Source: Patescibacteria group bacterium (lineage in GTDB: Bacteria; Patescibacteriota; Microgenomatia; UBA1406). From it: a stretch of 64,000 bases of DNA. Location: positions 229,629 through 293,628 of the forward strand of contig JBAYJK010000001.1 of the NCBI GenBank assembly GCA_041665145.1. Direction: 5' to 3'. The notes below the pieces were generated by a model. It was not told where the DNA came from. It did no database searches and saw only the letters and a program-made list of their open reading frames with translations. The translations under genes were made by a program, and so were the position numbers. Numbering within the stretch: position 1 is the first letter of the stretch; each line of letters begins with the position of its first letter. Positions 1-64,000 of this stretch are shown piece by piece.

Positions 1-1
1 G

Positions 2-163
2 GAAATGTTGACTATCAAGAGCGACGATATTAAGGGTAGAAACAAGGCATTTGAAGCAATTATCAAAGGGTTAGAGATTCCGAATGCAAGTGTTCCGGAA
101 TCGTTCAAAGTACTCGTCAAAGAACTAAACGCACTTGGATTAGAAGTTGAAATGTTGAAATGA
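2..163 (+). CDS. rpoB: DNA-directed RNA polymerase subunit beta, C-terminal fragment (gene begins upstream of window)
   Basis: Frame 2 is open from the window edge to TGA 161-163. Translation [53 protein letters not shown] fits the conserved beta C-terminus (EMLT.KSDD..GR ... PESF.VL.KE...LG). It lies directly upstream of rpoC with an ATGA overlap. Confidence 0.85.
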
Positions 164-3100
164 TCGCAGACTTAATTGATGACGTTAGTTTACAAGCAGC
201 ACCTGCAGTTATGCCGGTTGAAACACTTATGTCTGCTGAACAGGCTGAAGAAAAAAGAATAGTGGAAGAAGAGACATTTAAGGCGTTACGTATTAGTCTG
301 TCTTCGCCAAACCAGATAATCACCAAGTCACACGGCGAAGTCACTAAAGCAGAGACAATCAACTATCGAACTTTTAAGGCTGAAAAAGACGGATTATTCG
401 ATGAACGGATTTTCGGTCCGACCAAAGACTACGAATGTTATTGTGGTAAATACCGTCGAATCCGTTATAAAGGTATTGTCTGTGACCGCTGTGGTGTTGA
501 AGTAATATCTTCAAGTGTTCGTCGTGAACGCATGGGACATATCACGCTCGCGGCACCTGTTGCTCATATATGGTATTTCAAATCATCGAGTGCACCGATG
601 TCTTTGGTGCTTGGTATCCCGAGTAATGCAATTGAACGAATCGTATATTTTGCTTTATATCTCGTCAAGGGAATTACTGAGGATAAGAGAAAAGCTTCGG
701 AGGCAATTGTACGTGAACGTGAAAAGACGTTGAAGAGAAGCCTTGATGAATGGTATGCAAAGATGCAGCTAAAGATCACAACAGATGAGGAAAAAGAAAC
801 GGAGCAAATTCAAAAGAGAATAGCGAACAAAGATCAGCAACAAATTGCCATCAATGAAGTGAAGCACAAAATCAAACAACGCAAATTGGTTTTGGCCAAT
901 GAATTCGGAGAGAAGAAAGCGCTTCAAGAAGAATACTACAATCGCTTAGCAAAGCTTGCCCTTACCATCAAGCCGATGGATGTGCTTGAAGAGGAAGATT
1001 ATCTTGCATTTAGGGATTTAGAAATTGACGGCCTTGTGAATGTCGGCATGGGTGCTGAAGTATTGTTGGAAATGCTTTCGAATCTTGATCTCGGGAAACT
1101 CTTAGGTGAGTTAAATAAGAAATTGGAAACCATTAAAGGCGACGGACGTCTGAAGCTTCTTAAAAGGATTCGGACTATTGAAGCATTCATTAAAGCCAAA
1201 ATTGAGCCCAAATGGATGGTTATGACCGTGCTTCCCGTTATTCCGCCTGACCTCAGACCGATGGTTCAGCTGACGGGAGGAAAGTTTGCAAGCTCCGATC
1301 TCAATGACTTTTATCGACGCGTCATTAATCGCAACAATCGTCTTCGACACCTCATAGAACTCGGAGCGCCGAGTATTATTTTGCGGAACGAAAAACGCAT
1401 GTTACAGGAGGCAGTTGATTCACTGATCGACTTGTCCAAGAACACCGGCCGCGAATCGCGTGCTCGGGGTGGGGCGGGAATTAAGAAAAAGAAGTCACTT
1501 TCAGATATTCTTAAAGGAAAACAAGGACGTTTCCGACAGAACCTGCTCGGGAAACGTGTTGATTATTCAGGACGTTCCGTAATTGTCGTCGGTTCCGATC
1601 TGAAGTTAAATCAGTTCGGTCTTCCCAAAGAAATGGCTCTCGGACTTTTCAAACCATTTATTTTGAAAGAGATAATCGTACAAGGTTACGCAACAAATAT
1701 CAAAAGTGCAAAGAACTTTTTTGAAAGTCGAGATGCGGTTGTTTACGATATTCTCGAACAGGTATGTGATAACTATCCGATATTGTTAAATCGTGCACCG
1801 ACACTGCACAAGTTGAGTATTCTGGCTTTCTATCCGGTGCTGACTGATGATATTGCCATCCACCTTCATCCGTGTGTGTGTGCAGGATTCAATGCAGACT
1901 TTGACGGAGATGCTATGGGTGTTTTCGTTCCGTTGTCAGAAGAATCTAAGAGAGAAGCCCGTGAATTCATGTTACCGAGCAAAAACTTACTTAAGCCGGC
2001 AGACGGTTCCCTTATTGCTGTTCCGAATAAAGAAATGGTTCTCGGTTTGTACTTTTTGACCAGTCTTGACGAAAATGTGGAAAAGAAACCCGATACCATG
2101 AAAGCATACGGGTCACTCCAGGAGGCGGTTACTGCATACAATGCGGGGAATGCACCGTTACGCGAGTATGTCAAAATCTTAGTAAACGGTGAGTTTGTAG
2201 AAACGACTATCGGTCGTGCGATGCTTAACAGCAGAATGCCGAAAGAGTTGTCGTATATAAATCATCCCTTGAAAGCGGCAGACGTTAAAGCGCTTGTTAA
2301 GAAAGGTTCCCGCGTACTTGATCAGGAAGTATTGGCAGATCTTATTGACGAATTAAAGAATCTGGGATTTATGGCTGCGACACTTTTCGGTGGCGCATCA
2401 TTTTCCGCACTTGACTGTGTTATATATCCTGATAAAGATAAGGTTGTTAAGCAGGCTGAGGAAGAGGCTGCTGAAAACGAATCTAACTTTATGCAGGGAC
2501 TTATTACAATCGACGAAAAGCGTGAATTATCAAACAATGTTTGGATTGAAACAACAGAAAAATTGGCCGATCTTACCTGGGATTCTTATCATGAAGAAAA
2601 TCCGGTAAAGATCATTATCAAGTCAGGAGGCGCTCGTGCATCCCGTGAACAACTCAAGCAGATTTCGGGTATTAAAGGACTTATCTACGATCCGTTAGGT
2701 AAAATCGTCGAAATGCCGACGAAATCCAACTATCGCGAAGGTTTGACGATATTCGAATATTTCACCAACACCCGTGGAGCGCGTAAAGGTTTAGCCGACT
2801 CTGCTTTGAAAACTGCAGACGCAGGGTATCTTACCCGCCGTTTGGTCGATGTAGCGCATGACGTAATTGTTAAAGAAGATGACTGTGGAGACGAAGTTGG
2901 AATTACCGTCACACGATTGGGCCTCAGAGGAAATAAATTTAACGAAAGAATTGTAAGCAGATATATGGCTAAGGATGTTGTGAAGGGCAAGAAAGTGCTC
3001 GTAGAGCGCAACACGTTGATCGACGAAGCCGTGCTTGAGCTTCTTGAAAAAGAAGAAATCGAGTCAGTGGATGTACGATCGCCATTAACCTGCAAGACAA

Positions 3101-3975
3101 AACGCGGTATTTGCGTGAAATGTTACGGAATTGATTTTACAAGCAATAAACCGACAGAAATCGGCTTTCCAGCTGGCGTAATTGCCGCACAGTCCATCGG
3201 TGAACCAGGAACCCAGCTTACCATGCGTGTCCGCCACTTTGGAGGTATCGTTATCTCGGATGTTACCCAGGGTCTGCCTCGTGTTGAGGAAATTTTTGAA
3301 ACACGAACCCCCAAAATTATTTCACCGATAGCTGAAATTAATGGTAAAGCCAAAGTAACAGAGAACAACGAAACAGACATGTATCAGATTGAGATAACGT
3401 CAACTGACGGAAAAGAAGTGAAGAATTACATGATTCCGATGACTCAAAAGCTGCATGTCAAAAACAGTCAATTAGTTGCCAAAGGAACGCAGCTTTCAGA
3501 AGGGTATCTTAATGTAAAAGAAGTTCTCGAAGTTCGCGGTATCCGAGCGACACAAAACTACTTATTAACTGAAGCGCAAAGTGTCTACGAATCTCAGGGA
3601 ATCGCTATTCATGACAAGCACTTTGAAACAATTATCCGCAAAATGAGCGATAAGATCATTATTGAAGATGAGGGCGACACATCGTTCTTGATGGGTGAGG
3701 CGGTCAGTCGAGATGTGTTGGTTGACGAAAACAAAAAGGTCGTTGCAAAAGGTGGCAAACCCGCGTCAGGAAAGACAGTCATGATGGGTATAACCAATGC
3801 TTCAGTTCTGACCGATTCATGGTTATCAGCAGCATCGTTCCAGAACACGACAAGCGTTCTTACCCGCGCATCAATCCGGGGTCAAATAGATAATTTGTAC
3901 GGATTGAAGGAAAATGTTATAATCGGTAGATTAATTCCAACGACCGAGGATTTAATAGCAAAGTATTACAACTAA
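160..3975 (+). CDS. rpoC: DNA-directed RNA polymerase subunit beta'
   Basis: 1271-aa ORF with the zinc-binding [23 protein letters not shown], catalytic NADFDGD and bridge-helix region [26 protein letters not shown]. Conserved rpoB-rpoC order. Confidence 0.97.
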
Positions 3976-3980
3976 GATTT

Positions 3981-4406
3981 ATGCCAACCATTAACCAACT
4001 AGTTCGCAAAGGTAGAGAAAAGAAAGTACGTTCACAAAGGGCGTTGGCTTTGAAGAAGTGGTTTAACCATATCACCGGCGGCTACACGACTCAAGCGGCT
4101 CCTTTTAAAAAGGGTGTTTGTACCATTGTGCGCACTATGACGCCAAAAAAGCCAAACTCAGCGCTTCGGAAAATTGCACGTGTAAGACTTTCGAATAAAA
4201 TGGAGGTTACCGCATACATTCCCGGTATCGGACACAATCTTGCCGAACACTCTATCGTGCTCGTGCGTGGTGGCCGCGTTCCGGATCTTCCAGGAGTCAA
4301 ATACCATATTGTCCGTGGAGTCTATGATACATCAGGAGTGGAAAGCCGTAAGACTTCGCGTTCAAGGTACGGTGTTAAAAATATTGCAGCAGCAAAAAAA
4401 AGTTAA
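3981..4406 (+). CDS. rpsL: 30S ribosomal protein S12
   Basis: [12 protein letters not shown] start, [11 protein letters not shown] and [19 protein letters not shown] motifs. Conserved rpsL-rpsG-fusA order. Confidence 0.97.
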
Positions 4407-4417
4407 AAAGATAAATC

Positions 4418-4891
4418 ATGCCACGACGTAAATACGAACATCATAGCGCAACCGCAGACACAAAATATAACAGCATCGCGGTGTCGAAGTTCATCAATAT
4501 TGTGATGAAAGACGGCAAGAAAACCATAGCACAGGATATTGTCTATGGCGCACTTGATATGTTAAAAGAAAAAAAACTAGATCCTATTGCAGTACTTGAT
4601 AAAGTTATTGAAGAAGTGGGACCTAAGTTTACTGTGCGTCCGCGAAGAATCGGAGGAGCCTCATATATGGTTCCGAAAGAAAACACACCGAAACACAGAT
4701 TATTTCTTGCGATAGATTGGGTAGTTTCTGCTGCACGTGACCGAAGCAATAAGGAATATCATTCGTTCCAGGAAAAACTGGTAGCTGAACTTGAGGAGGC
4801 ATATCAGGGAAAAGGCGAGGCCGTTAACAAGAGGGTACAGACAGAGAAACTAGCAGAACAGAATAAGGTTTTTGCACACTTCGCGTGGTAA
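4418..4891 (+). CDS. rpsG: 30S ribosomal protein S7
   Basis: 157-aa ORF between S12 and EF-G. S7-like [23 protein letters not shown] and a C-terminal ..FAHFAW. Confidence 0.95.
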
Positions 4892-4937
4892 AACTGATTT
4901 CTTTTCCCGCACTCTAATATTTGGTAGTATATTATTT

Positions 4938-7049
4938 ATGGCACAACAAAGCATAGTTACAAAAAATAGGGTAGTAGAACTCGATAAAATTCGAAATATC
5001 GGTATTATTGCTCATATTGATGCAGGGAAGACAACCACAACTGAGCGTATTCTGTTTTATACCGGTCGCAGCTATAAAATCGGCGACATTGACGACGGAA
5101 CAACTCAGATGGATTGGATGGCACAGGAACGGGAACGTGGTATAACTATCGTTTCGGCTGCCACAACAACCTTCTGGAGAGACGTCCGCGTTAATATTAT
5201 TGATACTCCTGGCCATGTAGATTTTACTGCCGAAGTAGAACGGTCCTTGCGTGTTCTTGACGGCGCAGTAGTAGTTTTTGATGCAGAAGAAGGTGTCCAA
5301 TCACAATCAGAAACGGTATGGCGCCAAGCGGACAAATATAATGTTCCTCGTATTTGCTTTATCAATAAAATGGATAAACTGGGAGCAAACTACGACAATA
5401 CAATGAGTCAAATTAAGAATCGTCTGGGTGTAACTCCTGTTTCAATCACACTTCCCATGGGCAAGGAATCGGATTTCAAAGGCGTAATCGATCTGTTATC
5501 GATGAAAGCTATAGTTTGGGATCAGGATCCGGAGGGAACGAAGTTTAGTACAATAGAAATTCCGGCTGAATTCCAGGAAATAGCGAAGAAGAAACGGCAT
5601 GAGCTTGTTGAACGCGCAAGCGAGCATGACGACGGGCTAATGGAAAAATTTATAGAGGAAAAAGAGATAACCACAGAAGAACTAATGCGAGGCATCAGAA
5701 AAGCGACGATTGCCTACAAAATAGTTCCCATTTATTGTGGAACGAGTCTGAGGAATAAAGGTGTTCAACCGATGCTTGATGGTGTTATAGATTTTCTGCC
5801 TTCACCGAAAGATCTTAAAGATCTGGAAGGCGTTAATCCGCACACAGACGCCATTGAGAAACGGAAACTGGTTCCTGAAGAAAAACTGTGCGCATTGGCT
5901 TTCAAATTACAACTTGACTCTCATGTGGGAAAATTGACGTACGCTCGTGTGTATTCCGGTACACTTGAAGCGGGTTCGTATGTCTATAATCCCCGTCAGA
6001 ACATCCGGGAGCGTGTTGGCCGAGTCTTACTGATGCATGCAAATCAACGTGAAGAAATTGATAAAGCGTATGCAGGAGAGATAGTTGCGCTAGTCGGACC
6101 GAAAGATTCAAAGACCGGAGATACGTTGGTTGATGAGAACGCACCGATAGTACTGGAGGCAATTAAATTTCCTGAACCGGTCATATCCATGGCTATCGAA
6201 CCAAAGACTAAAGCTGATCAGGAGAAGCTTTCAATGATACTCAGCAAATTTCTTGATGAAGACCCGACATTTAAGGCTAAATATGATTTAGAAACAGGAC
6301 AGACAGTTATTTCCGGAATGGGTGAGCTGCACCTTGATATTATTGTTGACCGTATGAAACGAGAATATAACATGGACGCGAATGTCGGGAAACCGCAGGT
6401 TGCGTATCGTGAGACAATTATGAATGAGGCGGAAGCGGAAGGTAAATATATACACCAATCAGGTGGTCACGGACAATACGGACATTGTTACTTGAGAGTA
6501 AAACCGCTCGCCCGTGGCGAAGGATTCAAGTTCATAGATGCCATAAAAGGAGGAGCAATTCCGAAAGAGTTCATTGGATCGGTTGAGAAAGGTGTCCGTG
6601 AAGCACTTGATAAAGGTGTCCTTGCCGGTTACCCACTCACAGATCTTGAAGTAACACTTTACGATGGTACATACCATGATGTTGACTCTTCAGATATCGC
6701 GTTCAAGATTGCTGCCTCAATGGGATTGAAGGCTGCGACGAAACAGGCAGGACTTACCATTATTGAACCTGTGATGAAAATGGAAGTCACCGCACCGGAG
6801 GTAAATATGGGAACGGTAATCGGTGATCTTTCGAGTCGTAGAGCTAAGATATTGGGAACAGATAAACGTGGAGATTCCGTAATTATTTCATCTTACGGAC
6901 CGCTTGCCGAAATGGGTGGTTATGCAACCAAAATCAGGTCGCTTACCCAAGGACGCGGGTTTTTCTACATGGAGCCTTCGCATTATGAGGAAGTGCCGAA
7001 GAATGTTCAACAGAAAATCATCGAGGAACGGATGGGAACGCAAAAATAA
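4938..7049 (+). CDS. fusA: Elongation factor G
   Basis: GTPase motifs [20 protein letters not shown] and NKMDK, with EF-G domains IV/V. Start placed at ATG 4938 (MAQQSIV..) because the longer track ORF (4872) overlaps the rpsG end. Confidence 0.95.
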
Positions 7050-7066
7050 TTTTCAGTTTCTAATTT

Positions 7067-7516
7067 TCAGTTTTCAATAGTGGTCGAATCCCCAATTTCT
7101 ATATCGTATTTCTGAATAAATCCGGATTTTACTTCCAAAACCGAGTCAAATAAAACAGGAGAATCTATGTATTCTACTCTTCTGTTGTTATGTATCGGAG
7201 CTTTTACATTCTGCACAAGGTGGACGACCGTGTCGTCCCTTATATAAATAAAATCCAGATCAAAAAGCATTTCGTTCATCCAAAACTGTTGGGTCACCGG
7301 AACAGGAAATATAAAAAGCATACCTTCGTGATATCCAATGGGATCATGGTTCGAAAACCCGGCAGCTCTTTCTTGGTCCGTATCCGCAAGAGTCACCTCC
7401 ATTGAAATTTTATTTCCGATAGTTATTCTCTCGTGAGGTTTTGTTTTTGTTGCCCAAACTGTTAGAATACTCATAAAGAGTATCAGGCCGCACAGTAGAA
7501 GAATGACTTTTCTCAT
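7067..7516 (-). CDS. DUF192-family secreted protein
   Basis: N-terminal signal-like MRKVILLLCGLILFMSILTVWA. The GMLFIFP...FWM.NMLFDLDFIYI pattern is typical of DUF192 (COG1430). Confidence 0.7.
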   Translation of the reverse strand: MRKVILLLCGLILFMSILTVWATKTKPHERITIGNKISMEVTLADTDQERAAGFSNHDPIGYHEGMLFIFPVPVTQQFWMNEMLFDLDFIYIRDDTVVHLVQNVKAPIHNNRRVEYIDSPVLFDSVLEVKSGFIQKYDIEIGDSTTIEN

Positions 7517-8552
7517 GATTAAATTTATTATAGACCAAAAGTATAAAAATGAATGGAACAGGGCAGTGTCTCATCCGCTGCAGACGTGGGAATGGGGGGA
7601 AGCACGTAAAGAAAACGGTAACCAAATAGTGCGTATTGGAGAATTTGATGCGGGAGGGAAACTGAAAAGGGCCATTTTCTGCACCGTACACAAAATGCCA
7701 TTCGGGTACACGGTAGTCAACTGTGCTCGGAGCGATTGGCCATCGTTGGATTTATTGGAGTTTATTGGCAGCGAACTTAAAAAAAGACGAAATATTTTTG
7801 TAAAACTGGAACCGGAGGTCTTTCGTGAGGCGGCGGGATTGTACAAGATTCCCTTACTTAAAAAAAAATGGCATGACGGGAAGTTTAACTACGAAAAATC
7901 AAATAGTAGAGTGTTTGCCGAACACACGTTCGTTGTTGACCTGAACCTACCGGAAGATAAACTTTTGGCGAACATGAAGTCGAAAACAAGGTACAATATC
8001 CGCCTTGCTGAAAAGAAAGGTGTTGTGGTGAGGGATGTTACGAATCAACAAGACGGATTTGATACTTTTTATGAATTATACAAACAGACCATACAACGGC
8101 AAAATTACCTGGGGCATTCGTATGAATATCATAAAACGGTTTTTGAGAGAATGCGTATCTATTCTACATTGCTCATCGCGTATTTTGAAGACAAACCATT
8201 AGCAGCATATTATCTGATGTTTTTTAACAAAAAGGCCTACTACGTGTATGGCGGATCTTCCGAAGAAAATAAGGAGGTGATGGCTTCCAACCTCCTCATG
8301 TGGAAAGCTTTGCAGATAGCCAAACAAAAAGGATGTGTCAGTTTTGATATGTGGGGCGCCTTGCCGGAACACTATGATCAAAAAGATCCATGGGCCGGAT
8401 TTCACCGCTTTAAAGAAGGGTACGGCGGGGTGCATAAGGATTATATCGGGTCAGTTGATGTGGTGATGCGGCCGACCGAATACAGAATCTTTTCCGTGTT
8501 ATGGCCATTGCGGACAGCTGTTCTGGAGTTTAAACAACGGCTTAGTCGTTAA
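7515..8552 (+). CDS. FemAB-family peptidoglycan bridge-formation (aminoacyl)transferase-like protein
   Basis: KSKTRYNIRLAEKKGV, YYVYGGSS..NKEVMASNLLMW.ALQ.AK..G, FDMWG and FHRFKEGYGG resemble FemX/FemAB-family proteins. An alternative start lies at 7503. Confidence 0.7.
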   Translation: MIKFIIDQKYKNEWNRAVSHPLQTWEWGEARKENGNQIVRIGEFDAGGKLKRAIFCTVHKMPFGYTVVNCARSDWPSLDLLEFIGSELKKRRNIFVKLEPEVFREAAGLYKIPLLKKKWHDGKFNYEKSNSRVFAEHTFVVDLNLPEDKLLANMKSKTRYNIRLAEKKGVVVRDVTNQQDGFDTFYELYKQTIQRQNYLGHSYEYHKTVFERMRIYSTLLIAYFEDKPLAAYYLMFFNKKAYYVYGGSSEENKEVMASNLLMWKALQIAKQKGCVSFDMWGALPEHYDQKDPWAGFHRFKEGYGGVHKDYIGSVDVVMRPTEYRIFSVLWPLRTAVLEFKQRLSR

Positions 8553-8568
8553 TAGTTGATTGCACGTT

Positions 8569-9081
8569 ATGGATGACGAAAAAGTAGATATCGTAAACGA
8601 GGAGGATGTCGTAATCTCAACGGCACTGAAATCAGAAGCGCATGCTCAAGGACTGCTGCACAGAGTAGTTCTTGCCGAAGTGGTCAACGAGAAAGGCGAA
8701 TGGCTGCTTGTTAAACAGGCAGCAGACAGGCAAGACCCCGGTTTATATGTTAATCCTGTCGGTGGGCATGTTGGTGCCGGCGAAAGTACGACTGACGCGC
8801 TGAAACGAGAGGTGCAGGAAGAACTCAATGTTGCAGTCAATGAATTTGAGTTTATCGGCAAAGCCATTTTTAACCGGGAAGTAAATGGAAAGAAAGAGAA
8901 TCACCTTTTTATCGTGTTTAGAGTACATTCGGAAGAGGAACCGAAGCTCAATCACGAAGCGGTCAGTTACCAGCGGTTCTCGGTAGAGCAAATCAAATCT
9001 ATGTTAGAAGACAGCCCACAAGTTTTCGGAAAGTCGTTCATATTTGTAGCCAACACATTTTTTCCCGATCTTTTTACTTAA
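8569..9081 (+). CDS. NUDIX hydrolase
   Basis: Nudix box GGHVGAGESTTDALKREVQEELNV (G-x5-E-x7-REUxEE). Start at ATG 8569, or TTG 8560 as in the track. Confidence 0.8.
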   Translation: MDDEKVDIVNEEDVVISTALKSEAHAQGLLHRVVLAEVVNEKGEWLLVKQAADRQDPGLYVNPVGGHVGAGESTTDALKREVQEELNVAVNEFEFIGKAIFNREVNGKKENHLFIVFRVHSEEEPKLNHEAVSYQRFSVEQIKSMLEDSPQVFGKSFIFVANTFFPDLFT

Positions 9082-9566
9082 GGTGTTGTTTCTTTGACGA
9101 CAATGGTTTTCACTTCCCCGTTGGGAATGATAATCAGCTCGTTTTTCTCGTTGCGTAAATACACATTTTTCAAGGTTATCTTACGTAACTCTCCGCTGTA
9201 ATCACCAATCCGCACGATTCTTCCAATTTTAATGCTCGGTTCAAAAAGCAGATTGATTCCGGAAATAAAATCACGGATTGTGTTTTGTGCCCCAAACGCT
9301 ACGGCGAAACCAATAATGGATGATGACAATAAGTAGGGTGTCATATCAACACCGAACAGGGATAAAATCGCCAACCCTCCCAAAAAGAAAAGAATGACGG
9401 TAATTCCCTGTTTCATGAATCCAAAAATTGGCTTATGCCGCCCGGGTAAATTTCTTGTGGAAAGATGTAAGAACTTCGCAAAGATTTGATTTATGGCAAC
9501 GGAACCTAACAGTATGAAAACAGCCTTTAAAATTTTTTCCTCCATGCAGTATAATACGTATAGCAT
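9078..9566 (-). CDS. Small mechanosensitive-channel (MscS-like) family protein
   Basis: TM helices followed by NTIRDFISGINLLFEPSIKIGRIVRIGDYSGELRKITLKNVYLRN..ELIIIPNGEV, the MscS pore-helix/beta-domain pattern. Short (162 aa). Confidence 0.6.
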   Translation of the reverse strand: MLYVLYCMEEKILKAVFILLGSVAINQIFAKFLHLSTRNLPGRHKPIFGFMKQGITVILFFLGGLAILSLFGVDMTPYLLSSSIIGFAVAFGAQNTIRDFISGINLLFEPSIKIGRIVRIGDYSGELRKITLKNVYLRNEKNELIIIPNGEVKTIVVKETTP

Positions 9567-9607
9567 AATATTCGGTTTATGTGAAGTGAAATTTATTTAG
9601 TAATTAA

Positions 9608-10654
9608 ATGTACCAACCAAAATTTACTCTGAACAATGCTCTTCTCCTTAATATTGGGAAAATAGAAGCTGCCCGCGAAGTTATTATGAACGCACCGCTT
9701 TTACCGCTCTGGGAAAAACGATTTCAAGAGGATGCATTGGTCCGCGCCATACATCACGGAACGCATTTGGAGGGTAATCAGCTTGATTTCAACGAAGCAA
9801 AAGAAGTTATTTTCAGCCAGAATCTTCACAGCGTTCGTACCCGTGATGTACAGGAAGTTTTAAACTTCAGAAAAGTCATGGATTATATTGAAGAGGAATG
9901 GAAGGAAAAGAAAACCGAAATATCCGAAGGAACGCTGCAAAAGATTCACGGATTTGTGGTCGATAAAATCCTTCCCCCGAATTTGTCGGGAAATTACCGT
10001 ACTAAACGGGTGGTTATTAAAGACAGCCAGACGGGCAACATAACCTTCCGTCCGCCCGAACCGGAAGAAATCCAGTTTTTGTTAAGTGAGTTTTTTAAGT
10101 GGCTTGCGCGGGCGGATAATAATACGGTTTACCCGGTATTGAAAGCGGGTATCGTTCATCATGAACTGGTGCGGATACATCCGTTTTTGGATGGGAACGG
10201 CCGTGTGTCACGCGCGTTAACAACACTTATTCTGTATGTTGAGGGATATGATATTCGACGGTTCTTTTCATTAGAAGAGTACTATGATAAAAATCCGCTT
10301 GATTACTATACTCATCTGCAGGAGGCAAATTCCGGCGATCTTACGTCGTGGTTGGAATATTTTACCGGCGGCCTTGCACATGAATTGGAGAAAATTAAAG
10401 ACAAGATTAAGAAACTGTCTACCGATATTCACATGAAGGATAAGTTAGGAGGCAAACAGGTCTATCTCAATGAGCGGCAGACGAAGCTGATTGAGTATAT
10501 ACAGGGAGCGGGATATTTACAAAATAAGGCATTCACGTCACTTTTTCCCGATTATTCTGAAGATACAATACTCCGGGATTTAAATGACCTTTTGGAAAAA
10601 CAGCTCGTAAAAAAAATCGGCAAAACTAAAGGTGCCCGTTATGAACTCGTCTAA
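9608..10654 (+). CDS. Fic-family protein (AMPylation/adenylyltransferase-type)
   Basis: Canonical Fic motif HPFLDGNGRVSRAL. The C-terminal region looks like a winged helix. Confidence 0.85.
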   Translation: MYQPKFTLNNALLLNIGKIEAAREVIMNAPLLPLWEKRFQEDALVRAIHHGTHLEGNQLDFNEAKEVIFSQNLHSVRTRDVQEVLNFRKVMDYIEEEWKEKKTEISEGTLQKIHGFVVDKILPPNLSGNYRTKRVVIKDSQTGNITFRPPEPEEIQFLLSEFFKWLARADNNTVYPVLKAGIVHHELVRIHPFLDGNGRVSRALTTLILYVEGYDIRRFFSLEEYYDKNPLDYYTHLQEANSGDLTSWLEYFTGGLAHELEKIKDKIKKLSTDIHMKDKLGGKQVYLNERQTKLIEYIQGAGYLQNKAFTSLFPDYSEDTILRDLNDLLEKQLVKKIGKTKGARYELV

Positions 10655-11838
10655 CGCCTATTTGATGTTGTTTGAACTTTTTGAATACTTCCTATAGTGA
10701 AAATAACAAGTGCGACAACTGCGCACACTCCCCCGAAATAGAAGGTTGCAGCCGGCGCAATTGCTGACCATAATAATCCTCCAATGACCGATGCTAACAA
10801 AACGCCGACGCTTGCGATGGTTTGTAGAATTCCGTAAACAGTCCCGCTTTCGCTTTTTGAAATATACTCACCAACCAGTGCTTTTGATACTCCGTCAGTT
10901 AAAGCGATATATCCTCCATAGAGTGCGAATAACAACCAAACGGCTGGCACTGTTTTGTTAATTGCGAACCCGAAGTATACAAGTGCATACAAGACTAGAC
11001 CAACAATAAACACTTTTTTTGCACCCCACTTGTCCGCGAGTATTCCTGCGGGTGTTGAAAGAAGTGTATAGACAATGTTGTACACAATATACACGAGCAC
11101 AACTAACGCAACACTCATGCCGAGTTGTTTTGATTGGAGAATAAGAAAACTGTCGGAACTATTTCCGAGTGAAAAAACAGCGAAAGACAAAAGAAATGTT
11201 TTTAATTCCGGCGACATGGTGCGAAGAGCAAAAGAAAAAGATGGGAGTGTATAGGTTGTGGTAAGTTTCTTTTTTGCCTCCTTGATAAAAAACAATAGCA
11301 ATAGCGCTACAAACGAAGGAAGCGCGGCAATGTATAAAACCAGCCGGATATTGTTGTTAGTTATAGAAAGTAAAACAAGAGCAATTATCGGTCCGATGAC
11401 AGCGCCGAGTGAATCAAGGGATCGGTGTAAACCGAAGACCAGGCCTTTATTATCTTTACTTGCTGCTTCAAGAAGCAGCGCGTCGCGAGAACCCGTACGT
11501 ACTCCTTTACCGAACCGGTCAAGTATTCGCCCGAGAAACACGAACGGCCAGGTGCTGGAAAAAGCAATAATAACTTTTGATATTGCAGAAAAACCGTATC
11601 CTGCAAAGACAAACGGTTTCCTTTTTTGCATTTTGTCGGAGAGATATCCGAGGTATGCTTTCATAAAGGAAGATACTCCTTCAGCAACGCCGTCGATAAT
11701 TCCAATAATAAAGATAGGAGCATTCAGAATCTGAGTCAAAAAGATAGGCATGATCGGGTAAAGCATCTCAGAGGCAATATCATTGAACAAACTGACAAAT
11801 CCAAGAATATATACTGATCCCGGGATTTTGTTTTTCAT
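10651..11838 (-). CDS. MFS transporter
   Basis: 395 aa with about 12 hydrophobic segments. The loop motif GRILDRFGKG between TM2 and TM3 is typical of MFS. Confidence 0.8.
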   Translation of the reverse strand: MKNKIPGSVYILGFVSLFNDIASEMLYPIMPIFLTQILNAPIFIIGIIDGVAEGVSSFMKAYLGYLSDKMQKRKPFVFAGYGFSAISKVIIAFSSTWPFVFLGRILDRFGKGVRTGSRDALLLEAASKDNKGLVFGLHRSLDSLGAVIGPIIALVLLSITNNNIRLVLYIAALPSFVALLLLFFIKEAKKKLTTTYTLPSFSFALRTMSPELKTFLLSFAVFSLGNSSDSFLILQSKQLGMSVALVVLVYIVYNIVYTLLSTPAGILADKWGAKKVFIVGLVLYALVYFGFAINKTVPAVWLLFALYGGYIALTDGVSKALVGEYISKSESGTVYGILQTIASVGVLLASVIGGLLWSAIAPAATFYFGGVCAVVALVIFTIGSIQKVQTTSNRR

Positions 11839-11901
11839 AATTTTATTATAACAATTTGCCTTATTCTGTATAATGTATGAGTTACAATTTTAAATTTATC
11901 T

Positions 11902-12279
11902 ATGTATAAATTAAACTCAATTTTGGTTTTTTCCGAAGACTCAAAGAAGTTGGGTGAGTTTTATAAAAAGGTGTTTCAGGCTGAGCCGAGTTGGACAAAT
12001 GGTGACTATTTTGAATTCAAAGTTGGGAACATTTATTTTGAAGTGGGACCTCATTCAGAAGTGCACGGTAAGAGTAAAAATCCAGAGCGTATCTTACTTA
12101 ACTTTCATTTTTCAGACGTTGAAAAAGAATTTAAACGCTTAAAAGAAATGGGAGTGACTGTTATCAAGGAACCATACAAACCTGAAGAAGATCCCCGATT
12201 AACTATCGCTACGTTTGCAGATCCAGATGGTAACTATTTCCAGCTGGTAACCGCCTGGGAAGATTTTAAAAAGAGCTAA
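11902..12279 (+). CDS. VOC/glyoxalase-family small protein
   Basis: 125 aa. The pattern VF.VEDS.K...FY..VF ... F.DPDGN.F.L is typical of glyoxalase/bleomycin-resistance folds. Confidence 0.55.
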   Translation: MYKLNSILVFSEDSKKLGEFYKKVFQAEPSWTNGDYFEFKVGNIYFEVGPHSEVHGKSKNPERILLNFHFSDVEKEFKRLKEMGVTVIKEPYKPEEDPRLTIATFADPDGNYFQLVTAWEDFKKS

Positions 12280-12297
12280 TAAGTTTAGTTCAACACG

Positions 12298-12963
12298 GTG
12301 ATGACTGATAACTTCAAGACGATTGCAGACGTCAATAAGCAAAAGAGGTTTCGAAGCAATACACCAATGCTTGTTGGTGATGAAGAAGGTCTGTTCTTTA
12401 CGAATTACCAAGGTGCATCAGAACACGTCGCTCGGAGGATTAAAGAAGACCTTGGAGTTGTTCCAGTATTAGAACTGTGCTGTGGCATTGGTGGCACTAC
12501 AGTTTTTTTAGCTAAAATGCTGCAGCATATTTATGCGGTTGATCTCAACCCTGTGCGAATTAAAGCTGCTAGGAAGAACGCAGAGAACTTTGGTGTTGGA
12601 GACAAAATAACTTTTCTCAATAAAAATGCACTCGATACTAAAATGTTGAAACAAGCAAAACAAGATCATGTGTTGGCAGTCTTTGTCGATGTGGAGTGGC
12701 GTTCAAATGCTAACCAAAACTGGAATGAGTCTACAGCAGACATATCTAAAACAATACCGCCTATTACAAACGTGTTTGCTGTGACCACGAAATTAGTAAC
12801 AAAAAACATTGTTTTGCATTTATCACCACAGATTGACCACGGCCAATTGCAATCATTAGGGGAGTGTGAGATTGAAGAGGTTGTAATTAACGGAGAAGTC
12901 AAAATGTTGAATGTTTATTACGGTATTTTGAGGCACTGTGCCAATTCTGTGTTTAGAATTTAA
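12298..12963 (+). CDS. Class I SAM-dependent methyltransferase
   Basis: SAM-binding motif VLELCCGIGGTTVFLA followed by YAVDLNP. Substrate unknown. Confidence 0.65.
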   Translation: MMTDNFKTIADVNKQKRFRSNTPMLVGDEEGLFFTNYQGASEHVARRIKEDLGVVPVLELCCGIGGTTVFLAKMLQHIYAVDLNPVRIKAARKNAENFGVGDKITFLNKNALDTKMLKQAKQDHVLAVFVDVEWRSNANQNWNESTADISKTIPPITNVFAVTTKLVTKNIVLHLSPQIDHGQLQSLGECEIEEVVINGEVKMLNVYYGILRHCANSVFRI

Positions 12964-12973
12964 CTTGCTCTGC

Positions 12974-14746
12974 TCAAAACTCAACAAGTCCGCTTTCGGT
13001 GAGAAATTGGGACGGGATGTTGTATTGAGTGCGGCCGTATATCATCCGTTGCTCTGCGTAGGTGATAAAAAGTTTTCTTCGGGCTCTCGTTATTCCGACA
13101 TAAAACAATCTCCGTTCTTCCTCAAGCTCTTCCACATTGCTTGCTGAACGCGTATGGGGCAAAATTCCTTCTTCAAGTCCCACAATGAAAACAGTATCAA
13201 ACTCCAAGCCCTTTGCAGCATGGAGTGTCATCATCGTAATTTTATCGACAGACTCGTCTTTAAAATCATATCCGGTCTCAATGAGTGCGACAGTATCAAG
13301 AAACTCGGCGAGTGTTTCGAAATTAAATGCAACACTTTCGAGTTCCCGAATATTCTCCAAACGTGCAGCGTCCTCAGGGTCGTGGTCATCAAAAATATCC
13401 AAATACGGTACCGCTAAAAGTATCTTCTGTATAAGAGGTCCCGGCTTTTGTTCTGCAGATTGCTCTGCAAGAATCGAAAGAATTTTTTGACCGCGCCGTT
13501 TACCGAGTTTCAGTATTCTGTTTTGCGACAGCGTATCTTTTTTGTTAACAATACAGCGAATGAACGCGAGAACGTCTTTAACTTCCTTCCGTTCGTAAAA
13601 TCTGACACCGCCAAATATTTTGTAGGGAATTCCTTTGTGTAAACAAACCTCTTCAAGCATGCGTGATTGTGCATTAGTGCGGTACAGTATCGCCACGTTT
13701 GCAAACGGTTGGTCATCATTATGCAAAGTCTGTATTTTATTGAGCACAAAAGCTGCCTCATCCTCAGCCGACGACAATTTTACGACTTCAACTTCTTCTC
13801 CCTTTTTTCGGACAGTCCATAATTTAAGAATAGGATGTGAGGTGTTTTGTGAGATAACTGAGAATGCCACATCAAGAATCGGTTGGGTACTTCGGTAGTT
13901 CCGTTCTAAATTGAATGTGACAGATTCGGGAAAGTCGGATTGGAATTTTTCTAAGTTATGGAAGTCCGCACCACGCCACGAATATATGCTTTGAGAAAAA
14001 TCACCAACTATGGTGATGTTGCGGTCTTTTTCTGCTAGGAGTTTGGTGAGCATATATTGTGAATGGTTGGTATCTTGATACTCATCCACTAAAATGAATT
14101 CGAATCGGTTATGATAATGAGCACGTACTGCCTCATCTTCTCTGAGCAATTTTACGGTTTCCAAAAGAAGATCATCAAAGTCCACTGCGTTTAATTCTTT
14201 CAGTTTCTCTTGATAGGCAACATAAAAGTGTGCGGTCTGTTCTTTGAAAAAATCAGTTGCTTGATCCATAAGGTCGGCAGGAGTGAGTAATATATTTTTA
14301 GCGCGAGATACTTCATTAAGAAGTGCGGCCGGCTTGAGATGCGTCTGTATCAGACCTTCTTTAATGATATCTTTTGCAAGATCGTGCTGGTCTTGGTCGT
14401 CGAAAATTGCAAAATCTCTACTCCGTGTTTCGTATAAACCTTGTTTGCGGAGAAGATAGGCGCAGAAAGAATGAAATGTTTGGGCTGTGATAAGTTCTGG
14501 CCGAAGGTAGGAGTCGATCTGTGTCCTGATTCTTTTTTTCATTTCATCCGCTGCCTTGTTGGTAAAGGTCAGCATGAGTATATTCATGGGGTTTACTTGT
14601 GCGGTCTTCAAAAGATACATTGCTTTGTACGTCAGTACTCGAGTTTTTCCGGAACCGGCACCGGCAAGAATAACGGAAGGACCTTTAACATGTTGTACGG
14701 CACTTTGTTGTTCAGGATTCAAATCATTGAGGAAATTATCCGGCAT
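12974..14746 (-). CDS. UvrD/PcrA-family ATP-dependent DNA helicase
   Basis: Superfamily 1 helicase motifs AGAGSGKT, TFHSFC, VDEYQDT, NYRS, TLHAAKGLEFD and YVGITRAR. Confidence 0.9.
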   Translation of the reverse strand: MPDNFLNDLNPEQQSAVQHVKGPSVILAGAGSGKTRVLTYKAMYLLKTAQVNPMNILMLTFTNKAADEMKKRIRTQIDSYLRPELITAQTFHSFCAYLLRKQGLYETRSRDFAIFDDQDQHDLAKDIIKEGLIQTHLKPAALLNEVSRAKNILLTPADLMDQATDFFKEQTAHFYVAYQEKLKELNAVDFDDLLLETVKLLREDEAVRAHYHNRFEFILVDEYQDTNHSQYMLTKLLAEKDRNITIVGDFSQSIYSWRGADFHNLEKFQSDFPESVTFNLERNYRSTQPILDVAFSVISQNTSHPILKLWTVRKKGEEVEVVKLSSAEDEAAFVLNKIQTLHNDDQPFANVAILYRTNAQSRMLEEVCLHKGIPYKIFGGVRFYERKEVKDVLAFIRCIVNKKDTLSQNRILKLGKRRGQKILSILAEQSAEQKPGPLIQKILLAVPYLDIFDDHDPEDAARLENIRELESVAFNFETLAEFLDTVALIETGYDFKDESVDKITMMTLHAAKGLEFDTVFIVGLEEGILPHTRSASNVEELEEERRLFYVGITRARRKLFITYAEQRMIYGRTQYNIPSQFLTESGLVEF

Positions 14747-14764
14747 AAGTTATAATCTTAACAC

Positions 14765-15424
14765 ATGGGTATGCAAATTGTTGTCGGCAACTTCAAAGCA
14801 GAATTAGGTTTCAACGAGATGAAGGATTGGTTAGTTAAATTTATAGAGCTGTATCCAAAAGAAGGTTTTCCCGGCAAAAAAGTCATTTTGTGTCCGAGTG
14901 TTGCACATTTACAGATGACGAAAGACGCCCTTACTTCAGCTGGTATTGTCCTGCCACTCGGTGTTCAGAATATCTCACATATTGAAAAAGGCACCTATAC
15001 GGGTGAAATTACCGTTTCTGCGGTGAGTGGACTTGCTGAGTTTGTCATTATCGGCCATTCAGAACGCCGTCGTAATTTTCAGGACAGGGTCGACCGTATT
15101 CAGGAAAAAATTCATTTGGCAAATGCTCAGGGATTGCAGGTTATTCTCTGCACCGAAGAAATCGAGCGCTATCAGGGAATACTTTTTGCCGTTGCGTATG
15201 AGCCAAGCTCAGCAATCGGCAACGGCAAGCCAGAGGAAGCTGGAGACAGCGTACTTCAGATGAATAAAATAAAATCAGCTTTGCATGCAGATTATTATTT
15301 ATACGGCGGAAGTGTTAATAACTCCAACGTGCACAATTATGTGCAGTCGGGTTTTGATGGAGTTTTAGTAGGGAAGAAAACGCTTGATCCTGTTCATTTT
15401 GTTGAAGTGGTTAAAAATGCGTAA
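14765..15424 (+). CDS. tpiA: Triosephosphate isomerase
   Basis: VVGNFK, active-site IIGHSERR, AYEP..AIG and GGSV motifs. Confidence 0.85.
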   Translation: MGMQIVVGNFKAELGFNEMKDWLVKFIELYPKEGFPGKKVILCPSVAHLQMTKDALTSAGIVLPLGVQNISHIEKGTYTGEITVSAVSGLAEFVIIGHSERRRNFQDRVDRIQEKIHLANAQGLQVILCTEEIERYQGILFAVAYEPSSAIGNGKPEEAGDSVLQMNKIKSALHADYYLYGGSVNNSNVHNYVQSGFDGVLVGKKTLDPVHFVEVVKNA

Positions 15425-15941
15425 ATCAAAACAACGCGTTGCTCATAAATTGTTCTTACTGGGTACTCTTGCAACACTTTTTTTGTTCTTCTATTGCGCA
15501 TGGTTTGTCAGTCCATACGTGTCTTATGGAATCAGAAACGGTTTATTGAAAGTATTTCTCTATCCGACGACAGCGCTTGTTAAGAACAATCAAGGAGTGG
15601 TGACTATTGTCTTACGGGGTACCGGAACAACCGTCGTACAATATGATCTTAATCGTAAAAAGATAGTGCTCATTACATCAGGGAAGCTGTTTAGGGAAAT
15701 TAATAAAAGTTCGGGATATCATGTCATATTTTCAGAACTTCATCAGAATGAAGCACAACGAGCCGCCTCCATAATTACCAGACTGTCTGATATCCGATTC
15801 ATTCTTACGCGGGAGAAATATGTGGAATATGTGAGTTATCTTGATAAGTCTTTGCAAAAAAATATCTCACTTACCGAGTTGTTTGCTTTGTGGAGAACGT
15901 ACCGTTTACACAAAGCACAATTTACTATCGTACAGCAATAA
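15417..15941 (+). CDS. Hypothetical membrane-anchored protein
   Basis: ATG 15417 gives MRKSKQRVAHKLFLLGTLATLFLFFYCAWF (one TM). No recognisable domain. Overlaps the tpiA stop by 8 nt. Confidence 0.4.
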   Translation: MRKSKQRVAHKLFLLGTLATLFLFFYCAWFVSPYVSYGIRNGLLKVFLYPTTALVKNNQGVVTIVLRGTGTTVVQYDLNRKKIVLITSGKLFREINKSSGYHVIFSELHQNEAQRAASIITRLSDIRFILTREKYVEYVSYLDKSLQKNISLTELFALWRTYRLHKAQFTIVQQ

Positions 15942-15968
15942 TTAAGCGTGTTTTGATATACTTTACCC

Positions 15969-16886
15969 ATGGACTTGTCAGTCATCATCCCGTCTTACAA
16001 CACTGTTAAGGAGACATGCGAATGTGTAGAAAGTATCTATGCGAGCCTCAGCAAGTCAACAATTGCATTTGAAATCATCATTTTTGATAACAACTCTCAG
16101 GACTCGTCAGTTCAGACCATACGTCGAAAATTTCCCAAAGTAACAGTTATTGTAAACAAAACAAATCTTGGATACGGAAAGGGAAATAATAAGGCCGTGC
16201 AAATAGCTCGAGGCAAGCATCTTCTGTTTCTGAACTCGGACATTCTGGTACTCGACCGGGCTATTGAAAAGATGTATCAGTACTTCACTACCCATAATGA
16301 GGAATTTGCTATTTTGGGAGCACGGCTGAGGAATAGAGATCTGACGCTTCAACCCTCGGCAGCTCCTTTCTATTCGCTACCCGTTATCTTTGCAGCTTTA
16401 TTTCTCAAGGGGGATTATTGGGGGCTTACCCGGTACTCGCCGAAAGAAGTCGGGATGGTAGACTGGGTGTCCGGCGCGTGTTTCATGATGTTGAAAAAGA
16501 ATTTTGAAGCGGTGGGGGGGTTTGACGAGAACATTTTCATGTATATGGACGAAGTCGATTTTATGTATCGTGCCCGGAAACAGGGTCTGTATGTCGGTTT
16601 TTACCCGCACGCGGAATTCATTCACTACGGAGCATTTTCTACCAATAAAGGAACTGATGTTGAATCTGTCGGAACCCTGTTTGACGGAAAGAAAAAGCCG
16701 GTTGTCACATTATTCAGTGGTTTTCTGTATTTCTATCGAAAACACAACAACAGTACTGAATTGCTTATGTTAAAATTACTACTGATGATGAAAGCCGGTA
16801 TCGGGATATTTGTAGGACTATTAACCGGTAATAGTTATCTGAAACAAACTTATGGAGAAGCTTACAACGTGGTTAAAAAAAGCTAA
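15969..16886 (+). CDS. Family 2 glycosyltransferase
   Basis: LSVIIPSYN start, FDNNSQD and LNSD (DxD-like) motifs typical of GT2. Confidence 0.8.
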   Translation: MDLSVIIPSYNTVKETCECVESIYASLSKSTIAFEIIIFDNNSQDSSVQTIRRKFPKVTVIVNKTNLGYGKGNNKAVQIARGKHLLFLNSDILVLDRAIEKMYQYFTTHNEEFAILGARLRNRDLTLQPSAAPFYSLPVIFAALFLKGDYWGLTRYSPKEVGMVDWVSGACFMMLKKNFEAVGGFDENIFMYMDEVDFMYRARKQGLYVGFYPHAEFIHYGAFSTNKGTDVESVGTLFDGKKKPVVTLFSGFLYFYRKHNNSTELLMLKLLLMMKAGIGIFVGLLTGNSYLKQTYGEAYNVVKKS

Positions 16887-18381
16887 TCTACGGCTCATAC
16901 ACTATGTATTACTGCTGTATATATTCTTTGTGCCTTTATGGCCAAAGCTTCCGTTCAAGACGGTCAGTTATACATATATAGCTGTCCGGTACGAAGATAT
17001 TTTCGTTGCGATTATCGTTCTAGTCTTTCTTTTCGAGCTTATCCGTGGGCGGGTGAAAATTTTCAAAAACCCGTTGTGGTTGTGGATTACGTTGTATTGG
17101 GCAGAAATATTTATCGCATTTCTTGTGGGTTTTTATGTATTCAAGTCCATAATCACGCTTGAGCTCGGATTTCTGAATGCCGCACGGAGAATCGAGTATA
17201 TGATCGTGTTTTTTATTGCATTTGCCGCACTCGAAAACAGAAGACAATTCACGTTGTATGTGCGGAGCATCGTACTGGTTTTTCTGATGGTTAGCGTGTA
17301 CGGTGTCGGTCAAAAGTTTTTCGGGTGGCCGGCTGTTCAGACGATGAACCCAGCGTATTCAAAGGGATTCATCCTAATTCTTGACGGAAACTCCAGAATT
17401 TCATCTACCTTCGGCGGTCATTACGATTACGCTGCGTTTCTTGTGTTTCTTATGCCGCTCGTTCTCACGACATTTATTGCCGCCAAAAAATGGTGGAGAT
17501 TTATGGTGTTCGTCATAGCACTCTCGGCTCTTATTCTCACTGCCTCGCGGGTATCGTTTGGGGCGTATATTGCGTCAATGATTCCGCTCTTATTGTATCT
17601 GCGGAAGTTTAAACTGCTTGTTCTTGTTACCGCGCTTACTCTTATCCTGATGCCGATTTCCAGTAATCTTACACAGAGAATATCGCGGACGTTTCAACAA
17701 CAGCAAATCTGGGTTGATCAAACAACGGGCAAAACCGTTGTTCCTCGGACTATAGTTGCCAGCGACTTGCCCCCTGGAGATTTCACTATCGGGAAACAGA
17801 CGACCGGAGCTCTTGCCACAACAGTGACCGCCGGCGATATTGTAGAGGTTAAGCAAACGATTAGAGAGGCGATAAAAGATAATGCGGCAAAAACAGGGAA
17901 GCCGGTAACGGAAGACCAAATGAATGCAATGGTTGAAGCGGCATTTGCGCGGCTTAAGCCGGCGTCTTCAGTTGTTGCTGATATTTCTTTTGCAACGCGT
18001 TTACAAGTGGAATGGCCTCGTGCCGTGAAAGCTTTTTTAAGAAATCCACTCACCGGACTCGGGCCGTCGTCTATTACCGAAGCGACAGATAATGACTTCC
18101 TCCGATCAATCGGAGAAACCGGAATGCTCGGGTTTGTCTTGTTCTTCGGTGCGATTGGTGTGATTATGAAGAGAATGTGGGACCAACGTAAATCAAAAAA
18201 TACACAATACAACCTTGTGCTTATTGGAGTACTCTTCGGAACATGGGCGCTTCTGGTGAATGCAACGTATATAGATGTTTTTGAAGCATCAAAGGTTGCG
18301 CTTTTTATCTGGCTCGTCTGGGGACTTATAATTAAATCAACATTACTGCCGTACAAGGAAATTGAATCGGTAACAGTCTGA
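16852..18381 (+). CDS. O-antigen ligase/polymerase-like polytopic membrane protein
   Basis: 509 aa with more than 10 TM segments and a large extracytoplasmic loop. Wzy_C-like layout within a glycosyltransferase cluster. Confidence 0.55.
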   Translation: MEKLTTWLKKANLRLIHYVLLLYIFFVPLWPKLPFKTVSYTYIAVRYEDIFVAIIVLVFLFELIRGRVKIFKNPLWLWITLYWAEIFIAFLVGFYVFKSIITLELGFLNAARRIEYMIVFFIAFAALENRRQFTLYVRSIVLVFLMVSVYGVGQKFFGWPAVQTMNPAYSKGFILILDGNSRISSTFGGHYDYAAFLVFLMPLVLTTFIAAKKWWRFMVFVIALSALILTASRVSFGAYIASMIPLLLYLRKFKLLVLVTALTLILMPISSNLTQRISRTFQQQQIWVDQTTGKTVVPRTIVASDLPPGDFTIGKQTTGALATTVTAGDIVEVKQTIREAIKDNAAKTGKPVTEDQMNAMVEAAFARLKPASSVVADISFATRLQVEWPRAVKAFLRNPLTGLGPSSITEATDNDFLRSIGETGMLGFVLFFGAIGVIMKRMWDQRKSKNTQYNLVLIGVLFGTWALLVNATYIDVFEASKVALFIWLVWGLIIKSTLLPYKEIESVTV

Positions 18382-18397
18382 AACACTACCACCAACT

Positions 18398-19834
18398 ATG
18401 AAACACGACTTATGGCTCAAGGCATGCCTTTTCTCCCTCGTGATACTCATTGCGGTAGCCGTCAGGTTTTATAAAATTGACAACTCTATTGCAGAATGGT
18501 TTTCATGGAGACAGTCGGATACTGCTGCAGTCGGAAAGATTTATGTCGAAGAGGGAATAGACCTTTTTCATCCGCGATACTATGATCTCTCAAATATTCA
18601 GTCGGGTAAAGACAATCCGCAAGGCTTAAGGTATGTTGAGTTTCCCCTTTATAGCGCGACATTTGCGATACTTGCCCGTCAGTTTACTTCCGTATCTTTG
18701 GAAGTTTGGGCTCGTATTGTTACCATTGTCAGTTCGTTAATCATAATCAGTATTTTGTTTCATGTGCTGAACAAAGAATACGGGCTTGCTGAAGCATTTT
18801 TCGGGAGCCTGTTTTTTGCAACCGCACCATATATCGTTTTTTATTCACGGGCAGTACTGCCGGATATGCCGGCGGTAGCTCTTGCAATGATCAGTATTTT
18901 TTTCATGTATCGGTCGTTGCAAAAAGGGTGGATTGCAATTATATTGAGCGCTGTATTTATGGCCCTTGCACTTCTGGTAAAACCAACCGTTATTTATTTT
19001 GCGATTATTCCGATGTATCTGGTTTTCCGAAGGCCATTTGCCAACAAATTCCATTTATTTCCGGCAATCGGAATTTTCTTGAGTATTGCGGCAATTCCTT
19101 TTGGGCTATGGCGATTGTTTATTTCCCAGTTTCCTGAGGGGATTCCGGCAAATCAGTGGCTTTTTACCATGGTTAATACGTCAGAAGGGTTGAAAAACAT
19201 TTTTTTCAGGCCAGCTTTTTTCAGATGGATTTTTTTTGAAAGAATCTCCCACATGATTCTTGGAGGTTATATGTTGTTTTTCGTGATTTTGAGTTTCTTT
19301 AACGTTGAGAAGAACAAGCTGAAACTACACATTCTGTTTATTGTCAGTGGTCTTCTGTATTTATTCACATTTCAGGGAGGAAACGTGCAGCATGATTACT
19401 ATCAGATCATGATTACTCCGATGCTTGCGGTATTAGTCGGTGTAGGCGTCGGCTGGTTTCTTAAGCAACGGAAGTGGGGACTGTTAGCCTTTCGATTTGC
19501 AGTAGTCCTCGTGATTTTCGGAATGTCGATTTTCTTTTCTTATAACCAGATCAGCGGATATTACAATCAAAGCGAGGACTTGGTACTTATCGCAGAAGTG
19601 ATCGATTCTTTTACCAATAAGAACGATATTATTGTTACCGACACGGAGGGTGATACAACATTATTGTATCTCAGTAGTCGCAGAGGATATCCTGCTCCAT
19701 ACCGGGAATTTGCTGAACTCAAAAAACAGGGGGCGAAGTATTTTGCAACACAGGCGTTGAGTTATAAACCGAAACTCATTAAAACTTATAAGTTATTATT
19801 CGAAAACGACAAAGTTCTGCTTTTTGCGCTATGA
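18398..19834 (+). CDS. GT39/ArnT-like (PMT_2) membrane glycosyltransferase
   Basis: 478 aa, polytopic. The N-terminal region VAVRFYKIDN ... W.QSDTAAVGK resembles dolichyl/undecaprenyl-phosphate-sugar-dependent transferases. Confidence 0.55.
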   Translation: MKHDLWLKACLFSLVILIAVAVRFYKIDNSIAEWFSWRQSDTAAVGKIYVEEGIDLFHPRYYDLSNIQSGKDNPQGLRYVEFPLYSATFAILARQFTSVSLEVWARIVTIVSSLIIISILFHVLNKEYGLAEAFFGSLFFATAPYIVFYSRAVLPDMPAVALAMISIFFMYRSLQKGWIAIILSAVFMALALLVKPTVIYFAIIPMYLVFRRPFANKFHLFPAIGIFLSIAAIPFGLWRLFISQFPEGIPANQWLFTMVNTSEGLKNIFFRPAFFRWIFFERISHMILGGYMLFFVILSFFNVEKNKLKLHILFIVSGLLYLFTFQGGNVQHDYYQIMITPMLAVLVGVGVGWFLKQRKWGLLAFRFAVVLVIFGMSIFFSYNQISGYYNQSEDLVLIAEVIDSFTNKNDIIVTDTEGDTTLLYLSSRRGYPAPYREFAELKKQGAKYFATQALSYKPKLIKTYKLLFENDKVLLFAL

Positions 19835-21030
19835 AGATATTGATGTTAACTCCGTACTTGCCGTATCCTCCCTCTTCTGGAGGTCAAATACGAACTTACA
19901 ATCTTCTCAAATACCTCAGTAAAAATAATCAGATAACGCTGATTTCTCTCTATAAGAATGAACAGGAAAAGAAATATATAACCTATCTAAAATCTTTCTG
20001 TAGCAATATTTACTTATGTAAACGTGCAGAGCGTCCCTGGCAATTGAAAAACATGCTCAAGGCAATACTGTTTCCCTATCCGTTTCTTGTTGTCCGTAAT
20101 TTTTCTGACGAAGCCAAGGAAAAAGTCTCGAAGTTGTTGCACGAAGAACACTTTGATGTTATCCACGCAGAAACATTCTATATCATGCCACATTTGCCCG
20201 AGACAAAAATACCGGTATTGTTGGTAGAACAGACGATAGAATACCAGGTATACCAGCACTTTGTTGATACACTCCCAAAACTGGTACAACCTATTTTTAA
20301 CCGTGACATAACTAAACTAATTTATTGGGAGAAGTACTATTGGCGGAAGGCAAATGTTGTGGCAACCGTGAGTCTCTCGGACAAACTTAAAATTGAGGAG
20401 TCTGAACCGAAGACAAATTTGACGATTGTTCCCAACGGTGCGGGGGACGATATGATGCATATACAACTCAAACCTCGAGACATGAAGAATCCGAAATTGT
20501 TGTTTATCGGCAATTTCTCCTGGCTTCAAAATACTGAGGCGGCACACATGCTTATGCGGGATATCTTTCCTGAAATTCTGAAAAAAATACCAACAGCTCA
20601 GCTGATTATTGCAGGGCAAAATGCGGACAAAAAACTCACGGCAGAGACGAGCGAACATGTTGAGGTGATTAATATCAGTACGTCAGATACGCAAATTGTT
20701 CCCAAACTATATGAAGCGGCAACGTTATTTATTGCACCGATTCACGGCCCGGGGGGTACGCGTTTGAAATTACTGGCGGCGATGGCAGCAGGGTTGCCGA
20801 TTGTCTCGACAAGTATCGGTGTCGAAGGGCTGGATCTGACCAATGGCAGTAACGTGTTGATCGCAGAAGATAGAGAGCAATTTATCGCTAAAGTAGAAAA
20901 TATACTTCGTGAGAAGAAGCTCTTTTCTGCAGTTCAACGCAATGCATATCAACTGGTGCGAGAGAAGTTTAACTGGGAGAAAATCGCCTTGAAACTCGAA
21001 GAAGTTTATCAGAAACTGACACAAACATGA
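19831..21030 (+). CDS. GT4-family glycosyltransferase
   Basis: MKILMLTPYLPYPPSSGG start and a C-terminal GT-B region (..PIHGPGGTRLKLLAAMAAGLPIVST..G.EG). ATGA overlap with the upstream gene. Confidence 0.8.
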   Translation: MKILMLTPYLPYPPSSGGQIRTYNLLKYLSKNNQITLISLYKNEQEKKYITYLKSFCSNIYLCKRAERPWQLKNMLKAILFPYPFLVVRNFSDEAKEKVSKLLHEEHFDVIHAETFYIMPHLPETKIPVLLVEQTIEYQVYQHFVDTLPKLVQPIFNRDITKLIYWEKYYWRKANVVATVSLSDKLKIEESEPKTNLTIVPNGAGDDMMHIQLKPRDMKNPKLLFIGNFSWLQNTEAAHMLMRDIFPEILKKIPTAQLIIAGQNADKKLTAETSEHVEVINISTSDTQIVPKLYEAATLFIAPIHGPGGTRLKLLAAMAAGLPIVSTSIGVEGLDLTNGSNVLIAEDREQFIAKVENILREKKLFSAVQRNAYQLVREKFNWEKIALKLEEVYQKLTQT

Positions 21031-22121
21031 GAATCGGTATAGATGTATCGCCGATCCAATATGCCGGGACAGGTGTGGCGCGATATACCACAGAACTCGT
21101 GGAGCACTTAGTGACCCAAAAGTCTCCGCATGAATATACGCTTTTTTACTCGTCTTTTGGAAATATTGCCGCAATTACCAATCTTAAGGAAGTGCTTGCG
21201 CCTCAAAAAAACGTGCATATTAGGACCTTTCCTATTCCGGAGTTCGTTTTGCATGGTCTGTGGAATGAGAAGAACCTGGTTTCGGTAGAGCAATTTATTG
21301 GCAAACAAGATCTGTTTTTGTATTCCGATTGGTTAATGCCACCGTTTTCTGGTAAGAAGGTGACTACGGTACATGATCTGGTATTCAAAAAGTATCCCCA
21401 AACAGTCCATCCGTATATATTGAAAACGCAAGAAAAAAGGTTTGACCGATTGGTCAAAGAGTCATTCTTTATAATGTGTGATTCGTACGCCACACAAAAA
21501 GATTTGCTTGAGTTGTACCCTATAGACAAGGACAATACGAAAGTTATTTACCCGGGTGTTACAACCGTCGCACAGTCTAAAGAGGTTTGCGTAGCGACAC
21601 GTAAGGAACTGGGACTCACAAAGCCATTCATACTGACTGTCGGTAAAAAAGAACCGCGGAAGAATATTCCCCGGTTAATTGATGCTTTTGGTAGTCTGAA
21701 GAATGCGGATGTAGAACTTGCTATTGTCGGACCGTCCGGGTGGGAAGATGTTGATTCGTCTACGGGAGTCCGTGTAATTCCATTTATTCAGGATGCCGAA
21801 CTGTATGCATTGTATCAGGAGGCGCTCTGTTTTGTGATGCCTTCGTTATATGAGGGCTTCGGATTTCCTCTGGTTGAAGCGATGAGTTTGGGTTGTCCCA
21901 CTGCCTGCTCGCAAAATTCTTCCCTAAGCGAGTTAGGTGAGGACGCATCACTTTTTTTTGATCCACTCGACAGTGCGAGCATCGCACGGGCTCTTAAACG
22001 GTTAACGGAAGATGTAAAATTGCGGGAGGAACTTATTAAAAAAGGAAAGAAAAAAGCGTCGCAGTTTTCATGGGAGAAAACTGCTCAGAATGTTATGGGA
22101 GTTTTAAACAAACTGGCATGA
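21027..22121 (+). CDS. GT4-family glycosyltransferase
   Basis: MRIGIDVSP start, EPRKNI and PSLYEGFGFPLVEAMSLGCP (E-x7-E region). Confidence 0.8.
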   Translation: MRIGIDVSPIQYAGTGVARYTTELVEHLVTQKSPHEYTLFYSSFGNIAAITNLKEVLAPQKNVHIRTFPIPEFVLHGLWNEKNLVSVEQFIGKQDLFLYSDWLMPPFSGKKVTTVHDLVFKKYPQTVHPYILKTQEKRFDRLVKESFFIMCDSYATQKDLLELYPIDKDNTKVIYPGVTTVAQSKEVCVATRKELGLTKPFILTVGKKEPRKNIPRLIDAFGSLKNADVELAIVGPSGWEDVDSSTGVRVIPFIQDAELYALYQEALCFVMPSLYEGFGFPLVEAMSLGCPTACSQNSSLSELGEDASLFFDPLDSASIARALKRLTEDVKLREELIKKGKKKASQFSWEKTAQNVMGVLNKLA

Positions 22122-23230
22122 TAATCGGAATAGACGGAAACGAAGCAAATGTGTCTGAACGGGTGGGAGTGTCGTGGTACGTGTACCATGTACTTTATGA
22201 ACTAAAGTCTAAAGCTGAAAGTCTAAAGTCTGAAGGAAAGAAAGGGGAGTTGATTATAAAAGTATTCTTGAGAGAGAGGCCGAGGGAAGACTTGCCGGAA
22301 GAAAGCAGTAATTTTAAATACGAAATAGTAAGTGGAAAACTCTTGTGGAGCCAAATATTTCTGCCATTAAATCTGTTTCTGAAGCACCGTGACTTAAACG
22401 TCTTTTTGTCACCTGCGCATTACGCGCCCCGGTTTTGTCCGTGTCCGACAGTCGTTGTGATTCATGATGTGTCTTATTTTTACTATCCTGAAGAGTTTTT
22501 GAAAAAAGACTTGTATCAACTGGACAAGTGGACTGAATACAGTGTGAAAAATGCTTCACACATAATTGCAGTTTCGCAAACTACAAAATCTGATGTTGTC
22601 AAGAACTATGGAATTCCTGAAAATAAAGTTGCAGTGGTATACAACGGGTTTACGTTGGGCAATGCAAAAAAAAGTGTTAAACCGGAGGGTGTAAACGAAA
22701 AAGCAAAATATTTTCTTTATGTCGGGACACTTCAACCACGCAAAAACATTTCGTTAGTTATACTCGCATTCGAAAAGTTGTTACTGACAAATTCTGATTG
22801 TCATCTGTATATTGCCGGGAAAAAGGGGTGGTTATTTGACGAGCTGTTTGATCTCGTGGTGCGCCATCATCTGGATAAAAATGTTCACTTTCTTGGTTAC
22901 GTATCTGAGGAAGAAAAAACGTGGCTTCTGCAAAATACGGTTAGTCTTATCGCTCCTGGTTTGTACGAAGGCTTTGGAGTTCCTGTTTTGGAAGGTTTTG
23001 CAAGCAAAGTTCCGGTGATTGTGGCGCTGGCTGGAGCTCTTCCTGAAGTGGGTGAGAATGCCTGTTTATATTTTGATCCGTTATCAAGTGATAGCTTGAA
23101 AGATAAAATGGAAGAAGTAATACATAATCCACAGAAAGCAAAAGAGCTTATATCTCGCGGGCTTGAGCTGGTGAAAAAATATTCGTGGGTGAAAACCGCA
23201 AATCAAATACTTGAGGTTTTGAAAAAATAA
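22118..23230 (+). CDS. GT4-family glycosyltransferase
   Basis: ATG 22118 (MIIGIDGNEA) overlaps the upstream stop. QPRKNI and PGLYEGFGVPVLEGF motifs. Confidence 0.8.
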   Translation: MIIGIDGNEANVSERVGVSWYVYHVLYELKSKAESLKSEGKKGELIIKVFLRERPREDLPEESSNFKYEIVSGKLLWSQIFLPLNLFLKHRDLNVFLSPAHYAPRFCPCPTVVVIHDVSYFYYPEEFLKKDLYQLDKWTEYSVKNASHIIAVSQTTKSDVVKNYGIPENKVAVVYNGFTLGNAKKSVKPEGVNEKAKYFLYVGTLQPRKNISLVILAFEKLLLTNSDCHLYIAGKKGWLFDELFDLVVRHHLDKNVHFLGYVSEEEKTWLLQNTVSLIAPGLYEGFGVPVLEGFASKVPVIVALAGALPEVGENACLYFDPLSSDSLKDKMEEVIHNPQKAKELISRGLELVKKYSWVKTANQILEVLKK

Positions 23231-23231
23231 C

Positions 23232-23699
23232 CTACCGATACTCAAAAGGTTGCGAAGAAGGGCTTTGTGAAACTAAATCAATCAGGAAGTCGGCAGATCC
23301 CAATTTTAGAAACTCTTCTTTAGTTACCCATTTATATTCGGTATGTTCTTCACTAAGGGCCACAACGCCTGAAGCAGATTTTCCAATGTGGCCAATAAAA
23401 AGGTAGTATATTTTTTCCTCATTATTGTAATTTGTACGAACCTGGATCGGTCGAAGATCAGTCACGGCCAATCCCGTTTCTTCTTTAATTTCCCGAAGTA
23501 TGCCGTCCGTATGTTCTTCCGGATAAGTAATATTTCCCCCGGGAAGATCCCAGGTATTCGGTCTGTGCAGTTCTTCCGGACGTCTTTTAAGTATCAGGAA
23601 TTTGTTTTCAGTCGGGTGATAGAGAATTGCTTTCTGCAAAAACTTCATGTCATCCATAAACATAAAGTGAGCTTTTTTCGGGTCAGTGGGTGCAGGCAT
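23232..23699 (-). CDS. NUDIX hydrolase
   Basis: Nudix box LPGGNITYPEEHTDGILREIKEETGL. ATG at 23699 is preferred over the track TTG at 23717. Confidence 0.8.
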   Translation of the reverse strand: MPAPTDPKKAHFMFMDDMKFLQKAILYHPTENKFLILKRRPEELHRPNTWDLPGGNITYPEEHTDGILREIKEETGLAVTDLRPIQVRTNYNNEEKIYYLFIGHIGKSASGVVALSEEHTEYKWVTKEEFLKLGSADFLIDLVSQSPSSQPFEYR

Positions 23700-23799
23700 G
23701 TTATAATTATAATTCAAAATTTGAAATTTAAAATCAATTTAAAATTTTGAATTCCAAATTAAGATTTGACTTCGAATTTTAAATTTTAAATTTCAACTT

Positions 23800-24828
23800 A
23801 TGTTCTGGAAAGAATTAACAAAACCGATTATCGCCCAGGCACCTATGGATGGGGTTACGGACGCCGCGTTCAGGTTTATAACAGACACCTATGGGCACCC
23901 GTCCATTCTGTTTACGGAATTTACGACTGTAGAGGGAATTATGCATAATGCGGTAAAACCGCTTCGGGCATTTATCCATCACAAAACCGAAACTCCGACG
24001 GTAGCTCAGATATTCGGCGGTGACCAGGAAAAATTCTATAAAGTCGCGTTTGTAGCGGCAGAAATGGGATTTGATGGAGTAGACATCAATATGGGATGCC
24101 CATTCAAACATATCACGAAAGGTGGAGCGGGAGCAGGACTTATTCTCCAGCCGAAAATGGCCCAAAATATTGTCCGGTCTACTCAACAAGGGCTCAAAGA
24201 CTGGTCGGAAGGAAAGAAAATTGAAGATGCAGACTTACCTAAAGAGATTATTGAATACGTAAAAAACTATCAGAAAGTAAACAACTTGAAAGTAACCCGT
24301 TACCAGTTACCAGTATCGGTTAAGACAAGAGTAGGGTACGACAAATTGGTAACCACAGACTGGATAGGCGCGCTCCTTGAAACGGAACTTAATGCAATAA
24401 GTTTGCATGGACGGACGCTCAAACAAATGTATACGGGGGATGCAAATTGGGAAGAGATAGCAAAAGCTGCCGAGCTTGTTCATAAAACAGATACACTGAT
24501 TCTTGGCAACGGCGACGTAAAATCAAAAAAAGATGCGGAAATGAAGATAAAAGACTTTGGGGTGGATGGCGTACTTATCGGACGGGCATCATTCGGCAAC
24601 CCGTGGATATTTGCTGGAGTCGACGCATCGTGGCAAGAGCATTTAAAGGTCGCTTTAGAGCACTGCAGGAAATTTGACGAACTCCTACCCGATATGCCGT
24701 TTTTCCCGCTCAGGAAGCACCTGGCGTGGTACTGTAAGGGTTTTGACCACGCAGCCGAAGTGCGTGTTCGCCTGTTGCAGACAAACTCAACAGGAGAAGT
24801 AGAGAAGATATTGAGTGAATACATATAG
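23800..24828 (+). CDS. dus: tRNA-dihydrouridine synthase
   Basis: QAPMDGVTD start, GVDINMGCP and GNGDV motifs typical of the Dus family. Confidence 0.85.
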   Translation: MFWKELTKPIIAQAPMDGVTDAAFRFITDTYGHPSILFTEFTTVEGIMHNAVKPLRAFIHHKTETPTVAQIFGGDQEKFYKVAFVAAEMGFDGVDINMGCPFKHITKGGAGAGLILQPKMAQNIVRSTQQGLKDWSEGKKIEDADLPKEIIEYVKNYQKVNNLKVTRYQLPVSVKTRVGYDKLVTTDWIGALLETELNAISLHGRTLKQMYTGDANWEEIAKAAELVHKTDTLILGNGDVKSKKDAEMKIKDFGVDGVLIGRASFGNPWIFAGVDASWQEHLKVALEHCRKFDELLPDMPFFPLRKHLAWYCKGFDHAAEVRVRLLQTNSTGEVEKILSEYI

Positions 24829-24858
24829 TGCGGGTCGGGAATGGTACAATATTGTGTG

Positions 24859-25569
24859 ATGAGTCAGAGCCTTAATCAGCAAAATAAAAGCTTTTGGCAA
24901 AAGTATCAACCAGGGAAGATTCCTTCGTCATCCAATAACCCTCCGGATGAATTATTGAATTCTATTCACGGACCCATTTTGGATGTTGGCACAGGAGATG
25001 GGAATTTAGCGGAGGCGCTTGCTCGCAAAGGGCACGAAACGTATGGAATAGATATTGCAGAAAATATCATCACAGAAAACAAGAAACGGAAGACAAAAGT
25101 AAATTATTCTGTTCAAGACATAACAGAAAGAACAAATTTTCCGGACGGGTTTTTTGCACTGCTTATTTTCAGGTTCACTCTAACGAACATTCATAAAGAA
25201 TCATGGGATAAATTGGCGAAAGAAATATTCAGGATTCTTAAGCCCTCCGGGAAAGTATGGATACTTGAGCCATTGGTCTCGGAATCTTACAAGCAGCGGT
25301 ACCAGTTAGCGTCTAACTTTATAGATGATAGACATTGTGTGTATGTTTTTAGAGATAAAGATATGGCAGAAAAAATTAATACAAAAGAGGAACTTGCTCA
25401 AGCCATAGAAGAAAAGAAAGTCAGTCGAATTGTGAAACATTATACGGTGGAAGAGCTTCAATGTGTTTTTAAAGGATTAGTTTTTGAAAAGCAGAGGACT
25501 GTGGTGATTCCATCACCTTCAGGTTACCCTATAAATACATTTGAGGGAATTTTTTCTAAGCACATGTAG
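24859..25569 (+). CDS. Class I SAM-dependent methyltransferase
   Basis: ILDVGTGDGNLAEALARKGHETYGIDI SAM-binding motif. The start could also be 24841. Confidence 0.7.
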   Translation: MSQSLNQQNKSFWQKYQPGKIPSSSNNPPDELLNSIHGPILDVGTGDGNLAEALARKGHETYGIDIAENIITENKKRKTKVNYSVQDITERTNFPDGFFALLIFRFTLTNIHKESWDKLAKEIFRILKPSGKVWILEPLVSESYKQRYQLASNFIDDRHCVYVFRDKDMAEKINTKEELAQAIEEKKVSRIVKHYTVEELQCVFKGLVFEKQRTVVIPSPSGYPINTFEGIFSKHM

Positions 25570-25596
25570 TGGTTTATTGAGTCTGGTATAATTTCG

Positions 25597-26142
25597 ATGA
25601 TGCCTCAAAATAAATCCTGGAAGACTGTTTCCACAAAATATGTATATGAGAATAATTGGATTAAGGTGAGGCACGATGAGATAGTGACTCCCAAGGGTGT
25701 AAAGGGAATATATGGAGTAGTTGAAACCCGGCCGTTTGTTATGATCATTCCGAAAATCAAGGATAAGTTCTATTTGGTGAAATTGTACCGCTACGCGACC
25801 GGAAACCTCTCTTTGGAATTTCCTGCAGGGGGAATTGAGGAAGGTGAAGAGGTTGAATCAGCACTTGGCAGAGAACTGCAAGAAGAAGCTGGTTTGAAAT
25901 CAAACAACATTGAAAAGTTAGGCTTCCTCTATTCAGCAAACGGTTTTGCAACAGATGGCTTTTATGTGTATATCGCAGAAGCTTGTGAAGAAGTTGAACG
26001 AAAGCCAGAAGATCTTGAAGAGGGTATGACAGTGGAAAAACTCACTCTTGAAGAACTGAAACGCCAGATAAAGACAGGGATGATCACCGATGGTCCAACT
26101 GTTGCAGCATTTTGTTTGTATGAGTTAAACCATCAACATTAA
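25597..26142 (+). CDS. NUDIX hydrolase (ADP-ribose pyrophosphatase-like)
   Basis: Nudix box FPAGGIEEGEEVESALGRELQEEAGL. The N-terminal beta-domain layout resembles NudF-type enzymes. Confidence 0.8.
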   Translation: MMPQNKSWKTVSTKYVYENNWIKVRHDEIVTPKGVKGIYGVVETRPFVMIIPKIKDKFYLVKLYRYATGNLSLEFPAGGIEEGEEVESALGRELQEEAGLKSNNIEKLGFLYSANGFATDGFYVYIAEACEEVERKPEDLEEGMTVEKLTLEELKRQIKTGMITDGPTVAAFCLYELNHQH

Positions 26143-26690
26143 TGAAACCACGCATTGTTTTTATCCACGGAAATGGAACAGAACATTGGTCTTTTGGTTG
26201 GAGTAAGTGGCTGAAACAGGAGTTGGATAAGCTTGGTTTCGAAACTTTTTTTGAAACCTTTCCTGATTCTATAATTGCACGGGCAGAGTATTGGTTACCT
26301 TTTCTAAAAAATCATATTAAAGCTGGTGAAAATGATGTTATCGTCGGCTGGTCTTCCGGTGCTGTTGCAGCAATGCGGTTTGCTGAGACGAACAAGCTGA
26401 AGGGATCGGTGTTAATCGGACCATCTTACACAGATCTGGGAGACGAAATGGAAAAGCAGAGCGGCTACTACGATAAACCATGGGATTGGGAAAGTATTAA
26501 GAATAATCAAGACAAAATAGCTTTATTTTATGGAGATGATGATCCATATATTCCCCAAGAGCAGTTTGAATTTATAACTCAACATTTGAACCCGACGGTA
26601 TTTAAAATCCATGAAGGTAAACACTTTATTGAGTACACCGACTTTCAACGTTTGTTGGATTACATAAAGAAGTATTATTCACATTTATAA
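26142..26690 (+). CDS. Alpha/beta serine hydrolase (RBBP9/YdeN-like)
   Basis: IVFIHGNG and the nucleophile elbow VGWSSGA, with size about 180 aa. The start overlaps the upstream stop. Confidence 0.6.
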   Translation: MKPRIVFIHGNGTEHWSFGWSKWLKQELDKLGFETFFETFPDSIIARAEYWLPFLKNHIKAGENDVIVGWSSGAVAAMRFAETNKLKGSVLIGPSYTDLGDEMEKQSGYYDKPWDWESIKNNQDKIALFYGDDDPYIPQEQFEFITQHLNPTVFKIHEGKHFIEYTDFQRLLDYIKKYYSHL

Positions 26691-27190
26691 TGTCCACTAT
26701 AATTTCACACGACAGTGAAACGCCGGCGAAAGGACGGCAAGTGTTTACGGCGGCCGCATTCATTCATCATCTTTTTCCTGAAGGCGAGAAGTTGTTTCTA
26801 CCTCGTCGAGCAAAAACCAAGAAGTTCTTACCTGATGTTTTTGAGCTACCTGGTGGGCATATTGATTTTGGTGAAGAAATGATTGATGGGTTGATTCGAG
26901 AAGTTCAAGAAGAACTCCATATGAACATAAGAGTAGGTGACCCTTTTGGAGTGTTCACTTATTCAAATGAAATAAAAGGATCGCACTCAATTGAAGTTGT
27001 CTACTTTGCCCAGTTTATAGATTCTTTAGAGAAAATAAAACTAAACCCAGAAGATCATAGCGAATTTGTTTGGGTTGGAGAAAACGATCTCCACGAGATC
27101 ATAGCGGCGAATAAGAACGAAGACGATAAAGAAATTGCTGTTATAAAACAGGGGTTTCGATTGCTGTCTGGGAGTGCCTTAAATTTTTGA
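26690..27190 (+). CDS. NUDIX hydrolase
   Basis: Nudix box LPGGHIDFGEEMIDGLIREVQEELHM. Confidence 0.75.
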   Translation: MSTIISHDSETPAKGRQVFTAAAFIHHLFPEGEKLFLPRRAKTKKFLPDVFELPGGHIDFGEEMIDGLIREVQEELHMNIRVGDPFGVFTYSNEIKGSHSIEVVYFAQFIDSLEKIKLNPEDHSEFVWVGENDLHEIIAANKNEDDKEIAVIKQGFRLLSGSALNF

Positions 27191-27196
27191 TTAAAC

Positions 27197-27616
27197 ATGA
27201 AACTAGTTAGCGCGTGTTTGGTTGGAATTAACTGCAAATACGACGGGAAGTCCCGTATCTGCCCCAAGTTGGTTGAAATGGTTAAACGCGGTGAAGCAAT
27301 CCCAGTATGTCCGGAAATTCTCGGAGGTCTACCAACTCCTCGTATTCCCTCAGAGCAAAAAAACGACAGAGTAATAAATAAAAATGGGGAAGATGTTACT
27401 GAGCAGTTTAATAAAGGCGCCGAGGAAACATTAAACATTGCTCAGATGGTTGGTGCAACGGAAGCAATATTGAAAGCTCGGTCCCCTTCGTGCGGAGCAA
27501 ACAAAGTATATGATGGGACATTTACCCATACCATTGTTGATGGAGACGGCGTAACAGCAAAGCTGCTCAAAACACATGGAATAAAGGTCAAAACGGAAGA
27601 AGAGATTGGGGTTTAG
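27197..27616 (+). CDS. DUF523-family protein (YbbK-like)
   Basis: VSACLVGINCKYDG, PVCPEILGGLPTPR and SPSCG motifs characteristic of DUF523. Confidence 0.75.
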   Translation: MKLVSACLVGINCKYDGKSRICPKLVEMVKRGEAIPVCPEILGGLPTPRIPSEQKNDRVINKNGEDVTEQFNKGAEETLNIAQMVGATEAILKARSPSCGANKVYDGTFTHTIVDGDGVTAKLLKTHGIKVKTEEEIGV

Positions 27617-28995
27617 CTTTTATTTTCCTCCAGGTATGTCACCAGTTCTTCCCGCTCGTTTTTCAGTTTTCCGTTTACGACAAGTTCGAATATAGCATCC
27701 AGTATGTCCCCGATCTGCCTACTCGGTTTCAGTTTGCGGATTTTCATCACATCATATCCGTTAACTTTCAGATCCTTTACGGAGAACGGTTCCTTTTGAA
27801 CCTCCTCAATACGTCTCAAAAAAAGATCCAATCTCCACGATGTTGGTTTTGAACCGGAACCAATCCGGTCTGCTACGCGAAGATCAATCATGTCCTTCAA
27901 ATTTTCTTTCCCGACTTGTCGTATAAATCGTCGAATCGCGCTGTCTGTTTGTTCTTCACTTACCAAAAACTGATGATACCGTACCAGTGTTGATAACTTC
28001 ACAAGTTCCTTTTTAGAAAGATGGAGGCGCTCCCCGATTTCATATGCTATTTGCGTACCGGTAATTTCATGATTATAAAAGGTAACAACTCCATCGTCTT
28101 GCACTGCATGAGTTTTTGGTTTACCGATGTCATGAAGCAGGCAAGCAAGTCGCACAATAGGATCCGAATTCGTGCACGCTTCAAGTGTCTTTACCAAGTG
28201 AGTTCCTACGTCGTATATATGGTGGCGTTTCGGACTAACTTGAGAAACCGTAAAACAATCAAGAAGCTCGGGCAGAAATTCTTTTAGAAGACCGGTTTCT
28301 TTGAGAATCATAATTCCTTCACCGGGATGTGGGGAGACCAAAATCTTCAAGAATTCATCACGAATGCGTTCTTTGCTTATAAAGCGGAGCTTTTGTGCAT
28401 TGATTTTTACGGCTTCGAGTGTAGGTGTGTCGATCGTAAAACCTAATTCACTTGCCAGCCGTACCGCGCGCAGCATGCGCAATGCATCTTCACCGAAGCG
28501 CTCACTCGGATCCCGTACTGTTTTAATTAATTTTTTTTCAATATCATCTATTCCCTTGTATTCATCCACGAACGTTTTTCCATCATACGCCAGTGCATTG
28601 ATTGTAAAATCTCTTCGGCTTACGTCATCCGTAATGGTTTTTCCCCATAGAACAACATCCGGGTGCCGCTTATCGTTGTAGCCCTGCTCGGAACGGTATG
28701 TGGTAACCTCAAAAAAATCTTCTTGAGCAAAATCCGAGGTTTTTAATCCCAGTAATACATTCGTATCTTTCAGGGGAATAATGACGGTTCCGAAAGCATT
28801 TTCGTACCGCGATGACGGCAGAAGCTCAACAATCTGTTCAGGACGTGCATTGGTGGCAAAATCTAAGGAGTGATTCCCGTGTGTACGCTTAAGGAGCGTA
28901 TCCCGGATAAAACCGCCCACGACAAAACACTCAAACCCATGGTTATTGAAAAAATTGATTAGTTTTAACGCTTTATTAGGAAGTTGTATGTTCAT
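27613..28995 (-). CDS. cca: CCA-adding enzyme / poly(A) polymerase-family tRNA nucleotidyltransferase with HD domain
   Basis: VVGGFIRDTLL, DFAT and RRDFTINALAY head-domain motifs, with a C-terminal HD region (LLHDIGKP). Confidence 0.85.
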   Translation of the reverse strand: MNIQLPNKALKLINFFNNHGFECFVVGGFIRDTLLKRTHGNHSLDFATNARPEQIVELLPSSRYENAFGTVIIPLKDTNVLLGLKTSDFAQEDFFEVTTYRSEQGYNDKRHPDVVLWGKTITDDVSRRDFTINALAYDGKTFVDEYKGIDDIEKKLIKTVRDPSERFGEDALRMLRAVRLASELGFTIDTPTLEAVKINAQKLRFISKERIRDEFLKILVSPHPGEGIMILKETGLLKEFLPELLDCFTVSQVSPKRHHIYDVGTHLVKTLEACTNSDPIVRLACLLHDIGKPKTHAVQDDGVVTFYNHEITGTQIAYEIGERLHLSKKELVKLSTLVRYHQFLVSEEQTDSAIRRFIRQVGKENLKDMIDLRVADRIGSGSKPTSWRLDLFLRRIEEVQKEPFSVKDLKVNGYDVMKIRKLKPSRQIGDILDAIFELVVNGKLKNEREELVTYLEENKS

Positions 28996-29020
28996 AAAGA
29001 GACTTGTACAATGTGTAGGT

Positions 29021-30718
29021 ATGAAAATACAAACACAATCAACTTTAACTGATCGTATCCCAGTCCGAGATATTATAACACTCCTTTTGAAACAACGGGG
29101 TATTGATGATCAAAAAAAAGACAGCTTTTTTTCACCCCCGAACCCGAATGAAATGACGCTTAAAGATGTGGGCTTGTCTGAAACTGAGTTTAAAAAGGCC
29201 TTTAAACGACTAGAGTCGGCATATGCACGCAAGGAATCAATCGTTGTGTATACGGATTATGATGTTGATGGAATAACCGGAGGAACTATTATGTGGGAAA
29301 CGTTGCACGAGCTTGGGTTTAACGTTATGCCGTATATCCCGGACAGGAGAGCTGAAGGATATGGATTCTCTGAAAAGGGTGTGGAAAACATTATGCGGGA
29401 ATACAATCCGACGCTTGTTATCAGTGTCGATCACGGTATATCGGGAGAAAAATTCATTAATTTACTCAAACAAAAGAACGTGGATGTGATTGTATGCGAT
29501 CATCACGTTAAGCTTCTTGGTGATCCGGAAAGTGCACATGCTATTATGTATTCGAAACTCATTTGCGGAGCTGGCGTTTCGTATTTTTTTGCAAAGGAAA
29601 TTTTCTCAAAGTGGCTTGAAACTCACGAAGTCACCGAGAAACACAAAAATCTTTTGCTCGACAATTTTTCGCACGACTATATTGTATTGGCCGGTATTGG
29701 AACGATATCAGATATTATGCCGCTTCAGGGTCCATCGCGTTCACTCGCCTTGTTTGGTTTGTTGTACTTAAAGACAGTGAAAAGTATGGGGCTTAGAGAA
29801 CTTTTGAAAAATACCGGTCTTGCCTCCAAGGACTCATTTAGTTCGTATGACGTTGGTTTCGTGATAGGTCCTCGAATAAATGCTGCCGGTAGAATGGGAG
29901 ACGCGCTTGACGCGTTACGTTTACTCTGTACACGCAAAGTGGAAAAGGCGCAATCATTGGTTTCGGTTCTCAATTCGCATAATTCCAAACGGCAAACGAA
30001 AGTTGAAGAGTATTTAACATTGGCACACGAATTGCTTGGTGAGAATACGAAAGACCCCATACTCTTTGTGCACTCACCTGAATTTGAAGAGGGAACTGTC
30101 GGACTGGTTGCCTCAAAACTCATGGATGAATTTTATCGACCGGTGTTTGTTGCAACGGAAAGCAATGGACACCTCAAGGGGTCCGCACGTTCAATAAAAG
30201 GGGTTGATATCACCGATATATTCAAAGAATCATCTGTATGTTTGGAATCGTTCGGCGGACATGAGCGCGCAGGTGGGTTTTTGCTGGAGAAAAAGAATGT
30301 CGCTGCTTTTAAAAAAGCTCTCCAGTCATATGGAGAAAAGCATATTGCGGAGAATTTGCTTGAGCGGATTGTTGCCGTCGACCTCGCTACTCCCTTGTCG
30401 AACGTAACGCTCGGATTGGCCCGTGAGTTGAATAAATTTGAACCTTTTGGTGTGGCTAATGAACAACCGGTATTCTCGGCCGACAACGTTTTTCTGACAC
30501 AAGTACGAACGGTCGGTAAAACAGGAACGCATGTGCAGTGTTATGTGAAGGATGAACATATTGCACTGCCATTAAAAGCGGTTTTTTTTGGCGGAGCTAA
30601 AAAAATGGATATTTTGTTAAGCAATAAGCCGGTTACGGTTATTTTTTCGATAACCATAGACACATGGAAAGGCGAGCAAGTCGCGATACACATTAAAGAT
30701 GTATTTTCGGTTGCATGA
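29021..30718 (+). CDS. recJ: Single-stranded-DNA-specific exonuclease RecJ
   Basis: DHH motifs DYDVDGITG, VDHG and CDHH, with DHHA1 GGHERAGG. ATG 29021 is preferred; 28988 is an alternative. Confidence 0.85.
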   Translation: MKIQTQSTLTDRIPVRDIITLLLKQRGIDDQKKDSFFSPPNPNEMTLKDVGLSETEFKKAFKRLESAYARKESIVVYTDYDVDGITGGTIMWETLHELGFNVMPYIPDRRAEGYGFSEKGVENIMREYNPTLVISVDHGISGEKFINLLKQKNVDVIVCDHHVKLLGDPESAHAIMYSKLICGAGVSYFFAKEIFSKWLETHEVTEKHKNLLLDNFSHDYIVLAGIGTISDIMPLQGPSRSLALFGLLYLKTVKSMGLRELLKNTGLASKDSFSSYDVGFVIGPRINAAGRMGDALDALRLLCTRKVEKAQSLVSVLNSHNSKRQTKVEEYLTLAHELLGENTKDPILFVHSPEFEEGTVGLVASKLMDEFYRPVFVATESNGHLKGSARSIKGVDITDIFKESSVCLESFGGHERAGGFLLEKKNVAAFKKALQSYGEKHIAENLLERIVAVDLATPLSNVTLGLARELNKFEPFGVANEQPVFSADNVFLTQVRTVGKTGTHVQCYVKDEHIALPLKAVFFGGAKKMDILLSNKPVTVIFSITIDTWKGEQVAIHIKDVFSVA

Positions 30719-30823
30719 GTATATAAAATCAACTATACTTCATCGTTAGCACATGGACACTAAACGTTTTTGCCTTATTTACATTAAACAATGGATTTGT
30801 ACTAACCCCGTTTAGTACACATA

Positions 30824-30849
30824 CCCCGACAAAGTCGGGGCTTTTTTTT
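30824..30849 (+). terminator. Rho-independent terminator downstream of recJ
   Basis: CCCCGAC-AAA-GTCGGGG stem-loop followed by CTTTTTTTT. A second small hairpin GTACTAA-N6-TTAGTAC lies just upstream (30800-30819). Confidence 0.6.
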
Positions 30850-30861
30850 GGCTTAAAAATA

Positions 30862-32175
30862 ATGAAAGAAACTATAATCTTATCGGTTGGCGGCTCAATG
30901 ATAGTACCAAATGAGGGTATAGACACCTCTTTTTTGAAGCACTTAAATACATTTATTCGGCGCAACATTTCTCCCAGCAGGAGGTTCTTTATAGTAGCCG
31001 GGGGCGGAAGCACTGCGCGGCGCTATATTGACGCGGGAAAAGACGTTATCAAAAAAATAACCAACGAGGATCTCGACTGGTTAGGAATTCATTCAACCCG
31101 ACTCAATGCCCATTTATTACGGACAATTTTCAGGGATATAGCTCACCCCAGAATAGTTGAGAATTATGACCATAAGCTTCTTAATGTTAAAGAGCCGGTG
31201 GTTATCGGCGGCGGATGGAAGCCGGGATGGTCAACGGATTATTGTGCTGTTATGTTTGCAAAAGATTATGGTGCCAACGCTGTTATTAATATGTCCAATA
31301 TCTATAACGTATACACAAAAGACCCCAATCAGTTTAAAGATGCGAAAATTATCGAGAAGACCACGTGGGATTTCTACGAAACACTTATCGGTGACAAGTG
31401 GGTTCCGGGCCTTTCTGCACCATTTGATCCTGTTGCTTCTCAACTTGCAAAAAGGAATAAATTAACGGTTATTGTTACTAAGGGTGATGACTTCGCAAAT
31501 CTCCAACGAGTTGTCGACGGTCAAACTTTTAAGGGAACTGTTATTAAGCCGTACGAGATCTCTTATTCGTACTACGATAGACCGTATTACCTGGGAGAAA
31601 AAGGTGAATATCGGTATTTGAACAAAGTAGGAATTGTCCGTCAGACTTTAAAAACTCTTGCTACATGGTATCGTGCGTTATACATCAAATGGCAATTCAA
31701 TCCAAAAACATTACTTGATGTTGGTTGCGGCACCGGGGAACTGGTCCGTATGCTTCGACAAATGGGAGTTGATGCAAAAGGACTAGAAATTTCCAAGGAA
31801 GCAATTGATCTGTCGGATAAGGCTGTCCGGCCATTCTTACAATATGGCGATGTAACAAAAAAGACTTCAATTACCGATGGGGCCTACGACATGGTAGTAA
31901 GTTTTGATGTGTTGAATCACATTGAACGACAGGATATGAAACATGTGGTTGCCGAATGTGCACGTATTGCTCGGAGAATGGTGTTGCATAAGATCTATAC
32001 TCGAGAAAACTCGCTCTACGAATTTTTTCACACACCTGACCCGTCGCATGTGTCGGTAATGACTCAGGGTTTCTGGGATAGAATTTTTGCGGTAATTCCT
32101 CATGTAACTGTTGCGCGAAAGTTCTTTCAACTACCGCAGTTTGTTGAGACAATCTACCTTCTCAAAAAGGAGTAA
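30862..32175 (+). CDS. UMP-kinase-like (archaeal-type amino-acid-kinase fold) domain fused to a class I SAM methyltransferase domain
   Basis: The N-terminal ~225 aa (ILSVGGSMIV, FFIVAGGGSTARRYI, VIGGGWKPGWSTD) resemble archaeal-type PyrH. The C-terminal ~200 aa carry LLDVGCGTGELV ... YDMVVSFDVLNHI. Confidence 0.65.
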   Translation: MKETIILSVGGSMIVPNEGIDTSFLKHLNTFIRRNISPSRRFFIVAGGGSTARRYIDAGKDVIKKITNEDLDWLGIHSTRLNAHLLRTIFRDIAHPRIVENYDHKLLNVKEPVVIGGGWKPGWSTDYCAVMFAKDYGANAVINMSNIYNVYTKDPNQFKDAKIIEKTTWDFYETLIGDKWVPGLSAPFDPVASQLAKRNKLTVIVTKGDDFANLQRVVDGQTFKGTVIKPYEISYSYYDRPYYLGEKGEYRYLNKVGIVRQTLKTLATWYRALYIKWQFNPKTLLDVGCGTGELVRMLRQMGVDAKGLEISKEAIDLSDKAVRPFLQYGDVTKKTSITDGAYDMVVSFDVLNHIERQDMKHVVAECARIARRMVLHKIYTRENSLYEFFHTPDPSHVSVMTQGFWDRIFAVIPHVTVARKFFQLPQFVETIYLLKKE

Positions 32176-32185
32176 AATAACCCGT

Positions 32186-33247
32186 ATGTATGTTGCGCAA
32201 TTATCCGTCAGTGGGTTCCGTAATATTTCTTCCAAAAAAGATTTTATCTTAAGCCCGACCCATACGATAATTATCGGGAAAAACGCAGTCGGGAAAACCA
32301 ACCTACTTGAGGCACTCTGCTTTGTCAATCGGGGGAAAGGTTTCCGCGAAACGACAAGCAGCGAACTGATCTCAGAAAACAAACAAAGCGCCCACGTAAA
32401 TGCTGTTTTGCAGGAGGAGGGGCATACTGAAAAAATCTCTGCTCAACTTAAACGCACCGGGAATAGTGCAGAAAAACATTTTCTTATAAATGATCTTCAA
32501 AAGCCATACAAAGAATACAGAGTGCGTACCAAGCCCGTTGTGTTATTTGCGCCTACGGACCTTGATATTCTTACGAGCGGGCCGGATTTGAGAAGGTCAT
32601 TTATTGACACTATTCTTCAAACTGCGGATTATGAGTTTGTCCAAGCAAAAAATAACTATGAGCGGGGTTTGTACAAGCGTAACAAGATGCTCCAGAACGC
32701 ACACTTTCCCTTATCAAAAGACGCGGTTGATGTGAGGACTTTTTGGGACAACTTTCTGATTAAACATGCGTCATATATGACGCATGCGCGACAGCAATTT
32801 GTCGACTTTCTTAACGAGCATAACACACTTGGAGAGCGTATATTTCGAATCGAATATAAACAAAATATTTTTTCACATGAACGTGTAGCACAAACATCAT
32901 ATGAAGAGGAGAGATATAGAAGAACAGTTGTCGGTCCGCAACTGGATGACTTTTTATTGTTCGAGCAGGATATGCATAAAAAGGAGAAAGATCTTGCCAA
33001 GTACGGTTCTCGAAGCGAGCAGCGTCTGGTTGTTTTGTGGTTAAAGATGAACGAGCTTTTATACTACGACACAACATTCTCGGTGAAGCCGCTATTTTTG
33101 GTTGATGATATTTTCTCAGAACTTGACAGTGAAAATAGCCGCAAAGTGCTTGCCATATCAAAAGATTATCAAACATGCATGACGACGGCTCATGAAGAGA
33201 TTTTGTCGTTGATAGATTTCCCGTTCCAAAAAATTGAATTGCAGTGA
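32186..33247 (+). CDS. recF: DNA replication and repair protein RecF
   Basis: ATG 32186 (MYVAQLSVSGFRNI). Walker A GKNAVGKTNLLEAL, signature-like GSRSEQR and Walker B LFLVDDIFSELD. Confidence 0.8.
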   Translation: MYVAQLSVSGFRNISSKKDFILSPTHTIIIGKNAVGKTNLLEALCFVNRGKGFRETTSSELISENKQSAHVNAVLQEEGHTEKISAQLKRTGNSAEKHFLINDLQKPYKEYRVRTKPVVLFAPTDLDILTSGPDLRRSFIDTILQTADYEFVQAKNNYERGLYKRNKMLQNAHFPLSKDAVDVRTFWDNFLIKHASYMTHARQQFVDFLNEHNTLGERIFRIEYKQNIFSHERVAQTSYEEERYRRTVVGPQLDDFLLFEQDMHKKEKDLAKYGSRSEQRLVVLWLKMNELLYYDTTFSVKPLFLVDDIFSELDSENSRKVLAISKDYQTCMTTAHEEILSLIDFPFQKIELQ

Positions 33248-33270
33248 GTTTTTTGTTATAACACCATTCT

Positions 33271-33966
33271 ATGATACAGTTTCAAAACGTGACGAAGAGA
33301 TTCGGAACATCGTACGCGCTTAACGGATTAACTTTTACCGTAAAAAAGGGGGAAATAGTTGGATTATTGGGGCCGAACGGTGCGGGAAAAACCACCACTA
33401 TGCGACTGATGGTTGGCTACCTGCAGCCGACTGACGGGTCAATCCTTATTGAAAACCTTTCTCCGACAACAGACAGACTGAAGTTGTCACAGAAGATAGG
33501 GTATTTGCCTGAAAATAACCCGCTCTGGCAAGATATGCTTGTCGGAGAGTATCTTTCAATGGTGGCAGCAATAAAAGAATCGGATAACCTGGAAAAAGAT
33601 GTTTTGGATGTTTCAAAAAGTTGTGATCTTACAAACGTTTTGTATCGTAAAATTGAGCAGCTTTCGCGTGGATACAAACAACGTGTAGGATTGGCTGCTG
33701 CACTTTTAGGAAAACCGGAAATACTCATTTTAGATGAACCAACTTCAGGACTTGACCCGATAGAACAGGACAAAATGAGGGTGCTGATTAAATCACTGCA
33801 AAAAAAGACAACAATTATTATTTCGACCCATATCATGTCAGAAGTAGAGAGTAGTTGTACGCGGGTTCTTATTGTGTATCAGGGACAACTGGTGTATGAC
33901 GGACCGGTCCCCAAGAAAAAAGGAGCGCTTGACGCGTTATTCAGAAAGAAAGTTACGATACTATGA
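33271..33966 (+). CDS. ABC transporter ATP-binding protein
   Basis: Walker A GPNGAGKTT, signature LSRGYKQR and Walker B ILILDEPTSGLD. Confidence 0.9.
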   Translation: MIQFQNVTKRFGTSYALNGLTFTVKKGEIVGLLGPNGAGKTTTMRLMVGYLQPTDGSILIENLSPTTDRLKLSQKIGYLPENNPLWQDMLVGEYLSMVAAIKESDNLEKDVLDVSKSCDLTNVLYRKIEQLSRGYKQRVGLAAALLGKPEILILDEPTSGLDPIEQDKMRVLIKSLQKKTTIIISTHIMSEVESSCTRVLIVYQGQLVYDGPVPKKKGALDALFRKKVTIL

Positions 33967-34673
33967 AAAAAATAAGCATTATTGCCCAAAAGGAGATAGC
34001 TTTTTATCTTAACAACCCGCTGGGGTATGTCATTGCAGGCTTGTTTCTTATAATCAGTACCTTTTTGTTTTTCAATGACTTTTTTATCACAGGGGTTGTC
34101 AGTCAAAAAGGCTTTTTTGCTGTGGTGCCATGGATAATGATTTTTTTTATTGTCGGACTGACCATGCGTACATTCAGCGAAGAAAAACGGCTTAACACGA
34201 TTGAACTGTGGTTGACGTTTCCCGTGTCGGAGTTTGAACTTGTTATGGGTAAATTTGTCGGCCTGGCAGTAATTGTGGGAGGGACATTGCTTTTAACCGT
34301 CGGAATTTCCATGAGCCTTTTTCTTTTCGGCAAACCGTTTATTCCCGAAATCGTGGTAAATTACATCGGTCTATATTTTTTTGCGCTCTTACTCATTGCT
34401 CTCGGCAATTTGTTATCACTATTGTCCAATAATCAAATAGTTGCTCTCCTGACAACTGTTACTGTTTTTATCGTGGCCACACTGATAGGAACAGATACGT
34501 TCACGCGGTATGTCCCGAATGTGATCGGGGATATATTCACGTATGTTTCTCCGTTATACCACTTGTCCATATTTTCAAGAGGCGTAATTGCTGCGCGTTC
34601 ATTGCTCTACTTTCTTTCGAATATCGGTTTATTCTTAGGATTAACAGTTGTAATACTGAGGTATAGAAAATAA
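33963..34673 (+). CDS. ABC-2-type transporter permease (GldF-like)
   Basis: 236 aa with six hydrophobic segments. ATGA overlap with the ATPase gene. Confidence 0.7.
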   Translation: MKKISIIAQKEIAFYLNNPLGYVIAGLFLIISTFLFFNDFFITGVVSQKGFFAVVPWIMIFFIVGLTMRTFSEEKRLNTIELWLTFPVSEFELVMGKFVGLAVIVGGTLLLTVGISMSLFLFGKPFIPEIVVNYIGLYFFALLLIALGNLLSLLSNNQIVALLTTVTVFIVATLIGTDTFTRYVPNVIGDIFTYVSPLYHLSIFSRGVIAARSLLYFLSNIGLFLGLTVVILRYRK

Positions 34674-36131
34674 ATGAAAAAGAATCTCGCAGTGCCTCTT
34701 TTTATAATCATAACGCTCAGTATTGTCGCGGTAACGGTTATGAACATCCTTTTTTCCATGATTACAGGAAAGCTGGATTTTTCACCCGGACAAGTATATT
34801 CTTTGTCCACCTCCAGCAGGAATGTACTGACGTCATTTAATAAGCCCGTAAAGATTACGATATACGAGTCTGCAACGCTTCCTCCGCGGCTTGCTCCCAT
34901 TAAGACGGACCTTTTTGATCTTCTTGACGAGTATAAGCGGTATGGCAAAGTTCAAGTTGTAACGGTTAACCCTGACAAAGACAAGACTCTTGAAGAACAG
35001 GTGGTAAAAGCAGGGGTAACTAAAATCCAGTTTTCGGAAGTTGAAAACGACCAGTTTTCCGTAAAAACGGGGTTCTTTGGAGCGGTGATGTCGTATGATA
35101 AAAAAACAGAAGTTATCCCGGCGTTGCTTACTCCGTCGAATTTGGAATATGAGTTCACAAGCGCCATATACCGATTAACCAGAGCTAACAAACCGCGCAT
35201 AGGCATTATTGCAAAAAGCAAATTTCAATTGTTGACGGGATTAAACTCTGTTTTAAAAAAGCAGTTTGATTTTCAGCTGATGGACTTTTCGAATATGGAC
35301 AGGTATCTTATGGATGCGTTGGTGTATAAAGATGACCGTCTGACCGGTTTGTCGGACGAGGAGTTGAAGAAGCTGGACAGTTTTATTACATCCGGTCATC
35401 TGGTTGTTATTTTTGCAGACGGAGTGTGGGTAGATGAACAGCTACAAACGCAGAACGCAGGCTCGAATATCAATAATTTGTTGAAGAAATACGGTTTGAC
35501 CATAAATACCGATTTGGTCTTGTCCCCATACTCTGAAACTGCCACATTCCGAATCGGTGGTGTAAACTTCATAACCAGATATCCGTTTTGGCTAAAACTG
35601 ACAAAGCAGGATGTCACTTCCGAACTTTCATTTGTCACCAGCACGCTGTCACCGTTGATGCCGTGGACTTCAACGGTCAGTATAACCAAAAAGTCCAATG
35701 TAACAGCGAAGACGCTTGTGTATGCTCCGACTCCCAGTGTTCTCCAAAAAGATACGTTCCAATTGATTCCAAATCAAATCGACGCCACATACCCGCAAAA
35801 TCAAAAAAATATGTTCAGTATTATTACCCAAGCCAGGAAAGGCAAGGGGACTGTTATTGTTGTTCCAAACAGCAGATTCATCGAAGACACGTTTATTGCC
35901 GGAACACCTGATGAGTCACCTAATATACAATTTGTAAGCAAGTTATTTGACACATACCTATCCAAAGGATCGCTCGCCGGAATTAACTCTCGGAATATTC
36001 AATACACGCAACTTCTTGACGTTCCCGATAATGTAAAACAAGTTGTCCGGTGGGTGAATATAGGTGTACCCTCAACGCTGCTTGTTTTATATGGAATCTG
36101 GAGGTATCTGCGAAGAAGGAAGAATTCCTAG
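34674..36131 (+). CDS. GldG-like ABC-transport auxiliary protein
   Basis: N- and C-terminal TM anchors. VKITIYES..LPPRLAPIKTDLFDLLDEY resembles the GldG/ABC_transp_aux family. Third gene of the ABC operon. Confidence 0.6.
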   Translation: MKKNLAVPLFIIITLSIVAVTVMNILFSMITGKLDFSPGQVYSLSTSSRNVLTSFNKPVKITIYESATLPPRLAPIKTDLFDLLDEYKRYGKVQVVTVNPDKDKTLEEQVVKAGVTKIQFSEVENDQFSVKTGFFGAVMSYDKKTEVIPALLTPSNLEYEFTSAIYRLTRANKPRIGIIAKSKFQLLTGLNSVLKKQFDFQLMDFSNMDRYLMDALVYKDDRLTGLSDEELKKLDSFITSGHLVVIFADGVWVDEQLQTQNAGSNINNLLKKYGLTINTDLVLSPYSETATFRIGGVNFITRYPFWLKLTKQDVTSELSFVTSTLSPLMPWTSTVSITKKSNVTAKTLVYAPTPSVLQKDTFQLIPNQIDATYPQNQKNMFSIITQARKGKGTVIVVPNSRFIEDTFIAGTPDESPNIQFVSKLFDTYLSKGSLAGINSRNIQYTQLLDVPDNVKQVVRWVNIGVPSTLLVLYGIWRYLRRRKNS

Positions 36132-36135
36132 TTCT

Positions 36136-36250
36136 CAGTTCTTAGTTTCCAGTTCTTAAAGAGTTCTCAAGTAATAGTTCTTAAATCGAGTTTGTTTTGT
36201 ACTTAAGAACTAAAAACTCTTTAAGAACTAAGAAATGAAAACTAGGAACT
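36136..36250. repeat. Nested inverted repeats built from the word AGTTCTTA(A/G), between convergent genes (likely bidirectional terminator)
   Basis: A perfect 15-bp inverted repeat AGTTCTTAAAGAGTT (36151-36165) pairs with AACTCTTTAAGAACT (36215-36229). It encloses a 9-bp repeat AGTTCTTAA (36176-36184) / TTAAGAACT (36203-36211). Further copies of the word flank both sides. Confidence 0.55.
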
Positions 36251-36252
36251 TT

Positions 36253-37347
36253 TTATAATAACCCTTTGAGTTTCTTCGCACGGGTGGGGTGCTTAAGTTT
36301 GCGGATAGCTTTAGCCTCTATCTGTCGAATTCTTTCACGGGTAACATTGAATTGTTTTCCTACTTCTTCGAGTGTTCGTGGTTTACCGTCCTCTAATCCG
36401 TAACGCAGGACAAGCACTTTTCTTTCGCGGGGAGTTAATGTATCAAGAACTTCGAATAAGTATTCTTTGATAAATTTGTTGGTTACATTGTCATAAATGC
36501 TGCTTTGGTTCGGGTCTTTGATAAACTCTTCAAGCGTTGCATCTTCCTCATCATTAATTGCTGTGGAGAGGGAAGTGGTCTTTTGCGAAATGCGGAACAG
36601 ATTCTTTACATCCTCTTCTGGCATTTCAAGTTCCTTTGTCAGTTCCTCAATTGAAGGTGTGCGGTTATACTTCTGCATCAGTTTTCTCTGAATTTTATAG
36701 AGCTTGTTAATGTTTTCAACCATGTGAACGGGAATACGGATGGTTCGGGACTGGTCTGCGATCGCACGGGTGATAGCCTGACGTATCCACCAGGTGGCAT
36801 ATGTCGAGAATTTGTACCCACGGCGCCAATCATACTTTTCGACTGCCTTCATGAGTCCTTGATTACCTTCCTGAATGAGGTCTAAAAACGATAACCCGCG
36901 TCCAATATGTTTTTTGGCAACAGAAACGACCAAACGCAGGTTTGAAACAATAAGTTTTTCGCGTGCATCCTCACTGTTTTTTTCGTATTGCTTGGCAAGT
37001 TGAATTTCTTCCTCGAATTTTAAAAGAGGATGCAGTCCGATCTCTTTTAAGTATATCTTTATCGGATCAAGCGACTCACCCTTACTGAGTTTGATCATGT
37101 TTTCCAGCTCGCGTTCAAGTTCTTCAGCACTCTTGGAAGCATCTTTCTCTTCGCGGGTGGAAACGTTCTCGAAAACGTCAATCTTGCGTTCCAGAAGAAC
37201 CTCGAACAGCTTATCAAGCTCATTTACGCTCTTTTCAGGCTCTGGGTAAAATTGGAGCAAGTCATCCAAAACGACAAACCCCGCGTCTTTTCCATCTTCT
37301 ATAAAATTAGAAACAGCCTTAGGGAACGCGTTCAGGGGTTTAACCAT
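36253..37347 (-). CDS. rpoD: RNA polymerase sigma-70 factor RpoD
   Basis: Region 2 ([37 protein letters not shown]), region 3 and region 4 ([27 protein letters not shown]). Confidence 0.93.
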
Positions 37348-37356
37348 GGGTATATT

Positions 37357-39111
37357 CTATACTATCGAGAGTGCTTTTTCCACCTCTTTTAAGGTTTTCA
37401 TTGCCATGGCGGCCTTATTTTCGTCGTTAACAAGACCTTCTTTGATTTGCTTTTTGAGCGATTTCCGCTTGATTCCGAGTACCGTCGTCGAAATTTCTTT
37501 CTTCCAGTTCACCTCACCGGCCGGGAGTTCAACGAGCATTGCCTTATTGTAGAGATCTACAAGGGGCGCAGGCACCTGTGCATCTAAAGCCTCCTTAAAT
37601 CTGTCTTTATGTGTGCCAAATGCTTTGCGGATCTCTTGAATAAGCAGAAATGCTGCCGCACTATGAAAATCATCTGCAATCAGATGAGTTGAAACTGTGT
37701 TTAAAATCTCCTGCGTTTCATTGGTCTGCAACAGCATTGCCAGCAGATAATCTTCCACCATATCTTCTTGCTTTTTTACTACAGTTTTTTGTGCAGTCGG
37801 CGTGAATGAGCGTTTTTTAAACAAGTTTCTCCGGTATGTATCTATGGTTTTCTTAATGGCATCAGGAGTCGTATTTGTTTTCTCAGAAAGCATTTTTACA
37901 TAGTGCTCGATTAGTATGGGGTTAAATATGTTATACAGATAGGGAACCATTTCCTCAATTGCTTCCTTCTTACCATAGACACTCGTAATGTCATGTTTTC
38001 GGAGTGCGTTTCCGATAAGAAACTCATAAATAGGCACGCGGTGCTTATAAAAGGCTTTGAATTGACCCGGATCCGTGGCAAACACGTCTGCAGGATCTTT
38101 CCCTCCTTCAATTTGAATCGCTTCCATTTCAAAATCAAAATGCTCGGCTTCTTCAATGCCCCGTTTAACCGCCTCATTTCCCGCAGGATCCATATCAAGA
38201 CTGAAAACTATTCTGTTTGTTAATCGTTTGATTAATCGTAAATGCTCTTGGGTTAGGGCTGACCCTTTAATTGCAACGGCGTTTGGATAGCTATATTGAT
38301 GCGCAAGCATGACATCAAACTCACCCTCCATAAGAATAATCTCATTATTTTTTCTGATTGCTTGGTGAGCCTTGTCGATTGCAAAAAGGTTTTCCCGTTT
38401 ATGATAAATGGTTGTTTCAGGAGTATTAATGTATTTGGCATCTGTATCTTTTGGAACCAGTATCCGTCCGGAAAAGCCCAAAATGTTGCCACGAATGTCT
38501 CGCAAGGGGAACATGAGTCTGCCGCGAAAGCGGTCATAATAACGGCCATCTTGTGTTTTAATAATGAGTCCTGCAGCATTTATTTCTTCGTGAGAATATC
38601 CTTTTTTGAGTAAGAATTTAAGGAGTGAGTCCCATGATTGGGGAGAGTAACCCAATTTAAACAAGCGTATTGTCGATGTGCTCACCGAGCGCTTGGCGAT
38701 ATATTCACGTGCTTTTTCACCAACTGCGTGTTTTTCAAAAATGAAGTGAAAGAAATCGGACGCAAGTTCATTGATCGCAAAAAGTCGCCGCTTCTGATCA
38801 TAGACCTTATCTCCGGCAGTATCGAGCTTTATGGTAACACCGACCTCTTTTGCGAGAATTTCAACTGCCTCTGGAAAACTGACATTGTCCCACTTCATCA
38901 AAAACTTAAACACATCGCCACCTTCGCCACACGTTCCAAAACAATGCCAAATCTGTCTATCAGGAGATACGACAAACGATGGTGTTTTTTCCGAGTGAAA
39001 GGGGCAGAGGGCTTTAAAGTTCTGCCCTGTTCTCTTAAGAGTGATATACCGACCTAAAAAATCGATGATATCAACTCGTTTTTTGATCTCCTCGAGTACT
39101 TCTATATTCAT
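37357..39111 (-). CDS. dnaG: DNA primase
   Basis: Zinc-binding CPFHSEKTPSF..CFGCGEGG and a TOPRIM region (ILMEGEFDV, SLDMDPAG). dnaG-rpoD operon order. Confidence 0.9.
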   Translation of the reverse strand: MNIEVLEEIKKRVDIIDFLGRYITLKRTGQNFKALCPFHSEKTPSFVVSPDRQIWHCFGTCGEGGDVFKFLMKWDNVSFPEAVEILAKEVGVTIKLDTAGDKVYDQKRRLFAINELASDFFHFIFEKHAVGEKAREYIAKRSVSTSTIRLFKLGYSPQSWDSLLKFLLKKGYSHEEINAAGLIIKTQDGRYYDRFRGRLMFPLRDIRGNILGFSGRILVPKDTDAKYINTPETTIYHKRENLFAIDKAHQAIRKNNEIILMEGEFDVMLAHQYSYPNAVAIKGSALTQEHLRLIKRLTNRIVFSLDMDPAGNEAVKRGIEEAEHFDFEMEAIQIEGGKDPADVFATDPGQFKAFYKHRVPIYEFLIGNALRKHDITSVYGKKEAIEEMVPYLYNIFNPILIEHYVKMLSEKTNTTPDAIKKTIDTYRRNLFKKRSFTPTAQKTVVKKQEDMVEDYLLAMLLQTNETQEILNTVSTHLIADDFHSAAAFLLIQEIRKAFGTHKDRFKEALDAQVPAPLVDLYNKAMLVELPAGEVNWKKEISTTVLGIKRKSLKKQIKEGLVNDENKAAMAMKTLKEVEKALSIV

Positions 39112-39120
39112 AATTCTCGT

Positions 39121-39837
39121 TCATTTTATAATACGGGCCACAGGACACTTAGTACGTATTATACACGCTTCGCACTGGGGATTTTGTGCTCTACACACAT
39201 CGCGTCCAAGCATGATAAGCGCGTGGGGCAGTATCTTCCAATATTTCTGTGGAACGTTGGCCATCAATTCCTGTTCGATTTTTTCGGGAGAAGCGTTTCT
39301 GACATAGTCAAGATTATCCGGTACGTTCACAAAGCGCAGGCGCTGACTAATCCTTTTCACATGCGTGTCTACCGTAACACCTTCAATTTTATTGAATGCT
39401 TCCGACATAATTACATTGGCGGTTTTCCTGGCAACGCCGGGAAGACTTATCAATTTCTCCATGGTAGCGGGAACTTTCCCTGCAAATTTCTCGAGAATTA
39501 TTTGTGCGGATTGTTGGATATGCAGCGCCTTCATGTGATAGAACCCCGTCGACCGAATCATCTTCTCCAGATCTCTAAGCGGCATTTCAGCCGCCATTTT
39601 AATCTCCTCACCTTCCTTTAGACTTCCTGCCTCGCCGGCGGGCGGGTCTACTTTAGCCTTTTTACTTAAGTGGTTAAACAAGTTTGGCGTTACCATGTTG
39701 ACTCGTTTATCGGTGCATTGGGCAGACAACATTACGGCAACGAGGAGTTCCCACGTGTTTGTGTAGTGGAGAGCTATTGTGGTGTCGTAGTATCGGGTGA
39801 GCTCTTCGATAATAGAGACGATTCTTTGTGCGGTCAT
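39121..39837 (-). CDS. nth: Endonuclease III
   Basis: HhH-GPD motif LPGVARKTANVI, catalytic region VDTHV and a C-terminal 4Fe-4S cluster C-x6-C-x2-C-x5-C (CRAQNPQCEACIIRTKC). Confidence 0.85.
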   Translation of the reverse strand: MTAQRIVSIIEELTRYYDTTIALHYTNTWELLVAVMLSAQCTDKRVNMVTPNLFNHLSKKAKVDPPAGEAGSLKEGEEIKMAAEMPLRDLEKMIRSTGFYHMKALHIQQSAQIILEKFAGKVPATMEKLISLPGVARKTANVIMSEAFNKIEGVTVDTHVKRISQRLRFVNVPDNLDYVRNASPEKIEQELMANVPQKYWKILPHALIMLGRDVCRAQNPQCEACIIRTKCPVARIIK

Positions 39838-39852
39838 GCTCCCTAGTTTATA

Positions 39853-40407
39853 CTAGTTACCGTAGACTTTCTGCAGAAGATCAAAAATATCGAAAATGTC
39901 TTTTTCCAAACTCGCGTCTTTTACACCGTATGAAGCAGTAAGTATCTGAACATCTGTCTGGTTGATCTTGATTCTTTGCAGTACATATACTGTCTTGTCC
40001 CCATTAATATATTCGGCAGTCAACTGGGTATATCCTTTTTCGGGTTCATTTTTCTCGCCGGTAATCACAAAAGACGGGATGGCGGAAAAAATTCCTTTTT
40101 CGAGTTTTTGAAGATATGCTTCCGGATCAGCGACTCTCACTGCGGTTTTTGTAAAAACAACTGACGGTTGAATACCTTTACTAACACGTCGCGCTACTTT
40201 GACAGTGTTTTGCGCGCTGTCAGCACTTACGAATGTCCAGTCGTTCGGTAATTGAACAATTGGCGTTGGAGTCACGGTGTTTTTTGATATAAGAGAATGC
40301 TCATTGAGTCGGAAGACAAAAAGAGTTGCAACACCAAATACCAATAAGCCAACGATGATTGCAATAATCTTCTTTGGGAATCCGTTTTTCTTATTTTTCG
40401 TCACCAT
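39853..40407 (-). CDS. Hypothetical membrane-anchored protein
   Basis: ATG 40407 gives MVTKNKKNGFPKKIIAIIVGLLVFGVATLFVF (one TM). No known domain. Directly downstream of the sortase-domain gene. Confidence 0.4.
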   Translation of the reverse strand: MVTKNKKNGFPKKIIAIIVGLLVFGVATLFVFRLNEHSLISKNTVTPTPIVQLPNDWTFVSADSAQNTVKVARRVSKGIQPSVVFTKTAVRVADPEAYLQKLEKGIFSAIPSFVITGEKNEPEKGYTQLTAEYINGDKTVYVLQRIKINQTDVQILTASYGVKDASLEKDIFDIFDLLQKVYGN

Positions 40408-40411
40408 GTTT

Positions 40412-41977
40412 TTAATTAATTTTTTGTGCCGTAACAACAATCCGTATGCTGTTGTCTGCGAAATCACACGTAATGAGTGTCAGTGCCCGATTATCTTTTA
40501 GGATTGCTCCGGTATTGTACTCGTTTACCCGTGCTATATCGGTAACAACAAAGCCGTGGACTGTCTGGTCAATAGTTTTGTAGATCATATCACCTTTATT
40601 CAATTCGACCAGTTTACCGAAGGATCCGGTTGAGTTGTGAGCATAAATAATATTTCCGTACTCAAGCACTTCCCGGTTTCCGATTAGTAATTCTTCGCCG
40701 AGCAATCTGCCCGTATGGAGTAGGGTATGAACATTAATCTTGGGAATATCAAGTGCGACGTTTAATTCGAGAGTGTTGCCGGAGGGCAATTTTGCATGTC
40801 CCTCGGGAGATGCGGATTCTCCGGTTTTCGGAAGTTTTTTGGTTTGTGCACCAAGAACATTGTTGAACGATTCGAGAATGCCTTCAATCAAAGGATTCAA
40901 ATTACTTTCTTCACCGAGAACAGCCGGTGAGCGGGAAGTACTTTCGCCGCTTGCCAATTCTCCTCCACCGGTTCCACCCCACTGAGTCGAGGTACTTGAC
41001 CCTGGTCCAGGAGTTGCGCTCGGGCCCGGTCCAGGAGTAGCTGAAGGGTGTGGTGTTTCTGTTGCTGACGGTCCCGGTATTCCGGTAGCAGTCGGAGTCC
41101 CGCTCGGCGGGATTGTCGGTGTGACTGTCGGTGTTTGGCATGCTGTGTATCTATTGTAAATGACCAATGTCCGATGTGGCCGTTCTGTGTGTAAAACAAT
41201 ATGACCGTCAACATTCATATCCCGTGCATCATCATTAGATGAATCAGAGTCAAAGAGTGTATTGTCATATGGAAACATTGCATTACTTGCCGCCTCTGTT
41301 TCATATTGATCGTTGTAAACAGGATCGGTCCAGCAACCGTTGTCAGGATATGATTCTTCAGTGTAGTAATAATTCCCCATTGGAAGGTTGTAATATGTTA
41401 CGCACTGAGCATCGTTACGTTCGACGGGAGCAAAGTCGGGAAGGTCGGTGTTAAGAGTGAGGGGGGTGGTGAAGGTTGATTGTGGAATTAAACCGTCCGG
41501 GTCTCCCTGCGATGTCATGGGATTCGGAGTGAATCCGCTGATAGTAAATACTGAGCTTGCAGCAAAATTTCCATCATTAACGTTCCCATTAATATCGGCA
41601 ACAACTTTACAAACACGGATTGAACCGAGATTATCCGTCGGCTCGTGTGTTGGGGTTAGTGTCGGCGTCCCGCTCGGCGGGATCGTGGGGGTGGGTGTGC
41701 ATTGTGGTCCACTTGTTGGAGTTGTCGTCGGAGTCACGCTGAGCGTGATTGTCGGAGTAGTAGTCGGAGTTTGTGTTACTGTCGGCGTCGTGGTAGATGT
41801 GGGAATGACCGGTGGTGTTGTAGTTGGGGTTACGCTGAGCGTGATTGTCGGAGTAACAGTCGGAGTTTGTGTTACTGTCGGATACTCTTGCGCGAGTGTC
41901 GCTGATTGGTTCCGTAATTGCAACAACGACAGTAGGAGTAAAAACGTTATTGCGAAACGCGCAAAATAGTTAGCCAT
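40412..41977 (-). CDS. Secreted Thr/Pro-repeat protein with internal LPKTG motif and C-terminal sortase catalytic domain
   Basis: Signal-like N-terminus, PT-rich repeats and a central Cys-containing domain. LPKTG is encoded at 40820-40834. The last ~120 aa have the sortase His (IIYAHNS), Cys (TLITC, Cys codon 40466-40468) and Arg (SIRIVV). Confidence 0.7.
   Translation of the reverse strand: MANYFARFAITFLLLLSLLQLRNQSATLAQEYPTVTQTPTVTPTITLSVTPTTTPPVIPTSTTTPTVTQTPTTTPTITLSVTPTTTPTSGPQCTPTPTIPPSGTPTLTPTHEPTDNLGSIRVCKVVADINGNVNDGNFAASSVFTISGFTPNPMTSQGDPDGLIPQSTFTTPLTLNTDLPDFAPVERNDAQCVTYYNLPMGNYYYTEESYPDNGCWTDPVYNDQYETEAASNAMFPYDNTLFDSDSSNDDARDMNVDGHIVLHTERPHRTLVIYNRYTACQTPTVTPTIPPSGTPTATGIPGPSATETPHPSATPGPGPSATPGPGSSTSTQWGGTGGGELASGESTSRSPAVLGEESNLNPLIEGILESFNNVLGAQTKKLPKTGESASPEGHAKLPSGNTLELNVALDIPKINVHTLLHTGRLLGEELLIGNREVLEYGNIIYAHNSTGSFGKLVELNKGDMIYKTIDQTVHGFVVTDIARVNEYNTGAILKDNRALTLITCDFADNSIRIVVTAQKIN
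41736..41882. repeat. 96-nt-period tandem duplication inside the TP-repeat coding region
   Basis: The 51-nt segment ACGCTGAGCGTGATTGTCGGAGTAGTAGTCGGAGTTTGTGTTACTGTCGG (41736-41786) recurs at 41832-41882 with two mismatches. It encodes PTVTQTPT(V/T)TPTITLSVTP twice. Confidence 0.8.
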
Positions 41978-42090
41978 GATGTATAAAAAATACTATGCGC
42001 AATTGTATCACAGAGAACAGTCTATTGCAACAGTCTGTAAGCTAACTACAGGATAAGAATATTATGGTGAGAGTATCTAAAAAAGGTTAT

Positions 42091-42098
42091 TGTATAAT
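42091..42098 (+). promoter_or_regulatory. -10-like element (TG-TATAAT) positioned as a tRNA promoter for the orphaned tRNA 5' end
   Basis: TGTATAAT at 42091-42098 lies 10 nt upstream of GGAGAGGTGCC (42109). No convincing -35. Confidence 0.35.
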
Positions 42099-42107
42099 TA
42101 CATCTAG

Positions 42108-42119
42108 TGGAGAGGTGCC
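42108..42119 (+). repeat. 12-bp direct repeat, copy 1 (TGGAGAGGTGCC = 1 nt plus the first 11 nt of tRNA-Ser)
   Basis: Identical 12-mer at 42108-42119 and 42469-42480. The second copy is the true 5' end of the tRNA. Confidence 0.85.
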
Positions 42120-42468
42120 GGTCGCCTCCGTCGGCGACCCGCGATTTTGAGCGGGTCGCTTGAATGCGACCCGCCGTTTGAGGCGGGAGTGGTTGCATGA
42201 AGATATGTTTTATTATGTTTATGTACTGAAAAGCGAGAAAGACCACCAGCTATATGTTGGTAAAACTAAGGATTTAAGAAAAAGGTTTAAGGAACACAAT
42301 GATGGGAGGGTACTCGCTACTAAGGGAAGAAGACCTTTTGTCCTGGTTTATTATGAGGCGTTTTCGAATACAACGGATTGTTCGCGCGAGGAACTTTATC
42401 TAAAGTCTGGTATTGGTAGGGAATCTCTAAAGCACAGGCTAAGTAATTTGGACATTATAAATGATAAT
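42120..42468 (+). mobile_element. Putative GIY-YIG-encoding insertion bounded by the 12-bp direct repeats
   Basis: A 349-bp segment between the two repeat copies. It contains a GC-rich hairpin array followed by a small GIY-YIG ORF. Confidence 0.4.
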
Positions 42469-42513
42469 TGGAGAGGTGCCAGAGTGGTTGAACGGGCTAG
42501 TCTCGAAAACTAG
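42205..42513 (+). CDS. GIY-YIG nuclease-family small protein
   Basis: MFYYVYVLKSEKDHQLYVGKTKDLRKRFKEHN (GIY...YVG...R...H) and the YLKSG..RE motif. The ORF only terminates 44 nt inside the tRNA gene. Confidence 0.8.
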   Translation: MFYYVYVLKSEKDHQLYVGKTKDLRKRFKEHNDGRVLATKGRRPFVLVYYEAFSNTTDCSREELYLKSGIGRESLKHRLSNLDIINDNWRGARVVERASLEN

Positions 42514-42556
42514 TAAGGCCGCAAGGTCTTCGGGGGTTCGAATCCCCCCCTCTCCG
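42470..42556 (+). tRNA. tRNA-Ser (anticodon CGA), type II with long variable arm
   Basis: Acceptor GGAGAGG/CCTCTCC, anticodon stem CTAGT/ACTAG with loop CTCGAAA, variable arm TAAGGCCGCAAGGTCTTC and T-arm GGGGG-TTCGAAT-CCCCC, discriminator G. CCA is not encoded. Collinear with E. coli tRNA-Ser. Confidence 0.9.
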
Positions 42557-42714
42557 CATAAAGTCTTCGGTTGCTCCAAGACCCGTCTACTATGCTCGAT
42601 TAGCCCTGTGTGGCTTGCTAAAAAGGCGACGAAAAACGCAAGTATCCCGAACATAGCCTGTAATGTAGAAAATCGCCTAAATGACCCTCAAGGTATTTGC
42701 GCTCGGTTCTAAGC

Positions 42715-43362
42715 TTATACCTGAATAGCAGAAGGGCTACTTTTTACCTCAGGAAATTTAAATTTGACAGCAAATAAAAATAAATAAGTATTTCCTAAAT
42801 AATTATGTTCTTCGAAATTGAACCATTTGTCATAACCATCTGTATAACCCTGTAACTTACCTATAAAATTTTTTCCTATAAAACATTGAATGGATATTCC
42901 TGTTGCCTGATTTGGAATAAGTATATTCTCAATGTTGGTGAATAAACTATCCGGTGTCTTAGTCTTTTTATTTACGAAAAGTTTATCAATTGATGAATTT
43001 ACTAAATTAACACCGATTCCTATTGGAGTCTTCATAAGTAATGTTGGATTTTGAAGGTTGAAATCTTTGCCTTTAAATAAGTCTAATTCTTTCTTACCTG
43101 GAATCGCCATATACTGATTCTGAGGGTTATTTTGAGCCTTAATAATTACCTCTTCTATTACTTCTTTTCCGTTCTTGTGAATGGAAACAGTTTTAAATGT
43201 CAATCTATCGTTAACAGTGTGAAGGCTAAAATGAACATCCACTTTTTTATTGGCGACATTTGTTTTTGGAAGTGAGATGTTAAAATCTTGTCCGTTAATC
43301 AAAATAATTTTTACTAAATTAAAATCATTTACTTTTATTCTCAGAAGATGTTGGATGCCCAC
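42715..43362 (-). CDS. Hypothetical protein
   Basis: 215-aa ORF with no recognisable motif. First gene of the island. Confidence 0.4.
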   Translation of the reverse strand: MGIQHLLRIKVNDFNLVKIILINGQDFNISLPKTNVANKKVDVHFSLHTVNDRLTFKTVSIHKNGKEVIEEVIIKAQNNPQNQYMAIPGKKELDLFKGKDFNLQNPTLLMKTPIGIGVNLVNSSIDKLFVNKKTKTPDSLFTNIENILIPNQATGISIQCFIGKNFIGKLQGYTDGYDKWFNFEEHNYLGNTYLFLFAVKFKFPEVKSSPSAIQV

Positions 43363-43392
43363 CCTTTAATTTTACCTCTAACGGGATGATAA

Positions 43393-44733
43393 TTAAATTA
43401 AAAAGAGTTGCCTATCTGTTAGCCTAAATTTTGATGTCACTCCTGCCAATATCTTGATTCTTTCCTCAGGAGTTCCAAATTGGAGAACGTGGAGTAAATA
43501 TTCTTTGAGCATCTCAGTATGAGTTTCACTATATTCTCTCGGGCTTTGTTCGCCTGTATTGTGAGGGGTGATCTCAATTCGAGGAATATAATCACTATTT
43601 ACGTTTGCTTTAAAATGCTGCAATCGTTTTACTTCTACTTCAAACTCTTGCATAAGATAAGAGGTATTAAGTTTTATTTTTGGTAAATAACCAATGAGCT
43701 GTTTGATCAGTTCTTGCTCGGTAATATATGGTTCAGGACAATCGTACCTCTTGATTCTATTGCAGTGATAATAAATGTGTGAGTTTACGATGTTTGCTTT
43801 GGTTCTTCGATATTTTAGTTCAGCAGTGACGCTTCCACCGCATGATCCGCAAATGCAAATTTTCTTGAACGGAAACAGTTGTTTATTCCATTGTCTCGGT
43901 GCAACTTGGAGTTGAATTTGGACTCTTTCAAAGAGTGCTTTTGTAATAAGTGGTTCATATGTCCCTTTGTACCATATATTTCCGTACTGAAACTCTCCGT
44001 AGTAAAAAGCGTTTTGAAGAGCAACGTAGATCTTGCTCAACGGCATCTTGCATCCGTTTTTTGTAGTGAATCCAATATCGTCAAGCCATTTTTTCACCAT
44101 TCGTCCTGAGAATCCCTGATCCGCAACTTTATGAAAAATCTGTTTAATAACTGGTGCTCGTTCAGGATCAAGTTCAACCGTTGAGATTCTATTTACTTTC
44201 AATACATTTCGATAACCTATCGGTGCGACTCCTGGTCTAATTCCAATCTGGCATTTATTCCGAAGTCCTCGTTTAACATTAACACCTCTATTATCATTTT
44301 CCAGTTTTGCTTGTGAGCAAAGAATCATCAGTAAGAATTTCTCGTTGGGATTATCGGTAAACGATTGAGAGTAGGTTTTGATATGGATCAGTTTCCCTTG
44401 ATCCATCAGGTCTACAATTCGCCCCAAGTCTCCAGCATTTCGAGATAACCGATCAGGTGCCCATGTCAGAATACTGTTGTATCTTTCTTCAGTAACGCCA
44501 TGCAGAAGGTTGTTAAACTCTGGTCGTTGTCCTGATTCTTTGGCAGAGTGACTCTCAGTAATTGTTTCCGTAATATTGAGTTTCTCTCGCTTGGCAAGAA
44601 GTTGCATTTCTTTTAGTTGACCATCAATAGACATTGCTTGTCGCTCATCTGATTCGCTCGATTTACGGGCATAGAGGCAGTACTTTAGCCTGATAGTATC
44701 TTTCATCAGGTCACAAGGTACCGCAATAGTCAT
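43393..44733 (-). CDS. Large serine recombinase (resolvase/integrase family)
   Basis: N-terminal catalytic region CLYARKSSESDERQ..SIDGQ. The central recombinase domain and the Cys-rich zinc ribbon (CICGSCGG ... YYHCNR) are typical of large serine integrases. Confidence 0.85.
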   Translation of the reverse strand: MTIAVPCDLMKDTIRLKYCLYARKSSESDERQAMSIDGQLKEMQLLAKREKLNITETITESHSAKESGQRPEFNNLLHGVTEERYNSILTWAPDRLSRNAGDLGRIVDLMDQGKLIHIKTYSQSFTDNPNEKFLLMILCSQAKLENDNRGVNVKRGLRNKCQIGIRPGVAPIGYRNVLKVNRISTVELDPERAPVIKQIFHKVADQGFSGRMVKKWLDDIGFTTKNGCKMPLSKIYVALQNAFYYGEFQYGNIWYKGTYEPLITKALFERVQIQLQVAPRQWNKQLFPFKKICICGSCGGSVTAELKYRRTKANIVNSHIYYHCNRIKRYDCPEPYITEQELIKQLIGYLPKIKLNTSYLMQEFEVEVKRLQHFKANVNSDYIPRIEITPHNTGEQSPREYSETHTEMLKEYLLHVLQFGTPEERIKILAGVTSKFRLTDRQLFLI

Positions 44734-44800
44734 GCGAAGTCTAGATGCAAAATATCACGGAGGCCATTCATAATATTTGATTAGGTATAATCCTATTAGC

Positions 44801-45220
44801 ATGTATATACAACTCTGGCTGATAGCTGTTCTATTAGTTCTAGCTGTTTTGTTTTATAAATTCCACACAGGTATTGAATATATCGAAAACAATGTACGTT
44901 CCATGAAAAAGAGTCTTTTTTCCTGCGAACCTTTTGATCCCTCTGATTATCAGGATCTTTATGATGCGTTTAATGCTATGGAAGCGAACTATGTAAGGTT
45001 GAAACAAAGGTATTCCGCTGACAAGAAAAAAGTGTATGAGATAGCCCGAGACTGGCACAAGTACGTCGAATCTCTTCTTAAACTCAAAAATGCTAGCCAG
45101 CATCTATCTGTTGGTAGCAGTGACTATACTGGAGAAAATTTTCAAGAAGATACTAAAGAGCCCTACATAATAGAAGCGGAGATCCTTAAAAAATTTGAGA
45201 GTTTATTAGACAAAAGCTAA
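44801..45220 (+). CDS. Hypothetical membrane-anchored protein
   Basis: ATG 44801 gives MYIQLWLIAVLLVLAVLFYKF (one TM). No known domain. Confidence 0.4.
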   Translation: MYIQLWLIAVLLVLAVLFYKFHTGIEYIENNVRSMKKSLFSCEPFDPSDYQDLYDAFNAMEANYVRLKQRYSADKKKVYEIARDWHKYVESLLKLKNASQHLSVGSSDYTGENFQEDTKEPYIIEAEILKKFESLLDKS

Positions 45221-45238
45221 CTTGATTATGTGTTAGTG

Positions 45239-45805
45239 CTACCAATTCCAATATCCAATTCTTCCGTTACAGTCTGCAAATAGGCTGGCGACCTTATAGA
45301 AGTATGTGTTAAATCTCTCGCTATTATTCTTGACAAAATTAGTTATGTTTATATGAAAAGGAACTCCTGGTTCAATATTTTCGGTGTATTTGTAGTACCC
45401 CGTCGGGTAGCGATAATCACTATTAAGGGTAAATTTACATTTCACCCAATTTTCAGTCCCATTATTTGAAATAACTATCTGCATATCCTTGTAATTAACT
45501 GTTCCGTCAAGTGGTTCCGGAGTTGGCGAAGGCGTGTTTGTAGGCAGAGTTGTAGTTATATCTACACTCGAACCCCCCGGGTGAAACAGTCTAGCTACTA
45601 CCACCAAAGCAACTATGATTACAACAGTTCGTATAGCAAACGATTTACTGCTCATGTTGCTACTAATTCTTTTTGTTTCTGGAATATTTGTGGATTTATG
45701 TTCTTGTTCGTGTCTTACAGTTTTTCGATACTCAGCCTCCTCACGCAATTTAGTCCTATAAGCTTCCTCTTCTTTTAATCTGTTTTTTTCTTTTTCTGTC
45801 AACAT
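45239..45805 (-). CDS. Hypothetical single-pass membrane protein
   Basis: Charged N-terminal helix (EKEKNRLKEEEAYR), one TM, a PT-rich linker and a C-terminal beta-rich domain. Confidence 0.4.
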   Translation of the reverse strand: MLTEKEKNRLKEEEAYRTKLREEAEYRKTVRHEQEHKSTNIPETKRISSNMSSKSFAIRTVVIIVALVVVARLFHPGGSSVDITTTLPTNTPSPTPEPLDGTVNYKDMQIVISNNGTENWVKCKFTLNSDYRYPTGYYKYTENIEPGVPFHINITNFVKNNSERFNTYFYKVASLFADCNGRIGYWNW

Positions 45806-45807
45806 GG

Positions 45808-46077
45808 CTAGTTATTATATGCGTCAGCTATTTGCCATAAGTGGATCAAGAACCCTGGCAAAAAGAACATCATGTAACCGATAATTGTGCATATAAAAAT
45901 CAGTAAGCCTTTACCAACTTGACTCTTTACTAGTTGTCCAAGTCCAGGGATAAATAGCGAAAGCAGCGCGGGGAAACCGTGTTTCTGAGTTTGGGTAGCA
46001 ACTATTTGATTACTCATTTGCTCACGATATCGCTCTTCTTCTTCGATTCTGCGTTTTTGGGCTTCTGTTAGTGCCAT
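45808..46077 (-). CDS. Small two-TM membrane protein (TM2-domain-like)
   Basis: The charged N-terminus (EAQKRRIEEEERYR) followed by LSLFIPGLGQL...GKGLLIF...W.IADAY resembles TM2-domain small proteins. Confidence 0.45.
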   Translation of the reverse strand: MALTEAQKRRIEEEERYREQMSNQIVATQTQKHGFPALLSLFIPGLGQLVKSQVGKGLLIFICTIIGYMMFFLPGFLIHLWQIADAYNN

Positions 46078-46087
46078 CTTGACTATG

Positions 46088-46115
46088 ATTATACCGCTAA
46101 TTGTGTATACGTCAA
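46088..46115 (-). promoter_or_regulatory. Candidate sigma-70 promoter for the 46077 minus-strand genes
   Basis: On the minus strand: TTGACG (46115-46110), 16 nt, TATAAT (46093-46088). The predicted transcript start is only a few nt before ATG 46077. Confidence 0.4.
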
Positions 46116-46208
46116 GTCTTTATATAGATTGACATGTCACTCTATATACAACATAAATCTACTATTTGTAGGTTGTACTATCGTACTATAGGGAAGCACA
46201 ATATATAC

Positions 46209-46433
46209 ATGTTGAGCAAGTCCCGTTTTACAGAAATAGTTGGTCAAAATATTAAGAGGATAAGACAAGACAAGGGTTGGTCACAAGACAAATTGTCTGC
46301 CGAGTGTAAGTTTTACAGGACTTATATCAATCTAGTGGAAACCGCCAAAAGAACTCCTTCTTCATACACATTGCACAGGATTGCCGGTGCTCTCGGTGTT
46401 CGGATAGATAAACTATATCCCCTCGTCAAATAA
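46209..46433 (+). CDS. XRE-family helix-turn-helix transcriptional regulator
   Basis: ATG 46209. VGQNIKRIRQDKGWSQDKLSAEC..YRTYINLVE..KR.PS..TL..IA.ALGV is a classic HTH_3 pattern. Confidence 0.75.
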   Translation: MLSKSRFTEIVGQNIKRIRQDKGWSQDKLSAECKFYRTYINLVETAKRTPSSYTLHRIAGALGVRIDKLYPLVK

Positions 46434-47297
46434 AGGCACATGCAATTCTTGTTCCAAAGATCTTTTCACATATGTTAGCGAGTCTCCCTCAAAGCTAGGG
46501 GTAGTTTTCCAATCCAGCATAATTAAATTGTTGTGTACAAATTCAGTAAATAGCGGGTGATTATTGTTAATTGTTGTGATGAATAGACTCTTTTTATCAA
46601 TATAATCCATACTAAACGGGCTTAATGTCTGCTCGTTTTCATCGCCTGTTTTCTCAGAGTCAGCAAAAATACTCTTAAGATTTGTTAGACAGAGTAGGTC
46701 TGGCAAATCTACCATTCCATTAAGAAAAAAATTGAGTGTCAATACATTGTCAGCAATTGCAATAAGTGAATGTAAAGCTGAAGCAAACGCACGAAGTATT
46801 TGCTTGTAGGTTACGGGCTTCATGTAGACTTTAGAAAAAGTCATAAATTTACTGAGCGACTCGGATGAAAATGAACTCTTTTCTGTAAGAGTCTCTATAA
46901 GTTTCTCGTCACGGAAATACCTCAGCTCATTCCATAAAGAAGCACCTCGTAACACGGCTAACTCACTATCTCGGTCATACTTATTGAGTAAGTCAGCAGC
47001 CCATTTGTATGCGTCGTATGTATGCGCGTCTTGAAGTGTATTAAATGATAGTATTTGTTTTAGGTCTTGTTGGTTATACAAACTCCGTACGCTGTCAGCA
47101 GCAATATAAGGGTTTGAAGCTCTTAATGCGTCAGAAGTTTGCTCTTTGAGCTGTTTAATATTTAGGTACTGCAGTAAAACCGCTTCATATGGAGTAAAAA
47201 TCCCTTTTTCGGCTACTTTTGAAATGAGACTTTGTTGAATCGACACGATATTATTTCTTCCGCAAACTGTTAACTTTTTTTCTAAGTAAAACTTCAC
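46413..47297 (-). CDS. Hypothetical protein
   Basis: 294-aa ORF with no recognisable motif. Last gene of the minus-strand MTase operon. Confidence 0.4.
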   Translation of the reverse strand: MKFYLEKKLTVCGRNNIVSIQQSLISKVAEKGIFTPYEAVLLQYLNIKQLKEQTSDALRASNPYIAADSVRSLYNQQDLKQILSFNTLQDAHTYDAYKWAADLLNKYDRDSELAVLRGASLWNELRYFRDEKLIETLTEKSSFSSESLSKFMTFSKVYMKPVTYKQILRAFASALHSLIAIADNVLTLNFFLNGMVDLPDLLCLTNLKSIFADSEKTGDENEQTLSPFSMDYIDKKSLFITTINNNHPLFTEFVHNNLIMLDWKTTPSFEGDSLTYVKRSLEQELHVPLFDEGI

Positions 47298-47799
47298 TCA
47301 ATACCTCAGATTCTTTTTTCCTGATGACAACATGCTCAGCTTTCATACTGGCTATAAACAATTTAAGAATTAATTGAGCCTGTTTTTCGCCAATGTCACC
47401 CTGCAACACATGTGTCGCAAGCATTTCTTGGCCATCTTTAAAAGTTTCAGTGTTATAGAGTAGCGCTAGTAGTTCTCTCAGTTCTTCATTGCTCATATTT
47501 ATATTTCTACTATTAATATCTGGGTCTTTGTTGTTCAGCCAAAACATGATTGCAGTTAAGTTACCTTCATTCATAAGTTTAACAAGTTGGGTATACGCCA
47601 TGTCTGTAATATTTCTTTTACTTTCTTGAATGTTTTCGTAGGCTTGGCGTTTAAATTCGGGGTCTTCTGCAATCCAGCGGTAAAACGTCTTACGATCAAT
47701 TCCAACAGCATTGCATACTGACAAAATTGTGAAGTTTTTAGTAAGTCGCTCAAGCATTGTCCTTTTTGTCGTGCTCCTTTGTTCATCGGTCATGGGCAA
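47251..47799 (-). CDS. HTH-domain protein (phage small-terminase-like N-terminus)
   Basis: SVCNAVGIDRKTFYRWIAEDPEFK resembles the HTH at the N-terminus of phage TerS-like/regulatory proteins. Weak call. Confidence 0.4.
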   Translation of the reverse strand: MPMTDEQRSTTKRTMLERLTKNFTILSVCNAVGIDRKTFYRWIAEDPEFKRQAYENIQESKRNITDMAYTQLVKLMNEGNLTAIMFWLNNKDPDINSRNINMSNEELRELLALLYNTETFKDGQEMLATHVLQGDIGEKQAQLILKLFIASMKAEHVVIRKKESEVLSEVLLRKKVNSLRKK

Positions 47800-48571
47800 T
47801 TGTTTTAACTAGTAAATTTGGAAAGATGCTGTGAAATCTGTTGACTATAGTCTGACAATATACCGGTGAGATTTCGGTCATCACACATGTTCTCCTTGTC
47901 TGCTGACACGCTAACAAAGTAGTTCCTGAACCTCCAAATCCGTCCCACACAATATCTCCTATTTGAGTGCTGTTCAATATTAGATGGCGAATTAAAGCTA
48001 CTGGTTTAGTGGTTGGATGTAACTTGCTTTTGTTAGGTTTAGGAAAACAGAGAACTGACTTATCTTTGCTTTTGTAGAATTCGTGCTTTCCAAACCAACC
48101 ATACAAGATGAGCTCATGTTGAGGATTATAGTCAAGTCGCCCGACAACATTATGATTTTTAGCCCAAATAAGAAGCTGCGAGAATTTACCACCTGCTGTT
48201 TCCAGAGCTTCCTTAACACTCCAAATCATTTTGTCCGAGTTAAAGATGTAGACGCTATTGGGAAGTATGAGGTGTTTTCTTACATTTTTAAGCCAGGAGC
48301 AGGTAAAGAGGGAGTATTCTTGTCCTGATCGTTGTTGATCATTAACGATGTTGGTTTGATTGGAAAGCTCGGCAAATCCCTCTTTTGCTTTGACCGTATC
48401 ACTGCCATATGGAGGATCAGTGACTACACAGCTAATTCTTCTGTCGCCAAGCATTTGTTGAAGTAACAGACTGTCCTCAGCTTTTCCACAACCTAGCATA
48501 TGATTCCCTAATTGGTATATATCTCCTAAGTTAATTGAGCCTGGCTGGTTTTGTTCCTGTAAGTTGTTCAT
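47783..48571 (-). CDS. DNA methyltransferase (N6-adenine/N4-cytosine type, beta class)
   Basis: Motif IV VTDPPYG and motif I FGGSGTTLLACQQTRR.CVMTEI. Confidence 0.8.
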   Translation of the reverse strand: MNNLQEQNQPGSINLGDIYQLGNHMLGCGKAEDSLLLQQMLGDRRISCVVTDPPYGSDTVKAKEGFAELSNQTNIVNDQQRSGQEYSLFTCSWLKNVRKHLILPNSVYIFNSDKMIWSVKEALETAGGKFSQLLIWAKNHNVVGRLDYNPQHELILYGWFGKHEFYKSKDKSVLCFPKPNKSKLHPTTKPVALIRHLILNSTQIGDIVWDGFGGSGTTLLACQQTRRTCVMTEISPVYCQTIVNRFHSIFPNLLVKTIAHDR

Positions 48572-49805
48572 AACGTAGTAGGATGAGATCTACGAAGACG
48601 GGGTCGATCTCAACGAGTAATGCCCGTCTTTTAAGTTGCTCTGCAGCAATCAATTGACTACCGCTTCCTGCAAAACAATCAAGAATATAGTCATCGACTT
48701 TAGTACACCTTCTCATTGCTTTCTCGTAGAGGGGAGGGGGTTTCATTGTTGGGTGCTGATATTCGGTTGCGGGCAGGCGATCAACTAACCAGATATTCAA
48801 CATATCCATAATATCGTCAATCGCGCGGTTGCCTGATGATATTTCTTTGTTTTGTATTTCTGTAAGGTTTCGGACAGTATCATTAAGGAAGGGCTTTCCG
48901 CGAGTACCGTAAATGCAGTATTCCGTCATTTTGTTGAAAGCTGTCTTAGCGGTTACAGATTGGTTGTTTTTAATCCAGATACAGAGACGTTTGTTTTCAA
49001 TTTTAAAGTCTCTGAATAACTGCTGAGTGAGTCCTACATATTTTTCATCTGACCAATAAAACACGTGAGTGTCTGGAGAAGCAACTGAGAGAGCGTTCTT
49101 CAATGAGGCTTCTAAAAGTTGGCGTTGCTCATCTTCGGTCCGTTGATCTTTTTCCTGCCCACCATAATTACTTTTATTACCAACCCCTCTTGAATAGTTC
49201 AATCCAATCCCAAACGGAGGATCACTGTTTATAAACGAGACCTTATTGTTTTCTGCGAGATGCTTTAGCACCAAAGGATCCCCGTTATCCCCACAGACAA
49301 CTCTATGTGGGCCAAGTTGAAACATGTCTCCAACTTTTGATACAGGATTATGAGCAACTTCCTTAATGGCTTTATCAAGGTTGAAATGATCATCTTCTAC
49401 TCCCAGCTCGCTATCCCAATATTTACTAAGGTCAATATCGTCTAGACCTGCGCGAATTAGGTCTTCAGGAGCGTATGACTTGAGGATTTCCCAATCCCAA
49501 TCGCCAGAATTAGCGTTACTTCTCAAGTTATAGTCTTTAAACTCCTGTTCGGTTAGTTTCCTGTTAGGAACTCTCACTTCTATTTCTTCATCAGCTCTGC
49601 CAAGTTGCACGAGTACTTTTATTCGCTGGTTCCCGGCAAGGACGATATTGTCTGTGTCGATTGCAGGTATTTCAACGAGGTTATAAATAGTAAGACCTTT
49701 CACCAGAATCTTTTGTTGATTCTCGGTTATATACCTCGGGTTGTCTTTGTAAAGATGTAGATCCCTCACTCTTCTTTTTTCCGTATGCCAGATAAGTTTT
49801 TCCAT
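48531..49805 (-). CDS. ParB-like nuclease domain fused to DNA methyltransferase
   Basis: N-terminal ParB-like region (..DNPR...E.....L...L......P.I......LAGNQR). MTase motif IV NSDPPFG and motif I FAGSGSQLIAAEQLKRRALLVEIDP. Confidence 0.8.
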   Translation of the reverse strand: MEKLIWHTEKRRVRDLHLYKDNPRYITENQQKILVKGLTIYNLVEIPAIDTDNIVLAGNQRIKVLVQLGRADEEIEVRVPNRKLTEQEFKDYNLRSNANSGDWDWEILKSYAPEDLIRAGLDDIDLSKYWDSELGVEDDHFNLDKAIKEVAHNPVSKVGDMFQLGPHRVVCGDNGDPLVLKHLAENNKVSFINSDPPFGIGLNYSRGVGNKSNYGGQEKDQRTEDEQRQLLEASLKNALSVASPDTHVFYWSDEKYVGLTQQLFRDFKIENKRLCIWIKNNQSVTAKTAFNKMTEYCIYGTRGKPFLNDTVRNLTEIQNKEISSGNRAIDDIMDMLNIWLVDRLPATEYQHPTMKPPPLYEKAMRRCTKVDDYILDCFAGSGSQLIAAEQLKRRALLVEIDPVFVDLILLRYEQLTGTKPARLN

Positions 49806-49834
49806 TTTTAACGTAAAGAACTTTTAATTAGCAC

Positions 49835-49892
49835 AAAAAAAGCGAACCTTGACAAGCCTCATTGTATTGAGTTGCTTATCCTGAAGGTTCGC
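49835..49892 (-). terminator. Strong intrinsic-terminator-like hairpin with U-tract on the minus strand, between a promoter and the ParB-MTase start
   Basis: On the minus strand, the 9-bp arms GCGAACCTT/AAGGTTCGC have further internal pairing (GATAAGC/GCTTGTC, CTCA/TGAG). Seven U follow (A-run 49835-49841 on plus). Confidence 0.55.
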
Positions 49893-49928
49893 CTTATTGC
49901 ATTAAGGGTAAAACAATGAACCATGAAA

Positions 49929-49957
49929 AATATAAGCTATATTCTCCCGTTTGTCAA
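49929..49957 (-). promoter_or_regulatory. Candidate sigma-70 promoter upstream of the ParB-MTase operon
   Basis: On the minus strand: TTGACA (49957-49952), 17 nt, TATATT (49934-49929). Confidence 0.5.
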
Positions 49958-50073
49958 GAGAATATATTGTTGTGACGCTCTAAATCCGAAGTAAAGCTGA
50001 GAAAAGCAAAGAAAACCTAAGAGTTGTAGATATGCGGTTTTTGCATAACAAAGAAACTGTAAGGTTATGTGCG

Positions 50074-50700
50074 TTACTCGTTTTTTCTTATTAGTCCGCA
50101 GTACTTTCCTCTTATGTGGATTTGTGATCTTCGATAAAATTTTGGCTGGTATGCAGAATCAGGATTATTGGGCCTTAATTCTATTTGATCCTCGTGTTTA
50201 TACAACCTTTTCAGGTTTGCCTTTTCGTCAGGGTCATCCGAAATTATCGCTACGGCTATTTCTCCATTATTAACATCATTTTGCTGTCTTACAACGATAT
50301 AGTCATTATTCATGATTCCATCGCCGAGCATACTGTTTCCATCAACCTTTAAACAATAATATGGAGCATCTGTCCTGACCATTGTTATAGAAACTTCGAC
50401 AAAGTCTGGATCAGGCTCCTCGAAAACACTAATTCCATCACCTGCAGATATGACTCCAAGTACAGGCAGGTGGACGGACTTAGATTCTGATCTGTCATTA
50501 AGAGCAATAGAGCGGGGTGTGTTCGGCTTCTTAATAATAAAGCCCTTCAGTACCAGCGTGCGAAGCCGAAATTGTGCTGCTGCCGAGGTGGTGCCCATAA
50601 ATTCAGCCATTTCCCTAAGAGTGGGAGCGCTCCCATGCTCTGGCATGTATCTTTTGATAAAATCAAGTAACTCCTGCTGCTTTTTTGTCAAAATACCCAT
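50074..50700 (-). CDS. lexA: LexA-family repressor (winged-helix DNA-binding domain + S24 autopeptidase)
   Basis: N-terminus LTKKQQELLDFIKRY..EHG.APTLREMAEFMG. Candidate Ala-Gly cleavage site in VISAGDG. S24 Ser (VDGNSM) and Lys (ANLKRL). Confidence 0.85.
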   Translation of the reverse strand: MGILTKKQQELLDFIKRYMPEHGSAPTLREMAEFMGTTSAAAQFRLRTLVLKGFIIKKPNTPRSIALNDRSESKSVHLPVLGVISAGDGISVFEEPDPDFVEVSITMVRTDAPYYCLKVDGNSMLGDGIMNNDYIVVRQQNDVNNGEIAVAIISDDPDEKANLKRLYKHEDQIELRPNNPDSAYQPKFYRRSQIHIRGKYCGLIRKNE

Positions 50701-50728
50701 TGAATTTTCAGAAGGAAAATGATATAAT
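50700..50728 (+). promoter_or_regulatory. Candidate promoter for the DUF2188/CBASS-like operon
   Basis: TTGAAT (50700-50705), 17 nt, TATAAT (50723-50728), with an extended -10 TG at 50720-50721. The -35 abuts the lexA start codon. Confidence 0.55.
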
Positions 50729-50744
50729 ATATATATGGTTAAGG

Positions 50745-50763
50745 ATATTGACTATACCAATAT
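50745..50763. promoter_or_regulatory. Palindrome ATATTG-N7-CAATAT, candidate shared operator
   Basis: Perfect 6-bp arms at 50745-50750 and 50758-50763, lying between the two divergent -10 elements. Confidence 0.4.
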
Positions 50764-50790
50764 TATAAGTTATCGATGCTAAGATGTCAA
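50762..50790 (-). promoter_or_regulatory. Consensus sigma-70 promoter for the LexA-family gene
   Basis: On the minus strand: TTGACA (50790-50785), exactly 17 nt, TATAAT (50767-50762). The -35 overlaps the DUF2188 ATG (50784-50786). Confidence 0.6.
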
Positions 50791-51023
50791 ACTACCATGT
50801 GGTAAGGAATTCTACGGGCGGTTGGGATGCTAAAAAGGAAAAATCAGAAAGGTCCAGTGGACATTTTAATACCCAGAGAGAAGCAGAATTGGAAGCAAAG
50901 CAGTTTGCGGCCAATAACGGCGGTGGCGAGGTAAAAATCCATGGATTGAATGGACAGATCCGGGATAGCGATACTGTTTCACCGGGCCACGATCCTAATC
51001 CTCCTGAAGATAAAAAGCACTAA
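50784..51023 (+). CDS. DUF2188-family small protein
   Basis: YHVV.N..GGW..KKE.SERSSG.F.TQREAE.EAKQFA.NNGGGEV.IHG.NGQIR matches the DUF2188 pattern as I remember it. It ends 4 nt before the NTase ATG. Confidence 0.65.
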   Translation: MSNYHVVRNSTGGWDAKKEKSERSSGHFNTQREAELEAKQFAANNGGGEVKIHGLNGQIRDSDTVSPGHDPNPPEDKKH

Positions 51024-51027
51024 AAAC

Positions 51028-51972
51028 ATGCAAATAACAGACACAGGACTCTATACTTTTTTGGGTGACCGAGTATTCCTTGACAGTGATACTTTGGAAG
51101 TCTATCGAAATCAGGCTAACAACCTCAAGAAGAAACTTCAGGACTACATTAATGAGAACCCTGAGTTCCAGTTGGTAAAAATGCTTAACTCGGGCTCTGT
51201 CGCCAAGGGAACTGCCTTGAAAACAATTAATGACATGGATGTTGCTGTCTATGTGCGCCCCGGCAAGATTCCAGATCATAAAGTGAATAAAATGTTGGAA
51301 TATTTGCGTGATGCATTGATCTCTGTGTATGGTGATACCATGACACCTGATCAATTTTCTATTGGTACGCATTGTGTGCGAGTTGGCTTTAAGGGTACTG
51401 GTTTGGATGTTGAAGTGGTCCCTGTTATCCCAAACGGGAAACCCGATGATCGTGGAGATGTTCTAAACAATGACAATGGCGAATGGGTAGAAACCTCAAT
51501 TCCTCTACATTTGGAGTTTATCCGAGAGCGTAAAAATCTATATCCGCAGTACGCGGAAATTGTTCGAATGACAAAGTGGTGGAGAAATCAGCGAGGTTTC
51601 AAGTTCAAGTCCTTTCTTATTGAGCTTTTATGGTGTCACATGGTTGACGCGCAATTGGTTTTGGAATCCCGCATAGAAGCTTTTGGGAAATTCCTACGAT
51701 ATATCCTTTCAACTCAACTTCAAGAGAAAATCGTTTTTACGGACTATTATCGAAGAGCCGAGGTTAAAGGTGATGATTCTCCAATTCAAGTCTATGATCC
51801 GATAAATCCCAAAAATAACGTTGGTATAACGATCACAGAGGCAGATAGACAGACCATAGTAAAAGAAGCCCAGTTAGCATTTGATGCTTTGGCAATGGCT
51901 TGTTCTGCATATACGAAAGAAAATGCAGTCGCAAATTGGCAGAAGATATTAGGATCAGGATTCAATCCGTAA
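51028..51972 (+). CDS. CD-NTase-like (cGAS/DncV-like, SMODS-type) nucleotidyltransferase
   Basis: NSGSVAKGTALKTINDMDVAVYV (G-S ... DxD) plus the third acidic strand GLDVEVVPV. A helical C-terminal half has a KWWR motif. First enzymatic gene of the operon. Confidence 0.7.
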   Translation: MQITDTGLYTFLGDRVFLDSDTLEVYRNQANNLKKKLQDYINENPEFQLVKMLNSGSVAKGTALKTINDMDVAVYVRPGKIPDHKVNKMLEYLRDALISVYGDTMTPDQFSIGTHCVRVGFKGTGLDVEVVPVIPNGKPDDRGDVLNNDNGEWVETSIPLHLEFIRERKNLYPQYAEIVRMTKWWRNQRGFKFKSFLIELLWCHMVDAQLVLESRIEAFGKFLRYILSTQLQEKIVFTDYYRRAEVKGDDSPIQVYDPINPKNNVGITITEADRQTIVKEAQLAFDALAMACSAYTKENAVANWQKILGSGFNP

Positions 51973-51977
51973 TTAAT

Positions 51978-52496
51978 ATGAGCTATCAAACAAGTACAGT
52001 CACAAGATCGAACACTATTACACACACCGATGTGCGGAATGTTATTTGGAAAATTAAGAGTGACATGTTTCAACTTAGGCTATTTCACGACATGTTTGAT
52101 GCCGAGTACGAAGAAGATATGTCCTACGATCTTTTTCAGTGGACTTATCGTGGATATGCTAACGCCATAAAGTTTCAATTCTATAACCCAACAACTTACT
52201 TGGCCCACTGCGAGATTAAATATGACATAATTCGTGGACAAATTGCTGGATCGGATGATGATGCGGGGTCAATTCCATTTTTAAATCTTAAAGGGACGTC
52301 CTTTCGAGTAGTCATAACCCCCAGCACTTCTTGGAATGGTTTGTCTGCTGAAGATAAACAAGCTTTTTACGATACGTTAAAGAGACAGTGGGGATCGTCT
52401 AATTTACAGCTCCAATATGCTGGTGGGTCTTGGTTACAAGACAAGACGTATTCAAGCAATAGCTTTGGCGCAAATAGATCAATTTATAAAATATGA
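51978..52496 (+). CDS. Bacterial HORMA-like protein (Cap7-like), tentative
   Basis: 173 aa, between the NTase and the AAA+ gene. T.T.TDVRNV..KIKSD....L, SDDDAG, W.GLSAEDKQAFYDTL..QW and QDKTYSS resemble CBASS HORMA proteins from memory. Not verifiable here. Confidence 0.45.
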   Translation: MSYQTSTVTRSNTITHTDVRNVIWKIKSDMFQLRLFHDMFDAEYEEDMSYDLFQWTYRGYANAIKFQFYNPTTYLAHCEIKYDIIRGQIAGSDDDAGSIPFLNLKGTSFRVVITPSTSWNGLSAEDKQAFYDTLKRQWGSSNLQLQYAGGSWLQDKTYSSNSFGANRSIYKI

Positions 52497-53707
52497 AAAT
52501 CACAATTTTGCAAAACGGGAAACAAATAAGAGACATTGAAGTTGGTATCGAGTTGATAATATCCGAAGCTGAAAGAAAAGGAAGTTCTGACCCAATTAAG
52601 GCTACAGTCGTAGAGATAGAACATATTCTGGAACAGGAAAGCATTTCTGTAAAAGAGGAAGAGCTTGCAAAGTTGAACTCAATTATTGCAGAATCGGTAA
52701 CAACAGGAAACTTTCCTGATTCTCTGGAATTACAGGCAAAAACTATGAGAAAAATACCATTTTTTAGTAAAAAAACAGAAACTATTAATCCCGCTTTACA
52801 ACAAGCTGGAAAGTTTTTTGAGGGAGTCATCTCCTATCCCAACGATGAATCAAAAGAAATATACGACAGCCTTATTGGCCTAGATGATATTAAAAAAAGA
52901 TTAACAAAAGAGGCTTCGCTATTGGTTGCGAGTGACAATTTGGAAAAGTGGAGTAAAAAGTACAACAAGAAAGTCCTTCTTGCCTGTAAAGCATTTGAAA
53001 GACGTACCCCATTAATAGTTTTTGCTGGAGATGTTGGTACGGGGAAAACAGCACTTGCAGAATCTTTTGGAAATGAGATCGCGCAACAGCTGAAATCTAA
53101 TGTGCACTTACTTAGGGTAAGTGTCCAAACTCGAGGTACAGGTCTTGTGGGCGAAATGACTCAACTCATCAACAAAGCGTTTAATGAAGCTAAAAGAGTT
53201 GCCGAGGCAGTTAATTCACCTATAATTCTTTTGGTTGATGAAGCTGATACATTAGCCCAGTCAAGGGAAGAATCGCAAATGCATCATGAGGATAAAGCAG
53301 GCGTTAATGCGTTGATACAAGGTATTGACCATGTCAGAGAAGCGCACGCTCCTATTTTAGTTGTATTCTGCACAAATAGAATCCAAGCAATTGACCCTGC
53401 AATAATGCGCAGAGCCGCAATTACGCATGAATTTTCTCGCCCGAGCCAAGAACAGTTGGGTATGGTATTTAAACAATATTTTGGAGATCTTGGTTTAACA
53501 GCTGAGCAATTGTCACAACTCATAAATGCAGCATCACCAAACTCTGGTCGCACATACGGTTTCACCTACTCAGATATTACTAATAGAGTAATTCCAACAA
53601 CTATATTGAAAGCCTATCCTGATAGGGCTTTAGAGTTTAATGACATACTAGAAACTGTTCAATCCTTACAACCAACTCCTCCATTTCAAGAAGGGAGACG
53701 ATCATGA
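52493..53707 (+). CDS. AAA+ ATPase (TRIP13/Pch2-like, Cap6-like)
   Basis: Walker A FAGDVGTGKTALAE, Walker B ILLVDEADTL, sensor-1 VVFCTNR and Arg region PAIMRRAA. ATGA overlap with the upstream gene. Confidence 0.7.
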   Translation: MKITILQNGKQIRDIEVGIELIISEAERKGSSDPIKATVVEIEHILEQESISVKEEELAKLNSIIAESVTTGNFPDSLELQAKTMRKIPFFSKKTETINPALQQAGKFFEGVISYPNDESKEIYDSLIGLDDIKKRLTKEASLLVASDNLEKWSKKYNKKVLLACKAFERRTPLIVFAGDVGTGKTALAESFGNEIAQQLKSNVHLLRVSVQTRGTGLVGEMTQLINKAFNEAKRVAEAVNSPIILLVDEADTLAQSREESQMHHEDKAGVNALIQGIDHVREAHAPILVVFCTNRIQAIDPAIMRRAAITHEFSRPSQEQLGMVFKQYFGDLGLTAEQLSQLINAASPNSGRTYGFTYSDITNRVIPTTILKAYPDRALEFNDILETVQSLQPTPPFQEGRRS

Positions 53708-55164
53708 CTGATTCGGCTTCACTATTAGGAAAGCAAGCCATGGGAGGATTGTATGGCGAAGGTGGATATAAATTTCAGGATGCTTATATTGTAAGCAAAA
53801 TACCAGACTGGATTTGCGACGCTAATTTTATACAAATTCTTAAAGAAGGTTCTGGTGATGTTGATATTGCATTTAATAAAGAAGATAAGCTTTTTAGAAT
53901 TTATACTCAAATAAAAGGTTACTCAATAACTCAATCAGAATTCAAAACCATTCTGAAAGAATTTAAGGTTAAGGACGCTTCTACCCCAAATACATACCAG
54001 AGATTTGTACTTGCAAGCACTGGTCTGAATGATGGAGTTACTAAACTAAAGACAGCGCTAGAAAGAATCAGAGGGTCAAAGGATTACTTTACACCACAAG
54101 ATCAAGTATCTGCTGATACATTGGCAAGCATTACTGCTATTGCTAAGGAATTGGGTGCTGATGCAGATATAAACTTTATTTTAGAAAAGGTTCATTTTGA
54201 CTTTGTATGGCCAGGATTTACTCAGCTCGAACAAGTTATTCGTCTTTTCTGTGGAGGGATGCAAAATGTTCAGAGCTACCAAGAAAAAATAAAATATTTT
54301 AGGCATATTTTTCACCCATTGTATTCATACATTGTGGATAGTTCTGGCAAAACTATTAACAGAGCTGATTTGGAAGCTAAAATGACCGAGTTTGTAGAAA
54401 ACTACAGACTTCAGATGGAAGAGCAAGGATTTACGCTCAGAATGTACCACTGGGAATCTACACCATACGAACTAAAACTTGAGTATGACGAAGTTTTAGA
54501 CTGGTCAAAACATTTTGAAAAAAATTCAAGAAAGATAGCTCCGCCAGAAGTATGGCAAAAAGAATTATTACCAGAGCTTTCTGATTTAGAAAAAAGAGTG
54601 CGAGAAAGCGGAACAGTTCGACTTATAAAGTTTGAGGGTTCAGCCTGTTTATCGGCTGGGGTTGCTCTTGGATGGGCATTCCCTGAGGTCGGCGAATACG
54701 TGATTGAACTGCTACCAAGATTAGGCCAGAAAACCGAACCATGGAGGACTGATACTTCGACACAGAGAGTCTTCAATTTAACCTCAGAAGACTGTGAAAT
54801 GTATGCTGACGGAAGTGGATTGGCTGTTAAATTCAATATCGTGGCCGATGTTACAACTGATTTAAATAAATATATCTCAGAGTCAGGAAGTCGATTTAAA
54901 GCAAGTCTTCAATTAACACCTGAAAGTGGAGTTGGCGAAACCATTACTAAAGAGTCAGCTATTAGTTATGCACGAAGTGCAAAGAGACTTATTAGAGAAG
55001 CGGTAACGAAATACAGCGTAGACAAGATATCTCTGTTTTTTGCAGGTCCACTGGGTATTGCCATCTTTTTAGGGCAATTATTGAATGCCATGCCGGAAGT
55101 CCAGTGCTACGAACAGAAACAAGATAGAGGTTACCAACTTTCTTGTTTAATACCTAGAACTTAA
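53704..55164 (+). CDS. Cap4-like effector: PD-(D/E)xK-type nuclease N-domain + SAVED-like C-domain
   Basis: The N-terminus GGYKFQDAY ... EGSGDVDIAF ... YTQIKG has a DUF4297/Cap4-like layout. The C-terminal ~250 aa, ending SLFFAGPLGIAIFLGQLLN, resemble SAVED. ATGA overlap upstream. Confidence 0.6.
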   Translation: MTDSASLLGKQAMGGLYGEGGYKFQDAYIVSKIPDWICDANFIQILKEGSGDVDIAFNKEDKLFRIYTQIKGYSITQSEFKTILKEFKVKDASTPNTYQRFVLASTGLNDGVTKLKTALERIRGSKDYFTPQDQVSADTLASITAIAKELGADADINFILEKVHFDFVWPGFTQLEQVIRLFCGGMQNVQSYQEKIKYFRHIFHPLYSYIVDSSGKTINRADLEAKMTEFVENYRLQMEEQGFTLRMYHWESTPYELKLEYDEVLDWSKHFEKNSRKIAPPEVWQKELLPELSDLEKRVRESGTVRLIKFEGSACLSAGVALGWAFPEVGEYVIELLPRLGQKTEPWRTDTSTQRVFNLTSEDCEMYADGSGLAVKFNIVADVTTDLNKYISESGSRFKASLQLTPESGVGETITKESAISYARSAKRLIREAVTKYSVDKISLFFAGPLGIAIFLGQLLNAMPEVQCYEQKQDRGYQLSCLIPRT

Positions 55165-55172
55165 TAAAAGCT

Positions 55173-56843
55173 GTGCAGTACTTGCATGATGAACAACACT
55201 ATATCGACCGCTACGACCTTCGTACAATTGAAGAATGTCTCGATAATGTAAAAATATTTCAGGAAATTTATCAGAAAAGTCTAAACAGTAAACAACTAAA
55301 TGATATTTCCCAAGAAGATAAACTGCACGATGTGAATCTGATGCTTCACCGCATTCTTTTTGTTATCAAAGGCAAGAGATATGAAAAGAAACAAGAAACT
55401 ATCGAGAAGTGGATGGAAGAAGATAAATTAAAACAAGATAAGCAAGACTACACTCCAGTCCCAGAAACAGTCATCTGTCCTCTCTGTAGCGGCTCCATGT
55501 TTTTTAAATCTTCAAAACATCTTGATTATTCATACGATAGCCCGATCATGCGCATGATGTTTCTTTTTAAGTGTAGTAAATGCAAAAAACAGCAGTGGGT
55601 TTATGACGACGGTGAGATTCGCGTGTCAAAGCCTGAACTTTGTCCAAAATGCAAAAATGAAATAGACATGAAAGTTACGCGAAAAGGCAAAGTTATCAGT
55701 TGGAAACATAAATGCAAGACGTGCGGCTATACCAAAACTGAAATTGATGATCTTGCTAAACATGACGAAGAACACAAACAATGGGAGAGAGAACAAAAGA
55801 AAAAGGAAGAAGAAGGCAAAAAACTTCTTGAAAAATACCGGGAAGAGTTTTGTCTAAACGAAAAAGATGGGATAGAGTACGTAGAAACACTTGGAGCAAT
55901 CGAGGTAGGTCATGAAGTGTATGAAGAAGAAAAACAGAAACACGATGACAAAGCCTATCAAACGGCAGTAAATCTAAAAAGGCTCACGGTTCTTGAAATC
56001 GAGAAGCTGCTGACCGAAAAACTAGAAAAGGAAAAGTACGTTAAATTCACATTGGATAAACCAGGCATGGGAAGATTTCTTACGATACCCTTTAACGTTT
56101 TAGATGTTAATTCAACAAGAAATCCTAACATAAGTGAAACCACCCTTAAAAAACTCGTCAAAGACACATTAGAAGATACTAACTGGCGATTGATGAGTGA
56201 TGGAATTCGCTATCGTCTTGGGTATCTCTCTGGCACTCTGAAAGCATTTGAGCAAGAAGAAGATTTACTTGCATTGGTTGGAGCCAAAAAAGAGGTAAAA
56301 GCTTCGAAATCAAAGATTGATCCAGAAAAACGCGCTAAATATATGAGCCATAACCTTGTTCAACTCGCAAGAATGTCTGGAGAGTTTGATGGCGTTGAAG
56401 AAACACGGAAACGAAGGCTTGAGAAAGAGCCGGAAGGATTCTTCCTCGACGACGGTAAAGGTCCGTATTCTTGTGGGATTTGTGGTGAAGGAGCCTATGG
56501 AAAAGACATTTGGTGGACATTAAATGGCTTATGGTGCAGAAATTGCTGGAACAATATCAAAGCTAGCGTTATCCCTCCACTAAAACATAGATACGACAAG
56601 GATAATATTTACTTTCAAGATTGGCAGATAGAATCTGATTTCGGAATACATCCTGCAACTAGAAGGAAATTAAAACGGGAAGGATTATTGAAAGGCAGAG
56701 CGTTAAAGAATGAAAAAGGCCAAATTTACTATACTATTTATCTAGTCTCAGAAAACCAAGAGTTTCTGAAAAAATACCCAAGAAAAGGTAAGAAAACTCG
56801 AGAGACAATTGCTGGCAAAGATTACAAACCTATTGAATTATGA
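55173..56843 (+). CDS. Multi-zinc-ribbon protein of unknown function
   Basis: 556 aa, GTG start. Cys pairs CPLC..CSKC, CPKC..CKTC and CGIC..CRNC, plus a Lys/Glu-rich coiled segment. No enzymatic motif recognised. Confidence 0.5.
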   Translation: MQYLHDEQHYIDRYDLRTIEECLDNVKIFQEIYQKSLNSKQLNDISQEDKLHDVNLMLHRILFVIKGKRYEKKQETIEKWMEEDKLKQDKQDYTPVPETVICPLCSGSMFFKSSKHLDYSYDSPIMRMMFLFKCSKCKKQQWVYDDGEIRVSKPELCPKCKNEIDMKVTRKGKVISWKHKCKTCGYTKTEIDDLAKHDEEHKQWEREQKKKEEEGKKLLEKYREEFCLNEKDGIEYVETLGAIEVGHEVYEEEKQKHDDKAYQTAVNLKRLTVLEIEKLLTEKLEKEKYVKFTLDKPGMGRFLTIPFNVLDVNSTRNPNISETTLKKLVKDTLEDTNWRLMSDGIRYRLGYLSGTLKAFEQEEDLLALVGAKKEVKASKSKIDPEKRAKYMSHNLVQLARMSGEFDGVEETRKRRLEKEPEGFFLDDGKGPYSCGICGEGAYGKDIWWTLNGLWCRNCWNNIKASVIPPLKHRYDKDNIYFQDWQIESDFGIHPATRRKLKREGLLKGRALKNEKGQIYYTIYLVSENQEFLKKYPRKGKKTRETIAGKDYKPIEL

Positions 56844-57310
56844 TAAACAAGAATCAGAAATTAAAAATAACTCTCGATAGCTGTATTTTATTTGATTATC
56901 TTAATCCACATAGAAAAAATCACGTAAAAGCAAAGAAAGTTATTGAAGATAATCGTTACGAATTATATATTACAGAAAGTGTTCTTAAAGAGATAAGAAT
57001 TGATACTCAATTGGAAGAAGTCAAACGCCTTATTAGTTCGAATGTGCTAATAGTGTTGAAAGAGCCTGGTATGGGAATATCAATTCCGGTATCAATACCA
57101 ATGGATCTTTCTCATATTTCAGCTAAAAGAGATGCTTCTATCGCTTTACATCTCAAAAAGAGACCTGGTTTAAAAAAACACAAAGTCTTAAGAGATTTCT
57201 TAATAGCAGAAGCTCATCAACGAAATAAAAATGATTACTTGTTAACAACCAATACAAAAGATTTTATTGACAATACTGATATGATTATTAAATCATATGA
57301 AAATTTATAA
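56840..57310 (+). CDS. PIN-domain nuclease-like protein
   Basis: Acidic residues at canonical PIN positions (KITLDSCILFD; ITESVLKE; DFLIAEA; LLTTNTKDF). ATGA overlap with the upstream gene. Confidence 0.6.
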   Translation: MINKNQKLKITLDSCILFDYLNPHRKNHVKAKKVIEDNRYELYITESVLKEIRIDTQLEEVKRLISSNVLIVLKEPGMGISIPVSIPMDLSHISAKRDASIALHLKKRPGLKKHKVLRDFLIAEAHQRNKNDYLLTTNTKDFIDNTDMIIKSYENL

Positions 57311-57474
57311 AGTAGATCAAAATGCATCATATAGTTTATTCCTTCTTTTTATAGTGTGGTATTTGTAGCATTTTTTACTAGTTACAGGATAGAATTTCGA
57401 AGAATGCTCTATAATACCAATTGAGTGTCCTGGGGTTTAAACTATGAGGATTAAATAGTTCCAGACCTAGGTGC

Positions 57475-57508
57475 TCCGCCTTCGCTCGCCGAAGCGAGCT
57501 ACGGCGGA
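57475..57508. other. GC-rich interrupted hairpin in otherwise AT-rich spacer
   Basis: TCCGCC-ttc-GCTCGC-cgaa-GCGAGC-tac-GGCGGA, i.e. 12 paired positions. Confidence 0.6.
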
Positions 57509-57641
57509 CACAGTCCGCAAGTAGATCGCGAAGGAGAGATTTGTCCTATAGTCGAAAAGACTTCAGTTTTTATTCAGAAACTCTTGACAATGATTTCAAA
57601 TTCTATATGCTGATTGTCAGGCGAAATTTATTTATTTACGA

Positions 57642-58454
57642 ATGGACAAAGATATTAACGAACCAAAAACACCCCGCGTTTCGATGCTCCTCCTTCTTTT
57701 TGCTGCGGTTATTCTCGTTCCGCTTCTCCTTGTGATGTTAAGTAAGTCTTCTTTCAAATCAAAGTCGAAAGCAGCCAGTTGTGATTTAGTTGCAGGTTGT
57801 GCAGATCAGAATGGTGCGTGTGTAGGCGCGGCAGGTACCGTTGTAATTAATGGCAAAACATATGCGTGTCGAGGTAAGAATCAATGGACAGGGCCAAACG
57901 GAGAGGCGTTGAGTTCACTCCCCGGAACTATGAAACAGGAATTTAAGATAACTGTTCCGACTGAAGGAGCGCCAAATAAAGACAATCTAGCAGGCTGTGT
58001 CTTTAGTTTCCGTTTTGACAAGGACGCCGCAGTTGTAGATCTTAGTATGAAAGACTCAGCCTTTTCTTCCTTCAAAATAATTAAAGAACTACTTGCCAAA
58101 GGAACCGAACCTTCGGAGGTGTTATTCGTAATACAAAATGGGGTAACGAAAAGCGAACTCAATCAACTAAAAACTGATTTTATGAAAAGTCATTTGCCAT
58201 TTACATCTTTTAAATTGCCGGAAAATCAATTTGCTAAATTCCGCACGAGTAATTCCCCGAATTTTTGCTTCACAAACTCTGATTCCCGCTTTGCTCGACT
58301 TGGTATGTTTTTCCTTTCGGCAAACCCGAGCTTTGATAAACAACTAACTTCTTTAGAAGTTAAAGGCTCATCCGACCCATTTGTCATTTATCAGCGTAAC
58401 GAAGCTGGGGATGTAACTGAATACGGATGGATGGTTATTGCGAGAACACAATGA
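57642..58454 (+). CDS. Hypothetical membrane-anchored/secreted protein
   Basis: N-terminal TM VSMLLLLFAAVILVPLLLVML with a Cys-containing extracytoplasmic region. No known domain. Confidence 0.45.
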   Translation: MDKDINEPKTPRVSMLLLLFAAVILVPLLLVMLSKSSFKSKSKAASCDLVAGCADQNGACVGAAGTVVINGKTYACRGKNQWTGPNGEALSSLPGTMKQEFKITVPTEGAPNKDNLAGCVFSFRFDKDAAVVDLSMKDSAFSSFKIIKELLAKGTEPSEVLFVIQNGVTKSELNQLKTDFMKSHLPFTSFKLPENQFAKFRTSNSPNFCFTNSDSRFARLGMFFLSANPSFDKQLTSLEVKGSSDPFVIYQRNEAGDVTEYGWMVIARTQ

Positions 58455-60085
58455 GAAAAAATATTTTTGTATTTTTAAGTTTGCTACTAATAGGTATGGC
58501 TGTGTTCGGAAAAGGAGTTCAAGCCGGCCACTACACCTGTGACTTTGGTATGACTGCGGGTGAATATTATTGTGTAGATCCGTCAATGGGGCAGACGAAC
58601 GCGATTGGTCGGGCAACGTCCTTATCTTATTGTCAGGAATGGCAAGACGATTCGCAGTATAACAATCAAACGGGTTCGGGTGTCGTAACGTTTGTCGGTA
58701 AAGGCCCAAGAGGTAATACTTGTACATGGCACCAGAAATTTAACGGCACGAACGATTCGTGGTCCGGAGACTGTACTCAGGTTAATCTTGAAATGGCTGT
58801 AGATAATAACGTAAACGAGTGTTCTAAGTGTAATGGGATCAGCGTACCCGCAACGAACTGGAATTATACGGAAAAGTCGACAATTATAAATTCTGTAGTA
58901 GCCTCAAATTGGAAACCGACACTATATATTTATAGTAGCTGGGATGGTAACAAGCCGGGAAGTGATAATACTATTAAGCTACCACCCGCCTATCCTAATG
59001 GTGGGGTTGACTTTCGTTTTAGAGTCTTGGAATTTAATCCTGTGACTAATACGACGTCAACTGTCTTGGGAACCAGGGCTATCTGGATGGGTGATATGAC
59101 CCGTCAATGGCCGGCGGATGCAAATGGAAATATTACGATAATCGACAACGGCCCAATGGTCAGTTGTACTTACTACCGTACGGAAAATACTGCTCCTGTC
59201 ACATCAATGGTCAACTACAATTCCCGAAACAATTTAGCTCACAAGGTCACTTGTAATTTGACGAATATGAAGATCACCAATATCAATTACGTACCCGGAA
59301 GAACATACACAATCCAAACATGGACAAAGCCTGCTTATGGAGATGAAACCGCTTGGATAAACTATACAGCGGACGAAAATGGCGTTAATCAAAATATTTG
59401 TCGCGCTCAGTACACGGCACCGCAAAACACGCCGACACCGACTCCGACAAAAACTCCCACCCCAACATTGACCCCAACTAAAACGCCAACACCCACTCCT
59501 CCTCCTGCGTTGCAGTGCAAATCGTTAACACATCTCGTAGGCGAGCCTCCCCAAATGTGGGGGAAAGTTTCATTGACATGTAATGCTGCGTCAAATGGTG
59601 CGACACCACATCACTATAACTTCAGGTACACGAGTAACGGAGGTCAGGTATGGACCTATATTAACAATGTCCCGCCTTCCTCTAGAGCATATGTTGCAAC
59701 TGCGAACTATACGATTCAATCGTATGGACATTTCACGAACCAGTGCCAAGTGTGTCGACAGTATATAGATCCGATTGATAACTCTGTTAATAACGAATGC
59801 ACACCCTGGGGACAAGCGAATGTCACACTACCTCCTCCGGTGACTGCGATTCCGCCAACCATAACAACCGTTCCTAATACGCCCGTACCTCCTACCTCGT
59901 CAGTAACCAGTTGTTCTTCATGTGGATATCTAACACTTTCTCAAGCACAGGGACAATGTGTTAAGAGTTGTGGAGGGATAGGAAACTGTAGTATGTATAA
60001 CACGACATGTGGCAACAACTCACAATGTTACAGTTCAACAAGATGTTTATCTCAACCTAAGTTGACGCCTATTCTAGTAGAATAA
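58451..60085 (+). CDS. Secreted Cys-rich protein with PT-rich linker
   Basis: ATG 58451 (MRKNIFVFLSLLLIGMAVFG signal) overlaps the upstream stop. Linker [26 protein letters not shown]. Confidence 0.5.
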   Translation: MRKNIFVFLSLLLIGMAVFGKGVQAGHYTCDFGMTAGEYYCVDPSMGQTNAIGRATSLSYCQEWQDDSQYNNQTGSGVVTFVGKGPRGNTCTWHQKFNGTNDSWSGDCTQVNLEMAVDNNVNECSKCNGISVPATNWNYTEKSTIINSVVASNWKPTLYIYSSWDGNKPGSDNTIKLPPAYPNGGVDFRFRVLEFNPVTNTTSTVLGTRAIWMGDMTRQWPADANGNITIIDNGPMVSCTYYRTENTAPVTSMVNYNSRNNLAHKVTCNLTNMKITNINYVPGRTYTIQTWTKPAYGDETAWINYTADENGVNQNICRAQYTAPQNTPTPTPTKTPTPTLTPTKTPTPTPPPALQCKSLTHLVGEPPQMWGKVSLTCNAASNGATPHHYNFRYTSNGGQVWTYINNVPPSSRAYVATANYTIQSYGHFTNQCQVCRQYIDPIDNSVNNECTPWGQANVTLPPPVTAIPPTITTVPNTPVPPTSSVTSCSSCGYLTLSQAQGQCVKSCGGIGNCSMYNTTCGNNSQCYSSTRCLSQPKLTPILVE

Positions 60086-60099
60086 AATAAAGCAATAAT

Positions 60100-61275
60100 A
60101 TGAACAAAAATAAAGGGTTATTAAACATAACGCAACTCGCGGTAATCGGGCTGGGGTTGTTATTAGTAGGGTTTCTCGTAATAAAGACGGGTTTTAATTT
60201 TGTTCAAAAGACAAATGCTCAGACAGGTGGAGCGATATGTCAAAGCGAGTTTGATGTGTTTACTCCAACACCGACAATAACCGTAACGCCAACGAGCACA
60301 AAAACACCTACACCAACACCGACAAAAACACCTACGCCCACACCCACAAAGACTCCAACGCCAACTTTAACGAACACACCGACACCGACTTCCACGAAGA
60401 CACCCACTCCTACATCAACAAAGACTCCGACACCGACAAAAACCAAGACCCCGACTCCAACAAAGACGAAGACACCCACACCCACGCCTGCAAGTATGAC
60501 CTGTGAAGTCGGCGGGAAGAAGTTTAACGACGGAAATGCTGATAGGGAATTTAATATGGGTTACTGTAATGATATAGGTTGCGACAGTATGGATGGCGTG
60601 CAAGATTGGACATTCCAATTGTATCGGTTAAACACAGATAGTTCACGGACGTTACTCGGAACTACGACAACCGATGACAACACGTGGTCGGGATGGCCAA
60701 ACTCATTTGCGTTCCGAAATCTTGATTGTAGTAAGCAATATATAGTGAAAGAGGTCTTGAAGAGTGGATGGGTAGCTTCAGGTGATTTCAAAGACGGCGT
60801 TCAAGATGGTTTCTCAACACCTCCAGTTTCTGGCGGGAGTGAAGTAAAATTCCATTTTGTACAAGAGCAAATAGTTATTGATACTAATGATGGCTACAAT
60901 GGAACAGCAGTCAGCGGGTTCCACGTAGGAAACAGACCGGTCGGTACACCGTCCTCCGTTACGAGACCATTGGCAAGTGGTGACGTTAAATCCATGCCTC
61001 TTACAGAGACAACCACATCACAAGTCAGTTGTACAAATTGGAAGGTTACCTTTAATCAACCGCAGTCAATTGCGTATAAGTTGACAATTGATGTAACAAC
61101 AAACGGGAAAACCAGTCGGTATTATCAGTCGAGAACTGCAGTCAGTACATTATCGCGAAGTATTGTGAGGAAATGGGGTACCAAACCGGCCGCAAAGAGC
61201 ATACTTACTTTTACCTTGACCGGAGGATCGGAAACGGTAAAATTGAAGAATGAGATGCCCTCAGGATGCAAGTAA
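60100..61275 (+). CDS. Secreted protein with long (T/K)TPTPT repeat and SdrD-B/CNA-B-like domain
   Basis: Signal/[18 protein letters not shown], about 75 aa of TKTPTPTP repeats, then [15 protein letters not shown]...[11 protein letters not shown], reminiscent of B-type repeat domains. Confidence 0.5.
60262..60489. repeat. Imperfect tandem nucleotide repeats encoding (T/K)TPTPT
   Basis: Repeated ACnCCnACnCCnACnAAnAC units are visible throughout 60262-60489. Confidence 0.8.
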
Positions 61276-61294
61276 TTAAGTTATTCATGCTCTC

Positions 61295-61711
61295 ATGAAA
61301 CGCATTATCCCTGCTGCTAAGGCCATTATTTTTCAAGGAGCCTCTATTTTAATAGTAAGACAGAATCATAATGGCATCGTCTATTGGGATTTGCCTGGTG
61401 GCAAAATTGAATGTGGAGAGACACCTCTTGAAGCGTTGAAACGGGAAGTGTGGGAAGAAGTAGGATTGGAAGTGGTTAGTTCGAAATTCGTTGGAACATG
61501 GCGTTTTTTTGGAAAACACGATGGGGATTACCAAATAGAATGCTTGACCTACGAATGCGGTACTTCGACACAAAACGTTGATATCGGAAACAATCCGGGA
61601 GATCATATTGAACATTTTGAGTGGGTTGAAAAACAAGTTTTCCTATCCGATGCGTACCCCGTTGCTCACAAAAGTCTGAAAGATATGCTAAGATCTTCGT
61701 ATCTGTCCTGA
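61295..61711 (+). CDS. NUDIX hydrolase (MutT-like)
   Basis: Nudix box LPGGKIECGETPLEALKREVWEEVGLEV. Confidence 0.8.
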   Translation: MKRIIPAAKAIIFQGASILIVRQNHNGIVYWDLPGGKIECGETPLEALKREVWEEVGLEVVSSKFVGTWRFFGKHDGDYQIECLTYECGTSTQNVDIGNNPGDHIEHFEWVEKQVFLSDAYPVAHKSLKDMLRSSYLS

Positions 61712-61751
61712 AATAAGTAGCACAAAGAAGAAAGTCGCAATTATTACTCCC

Positions 61752-62510
61752 GTGTTCAATGCGGGAAAATTTATACATGAGTGTTTGAACTCGGTCAGTC
61801 TTCTGGTTACGAATAACCGTTTTTCGTTTGAGCACATTCTTGTTGACGATTGTTCTACCGATGATTCCTGGAAGATAATTCAAAAGTGCCGTTTTCCTCA
61901 TCTCAGATCTTTCCGATTGAAAGAAAATGCCGGCTCGTCCAATGCAAGAAATTTTGCCGTCAAGAAGACGGACGCTCATTATTTGTTTTTTCTTGACCAG
62001 GATGATGTTATTTTCCAAAACTCACTCCAGTTGCTTTGTGAACACACGAACGCAGGAAACCCCGAGTGGTTATATGGTGATTTTTTGAGGACGGATAAAA
62101 ACTTGGCATATCAATTGGGTCAGGATTACTATGGATTCCAATTCAAAAACTCTAAAGATCTTCTTTGCTCAATTTTTTCCGGTCAACATTTTTTTCAGCA
62201 GAATTGTCTCTATCGGAGACATAGTTTTGAGTCAGTGGGAGGTTTTGATATGCGCATTGCCATTTATCAGGATCTTGATCTCTGCATCCGTTTTGCCCTG
62301 ACCGGACACGTTCCTCTGTATGTTCCCGGTCCGTTGTATGCGCACCGGTTTCACGAGAATAATCTGAGCAAACTATACGGCAGGGAGAATAATCCTCGTG
62401 CGCATAAGGAAGATTTGAAATCGTTATATGAAACATATGGTATCAGTTTAAGGTCAATGCTTACATCACGCCAAGTAAGAAAAATTGAGGATTTCTTAAC
62501 TGAGACCTGA
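61752..62510 (+). CDS. Family 2 glycosyltransferase (true start probably upstream, non-canonical)
   Basis: DDCSTDDS and LDQDD motifs. The conserved leading strand KVAIITPVFN is encoded in frame upstream of the first ATG/GTG/TTG (61731-61760). Confidence 0.7.
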   Translation: MFNAGKFIHECLNSVSLLVTNNRFSFEHILVDDCSTDDSWKIIQKCRFPHLRSFRLKENAGSSNARNFAVKKTDAHYLFFLDQDDVIFQNSLQLLCEHTNAGNPEWLYGDFLRTDKNLAYQLGQDYYGFQFKNSKDLLCSIFSGQHFFQQNCLYRRHSFESVGGFDMRIAIYQDLDLCIRFALTGHVPLYVPGPLYAHRFHENNLSKLYGRENNPRAHKEDLKSLYETYGISLRSMLTSRQVRKIEDFLTET

Positions 62511-64000
62511 TTCGTGTGTGGAAATAATAGGCAGATACAACTCCTCAAAATATTTTCTCAGCATTTTTGTGGCACCGAATTGGTTAATCGCCATTTCACG
62601 GGCGTTGTACATCATTTCTACCCATTTTCCCGGAATTTGATTCGCATCTTTGTTGTAATACAGCGGGATAATTTTCTGCTCTAATACGGAAATAACATCT
62701 TCAGATACATGGGTATCCTGCAGTAACCAGCCAACTTTATAGAGTTCAGCTTCCGCGACCCACCCATCGCCGGTAGAACAGGGCAAAACACCGTTTAGGG
62801 CCGCTTTCATACCGCTCGTGCCACATGCCTCAAACCCGACAATAGGTGTATTCAGCCACACGTCGCATCCGGAGGTAAGAAGTTTTGAATTCTCCATTCG
62901 ATAATCAGGCAAATAGATAACTATGTCTTTCAAATCGGAGGTGACAATTTCCTGTATCTTTTCAAGGATTGTCAAACCTTCAGCGTCGCTTGCGTGCGAA
63001 AGGCCCGAAATAACTACCCGTAAGGGTCTTTCTTGAGATGTGGCCAAATTCTTGAATCGCAGAAGATTTTTAAAAAGCGCAAGTGGCCGTTTGTACTCGA
63101 CGATGCGCCGACCCCAGCCCAACAGGAGTGTGTTTTCATCCCATTGTGTCCCGGTCACATTACGTATATTTGTTAGTAAAAGCCGTTTGTTTTTCTGATG
63201 ATTTTCCCACAGGTCACCCGATTCCGACTTATCCCATGTCTTAATGTGTATTCCGTTGGTAATGGGAGTCATGGGATACTCTTCCCATATTTCTTTTGCT
63301 TTTTCTGCATGCAGTTTGCTGACTGCCGTAATTTTTCCGGACAAGCGGAGTGCTAAATGAGTCATTGAAAAAATATCTGACTTTGCAATGACACCGAGAT
63401 TTATTATATCGGTAACAGGAACCTGCAACTCTTTGGCAAAACCGGATAAAAGTGACGACACCAAATCAACCGAATATACGTCATTGCCACCGGGAATAAG
63501 CGTATGATTTGTGAAAATTATATGCTGTTTGATAGCGGCTAATTCTGTAGCAAACATACTCGAGTTTTTTTTCATTTCATACCGCGCAATTTCTAAAGCA
63601 AGGAGAGCAGAATGTCCCTCGTTCAGATGGTACGCTATTGGCGTAATATGCAGGGCCTCAAGAAAACGCAGACCTCCCAATCCGAGGACAATTTCCTGTT
63701 TGAAGCGAGTTTCTTTACTGGATGCATACAGATAATCGGTGATATGTCTGTCCTCTTCGGTATTCTGCTCCAGATTCGTATCAAGTAAATATGATTTGAC
63801 ACCCTCTATTTGTAAAGTCCATGCCTGTACGTAAACGGACGCGCTCTGAACTGGCACGGTAATAATTACCCGCTTGTTGTCAGCATCGACAACCGGTGAG
63901 AGACCTATGGTTGTCGGATCTGTTCGCTGAGCCCCCTTCATCAAAATTCCGTTGGAATAAAGATCATGATGCAGATAACCTTCATGATAGTATAAGCCGA
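62496..64000 (-). CDS. glgP: Alpha-glucan (glycogen/maltodextrin) phosphorylase, GT35; 5' end beyond window
   Basis: NEGHSALLALE, TNHTLIPGGND and EACGTSGMKAALNGV (PLP-lysine region). The frame stays open to position 64000 (..GLYYHEGYLHHDLYSNGIL upstream of the track start). Confidence 0.85.
   Translation of the reverse strand, partial: GLYYHEGYLHHDLYSNGILMKGAQRTDPTTIGLSPVVDADNKRVIITVPVQSASVYVQAWTLQIEGVKSYLLDTNLEQNTEEDRHITDYLYASSKETRFKQEIVLGLGGLRFLEALHITPIAYHLNEGHSALLALEIARYEMKKNSSMFATELAAIKQHIIFTNHTLIPGGNDVYSVDLVSSLLSGFAKELQVPVTDIINLGVIAKSDIFSMTHLALRLSGKITAVSKLHAEKAKEIWEEYPMTPITNGIHIKTWDKSESGDLWENHQKNKRLLLTNIRNVTGTQWDENTLLLGWGRRIVEYKRPLALFKNLLRFKNLATSQERPLRVVISGLSHASDAEGLTILEKIQEIVTSDLKDIVIYLPDYRMENSKLLTSGCDVWLNTPIVGFEACGTSGMKAALNGVLPCSTGDGWVAEAELYKVGWLLQDTHVSEDVISVLEQKIIPLYYNKDANQIPGKWVEMMYNAREMAINQFGATKMLRKYFEELYLPIISTHESGLS

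Follow-up and report, generated by a model that had tools for sequence, protein, structure and literature searches.

An uncultivated, ultra-small Patescibacteria bacterium encodes a sortase that carries its own LPXTG-type motif before the catalytic domain, as does a whole family of related sortases, which is undescribed. The best explanation of the protein is a secreted sortase of a distinct Patescibacteria family, in which a conserved extension sets the pentapeptide at a fixed distance before strand 1 of the enzyme. As a target motif of this type sits just before the catalytic domain, the enzyme probably binds its own motif and may cut it. A built-in, self-processed sorting signal is the best reading of this arrangement, and is put forward with somewhat less than even confidence. 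In textbook accounts, sortases and their substrates are always separate proteins. The literature searched, the incomplete coverage of which leaves novelty unproven, does not describe any natural sortase that has a sorting motif within its own chain.

The gene lies on the minus strand of the window, i.e. the whole stretch of 64,000 nt analysed. Its open reading frame (40412..41977) starts with ATG, encodes 521 amino acids and contains neither stop nor frameshift. The layout given in the original prediction (signal-like N-terminus, PT repeats, Cys domain, linker, LPKTG, KLPSGN and sortase) is confirmed from the sequence, and the LPKTG codons lie exactly where it had put them. The sortase, which it had placed ∼20 residues past KLPSGN, begins directly after this motif, since AlphaFold predicts residue 402 as the start of strand 1. 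The features, in the direction of transcription, are as follows.

42002..42030, minus strand: promoter-like site TTGCAA-17-TACAAT with extended TG, 25 nt 5′ of the start codon, a consensus match only
41891..41977, minus strand: residues 1–29, Sec-type signal sequence or signal anchor (MANYFARFAITFLLLLSLLQLRNQSATLA, followed by Q), the sole hydrophobic segment of the protein
41642..41890, minus strand: residues 30–112, Thr/Pro-rich repeat region 1, in which TVTQTPT.TPTITLSVTPTTTP occurs twice and TPTIPPSGTPT once
41135..41641, minus strand: residues 113–281, beta-rich orphan domain (the passenger), in which four Cys (123, 192, 215 and 280) are conserved
40964..41134, minus strand: residues 282–338, PT/PG-rich linker 2, which opens with the second TPTIPPSGTPT copy
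40775..40963, minus strand: residues 339–401, conserved pre-domain of the sortase, from the family alignment (GELASGESTSR, VLG, helix NPLIEGILESF, VLG, LPKTG, KLPSGN)
40820..40834, minus strand: residues 382–386, LPKTG pentapeptide of sorting-signal type, putative scissile bond Thr385–Gly386
40775..40792, minus strand: residues 396–401, second conserved motif KLPSGN, immediately 5′ of strand 1
40415..40774, minus strand: residues 402–521, compact sortase catalytic domain, followed by the stop codon at 40412–40414
40637–40639, 40466–40468 and 40442–40444, minus strand: catalytic His447 (in IIYAHNS), Cys504 (in TLITC) and Arg512 (in SIRIVV)
39853..40407, minus strand: downstream partner gene, 184 amino acids, starting 4 nt past the sortase stop codon

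Promoter-like sites in the region are no more numerous than expected from shuffled sequence. The N-terminal hydrophobic segment covers residues 1–24 and is followed by T-L-A and then Q, a putative signal-peptide cleavage site by rule of thumb. Repeat units of the first Thr/Pro-rich region begin at residues 34 and 66, and PT linkers of this kind are found in most family members. The passenger domain has no sequence match in Pfam or the PDB, nor any match when used as query in a word-indexed protein search. It is 74% identical to its counterpart in orthologue P0005, with every Cys kept; its AlphaFold model, built from only two input sequences, is unusable (pLDDT 40). The putative scissile bond is followed by 136 soluble residues of sortase, among which a hydrophobic window is absent, and the LPXTG-anchor models do not match the 521-aa protein. 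The enzyme thus stands where an anchor was to be expected, as had been noticed earlier, with neither a hydrophobic segment nor a basic tail after the motif.

The gene is genuine. Independent assemblies carry an identical 521-aa protein, namely ERZ27249449 (ENA), SRR6484324 (Logan) and two under NCBI accessions, which corroborates the intact junction. The syntenic orthologue P0005 (553 aa) is likewise a single gene of the same architecture. Together, these copies exclude the assembly fusion for which the original prediction had allowed. It had also proposed to look for the same architecture in relatives, and the layout recurs in P0005 and in >50 clusters; in no relative do surface protein and sortase come from two separate genes, the arrangement it had named as contrary evidence. 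Shuffled versions of the protein contain an LPxTG in ∼5% of cases, so that a lone occurrence proves little; the motif is non-random because, once aligned, it is conserved across the family. An artefact, whether an LPKTG arisen by chance or an assembly chimera or frameshift fusing the genes of a surface protein and a sortase, is scarcely conceivable: the frequency in shuffles is what can be said for it, whereas the copies in independent assemblies and the layout conserved in diverged clusters refute it.

The complete sortase domain that had been recognized from the sequence is supported by Pfam Sortase PF04203, which matches residues 442–519 with 41.8 bits (gathering cut-off 26.6; 42–61 bits in other family members), and by its triad. 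His, Cys and Arg are invariant in 52/52 aligned members, and for this reason the domain should be catalytically active, as far as sequence can tell. The AlphaFold model has a pLDDT of 87.5 and a pTM of 0.82, with a pLDDT of 91–98 in the sortase domain. The model and Foldseek recover the eight-stranded beta-barrel, which Foldseek matches to sortase structures of classes A, C and E with a probability of 1.0. The general subfamily model TIGR01076 scores 27.7 against a cut-off of 39.35, the class C model NCBIfam NF033745 21.9 against 160, and the class D and class GN models NF033746 and TIGR03784 12.9 against 165 and 14.5 against 158.25. No class E model matched the protein; a sub-clade of the family has an internal LAxT[G/A], and structures of class E match the core well. 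Foldseek ranks class C sortases first, in alignments of 180–195 columns that cover their N-terminal extension; superpositions including this extension have an rmsd of 8–10 Å, and those of the core on structures of classes A and E one of 2.8–5.6 Å. Of the class C traits, the helix and loop preceding strand 1 are seen in the AlphaFold model. The DP[F/W/Y] lid motif is absent, and the loop has L[P/A]xT[G/A] and KLPSGN instead. A C-terminal transmembrane helix is found neither in the window protein, which ends 9 residues past Arg512, nor in the other members.

The family was found by an exhaustive representative search and comprises at least 55 clusters at 50% identity. In this search, 49 of 58 family members carry the motif, as against none of 75 other sortase representatives. 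Other searches added little: a word-indexed protein search with the C-terminal module returned three small homologues only, to which the family profile added none; a scan of a genome collection gave distant ordinary sortases only, from Ruminococcus and Acidimicrobiales; and a metagenome scan with a narrowed alignment gave five loci. The common extension has ∼65 residues and consists of the helix NPLxEGI, VLG, L-[P/A]-x-T-[G/A], a stretch of ∼10 residues and KLPSGN, which leads into strand 1. Its AlphaFold model has a helix at residues 362–370 and is otherwise ordered coil up to residue 401 (pLDDT 65–81; 78 in the LPKTG block). Counted over the alignment of 52 members, the motif columns have L in 43, P in 30, A in 12 and M in 4, an unconstrained x, T in 50, and then G in 26 and A in 20, with G, A or S at P1′ in 49. 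KLPSGN is the more strongly conserved of the two motifs (K 34, L 42, P 48, S/T 48, G 30, N 46). Distances are nearly fixed: from the motif Thr to the catalytic His, 61–63 residues in 45/52 members, and to strand 1, 22–25 residues in 47/52. Nearly all full-length members have one N-terminal hydrophobic segment with a small-x-small site.

With its free x, kept Thr and small P1′, the motif behaves, on the pattern of the alignment, like a sorting signal rather than a packing motif. It is improbable that LPxTG and KLPSGN form a structural or interaction element remote from the active site, packing elsewhere on the barrel or binding the partner protein or peptidoglycan, and that the likeness to a sorting signal is coincidental. 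Such a role would suit KLPSGN, which is no sorting motif and is conserved as well as or better than LPxTG, the presence of Pro at position 2 in only 30/52 members, and the poor superposition of the extension. It fails to account for the near-invariant Thr, which, with the free x and the small P1′, matches the logic of sorting signals exactly, or for motif variants that coincide with known class-specific motifs. Moreover, changes in the motif (P versus A/M; G versus A) track residues that flank the active site, namely Cys +1 (D versus S) and Arg −1 (L versus Y). This covariation of motif and catalytic domain is suggestive at the sequence level, and it is weak evidence because it is confounded by clade structure.

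The passenger region differs among members: there may be none, PT only, fn3, TSP1 or an orphan Cys domain. As the passenger varies while the motif persists, the passenger is the variable insert and the LPXTG–sortase module the constant part. The original idea of an adhesin fused to a sortase is therefore right in that the unusual architecture is genuine, and has to be revised in that the motif belongs to a ∼65-residue pre-domain of an enzyme family to which variable passengers are added. Homologues of 200 aa carry the motif with nothing but a signal sequence upstream. The canonical motif is kept by 23 of 40 passenger-bearing and 7 of 12 small members, i.e. without difference, so that the presence of a passenger and the quality of the motif do not, by these counts, discriminate between models.

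In a self-processed protein, Sec export would be followed by placement of the loop over the enzyme's own substrate groove, in the manner of a class C lid. Cys504 would then attack Thr385–Gly386, in the same chain or in a neighbouring copy, the loop being a cleavable motif and not a mimic of one. A thioester would form between the enzyme and the N-terminal passenger (PT stalk and Cys domain), to be resolved by an amine of the envelope, for which the stem peptide or the cross-bridge of peptidoglycan is a candidate, as may be a Lys of the conserved membrane-anchored partner. The acyl intermediate might also pass to the N-terminus or to water. An amine nucleophile of Gly/Ala type is plausible because a FemAB-family enzyme is encoded in the window. 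The passenger would end covalently fixed at the surface, and a catalytic fragment of 136 residues would be released, its active site open and Gly at its new N-terminus. Several points speak against self-processing. Once freed, the catalytic domain would have no tether, a waste unless each enzyme acts only once or is retained by the partner, and KLPSGN, the better conserved motif, has no role in the model. In ∼15% of members, the motif is degenerate (VVNTY, IVNTS, TVQTD) and looks unfit for cleavage. Anchoring of a passenger also makes little sense in the 200-aa homologues, because their passenger would be a peptide of ∼35 residues.

Cis-autoprocessing or a pre-loaded acyl-enzyme, as suggested in the original prediction, may thus be the case. 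The main rival reading accounts for the data almost as well and is a serious possibility, put forward at low confidence. It takes the extension as an uncleaved, autoinhibitory pseudo-substrate lid of class C type, which would fill the groove in a geometry that escapes hydrolysis; the N-terminal anchor would likewise stay uncleaved, the PT region, whether or not further domains are added to it, would be a stalk positioning the enzyme within or beyond the wall, and the real substrates would be other proteins from elsewhere in the genome. The 200-aa homologues fit naturally as anchor, short linker, lid and enzyme. The topology equals that of class C sortases, with helices and an uncleaved pseudo-substrate lid; these sortases are also the best structural matches, and the degenerate motifs of some members are probably uncleavable. 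An AXA-like site past the hydrophobic segment is no proof of cleavage: Staphylococcus aureus SrtA has such a site and yet keeps its anchor. Another window protein (60100–61275) likewise has an N-terminal hydrophobic segment and a PT linker, without a sorting signal. Yet an enzyme should cut its own lid if this is a perfect substrate, and known lids use the non-cleavable DP[FWY]. Conservation of Thr (96%) and of a small P1′ (94%), which matter mainly for the chemical step, is not what a lid calls for either. Finally, no canonical substrates occur in the ∼130 kb sampled, which cover only ∼8% of the organism's own ∼919-kb genome, the rest being from related organisms. Equivalence with class C lids is putative, as superpositions that include the extension reach 8–10 Å.

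Around the sortase gene lie the partner gene, nth, dnaG and a tRNA. None of the sampled loci has an LPXTG pilin, and the same ∼130 kb contain no canonical C-terminal sorting signal. At 7503–8552, the window encodes a cross-bridge enzyme of the FemAB family. A different, housekeeping sortase might cut LPKTG and anchor the passenger, the attached domain being a retention or leaving group or a released soluble enzyme. The canonical motif and the normal mode of sortases, which react in trans, agree with this. It is nonetheless distinctly improbable, as the 64-kb window and every sampled locus hold one sortase-type ORF only and the motif covaries with the active-site neighbours of this very domain. 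In addition, a trans-acting membrane sortase would have little time to act because no membrane-retention segment follows the motif.

The partner protein is anchored in the membrane by its N-terminus and continues with a short PT linker, QLPxxW and an alpha/beta ectodomain (residues ∼45–184), in which Lys70 is invariant. In 9 of the 10 loci with downstream DNA, a homologue of it directly follows the family sortase, and four loci that had no part in profile building are matched with E values of 1e-33 to 1e-43. Pfam matches to DcrB, LpqN and PsbP are weak and sub-threshold, and the profile has no match in the PDB. The self-processed signal could be extended to natural self-sorting, in which the passenger would be made fused to its own, perhaps single-use, sortase, pass through a thioester at Thr385 formed in cis, and be handed to an acceptor in the envelope. 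The partner, with its invariant Lys, would be either this covalent acceptor (by a protein–protein isopeptide, as in pilus assembly) or a dock where the released enzyme is retained. This fuller scheme is doubtful.

The family sits in Patescibacteria (CPR), epibiotic organisms whose surface biology is almost unknown, and a sortase family has been reported to be near-ubiquitous in Microgenomates. A conserved lineage whose enzyme bears a genuine sorting signal beside its own active site would provide either a link between real substrates and the pseudo-substrate lids of pilus sortases, or a new mode of fixation at the surface free of any retention signal. Self-sorting, if true, would be a pathway that does without a membrane-retention signal, and nature's equivalent of the engineered autocyclases. 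With ∼120 residues, the catalytic domain is very small, and its cis-acting motif could serve in protein ligation and in self-cleaving tags.

Among known systems, class C sortases (GBS SrtC1 and SrtC2, S. pneumoniae SrtC-1 and C. diphtheriae SrtA) have a barrel that follows an extension of ∼50–65 residues with one or more helices and a loop, as here. Their lid loop is an established pseudo-substrate that occupies the substrate groove and is not cleaved; all known class C lids use the non-cleavable DP[FWY], and the lid Pro sits 71–72 residues before the catalytic His, compared with a loop-to-His distance of 64 here. The present family differs by a true sorting pentapeptide, L[P/A]xT[G/A], in place of DP[F/W/Y], by the lack of a C-terminal transmembrane helix and of nearby pilin genes, by large variable passenger domains upstream, and by the conserved partner gene downstream, the likeness of which to DcrB and LpqN is sub-threshold.

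With class A, D and E housekeeping sortases, the family shares the compact barrel, the His–Cys–Arg triad and TLxTC. According to a review, LPxTG, LPxTA and LAxTG are the motifs of sortase classes A/C/F, D and E, respectively; the variants LPxTG, LPxTA and LAxTG within the family mirror the preferences of classes A, D and E. It is set apart from these classes by scores below cut-off in all class-specific NCBIfam models, and no internal sorting motif has been described in them. Canonical LPXTG wall-anchored proteins share the signal sequence, the variable passenger, a Pro/Thr-rich region of wall-spanning type and an LPXTG followed by an acidic residue; here, the enzyme itself takes the place of the hydrophobic segment and basic tail.

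The closest likeness in order of parts is with engineered ‘autocyclases’, built as target, LPGTG, a linker of 7–19 aa and SrtA, which cleave intramolecularly through a thioester with release of the enzyme, and for which the linker requirement is stated as ∼35–45 Å (PMC9985607). Cargo, LPXTG, short linker and sortase follow each other identically in both, with a natural linker of 15 aa here, from Gly386 to strand 1. Unlike the engineered constructs, the present protein is natural, secreted and conserved in its lineage, and its linker holds KLPSGN.

The sortase gene of the window is an intact ORF (40412..41977, minus strand) with a 521-aa product. The original prediction saw an LPXTG-type motif ahead of a sortase domain in this ORF, and is correct to the nucleotide as regards the ORF, the LPKTG codons and the sortase triad. 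The product is organized as follows:

Residues 1-24, minus strand: sole hydrophobic segment, then T-L-A|Q
Residues 30-112, minus strand: Thr/Pro-rich region with two near-identical 22-residue units
Residues 113-281, minus strand: beta-rich domain with four Cys
Residues 282-338, minus strand: PT/PG-rich linker
Residues 382-386 (nt 40820-40834), minus strand: LPKTG
Residues 396-401, minus strand: KLPSGN
After KLPSGN, minus strand: sortase domain with His447, Cys504 (TLITC) and Arg512

No hydrophobic stretch lies C-terminal to LPKTG. By profile, triad and fold, each tested, the protein belongs to the sortase superfamily; its Pfam Sortase match reaches 41.8 bits (cut-off 26.6). All class-specific NCBIfam models score far under their cut-offs, and measured against the criteria that were applied for membership in class A, C, D or GN, the protein does not qualify. 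The peptide TPTIPPSGTPT, near-identical at the DNA level, flanks the central Cys domain (41660-41692 and 41090-41122; residues 96-106 and 286-296), a pattern suggestive of a domain insertion or of recombination between PT linkers.

The exact 521-aa product is present on contigs of independent assemblies (a 438-kb ENA contig, the Logan assembly of SRR6484324 and two NCBI accessions titled "MAG: sortase [Patescibacteria group bacterium]"), the longest carrying contig measuring 918,908 bp. The same architecture, sought in relatives, recurs in the syntenic 553-aa orthologue P0005, a single gene encoding the central domain and the motif LPTTG within the same gene order (sortase, ~184-aa gene, then dnaG and sigma factor). 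Exact copies in independent assemblies and this shared layout exclude an assembly fusion. The central domain, an orphan passenger domain (41135-41641), retains all four Cys and is 74% identical between the two orthologues, more than the sortase module (residues 339-521) at about 48%; this higher conservation suggests that the passenger is under strong constraint.

Used directly as query, the C-terminal 183 aa yielded three proteins of ~200 aa with 46-48% identity, constituted of a signal sequence, SGEIASGESTTR, LPQTG, ~17 residues and a sortase, and no other parts. One of them occupies the position of the window gene: dnaG lies on one side, and on the other are tRNA-Ser(cga) and a GIY-YIG gene. 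When 1.84 billion representatives were searched with a profile, 240 matched, and a conserved pre-domain is common to ~55 of the best 75. The family consensus reads VLG - x3 - N(Y)NPL(V/I)(E/D)GI(K/R)xS(Y/F)xGxVLGxxT - L[P/A]xT[G/A] - ~10 aa - KLPSGN - ~9 aa - strand 1. A family alignment of 52 sequences shows His, Cys and Arg without exception; its motif columns hold L (43), P, A or M (30, 12 and 4), a free position, T (50) and G or A (26 and 20), with the motif Thr 61-63 residues from His in 45 sequences. The variants LPxTG, LPxTA and LAxTG coincide with the recognition motifs of sortase classes A/C/F, D and E, respectively (review). As a control, a sorting-like pentapeptide occurs at the motif position in 49 of 58 family members versus 0 of 75 sortase representatives outside the family that the same search returned. 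Judged from these alignments, the sorting motif is part of a family-wide module. The region upstream varies by member (none, PT linkers, Cys-rich stretches, fn3, or TSP1 plus fn3). In nearly all members, a small-x-small site comes after a single hydrophobic segment at the N-terminus; a C-terminal anchor is absent throughout. In several, a short Cys/Pro-rich stretch (e.g. CCPPLTPCPDCEIPTITCPPCP) lies between signal sequence and PT linker (loci L015, 5473-6555, and L018, 959-2071).

Directly downstream, a 184-aa partner gene (39853-40407, minus strand) starts 4 nt past the sortase stop codon. Its homologues, with an N-terminal membrane anchor, LPxGW (QLPxxW) and an invariant Lys, directly follow a family sortase in nine of the 10 loci having downstream DNA; the exception is the locus of the small 201-aa homologue. 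Four partner loci were found independently (E 1e-33 to 1e-43). The partner matches DcrB, LpqN and PsbP weakly and nothing in the PDB. Canonical C-terminal sorting signals were not found in any ORF of the window, of the adjoining 10-kb extension or of related loci (~130 kb in total, comprising ~8% of the organism's ~919-kb genome and, for the remainder, DNA of related organisms). Proteins of the FemAB family build peptidoglycan cross-bridges, the usual sortase nucleophile. One is encoded at 7503-8552 (plus strand; Pfam PF02388, pre-computed annotation) and implies a cross-bridge that could serve as nucleophile here. A second secreted-looking protein (391 aa; 60100-61275, plus strand) has a hydrophobic segment at its N-terminus, a long linker of TPTPTK type and a beta-rich domain that contains Cys; it carries neither LPXTG nor a C-terminal anchor. 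A GIY-YIG nuclease ORF (42160-42513) runs with its 3' end into the tRNA-Ser(cga) gene (42470-42557). A serine recombinase follows (43393-44733, minus strand), and G+C falls to 0.37-0.39 over ~42-48 kb; together, these features probably mark an element that integrated at the tRNA. At locus L006 of a related genome, the tRNA adjoins the sortase, and the 1.76-kb contig ends just past the GIY-YIG gene, short of any recombinase position.

The AlphaFold2 model of the module, built from the family alignment (pLDDT 87.5, pTM 0.82), has a helix at module residues 13-21 (NPLIEGILES) and a loop predicted as ordered coil as far as strand 1, the LPKTG block having pLDDT 78. That the motif is purely structural is unlikely, and cleavage by another sortase very improbable; both are less likely than self-processing or a lid. 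Class C sortases take the top Foldseek ranks, in alignments of 180-195 columns that thus include their N-terminal extension but at an rmsd of 8-10 Å; for the cores of classes A and E, the superposition rmsd is 2.8-5.6 Å. In class C, an extension of helices and loop bears a DP[F/W/Y] lid, which overlaps the LPAT substrate and serves as pseudo-substrate. Its Pro lies 71-72 residues ahead of the catalytic His, versus 64 for the LPKTG Pro and His447. We infer that the LPKTG loop may dock in the substrate groove. There it might remain as an uncleaved lid, a possible if less favored reading, which better accounts for the 200-aa homologues that lack a passenger and for the degenerate motifs of ~15% of members, and sidesteps the problem of enzyme release; known lids, however, carry an uncleavable mimic, whereas the family keeps a cleavable consensus (Thr and small P1').

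This retained consensus tentatively favors self-processing, with the loop as real substrate of the enzyme. Whether in cis or in trans, Cys504 would attack Thr385-Gly386, after which the passenger would be handed to an amine of the envelope and the catalytic fragment set free. Self-processing is also favored because the motif spacing is fixed, because the 15-residue linker matches those of engineered target-LPGTG-linker-SrtA 'autocyclases', which cleave themselves intramolecularly (PMC9985607), and because the motif tracks residues beside the catalytic Cys and Arg, a weak correlation confounded by clade.

In the literature searched, CPR sortases are mentioned merely as present, and an internal sorting motif in a natural sortase is not described. 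The family should interest sortase and CPR specialists, and the hypothesis is directly testable. In its probable working, the protein comes nearest to the lid-bearing class C sortase and to the engineered autocyclase, and is distinct from both.

Follow-up and report, generated by a model that had tools for sequence, protein, structure and literature searches.

Why should the start of a tRNA gene stand twice on one strand, with a hairpin array and a small nuclease gene between the two copies? The question is raised by positions 42093–42557 of a 64,000-nucleotide stretch of Patescibacteria DNA (the window), in which a first-pass annotation had seen a GIY-YIG element inserted into tRNA-Ser. The evidence presented here makes it probable that a small cassette has inserted into a tRNA-Ser(CGA) gene at this position and split it.

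A split tRNA-Ser(CGA) locus

The 12-mer TGGAGAGGTGCC occurs exactly at 42108–42119 and at 42469–42480, with no third copy at up to one mismatch in the 64 kb, where the chance expectation for such a repeat is 0.14 per window. Chance recurrence, already thought unlikely in the first-pass annotation, was ruled out by these window counts and by the counts of upstream copies in relatives given below. The second copy is the 5′ end of a complete tRNA-Ser(CGA) (42470–42557, + strand; ARAGORN; Rfam RF00005, 52.5 bits, E = 8e-10), which now supplies the function; repeat scan, ARAGORN and Rfam all agree with the positions first annotated.

The upstream copy, or stub, lies on the same strand in two parts. 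Part a (42109–42119) is a copy of tRNA nt 1–11 (GGAGAGGTGCC) and repeats 42470–42480 exactly; part b (42187–42195) is a copy of nt 13–21 (GAGTGGTTG) and repeats 42482–42490 exactly (direct repeat D12). Since the GAGTGGTTG repeat is collinear and stands behind the hairpins, the upstream copy represents nt 1–21 with a hairpin module inserted; it comprises 20 of the first 21 tRNA nucleotides, lacks nt 12, and is split by a 67-nt hairpin array. Relatives likewise resume the tRNA sequence behind the hairpin. The 12-bp target-site duplication at nt 11/12 proposed by the first-pass annotation has to be given up in favor of this longer, interrupted repeat. Classical transposition with such a duplication would explain why an exact 12-mer flanks the hairpins and ORF, but the repeat goes on as nt 13–21 behind the hairpins, extends in relatives over 8–36 nt of tRNA and up to 50 nt of upstream sequence, and contains the hairpin within its left copy rather than beside it. 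A transposase is also absent, and this reading is very unlikely.

No 3′ tRNA-Ser remnant was found in the window. Stub and hairpins were also considered as a tRNA-like structure or a split or intron-containing tRNA, and this was rejected, as the hairpin sequences contain neither anticodon nor T-arm partners, and the tRNA downstream has all its parts. Searches of the window region and 10 related loci against Rfam 15 matched only the tRNA itself, with no family for hairpin, stub or downstream spacers. Exact-protein look-ups for window proteins P0001 and P0035 returned no record.

The ancestral tRNA-Ser gene has left a −10-like box, TATAAT, at 42093–42098 (+ strand); TG directly precedes it, and the stub G+1 is 10 nt beyond the box, the spacing first annotated. 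The box probably drives the stub, and with it the ORF. A two-hexamer scan for promoters, and a terminator scan, called nothing on the + strand; TATAAT was missed because a −35 box is absent. From its sequence, TATAAA at 42456–42461 (+ strand), inside the ORF tail, is a possible separate −10 box of the complete tRNA. In four relatives (L062, L082, L073, and L017) the tRNA upstream region including the −10 box is doubled, standing before the stub and again before the full tRNA. A census of −10 boxes before stubs and full tRNAs across loci gave no signal above the AT-rich background.

An uninterrupted counterpart

In L115, a syntenic contig, TATAAT is followed by 9 nt, a T, and an uninterrupted tRNA-Ser(CGA) beginning GGAGAGGTGCCAGAGTGG, the same TATAAT–9 nt–T–G+1 layout as in the window. 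Amino acid identities between the two are 97% for sigma-70, 72% for DnaG, and 60% for a sortase-like protein; the divergent sortase-like gene is 133 nt from the tRNA in L115 and 131 nt from the stub in the window. L115 is an empty site, with the uninterrupted tRNA exactly at the stub position, and the window locus carries an insertion. The first-pass annotation had taken the upstream copy for the orphaned start of an ancestral tRNA-Ser and the ORF region for an insert, and had proposed a search for empty orthologous loci; this search found L115 and upheld both claims. The L115 contig ends inside the tRNA and displays the left junction only, so the presence/absence polymorphism is seen in one pair, L115 and the window, on the left side. 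A second empty site was sought through the DUF5652 neighbor of locus L033. All contigs with the identical protein were filled, and in the nearest other relative the tRNA is in opposite orientation, with no empty site.

The GIY-YIG protein

The ORF between the repeats (42205–42513, + strand, 102 aa) encodes a stand-alone GIY-YIG nuclease (Pfam PF01541, E = 3e-15; 56.6 bits against a cut-off of 22.6), with no second Pfam domain. Its stop codon (TAG, 42511–42513) lies 44 nt into the tRNA, and both the Pfam match and the stop position accord with the original annotation. The conserved part ends near 42450, after about 80–82 codons, while the last ~20 codons are read-through over the tRNA upstream region and tRNA nt 1–44, the ORF having no stop of its own. 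This read-through explains the length of 102 aa compared with 79–90 aa in the homologs, which span 75–80% of the query.

The protein consists of the GIY-YIG catalytic domain alone, without a C-terminal DNA-binding module. Residues Y6, Y17, R27, E51, and E63 are invariant among 26 homologs. The catalytic residues Y6, Y17, R27, and E63 are intact, and the protein is predicted to be an active nuclease. The nearest solved structures are the UPF0213 proteins BH0048 (E = 2e-13, profile) and EF2693, followed by SLX1. A search for phage carriage among 2.9 million viral contigs gave only three distant matches.

The hairpin module

The hairpins (42120–42186; inverted repeats I14–I16, direct repeat D2) form a double-hairpin module in an expanded, four-stem form, which ends 18 nt before the ORF ATG. 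The stems are GGTCGCC-TCCGTC-GGCGACC, the alternates GCGACCCGC/GCGGGTCGC, and CCCGCC-GTTTGA-GGCGGG. The first-pass annotation had noted a GC-rich hairpin array between the 12-mer copies, and this is the sole such cluster in the 64 kb, folding better than shuffled sequences both as DNA (z = −4.3) and as RNA (z = −3.4). That annotation had treated the array as incidental; it is instead a conserved, covarying module that moves with the ORF.

The window hairpins are homologous to those at five related loci (L001, L002, L011, L012, and L070). Relatives contain 25 distinct 30-nt double hairpins that covary at stem positions 1/15 and 3/13 and lack G-U pairs; the loops, CNA (loop 1) and TNG (loop 2), are mutually reverse-complementary. 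Symmetry on both strands and the lack of G-U pairs favor a role at the DNA level. Hairpin copies without an ORF occur in some relatives (L012, L041, L044, and L080), as do tandem hairpin arrays, and inverted-repeat arms flank the ORF on both sides in L021, L028, L032, L034, and others.

Recurrence at tRNA genes

Homologous ORFs were compared at 80 genome loci, mostly from Patescibacteria. A same-strand tRNA starts at the ORF end in 51 of the 80 (38 Ser, 5 Tyr, and others); tRNA density at ORF ends is 15 times that of the rest of the loci, with none on the other strand. Exact copies 9 nt or longer that begin at tRNA nt 1–3 and lie no more than 160 nt upstream of the ATG were found in 25/47 loci as compared with 0/47 and 0/47 in controls. 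About a dozen further loci have imperfect upstream copies, judged by eye and with no formal count. Insertion of the hairpin into the stub is clean, at nt 8, 12/13, 21/22, or 35/36, and behind the hairpin follow 4–14 nt of resumed tRNA and then, within 0–16 nt, the ATG. The first-pass annotation had suggested a search for further GIY-YIG copies in the same setting, and these are present in dozens of genomes. The window locus is one member of a widespread family of Patescibacteria cassettes at tRNA genes.

ORFs with 78–85% amino acid identity are found at different tRNAs. Between loci at different tRNAs, similarity is confined to the stretch from hairpin to ORF end; between loci sharing a tRNA, it extends from the stub through the whole of the full tRNA. 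Flanking sequences are unrelated. Hairpin and ORF move together between different tRNAs, and the tRNA parts are local. In L073, hairpin and ORF are flanked by an 85-nt repeat, perfect over the interval examined. A breakpoint between L006 and L002 was considered as a cassette end and rejected, as it falls at the tRNA promoter (−47).

These loci also bear on whether the cassette is mobile at all. The duplication might be an old tandem duplication of the tRNA start followed by decay, with a host nuclease of the Ssn or UPF0213 type parked in tRNA operons for strong expression and the hairpin acting as an RNA element in processing, stability, or translation. In all classes the ORF does lie between a host promoter and a host gene, including the cases in which it precedes a protein-coding gene and a Shine-Dalgarno sequence is provided by the right arm of the hairpin. 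The hairpins also fold well when treated as RNA, and Neisseria Ssn is regarded as domesticated (PMC11893778). In many loci the ORF stop is inside the tRNA, so that RNase P processing would cut the mRNA, which would also suit a host gene of this kind. However, this reading accords poorly with presence and absence between syntenic genomes, with related ORF-plus-hairpin units at different tRNAs in unrelated flanks, and with the 85-nt repeat in L073. The strand symmetry of the hairpins, their lack of G-U pairs, the ORF-less copies, and the tandem arrays also speak against it, and the reading as a whole is improbable.

A neighboring serine-recombinase element

An integrative element encoding a large serine recombinase (43393–44733) lies directly 3′ of the window tRNA and joins it at the tRNA 3′ end (…CTCCGCA). 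The duplication might be a by-product of this element, which targets tRNA-Ser genes and abuts the window tRNA. Against this, its junction is at the 3′ end of the tRNA, it occupies 14 tRNA-Ser genes (on 21 metagenome contigs) with no GIY-YIG ORF in the 1.2 kb upstream, and GIY-YIG cassettes occur without it in most of loci L011–L090; such an origin is hardly credible. The cassette insert encodes the nuclease only, and the serine recombinase belongs to a separate element. A 33-mer 3′ of the tRNA, 100% shared with L011, was rejected as a cassette part since it is the end of the serine-recombinase element.

Replacement of the tRNA

How much of the present tRNA came with the cassette can be approached through remnants downstream of it. 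In L033, L042, L070, and L083 the full tRNA (T) is followed by a remnant of the form T[X−k..X]–hairpin–T[X+1..end], with k = 6–8. The remnant hairpin is identical or nearly so to the upstream one in L033, L070, and L083, and differs from it in type and position in L042. The last 14–19 tRNA nucleotides are repeated downstream in about ten more loci, and most loci have a hairpin on one side only. Hairpin-bearing 3′ remnants indicate that the cassette at these loci carries a whole replacement tRNA. The stubs provide further evidence of a foreign tRNA in two loci: in L001 the stub acceptor strand is mismatched to the 3′ strand of the full tRNA, and the 3′ remnant of L033 is complementary to the stub rather than to the full tRNA. 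In L068 the stub differs from the full tRNA in the D-arm, the acceptor and anticodon 5′ strands being the same.

An alternative, and in our judgment a rather unlikely one, is that the element comprises hairpin, ORF, ~20 nt of upstream sequence, and tRNA nt 1–21, and homes by break repair through short tRNA homology. The present tRNA would then be a hybrid, its 5′ end brought by the element and nt 22–88 ancestral. The window has no 3′ remnant, its stub equals the full tRNA over the 20 shared nucleotides, and the D-arm difference in L068 is what exchange of a self-contained 5′ part would produce; mitochondrial endonuclease ORFs offer a precedent, as they carry gene fragments that form hybrid genes (PMC3787672). 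On the other hand, the acceptor stem of the full tRNA in L001 is coherent in itself and misfits the stub, the L033 remnant pairs with the stub, and long 3′ remnants exist in L042, L070, and L083. Moreover, the part adjoining the tRNA is not conserved together with the ORF between different tRNA species, and the adjoining serine-recombinase element could have removed or displaced a 3′ remnant in the window. L001, L033, L042, L070, and L083 favor import of a whole tRNA over import of a 5′ segment. The carried 5′-segment replacement envisaged in the first-pass annotation is therefore in keeping with the window, which has no 3′ remnant, and is disfavored by these five relatives. As this remnant is missing, a whole-tRNA cassette and a 5′-segment replacement would look the same at the window locus.

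Proposed mechanism

The likely explanation, in our view, is a tRNA-splitting cassette composed of a palindromic double-hairpin module and a stand-alone GIY-YIG gene. The ancestral start (the −10 box and tRNA nt 1–21) would have been left in place as a stub, with the hairpin module breaking into it behind nt 11 and the nuclease gene ending it behind nt 21. By analogy with Ssn enzymes, the nuclease may recognize its own hairpin, probably extruded or single-stranded, and nick a few nucleotides outside it. Because the double hairpin reads identically on either strand, a cut would fall 5′ of it on each, and the two cuts would give a staggered break flanking the hairpin. Repair would then copy from a donor the linker and ORF together with an intact tRNA or, as a minimum, the promoter and 5′ portion of one, leaving hairpin-bearing tRNA remnants on one or both sides; the order of these events and the nature of the donor are inferred. 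An insertion that carries a replacement tRNA would be harmless and hard to lose.

Several points weigh against this explanation. On its own, a hairpin target within an essential tRNA gene present in one copy would kill the host. Every stub matches the tRNA of its own locus, and different tRNA species have only hairpin and ORF in common, so that the tRNA part does not simply pass between hosts along with the cassette. Most loci have a one-sided hairpin, the published SRM is absent, and there is one empty site with its left junction only.

It is tempting to speculate further, and we do so tentatively, that these cassettes form a hitherto unknown class of mobile element in prokaryotes, with a hairpin-directed GIY-YIG nuclease of ~85 aa as its sole enzyme. 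The double hairpin would serve as both recognition site and portable homology arm, and 5′ cuts on each strand would produce duplicated junctions of tRNA end, hairpin, and tRNA start. If so, the host could not lose the element, because its essential tRNA is split while a spare copy is supplied, a form of tRNA gene replacement that would be addictive and resemble a gene drive. To our knowledge, this would also provide the first in-genome evidence for transposition of an Ssn-type hairpin/nuclease pair. The arrangement illustrates how Patescibacteria, whose genomes are reduced, can survive the entry of a minimal nuclease cassette into tRNA genes that are essential and present in single copy. For annotation, it follows that tRNA stubs, tRNA-overlapping ORFs, and stop-less ORFs in these genomes are systematic and not errors.

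Comparison with known systems

The arrangement was not found in the literature searched on GIY-YIG proteins with tRNA and Patescibacteria or CPR, UPF0213, or YhbQ; its separate features have several parallels. In integrase islands, as here, a partial tRNA repeat keeps one copy intact. However, the repeat in such islands derives from the tRNA 3′ end, and the islands span kilobases and carry an integrase gene; the insert described here measures ~360 bp, comes with a repeat of the 5′ end, and encodes no recombinase. REP/BIME sequences with RAYT, and IS200/IS605 elements, share with the cassette a small nuclease gene, palindromic hairpins read as single-stranded DNA, and ORF-less copies. Their enzymes differ, being HUH/Y1 transposases with covalent intermediates; a GIY-YIG hydrolase is incapable of strand transfer and would require host repair.

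Homing endonucleases of the SegB and I-TevI type have 200–270 aa and a separate DNA-binding domain. Free-standing GIY-YIG homing genes (T4 SegB, in a tRNA cluster, PMC2330249; I-TevI) share the catalytic core, and resemble the cassette as selfish genes in or beside tRNA genes, with presence and absence between related genomes and an insertion point offset from the presumed cut site. A hairpin module and a duplicated gene fragment, both present here, are absent from those systems.

Endonuclease ORFs of mitochondria enter an essential gene, bring a replacement part, and leave the old fragment as a remnant, and those genomes also contain mobile double hairpins rich in GC. In Allomyces atp6, a mobile endonuclease ORF reportedly created a hybrid gene, a case ascribed to Paquin and colleagues in 1994. 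Gene hybrids derived from mobile endonuclease ORFs are described in Glomus mitochondria (PMC3787672), where double-hairpin elements (DHEs) are cited from Paquin et al. 2000. These cases concern eukaryotic organelles and protein-coding genes whose 3′ end is replaced, in contrast to a bacterial chromosome, a tRNA gene, 5′ remnants, and a hairpin that is integral to the junction.

The closest known system is that of the Ssn enzymes, the cd10448 family of hairpin-directed single-domain GIY-YIG nucleases of single-stranded DNA. Ssn enzymes bind hairpin repeats flanking their own genes and cut single-stranded DNA a few nucleotides 5′ of the hairpin, SsnA is inactivated by Y6A, Y17A, and E64A, and its authors remark on the IS-like hairpin–gene–hairpin layout (Chenal et al. 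2025, Nat Commun, PMC11893778). Both families are single-domain GIY-YIG proteins (Ssn ~80–95 aa with Tyr6, Tyr17, and Glu~64; homologs here 79–90 aa), both genes are tied to GC-rich, hairpin-forming repeats of 20–50 nt, sometimes on both sides, and a cut outside the hairpin matches the 4–14 nt (6–8 nt) of tRNA kept at the junctions here. There are also differences. The published SRM, HGTCWYN(0-2)YYVSBRHN(0-5)WNVSBRGN(0-2)RNCYNB, was searched for on both strands in the 400 nt to the left and right of each of 84 ORFs and had no match, as compared with a mean of 0.4 in shuffled sequences. The NTS hairpin is directional, whereas the hairpins here are double and strand-symmetric, and one hairpin module in the 64-kb window compares with hundreds of dispersed NTS copies. 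The nearest solved relatives here are UPF0213 proteins and not a proven Ssn, and tRNA genes, gene splitting, and Patescibacteria are unmentioned in PMC11893778.

Single-domain GIY-YIG proteins are among the commonest uncharacterized bacterial nucleases. The Ssn enzymes (2025), which cut beside their own hairpins, are the first characterized members; what they do outside Neisseria, and whether they are mobile as suspected, was not settled by that work. The hairpin/nuclease pairs described here are candidate tools for cutting single-stranded DNA specifically, and the empty site, the joint travel of hairpin and ORF, and the clean junctions make mobility of the Ssn type directly testable.

Organization of the tRNA-Ser locus

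The sole tRNA that ARAGORN finds in the window is a tRNA-Ser(CGA) at 42470-42557 (Rfam, 52.5 bits). It is overlapped by a GIY-YIG nuclease ORF at 42205-42513 (PF01541, E=3e-15), present in only one copy within the window, whose stop codon lies 44 nt into the tRNA. The ORF product is identical to a database protein annotated as GIY-YIG nuclease family protein, from Patescibacteria group bacterium. The sequence TGGAGAGGTGCC occurs exactly twice in the window, at 42108-42119 and 42469-42480 (0.14 occurrences expected at one mismatch or fewer), and a TATAAT lies at 42093-42098. Every element described in the first-pass annotation (repeat, tRNA, hairpin array, ORF and TATAAT) is present, but the details do not bear out its proposal of a 12-bp target duplication. 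It overlooked another repeat in collinear order, GAGTGGTTG (42187-42195 = 42482-42490), which defines the upstream copy, or stub, as tRNA nt 1-11, a 67-nt GC-rich hairpin array (42120-42186), and tRNA nt 13-21. The ATG of the ORF is nine bases past the stub end. The ORF is approximately 20 codons longer than its homologs (79-90 aa), the extra tail being read-through over the stretch that precedes the tRNA and over the first 44 nt of the tRNA itself. On a transcript common to ORF and tRNA, if there is one, cleavage by RNase P would strip the ORF of its stop codon.

An empty site

The divergent neighbor (40412-41977, minus strand) encodes a protein of 521 aa that has a C-terminal sortase domain and whose long Thr/Pro-rich repeats give a spurious 173-aa antisense ORF (41448-41969). 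A 60% identical homolog is found on contig L115, where gene order is that of the window and the sigma-70 and DnaG proteins are 97% and 72% identical to the window's. Upstream of the sortase-like gene on L115, at a distance of 133 nt, TATAAT is followed by 9 nt, a T, and an uninterrupted tRNA-Ser(CGA) (GGAGAGGTGCCAGAGTGGCCGATCGGGCTAGTCTCGAAAACTAG...), within whose acceptor 3' strand the contig stops. The window stub starts 131 nt from the sortase-like gene, after the same TATAAT. This shared promoter and distance identify the stub as the start of the ancestral tRNA-Ser gene. By the same comparison, hairpins, ORF, and some or all of the downstream tRNA were either inserted in the window or precisely lost in the L115 lineage, and either event implies mobility. 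The comparison of orthologous tRNA-Ser loci suggested at first pass thus yields an uninterrupted gene in syntenic position, upholding the core reading, in which an insertion left the promoter and the first part of the tRNA gene orphaned.

A cassette class at tRNA genes

ORF homologs were collected from three metagenomic sets and from 80 genomes (kept of 167 matches), most of the latter labelled Patescibacteria or its candidate phyla. The same architecture, for which the first-pass annotation had also proposed a search, recurs widely: of the 80 genome loci, 51 have a same-strand tRNA beginning at the ORF end, which is a 15-fold enrichment relative to the remainder of the same loci, and no opposite-strand tRNA was found there in any of them. 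These tRNAs comprise 38 Ser (all four anticodon groups), 5 Tyr, plus Gln, Val, Ile, Asp, Thr, and Trp, and the ORF stop is frequently within the tRNA. Exact copies of at least 9 nt, beginning at tRNA nt 1-3 and no more than 160 nt upstream of the ATG, are present in 25/47 testable loci (controls: 0/47 and 0/47); imperfect copies were seen by eye, with no formal count, in about 12 further loci. Loci are generally laid out as T[1..X] - hairpin module - T[X+1..Y] - 0-16 nt - ATG...ORF - complete tRNA, where T[a..b] denotes tRNA nt a to b, X the hairpin insertion point, and Y the last stub nucleotide. Across loci X is 8, 12/13, 21/22, or 35/36 and Y-X is 4-14; the window conforms to it, X being 11 and Y 21. 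Hairpin-nuclease cassettes at tRNA genes form a widespread class that the window locus exemplifies and of which no description was found in the searched literature.

ORFs with 78-85% amino acid identity adjoin different tRNAs (Ser-TGA/Ser-GCT, Ser-GCT/Tyr, Tyr/Ser-GGA). Where cassettes from different genomes lie at the same tRNA, their nucleotide sequences are similar from the first stub base to the tRNA end and no further. At different tRNAs, the similar stretch begins at the hairpin and extends only as far as the conserved ORF does, ceasing 16-24 nt before the tRNA, and the flanks are unrelated. By the extent of this similarity across tRNAs, hairpin and ORF are a single evolutionary unit. 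The tRNA-derived parts are always those of the local tRNA.

Several loci show variant arrangements. In L012 (66-226), a diverged tRNA-Arg 5' copy is split by the canonical 30-nt double hairpin and followed approximately 45 nt later by a complete tRNA-Arg with no ORF between, an arrangement derived from the cassette layout by lack of the ORF. L026 (2370-2825) has a different order: tRNA-Lys stub with hairpin, complete tRNA-Lys, GIY-YIG ORF beginning 3 nt past the tRNA, and a 3' tRNA-Lys remnant split by a different hairpin. The assemblies L002 and L006 are 100% identical rightwards from 47 nt upstream of the stub (2829 and 371, respectively), with unrelated left flanks (PPDK vs. a truncated 2-hydroxyacid dehydrogenase); either the tRNA promoter was the breakpoint of a rearrangement or an assembly is chimeric.

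The hairpin module

The hairpins are not a by-product; they are the key component of the cassette. The window array is the sole GC-rich hairpin cluster in the 64 kb, and folds far better than shuffled sequence both as DNA and as RNA. The commonest module across loci is exactly 30 nt long, comprising two adjoining 15-nt palindromes (NNNGCC-NNN-GGCNNN), and has been inserted with every base of the tRNA retained. Stem positions 1/15 and 3/13 covary (CG/UA; AU/CG/GC) among 25 distinct versions, a set chosen for palindromy, so that the percentage paired is partly by construction; no G-U pairs occur in 300 cells. Loop 1 is CNA in 21/25 and loop 2 is TNG in 20/25. As these loops are reverse-complementary, the module reads identically on both strands, and this symmetry, together with the absent wobble pairs, favors a DNA-level role. 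The window array is of a second type, GGTCGCC-loop-GGCGACC then CCGCC-loop-GGCGG, also found in L001, L002, L011, and L070; in L011 the loops are again reverse-complementary. The window array contains an internal duplication that L012 shares. No Rfam family matches the module.

Whole tRNA or 5' part

In L033, L042, L070, and L083, the complete tRNA is followed by a 3' remnant, T[X-k..X] - hairpin - T[X+1..end], with k=6-8. The downstream hairpin is identical or nearly so to the upstream one in L033, L070, and L083; those of L042 are unlike in type and in position (X=21 for the upstream hairpin, X=36 for the downstream one) and so look like separate events. Approximately 10 further loci repeat the last 14-19 tRNA nt 60-200 nt downstream. 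The 3' remnant of L033 pairs with the stub and not with the complete tRNA, and in L001 the acceptor strand of the stub is mismatched to the 3' strand of the complete tRNA. With the complete tRNA foreign to the remnants, the cassette appears to have carried a whole tRNA gene in such loci. In L062, L082, L073, and L017 the tRNA upstream region, including the -10 box, precedes both stub and complete tRNA; the repeat is perfect across at least 85 nt in L073. A 3' tRNA remnant was sought in the window and none was found; a separate integrative element lies directly 3' of the tRNA there, and either a whole tRNA or a 5' part may have arrived at this locus.

A terminator-like hairpin lies 3' of the complete tRNA in L029 (2125-2308), L030 (2847-3070), L061 (2860-3061), L045 (2863-3040), and L040 (1158-1305), followed by a structured spacer of approximately 110-170 nt. 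The spacer opens with the reverse complement of T-loop and T-stem (GGGATTCGAA...), holds a conserved CAAACTGCTTTG hairpin and GGAGGAG, and closes with an exact copy of the last 14-19 tRNA nt. It has no match in Rfam.

The serine-recombinase element

Comparison with metagenome contigs delineates a conserved element end at 42552-42719, directly 3' of the tRNA-Ser. With a large serine recombinase at 43393-44733 (minus strand; Resolvase, Recombinase, and Zn-ribbon domains, CcrB/XisF-like), it forms the left end of an integrative element joined to the tRNA-Ser 3' end (...CTCCGCA). The 165-nt end is conserved at 82-95% identity in 21 contigs. It directly follows ...CTCCGCA of tRNA-Ser, of all four anticodon groups, in 14 contigs and a duplicated tRNA 3' end in two (L097, L107). 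Within the 1.2 kb examined, the remaining five lack a tRNA; there the end follows a tRNA-like 'GGTTCCAGACC...GCTCCGCA', and they may represent an unintegrated form. No GIY-YIG ORF occurs in the 1.2 kb examined in any of the 21. The recombinase follows approximately 100 nt further on in six contigs; in the window, an extra 215-aa ORF (42715-43362) intervenes. In L097 and L107, approximately 125 nt separate the tRNA-Ser end from the duplicated ...CCGCTTCCGCA. This is another small insertion at the tRNA-Ser 3' end, duplicating the last ~13 tRNA nt; it holds GGTGGGTTAGC...GGATAGCCC and has no relation to the cassette with the GIY-YIG ORF.

ORFs away from tRNAs

Family ORFs that do not adjoin a tRNA are flanked by inverted arms, ACCCGCCAAAATTT ... 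AAATTTAGGCGGGT (L021, L028, L032, L034, L039, L043, L048, L051, L066, L071, L072, L080, and L090; at approximately 2470-2800 in most). Their stop codon is within the right arm, which also supplies the Shine-Dalgarno sequence of the downstream host gene (AGGCGGG or AGGAGG, 4-7 nt before the ATG). The downstream gene in L034, starting MPTINQLIKKGR, is tentatively read as rpsL-like. ORF-less hairpins with the same arms exist, some in tandem, with three at L080 4702-4803.

Possible mechanism and known systems

Ssn proteins are single-domain GIY-YIG proteins of ~94 aa whose genes have flanking hairpin repeats; hairpin binding is limited to ssDNA, cleavage falls a few nucleotides 5' of the hairpin, and SsnA is inactivated by Y6A, Y17A, and E64A (PMC11893778). 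Y6, Y17, and E63 are invariant in the ORF family, whose protein is likewise domain-only and always accompanied by an adjoining hairpin module. With the protein kind and gene-hairpin linkage of the Ssn/SRM system, the ORF protein probably works like an Ssn. Membership is not assigned, since a search around 84 ORFs gave no match to the published SRM motif, the closest relatives of solved structure are UPF0213 proteins, followed by SLX1, and the Ssn paper mentions neither tRNA genes nor Patescibacteria (PMC11893778).

We favor the following account of how such a nuclease could move the cassette. The enzyme would recognize the module, extruded or single-stranded, and, because the module looks alike on both strands, nick each on its own 5' side, giving a staggered break that takes in the hairpin and a few bases beside it. 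The ends would then be filled in and a donor cassette copied between them, duplicating [tRNA end - hairpin - tRNA start]. Such a duplication matches L033, L070, and L083 exactly, and the process would put the ORF 4-14 nt from the hairpin, as in segmented loci including the window. This inferred scheme does not explain the first entry of a hairpin into an essential tRNA gene, the hairpin on one side only in most loci, or the renewal of tRNA parts when the unit changes tRNA species.

The classical GIY-YIG homing endonucleases SegB and I-TevI have the catalytic core and tRNA neighborhood in common with the cassette (PMC2330249), but possess a DNA-binding domain that its protein lacks. REP/RAYT and IS200/IS605 share the hairpin-nuclease layout with different chemistry. 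For integrase islands in tRNA genes, the duplicated part is the 3' end, and the island encodes a recombinase. Mitochondrial mobile endonuclease ORFs forming hybrid genes, and double-hairpin elements, were reportedly described by Paquin et al. In logic, these mitochondrial ORFs and double-hairpin elements offer the closest analogy to the cassette (PMC3787672).

Follow-up and report, generated by a model that had tools for sequence, protein, structure and literature searches.

Results

A lexA-type gene opposite a type III CBASS operon

Within the 64-kb stretch of Patescibacteria DNA that we analysed (the window), a gene for a LexA-type repressor (50074..50700, minus strand; 208 aa) diverges from a defence operon on the plus strand across a spacer of 83 bp. 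The repressor combines a LexA winged helix-turn-helix (Pfam PF01726, 3.4e-16) with an S24 autoprotease domain (PF00717, 9.1e-25), passes the TIGR00498 lexA equivalog model of NCBIfam (163 bits against a cutoff of 110.95) and is annotated as LexA by NCBI. Its Ala86-Gly87 cleavage site and its Ser123/Lys164 dyad, the counterparts of A84-G85, S119 and K156 in E. coli, are invariant in 21 homologs. Judged from its sequence, the protein is a genuine member of the LexA family of S24 autoprotease repressors. Pfam finds no WYL, STAS or GHKL domain in the protein and PADLOC returns no match for it; neither an XRE-type HTH nor an M78/ImmA-IrrE-type metallopeptidase is present in or adjoining the repressor, the peptidase being of the S24 type. 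The window holds no second LexA or S24 gene and no recA, and there are no SOS repair genes in the neighbourhood of lexA.

The operon on the other side of the spacer opens with a DUF2188 gene (50784..51023, plus strand; 79 aa), discussed below, and continues on the same strand with a CD-NTase (51028..51972; 314 aa; PF18144 SMODS; PADLOC cyclase PDLC00808, E = 1e-104), a HORMA protein (51978..52496; about 172 aa, the gene call in L001 giving 172 aa; PF18138 bacHORMA_1 and PADLOC HORMA), a TRIP13-like AAA+ ATPase (52493..53707; 404 aa; PF00004; PADLOC TRIP13 PDLC00914, E = 5e-117) and a Cap4-like nuclease-SAVED effector (53704..55164; 486 aa; PF18145 SAVED; PADLOC endonuclease effector PDLC00744, E = 3e-103), the match of the effector to PF14130 Cap4_nuclease being sub-threshold (23.6 bits, where the gathering score is 26.2). 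A CD-NTase, HORMA, TRIP13 and a nuclease-SAVED effector, encoded by reading frames that overlap or nearly abut, together make up a type III CBASS. Two further genes on the plus strand (55173..57310) are tightly packed, with gaps or overlaps of at most 8 nt, and encode a 556-aa zinc-ribbon protein and a 156-aa protein, neither of which has a Pfam match above the gathering score or any PADLOC, NCBIfam or PHROG match. Homologs of the 556-aa protein lie behind a different CBASS in L032 and adjoin a LexA gene in L040.

On its other flank, the lexA-type gene is followed by a co-directional set of minus-strand genes (43393..49805) that we regard as an island backbone. It encodes two ParB/N6_N4 DNA methyltransferases (48531-49805 and 47783-48571), a protein with a terminase-small-subunit-like HTH (47251-47799; weak matches), further proteins of no assigned function and a large serine recombinase (43393-44733). 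ARAGORN places a plus-strand tRNA-Ser(CGA) gene at 42470..42557, ~0.8 kb beyond the recombinase, and this may mark an island boundary. The island spans roughly 14 kb, with a GC content of 0.35-0.41 against 0.42-0.49 in the flanks; its ends carry no att-like direct repeats, the matches there being of 11-12 nt and of chance size. In L022, the LexA homolog is backed by a backbone of similar make-up.

Face-to-face promoters in the spacer

Two near-consensus promoters point at each other across the spacer. On the minus strand, TTGACA (50790-50785) and TATAAT (50767-50762) are separated by 17 nt and precede lexA; this predicted promoter (50762..50790) agrees with the consensus at all 12 positions and is the sole perfect match in the 13 kb scanned. 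On the plus strand, TTGAAT (50700-50705) and TATAAT (50723-50728), again 17 nt apart and with an extended -10 TG at 50720-50721, form the predicted promoter of the DUF2188-CBASS operon (50700..50728). The -35 element of lexA (50785-50790) falls within codons 1-3 of DUF2188, sharing 2 nt with its ATG (50784-50786), and that of the operon shares 1 nt with the lexA start codon (50698-50700). Placing transcription starts 7 nt past each -10 element gives ~50735 on the plus strand and ~50755 on the minus strand, and thus transcripts whose 5' ends overlap by ~21 nt.

Promoter-like sites are not enriched in the region overall (25 seen against 33.6 +/- 5.9 in shuffles), and it is because the pair is conserved across 13 related loci that we regard it as beyond chance. 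In the alignment of these loci, a perfect TTGACA-N17-TATAAT for lexA and an opposing TTGnnT-N16/17-TGATAYAnT are each present in 13 of 13, with 29-42 bp between the -10 boxes. Since the loci are related, part of this conservation could reflect shared ancestry rather than constraint.

An earlier note, made from the letters of this DNA, had described a LexA-type autoprotease repressor divergent from a CBASS-like operon. The Pfam domains, the TIGR00498 score and the intact Ala-Gly and Ser/Lys residues bear out the first identification, and Pfam and PADLOC sharpen the second to type III CBASS. All five features that it listed for the spacer lie exactly where it had placed them: the two N17 promoters on opposite strands (one with the TG extension), the overlap or abutment of each -35 element with the opposite start codon, the crossing of the starts by roughly 20 nt and a palindrome in the crossing zone. 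The last of these occurs at a chance level.

The candidate operator

The palindrome in question, ATATTG-N7-CAATAT (50745-50763, unstranded), had been put forward as an operator shared by both promoters. It is indeed present, but our alignment directs attention to another dyad, GTTAA-N9-11-TTAAC, which overlaps it by 13 bp. A perfect copy of this dyad occurs 13 times in the 1.04 Mb of DNA that we collected, nine of these (seven distinct loci) at the spacer position and four elsewhere in about 1 Mb; CCTTAAC is kept in at least 11 of 13 aligned loci, together with a GTTA(A) partner. The positional homolog in the window, GTTAAGGATATTGACTATAC (50738..50757, unstranded), lies between both -10 boxes and spans both predicted transcription starts, with one degenerate half-site carrying two mismatches. 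At up to two mismatches from the family dyad, 132 sites are found in the 64 kb and the motif loses its specificity, so that the assignment of this candidate LexA operator in the window is based on positional homology and not on motif score. We also note that the half-sites are 9-11 nt apart, depending on the relative, and that such variation is unusual where a rigid dimer binds; the published work on the Patescibacteria LexA motif (Sanchez-Osuna et al. 2017) is cited only as a direct-repeat case.

It is very unlikely, in our estimation, that the perfect palindrome is the operator instead. It is a perfect 6+6 dyad centred where the transcripts cross, but dinucleotide shuffling of the 83-bp, 24%-GC spacer yields at least one such palindrome in 57% of cases; it is missing at the homologous position in 12 of 12 relatives; and one of its arms lies in the spacer of the conserved dyad while the other overlaps a -10 box. 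Because the family dyad is degenerate in the window, the site may have drifted. A further point in favour of the palindrome concerns the putative recognition helix: only the LexA proteins of the window, L022 and L032 have Phe45 there, and it is in these loci that the GTTAA half-site is replaced, by GTATA, GTTAT and ATTAT (an all-A/T tail). The half-site of L115 (ATTAA) is also degenerate, yet its LexA does not have Phe45. The earlier note had called for a search for further copies of the palindrome, and none was found in the window, where the conserved dyad has no further copy either. At chance level, without a second copy in the window and without conservation, the palindrome was rejected as the best operator candidate.

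A LexA-DUF2188 pair with variable cargo

The first cistron of the operon matches PF09954 (DUF2188) at 71.5 bits, with a cutoff of 22, as well as PADLOC PDC-S16 (E = 7.5e-23) and phrog_3220, and has more than 900 homologs. The AlphaFold model (pLDDT 85) has a small beta-sheet-plus-helix fold with neither a sequence match nor a significant fold match in the PDB; a partial AP2-like match is too weak to use. Foldseek against BFVD returned phage DUF1508 models (E = 8.6e-3, TM 0.65), a likeness at fold level that finds no sequence-profile support in hhalign against E. coli YegP (probability 0.1). Members of the family had previously been noticed beside CBASS, Thoeris and CapH/CapP loci, and DUF2188 is the first gene of some CapH/CapP operons. 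On a Methylocaldum plasmid, the order is HTH-M78 fusion, DUF2188, restriction-modification-like cassette.

Across Patescibacteria, LexA-type and DUF2188 genes are paired in 16 distinct loci, of which 13 are divergent, with LexA identities of 36-72%, and three are co-directional. In two of the latter, LexA is just 28% identical to that of the window while DUF2188 is 63-66% identical; the third is L134. The genes behind the pair range over CBASS of types I, II-like and III, including type I with 4TM or 2TM effectors and SAVED-effector, HNH-SAVED and E2-containing CBASS, and extend to TIR-SLATT-TIR and to a candidate system of MBL and PD-(D/E)XK proteins. The regulator thus sits on the promoter side of numerous unrelated defence operons. 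One LexA-DUF2188-CBASS cassette occurs in two different chromosomal flanks, and one MAG has two such LexA paralogs (L006 and L016). In two clade members, L028/L035 and L030, the promoters and the dyad are kept and LexA faces a gene for a ClpP-like protease instead of DUF2188. The genes faced by more distant LexA homologs in Patescibacteria include OLD/Gabija-like, PDC-S39, PDC-M36A, PDC-M48B and CBASS genes (11 of 20 upstream proteins match PADLOC at E < 1e-5), and many of these homologs have methyltransferases and serine recombinases downstream. No relatives of the window's LexA clade were found in 2.9 million IMG/VR contigs.

Discussion

We have found that a LexA-type repressor and a DUF2188 protein are encoded together ahead of quite different defence systems, which suggests a DNA-damage-gated controller of immunity for which we met no report in the literature searched. 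We think it probable, on comparative sequence evidence, that the two genes constitute a conserved regulatory head behind which anti-phage cargo can be exchanged, with damage-gated repression of both promoters. The earlier note had proposed that a single repressor may control its own gene as well as the defence operon, and this idea gains strong comparative support from the recurrence of the same head before many unrelated cargos; of its interpretation as a whole, the LexA identity, CBASS and the conserved promoters also stand, whereas the named palindrome does not stand as the operator. It had also found a DUF2188 gene puzzling as a first cistron. Because DUF2188 stays paired with LexA while the cargo varies, we assign it to the regulator module rather than to CBASS, and the pairing at 16 loci answers that puzzle.

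In the mechanism that we propose, the head-on promoters would fire across the 83-bp spacer, the consensus promoter serving lexA and the extended -10 promoter serving DUF2188 and the type III CBASS genes; since the 5' ends overlap by ~21 nt, RNA polymerase would be unable to occupy both promoters at once. A LexA dimer would bind the dyad between the -10 boxes, represented in the window by a degenerate copy within 50738-50763, and would thereby cover both starts and silence its own gene together with the defence operon. Upon DNA damage, or when a phage generates single-stranded DNA, activated RecA would stimulate self-cleavage of LexA at Ala86-Gly87, so that DUF2188 and CBASS would be de-repressed, and the consensus lexA promoter could then quickly re-establish repression. 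DNA binding and repression by LexA, and RecA as the trigger, are features that we infer for this module. DUF2188 would act as a partner of the regulator irrespective of cargo and might, as a guess, bind nucleic acid or influence how the repressor is cleaved.

Two other accounts of the repressor have to be weighed. The LexA equivalog score and the NCBI annotation would suit the housekeeping SOS repressor of the host, for which the adjacency to CBASS would be incidental or CBASS would be one member of a genome-wide SOS regulon. Patescibacteria genomes are small (the longest contig here is 0.92 Mb) and may carry a single lexA, and there is no second LexA or S24 gene in the window; yet one MAG has two paralogs (L006 and L016), and the window's gene is on a low-GC island with a serine recombinase, adjoining a tRNA gene. 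LexA regulons in general are reported to include defence genes, but neither candidate site has another copy in the 64 kb, one cassette occupies two chromosomal contexts, and next to the relatives there is defence cargo that keeps changing, or there are methyltransferases, recombinases, T4SS genes or ArdC. We regard a housekeeping role of this kind as distinctly unlikely, although the two accounts are not fully exclusive, given that an island-borne LexA could double as the SOS repressor of the cell.

It also seems unlikely, if somewhat less so, that the protein serves a prophage remnant or a phage-satellite-like island as its CI-type immunity repressor, with PRM/PR-like promoters, DUF2188 as a Cro-, Xis- or antirepressor-like early gene and the defence systems as passengers in a cargo hotspot. 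The serine recombinase, the ParB-type methyltransferases and the terminase-small-subunit-like HTH protein on the lexA side, in an island of ~14 kb, would fit such an element, but the backbone is without structural genes, and no locus has a gene for capsid, tail, replication or lysis behind DUF2188, where the operon consists of defence genes only. While L026 adjoins T4SS genes, L116 adjoins ArdC and L134, with its co-directional pair, is on a predicted viral contig, the LexA clade of the window is without relatives in the IMG/VR contigs. There is a precedent in phage 434 Hex, a small protein that is reported to be co-encoded with an S24 repressor and to modulate its RecA-mediated cleavage, and the small beta-sheet-plus-helix fold of the DUF2188 model, with its weak AP2-like match, might be read along similar lines; DUF2188 is, however, also found where there are no integrases, behind regulators of the CapH/CapP type and behind restriction-modification systems. 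Even if this account were true, the repressor would still gate the defence operon.

Returning to a regulatory head with exchangeable cargo, we note that three regulator families are currently recognised as controllers of adjacent pathways, and that the literature we searched contains no report of a LexA/S24 regulator dedicated to CBASS or defence islands, nor of a LexA-DUF2188 module. We tentatively suggest, as a possibility that we rate below an even chance, that LexA-type S24 repressors with DUF2188 form a fourth family of self-contained, DNA-damage-gated controllers of immune operons beside CapW/BrxR, CapH+CapP and CapK+CapS; that in the reduced genomes of Patescibacteria mobile defence islands have largely taken over the LexA lineage for use as a master switch; and that DUF2188 is an obligate, cargo-independent partner of S24 and M78 protease-coupled repressors, for example as a sensor of single-stranded nucleic acid or a cleavage modulator. 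Abortive-infection systems such as CBASS endanger their host, which makes the way they are silenced an active question. If true, a single-protein controller of the LexA type would tie bacterial immunity directly to the classical RecA/LexA pathway, would give the widespread and uncharacterised DUF2188 family a defined genomic role, and would show how defence cassettes are arranged and exchanged by uncultivated Patescibacteria with reduced genomes. Given its strict conservation, the face-to-face pair of promoters would represent a compact, portable switch that is directly testable in a heterologous host.

Comparison with known systems

PADLOC PDC-S16, which the window's protein matches, treats DUF2188 as a stand-alone defence candidate, whereas the window and 15 other loci show it in company, always as first or second gene, with a LexA-type repressor on one side and variable cargo on the other. 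The repressor shares with canonical LexA the full architecture above the equivalog cutoff, the Ala-Gly site and the Ser/Lys dyad, and the overlap of the candidate operator with lexA's own promoter implies autoregulation, as in canonical LexA. Unlike the SOS system, the lexA of the window lies on an island, in a pair with DUF2188 and with a defence cargo that differs among loci; the 64 kb hold a single candidate site, SOS repair genes are absent from the neighbourhood, and the candidate GTTAA-N9-11-TTAAC is different from LexA boxes quoted in the literature we searched.

With the S24 repressors of mobile elements (lambda CI, 434 cI with Hex, and SetR of SXT), the locus has in common a repressor that cleaves itself, as predicted here, a switch of divergent or overlapping promoters, an integrative element and a small partner gene that accompanies the repressor. 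In contrast to lambda CI, 434 cI and SetR, the window's repressor has a LexA winged HTH and not a CI-type HTH, the opposing operon encodes defence systems and not lytic or transfer functions, and its LexA clade has no relatives in the viral contig collection.

CapW/BrxR and CapK+CapS are local, DNA-damage-responsive repressors that head many unrelated immune operons, as we infer for the LexA module. In 57 cases a yegP (DUF1508) gene comes after capK-capS, and it is with phage DUF1508 models that the DUF2188 model shows its fold-level likeness. The LexA-type repressor does not have the wHTH-WYL-WCX architecture of CapW/BrxR, and the module would use self-cleavage rather than the ligand binding or phosphorylation of these two families.

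Close parallels exist with CapH and CapP, an HTH repressor and an ssDNA-activated metallopeptidase by which CBASS, among other immune operons, is controlled (Lau et al. 2022). There too, the repressor gene is upstream of and opposite to diverse defence operons, some of which are headed by DUF2188, and de-repression follows proteolysis of the repressor after DNA damage, as would be the case for the LexA module. Whereas CapP is itself the sensor, the sensor of the LexA module would be RecA-ssDNA; the module has neither an M78 peptidase nor an XRE-type HTH, and by joining a LexA-type winged HTH and an S24 serine autoprotease in one polypeptide it would be, in functional terms, a one-protein analogue of CapH and CapP.

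A LexA-DUF2188 module ahead of exchangeable defence genes

We have found that the divergent pair formed by lexA (50074-50700, minus strand) and the DUF2188 gene (50784-51023, plus strand) occurs in 13 distinct loci, the window included, in which LexA identity runs from 72% down to 36%. These loci were gathered by exact-sequence look-ups, a scan of species-representative genomes, a metagenome scan and DUF2188 look-ups. In the window the cargo behind DUF2188 is a type III CBASS; in other collected loci (L numbers) with the divergent arrangement it is TIR-SLATT-TIR (L022), a TIR protein and an ORF truncated at the contig end (L112), a CD-NTase with a 4TM effector (L032, L026) or with a 2TM/Cap15 effector (L113), a SAVED effector with a CD-NTase (L034), an HNH-SAVED effector with a CD-NTase bearing an AGS-C domain (L036), or an MBL-fold PDC-M48B/LmuA-like protein with a PD-(D/E)XK nuclease (L033). 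Three further loci are co-directional, with lexA followed by DUF2188 and then by a 1TM effector, CD-NTase and E2 (L116), by a CD-NTase, HORMA and AAA+ (L124), or by a CD-NTase and 2TM effector (L134). LexA of L116 and L124 is only 28% identical to that of the window, their DUF2188 is 63-66% identical, and the L124-type cassette occurs in two different chromosomal contexts. The LexA-DUF2188 pair thus persists in either gene order and in both LexA lineages as its cargo is exchanged, and DUF2188 is part of the regulator module and not of CBASS. This answers a question raised in the earlier note, namely why a DUF2188 gene is the first cistron.

The cassette XRE, lexA, DUF2188, CD-NTase, HORMA, AAA+ is common to L121/L124 and L122/L123/L125, one group being flanked by purine-synthesis genes and one by ATP-synthase genes; in some of them a Y1 (IS200-like) transposase is inserted after the AAA+ gene. 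In L037 (5658-5882) and L004 (5645-5875) the genes opposite lexA begin with one for a small stand-alone HNH protein (74-76 aa), behind which lies DUF2188 in the former and a CD-NTase in the latter.

Defence genes also accompany more distant relatives. Eleven of 20 proteins encoded directly upstream of distant Patescibacteria LexA homologs (34-45% identity) match PADLOC defence families at E < 1e-5 (CD-NTases, a SAVED effector, an OLD/Gabija-like ATPase, PDC-S39, PDC-M36A, PDC-M48B and a caspase-like protein). Methyltransferases and serine recombinases lie downstream of many of these lexA genes, and the species-representative scan revealed one MAG with two LexA paralogs of this kind.

The repressor, the CBASS operon and the island

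The 208-aa repressor combines a LexA DNA-binding domain with an S24 peptidase domain (Pfam) and scores 163 bits against the NCBI lexA equivalog, for which the curated cutoff is 110.95. Ala86-Gly87, the equivalent of the cleavage site in E. coli LexA, and Ser123 and Lys164, the equivalents of its catalytic dyad, are invariant in an alignment of 21 homologs. On the opposite side, the 79-aa DUF2188 protein matches the PADLOC candidate family PDC-S16. Behind its gene, with neighbouring ORFs overlapping or no more than 8 nt apart, come those for a CD-NTase, a HORMA protein, a TRIP13-like ATPase and a Cap4-like nuclease-SAVED effector, a composition that makes the operon described earlier as CBASS-like a type III CBASS. 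Two unassigned genes (556 aa and 156 aa) follow the effector. The product of the former (55173-56843, plus strand), a multi-zinc-ribbon protein at the operon end, has no family match; homologs lie after a different CBASS in L032 (2341-3939, 46%) and beside a LexA gene in L040 (6635-7705, 34%), and it may be island backbone, not cargo.

The locus, from a Patescibacteria MAG, lies on a genomic island about 14 kb in length. GC content is 0.35-0.41 within it (43393-57310) and 0.42-0.49 in the flanks; the lexA side encodes two ParB-type DNA methyltransferases, a terminase-small-subunit-like HTH protein and a large serine recombinase, and tRNA-Ser(CGA) (42470-42557) lies about 0.8 kb past the recombinase. 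A search for att-like direct repeats at the presumed island ends found none. On the opposite strand within the backbone, a 99-aa XRE-type HTH protein (46134-46433, plus strand), weakly similar to phage RstR-type repressors, may be a second island regulator. Within the 269 bp that separate lexA from the first methyltransferase gene lies a near-consensus promoter (49929-49966, minus strand; TTGACA-N17-TATATT, 11/12) set in an inverted repeat with a 12-bp stem, TATATTCTCTTG-ACAAA-CGGGAGAATATA, which could be a lexA terminator, a methyltransferase-operon operator for another regulator, or both.

Colliding promoters and a candidate operator

We reread the sequence of 49900-51200 and scanned 13 kb for promoters. 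The lexA promoter (minus strand; TTGACA 50790-50785, N17, TATAAT 50767-50762) matches the consensus at 12/12 positions and is the sole perfect match in those 13 kb, and the DUF2188-CBASS promoter (plus strand) consists of TTGAAT 50700-50705, N17 and TATAAT 50723-50728 with a TG at 50720-50721. The lexA -35 element shares 2 nt with the DUF2188 ATG, and the opposite -35 shares 1 nt with the lexA start codon. Transcription typically starts 7 nt downstream of the -10 box; starts placed accordingly fall at about 50735 and 50755, and the predicted transcripts share about 21 nt. The promoters, the overlaps, the crossing of starts and the position of the palindrome are all as the earlier note had them.

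The mirrored arrangement is strongly backed by conservation. In an intergenic alignment of 13 close-clade loci, the window among them, a perfect TTGACA-N17-TATAAT precedes lexA in every case, and the opposite strand carries TTGnnT-N16/17-TGATAYAnT, its -35 over the lexA start codon, in 13/13, while the promoter spacer sequences vary. Because the -10 boxes lie 29-42 bp apart, the promoters are face to face and their open-complex footprints must collide.

In the window the lexA -35 hexamer lies inside DUF2188 codons 1-3 (50784-50792; ATG TCA AAC, Met-Ser-Asn), as it does at homologous sites in the other DUF2188-linked aligned loci, whereas the co-directional DUF2188 starts that were read, those of L116 and L124, are Met-Ala-Asn. 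This difference suggests that the divergent arrangement places the DUF2188 start under dual coding and promoter constraint. Two clade members, L028/L035 and L030, keep face-to-face promoters and a GTTAA-N10-(T/C)TAAC dyad upstream of lexA without DUF2188; there the opposing promoter is directed at a gene for a ClpP-like protease, at a distance of about 240 bp.

The shared operator proposed earlier, the palindrome ATATTG-N7-CAATAT (50745-50763), does not rise above chance: the spacer is 24% GC, and a perfect 6+6 palindrome (gap 0-12) turns up at least once in 57% of its dinucleotide-preserving shuffles. No second copy occurs in the 64-kb window, even with one mismatch allowed. A different dyad is conserved. 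CCTTAAC lies between the -10 boxes in at least 11 of the 13 aligned loci with a GTTA(A) partner 9-11 nt upstream, and six loci have a third half-site, (A/C/T)TAAC, one helical turn further. Perfect GTTAA-N9-11-TTAAC occurs 13 times in all 1.04 Mb of collected DNA, and nine of these occurrences (7 distinct loci) share a single position some 55 nt ahead of the lexA ATG. The window's copy, GTTAAGGATATTGACTATAC (50738-50757), has one perfect half-site and two mismatches in the other; the score does not single it out among 132 sites of this kind in 64 kb, and we assign it by its homologous position. As it overlaps the palindrome by 13 bp, we treat 50738-50763 as the putative operator zone, within which the conserved dyad appears the better candidate.

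As a minor pattern, Phe45 stands in the putative recognition helix of three LexA proteins, those of the window, L022 and L032, and it is just these three loci whose upstream half-sites (GTATA, GTTAT and ATTAT) depart from GTTAA toward an all-A/T tail; the match could be co-variation or merely shared descent, and the L115 half-site is also degenerate (ATTAA), yet its LexA lacks Phe45. A different promoter region is conserved in the more distant LexA clade (34-37% identity; L009-L020 and many metagenome loci), namely CTTGACA..AGTCATAAAAAAGTAATAAATTAATAATAG, some 60 nt ahead of lexA and holding AGTnATAAA-like direct repeats of 11-bp period. These may be the Patescibacteria LexA motif that published work cites as a direct repeat.

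The DUF2188 protein

DUF2188 has more than 900 close homologs, an invariant core (GGGEV-IHG-G-IRDSDTV) and a confident AlphaFold model (pLDDT 85) of topology beta1-beta2-beta3-alpha-beta4-beta5. No solved structure in the PDB resembles it by sequence, or significantly by fold. The model matches predicted phage DUF1508 (YegP-like) proteins at fold level; profile comparison with E. coli YegP was negative. A likeness of DUF1508 dimers to PC4/Whirly single-strand binders has been pointed out in the literature, and yegP homologs have been described after capK-capS in 57 cases. We regard the tie to YegP/DUF1508 as an interesting lead, no more.

DUF2188 has also been described as opening some CapH/CapP operons, an arrangement we verified in one case, a Methylocaldum plasmid that encodes an HTH-M78 fusion and, after it, DUF2188 and then Vsr, Dcm and a GIY-YIG nuclease. 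With its LexA (S24) partners counted in, DUF2188 is thus found beside protease-coupled repressors whose peptidases are of two types unrelated to each other. On a Gordonia plasmid DUF2188 stands ahead of a DUF1883-TIR protein. In L126-L130, where LexA is lacking, a DUF2188 63% identical to the window's comes directly behind a type I restriction-modification system and ahead of an HTH-SocA/Panacea protein, so that its link with defence islands extends to loci that have no protease-coupled repressor next to it.

Discussion

The window combines an intact LexA-family autoprotease with strictly conserved colliding promoters and a conserved dyad over both predicted starts, and its setting is one of constant DUF2188 pairing, variable defence cargo and island context. 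We propose that a LexA dimer on the candidate dyad would repress both promoters, and that RecA on single-stranded DNA, arising from damage or phage replication, would trigger LexA self-cleavage. The weaker extended -10 promoter could then drive DUF2188 and CBASS, with the consensus lexA promoter competing and bringing repression back. The central idea of the earlier note, that one repressor gates both its own gene and the defence operon, is generalised and, at the level of sequence comparison, substantially strengthened.

The island backbone genes would also agree with a CI-like switch of a satellite or prophage remnant, DUF2188 being a Cro-, Xis- or Hex-like factor; we think this unlikely, as lytic and structural genes are missing downstream of DUF2188 in every locus and the LexA clade is absent from IMG/VR, and it would still leave a repressor gating a defence operon. 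That the window encodes a housekeeping SOS LexA whose adjacency to CBASS is incidental seems to us quite improbable, since it sits badly with a location on an island, with the existence of paralogs and with cargo that keeps changing, although LexA may have a housekeeping SOS function as an additional role. Least supported of the three alternatives is the ATATTG-N7-CAATAT palindrome as operator, which we consider very doubtful.

Defence genes have been noted in general terms as possible LexA regulon members; in the literature searched, of which coverage was incomplete, we found no report of a LexA-type regulator dedicated to CBASS or defence islands. No PADLOC model matches the window repressor, and the words LexA, S24 and SOS are absent from the available part of the 2026 CapK/CapS paper, which presents CapW/BrxR and CapH+CapP as earlier regulator families and CapK+CapS as the newest. 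If LexA does act in the way we propose, type III CBASS would have a transcriptional gate added above its HORMA/TRIP13 post-translational control.
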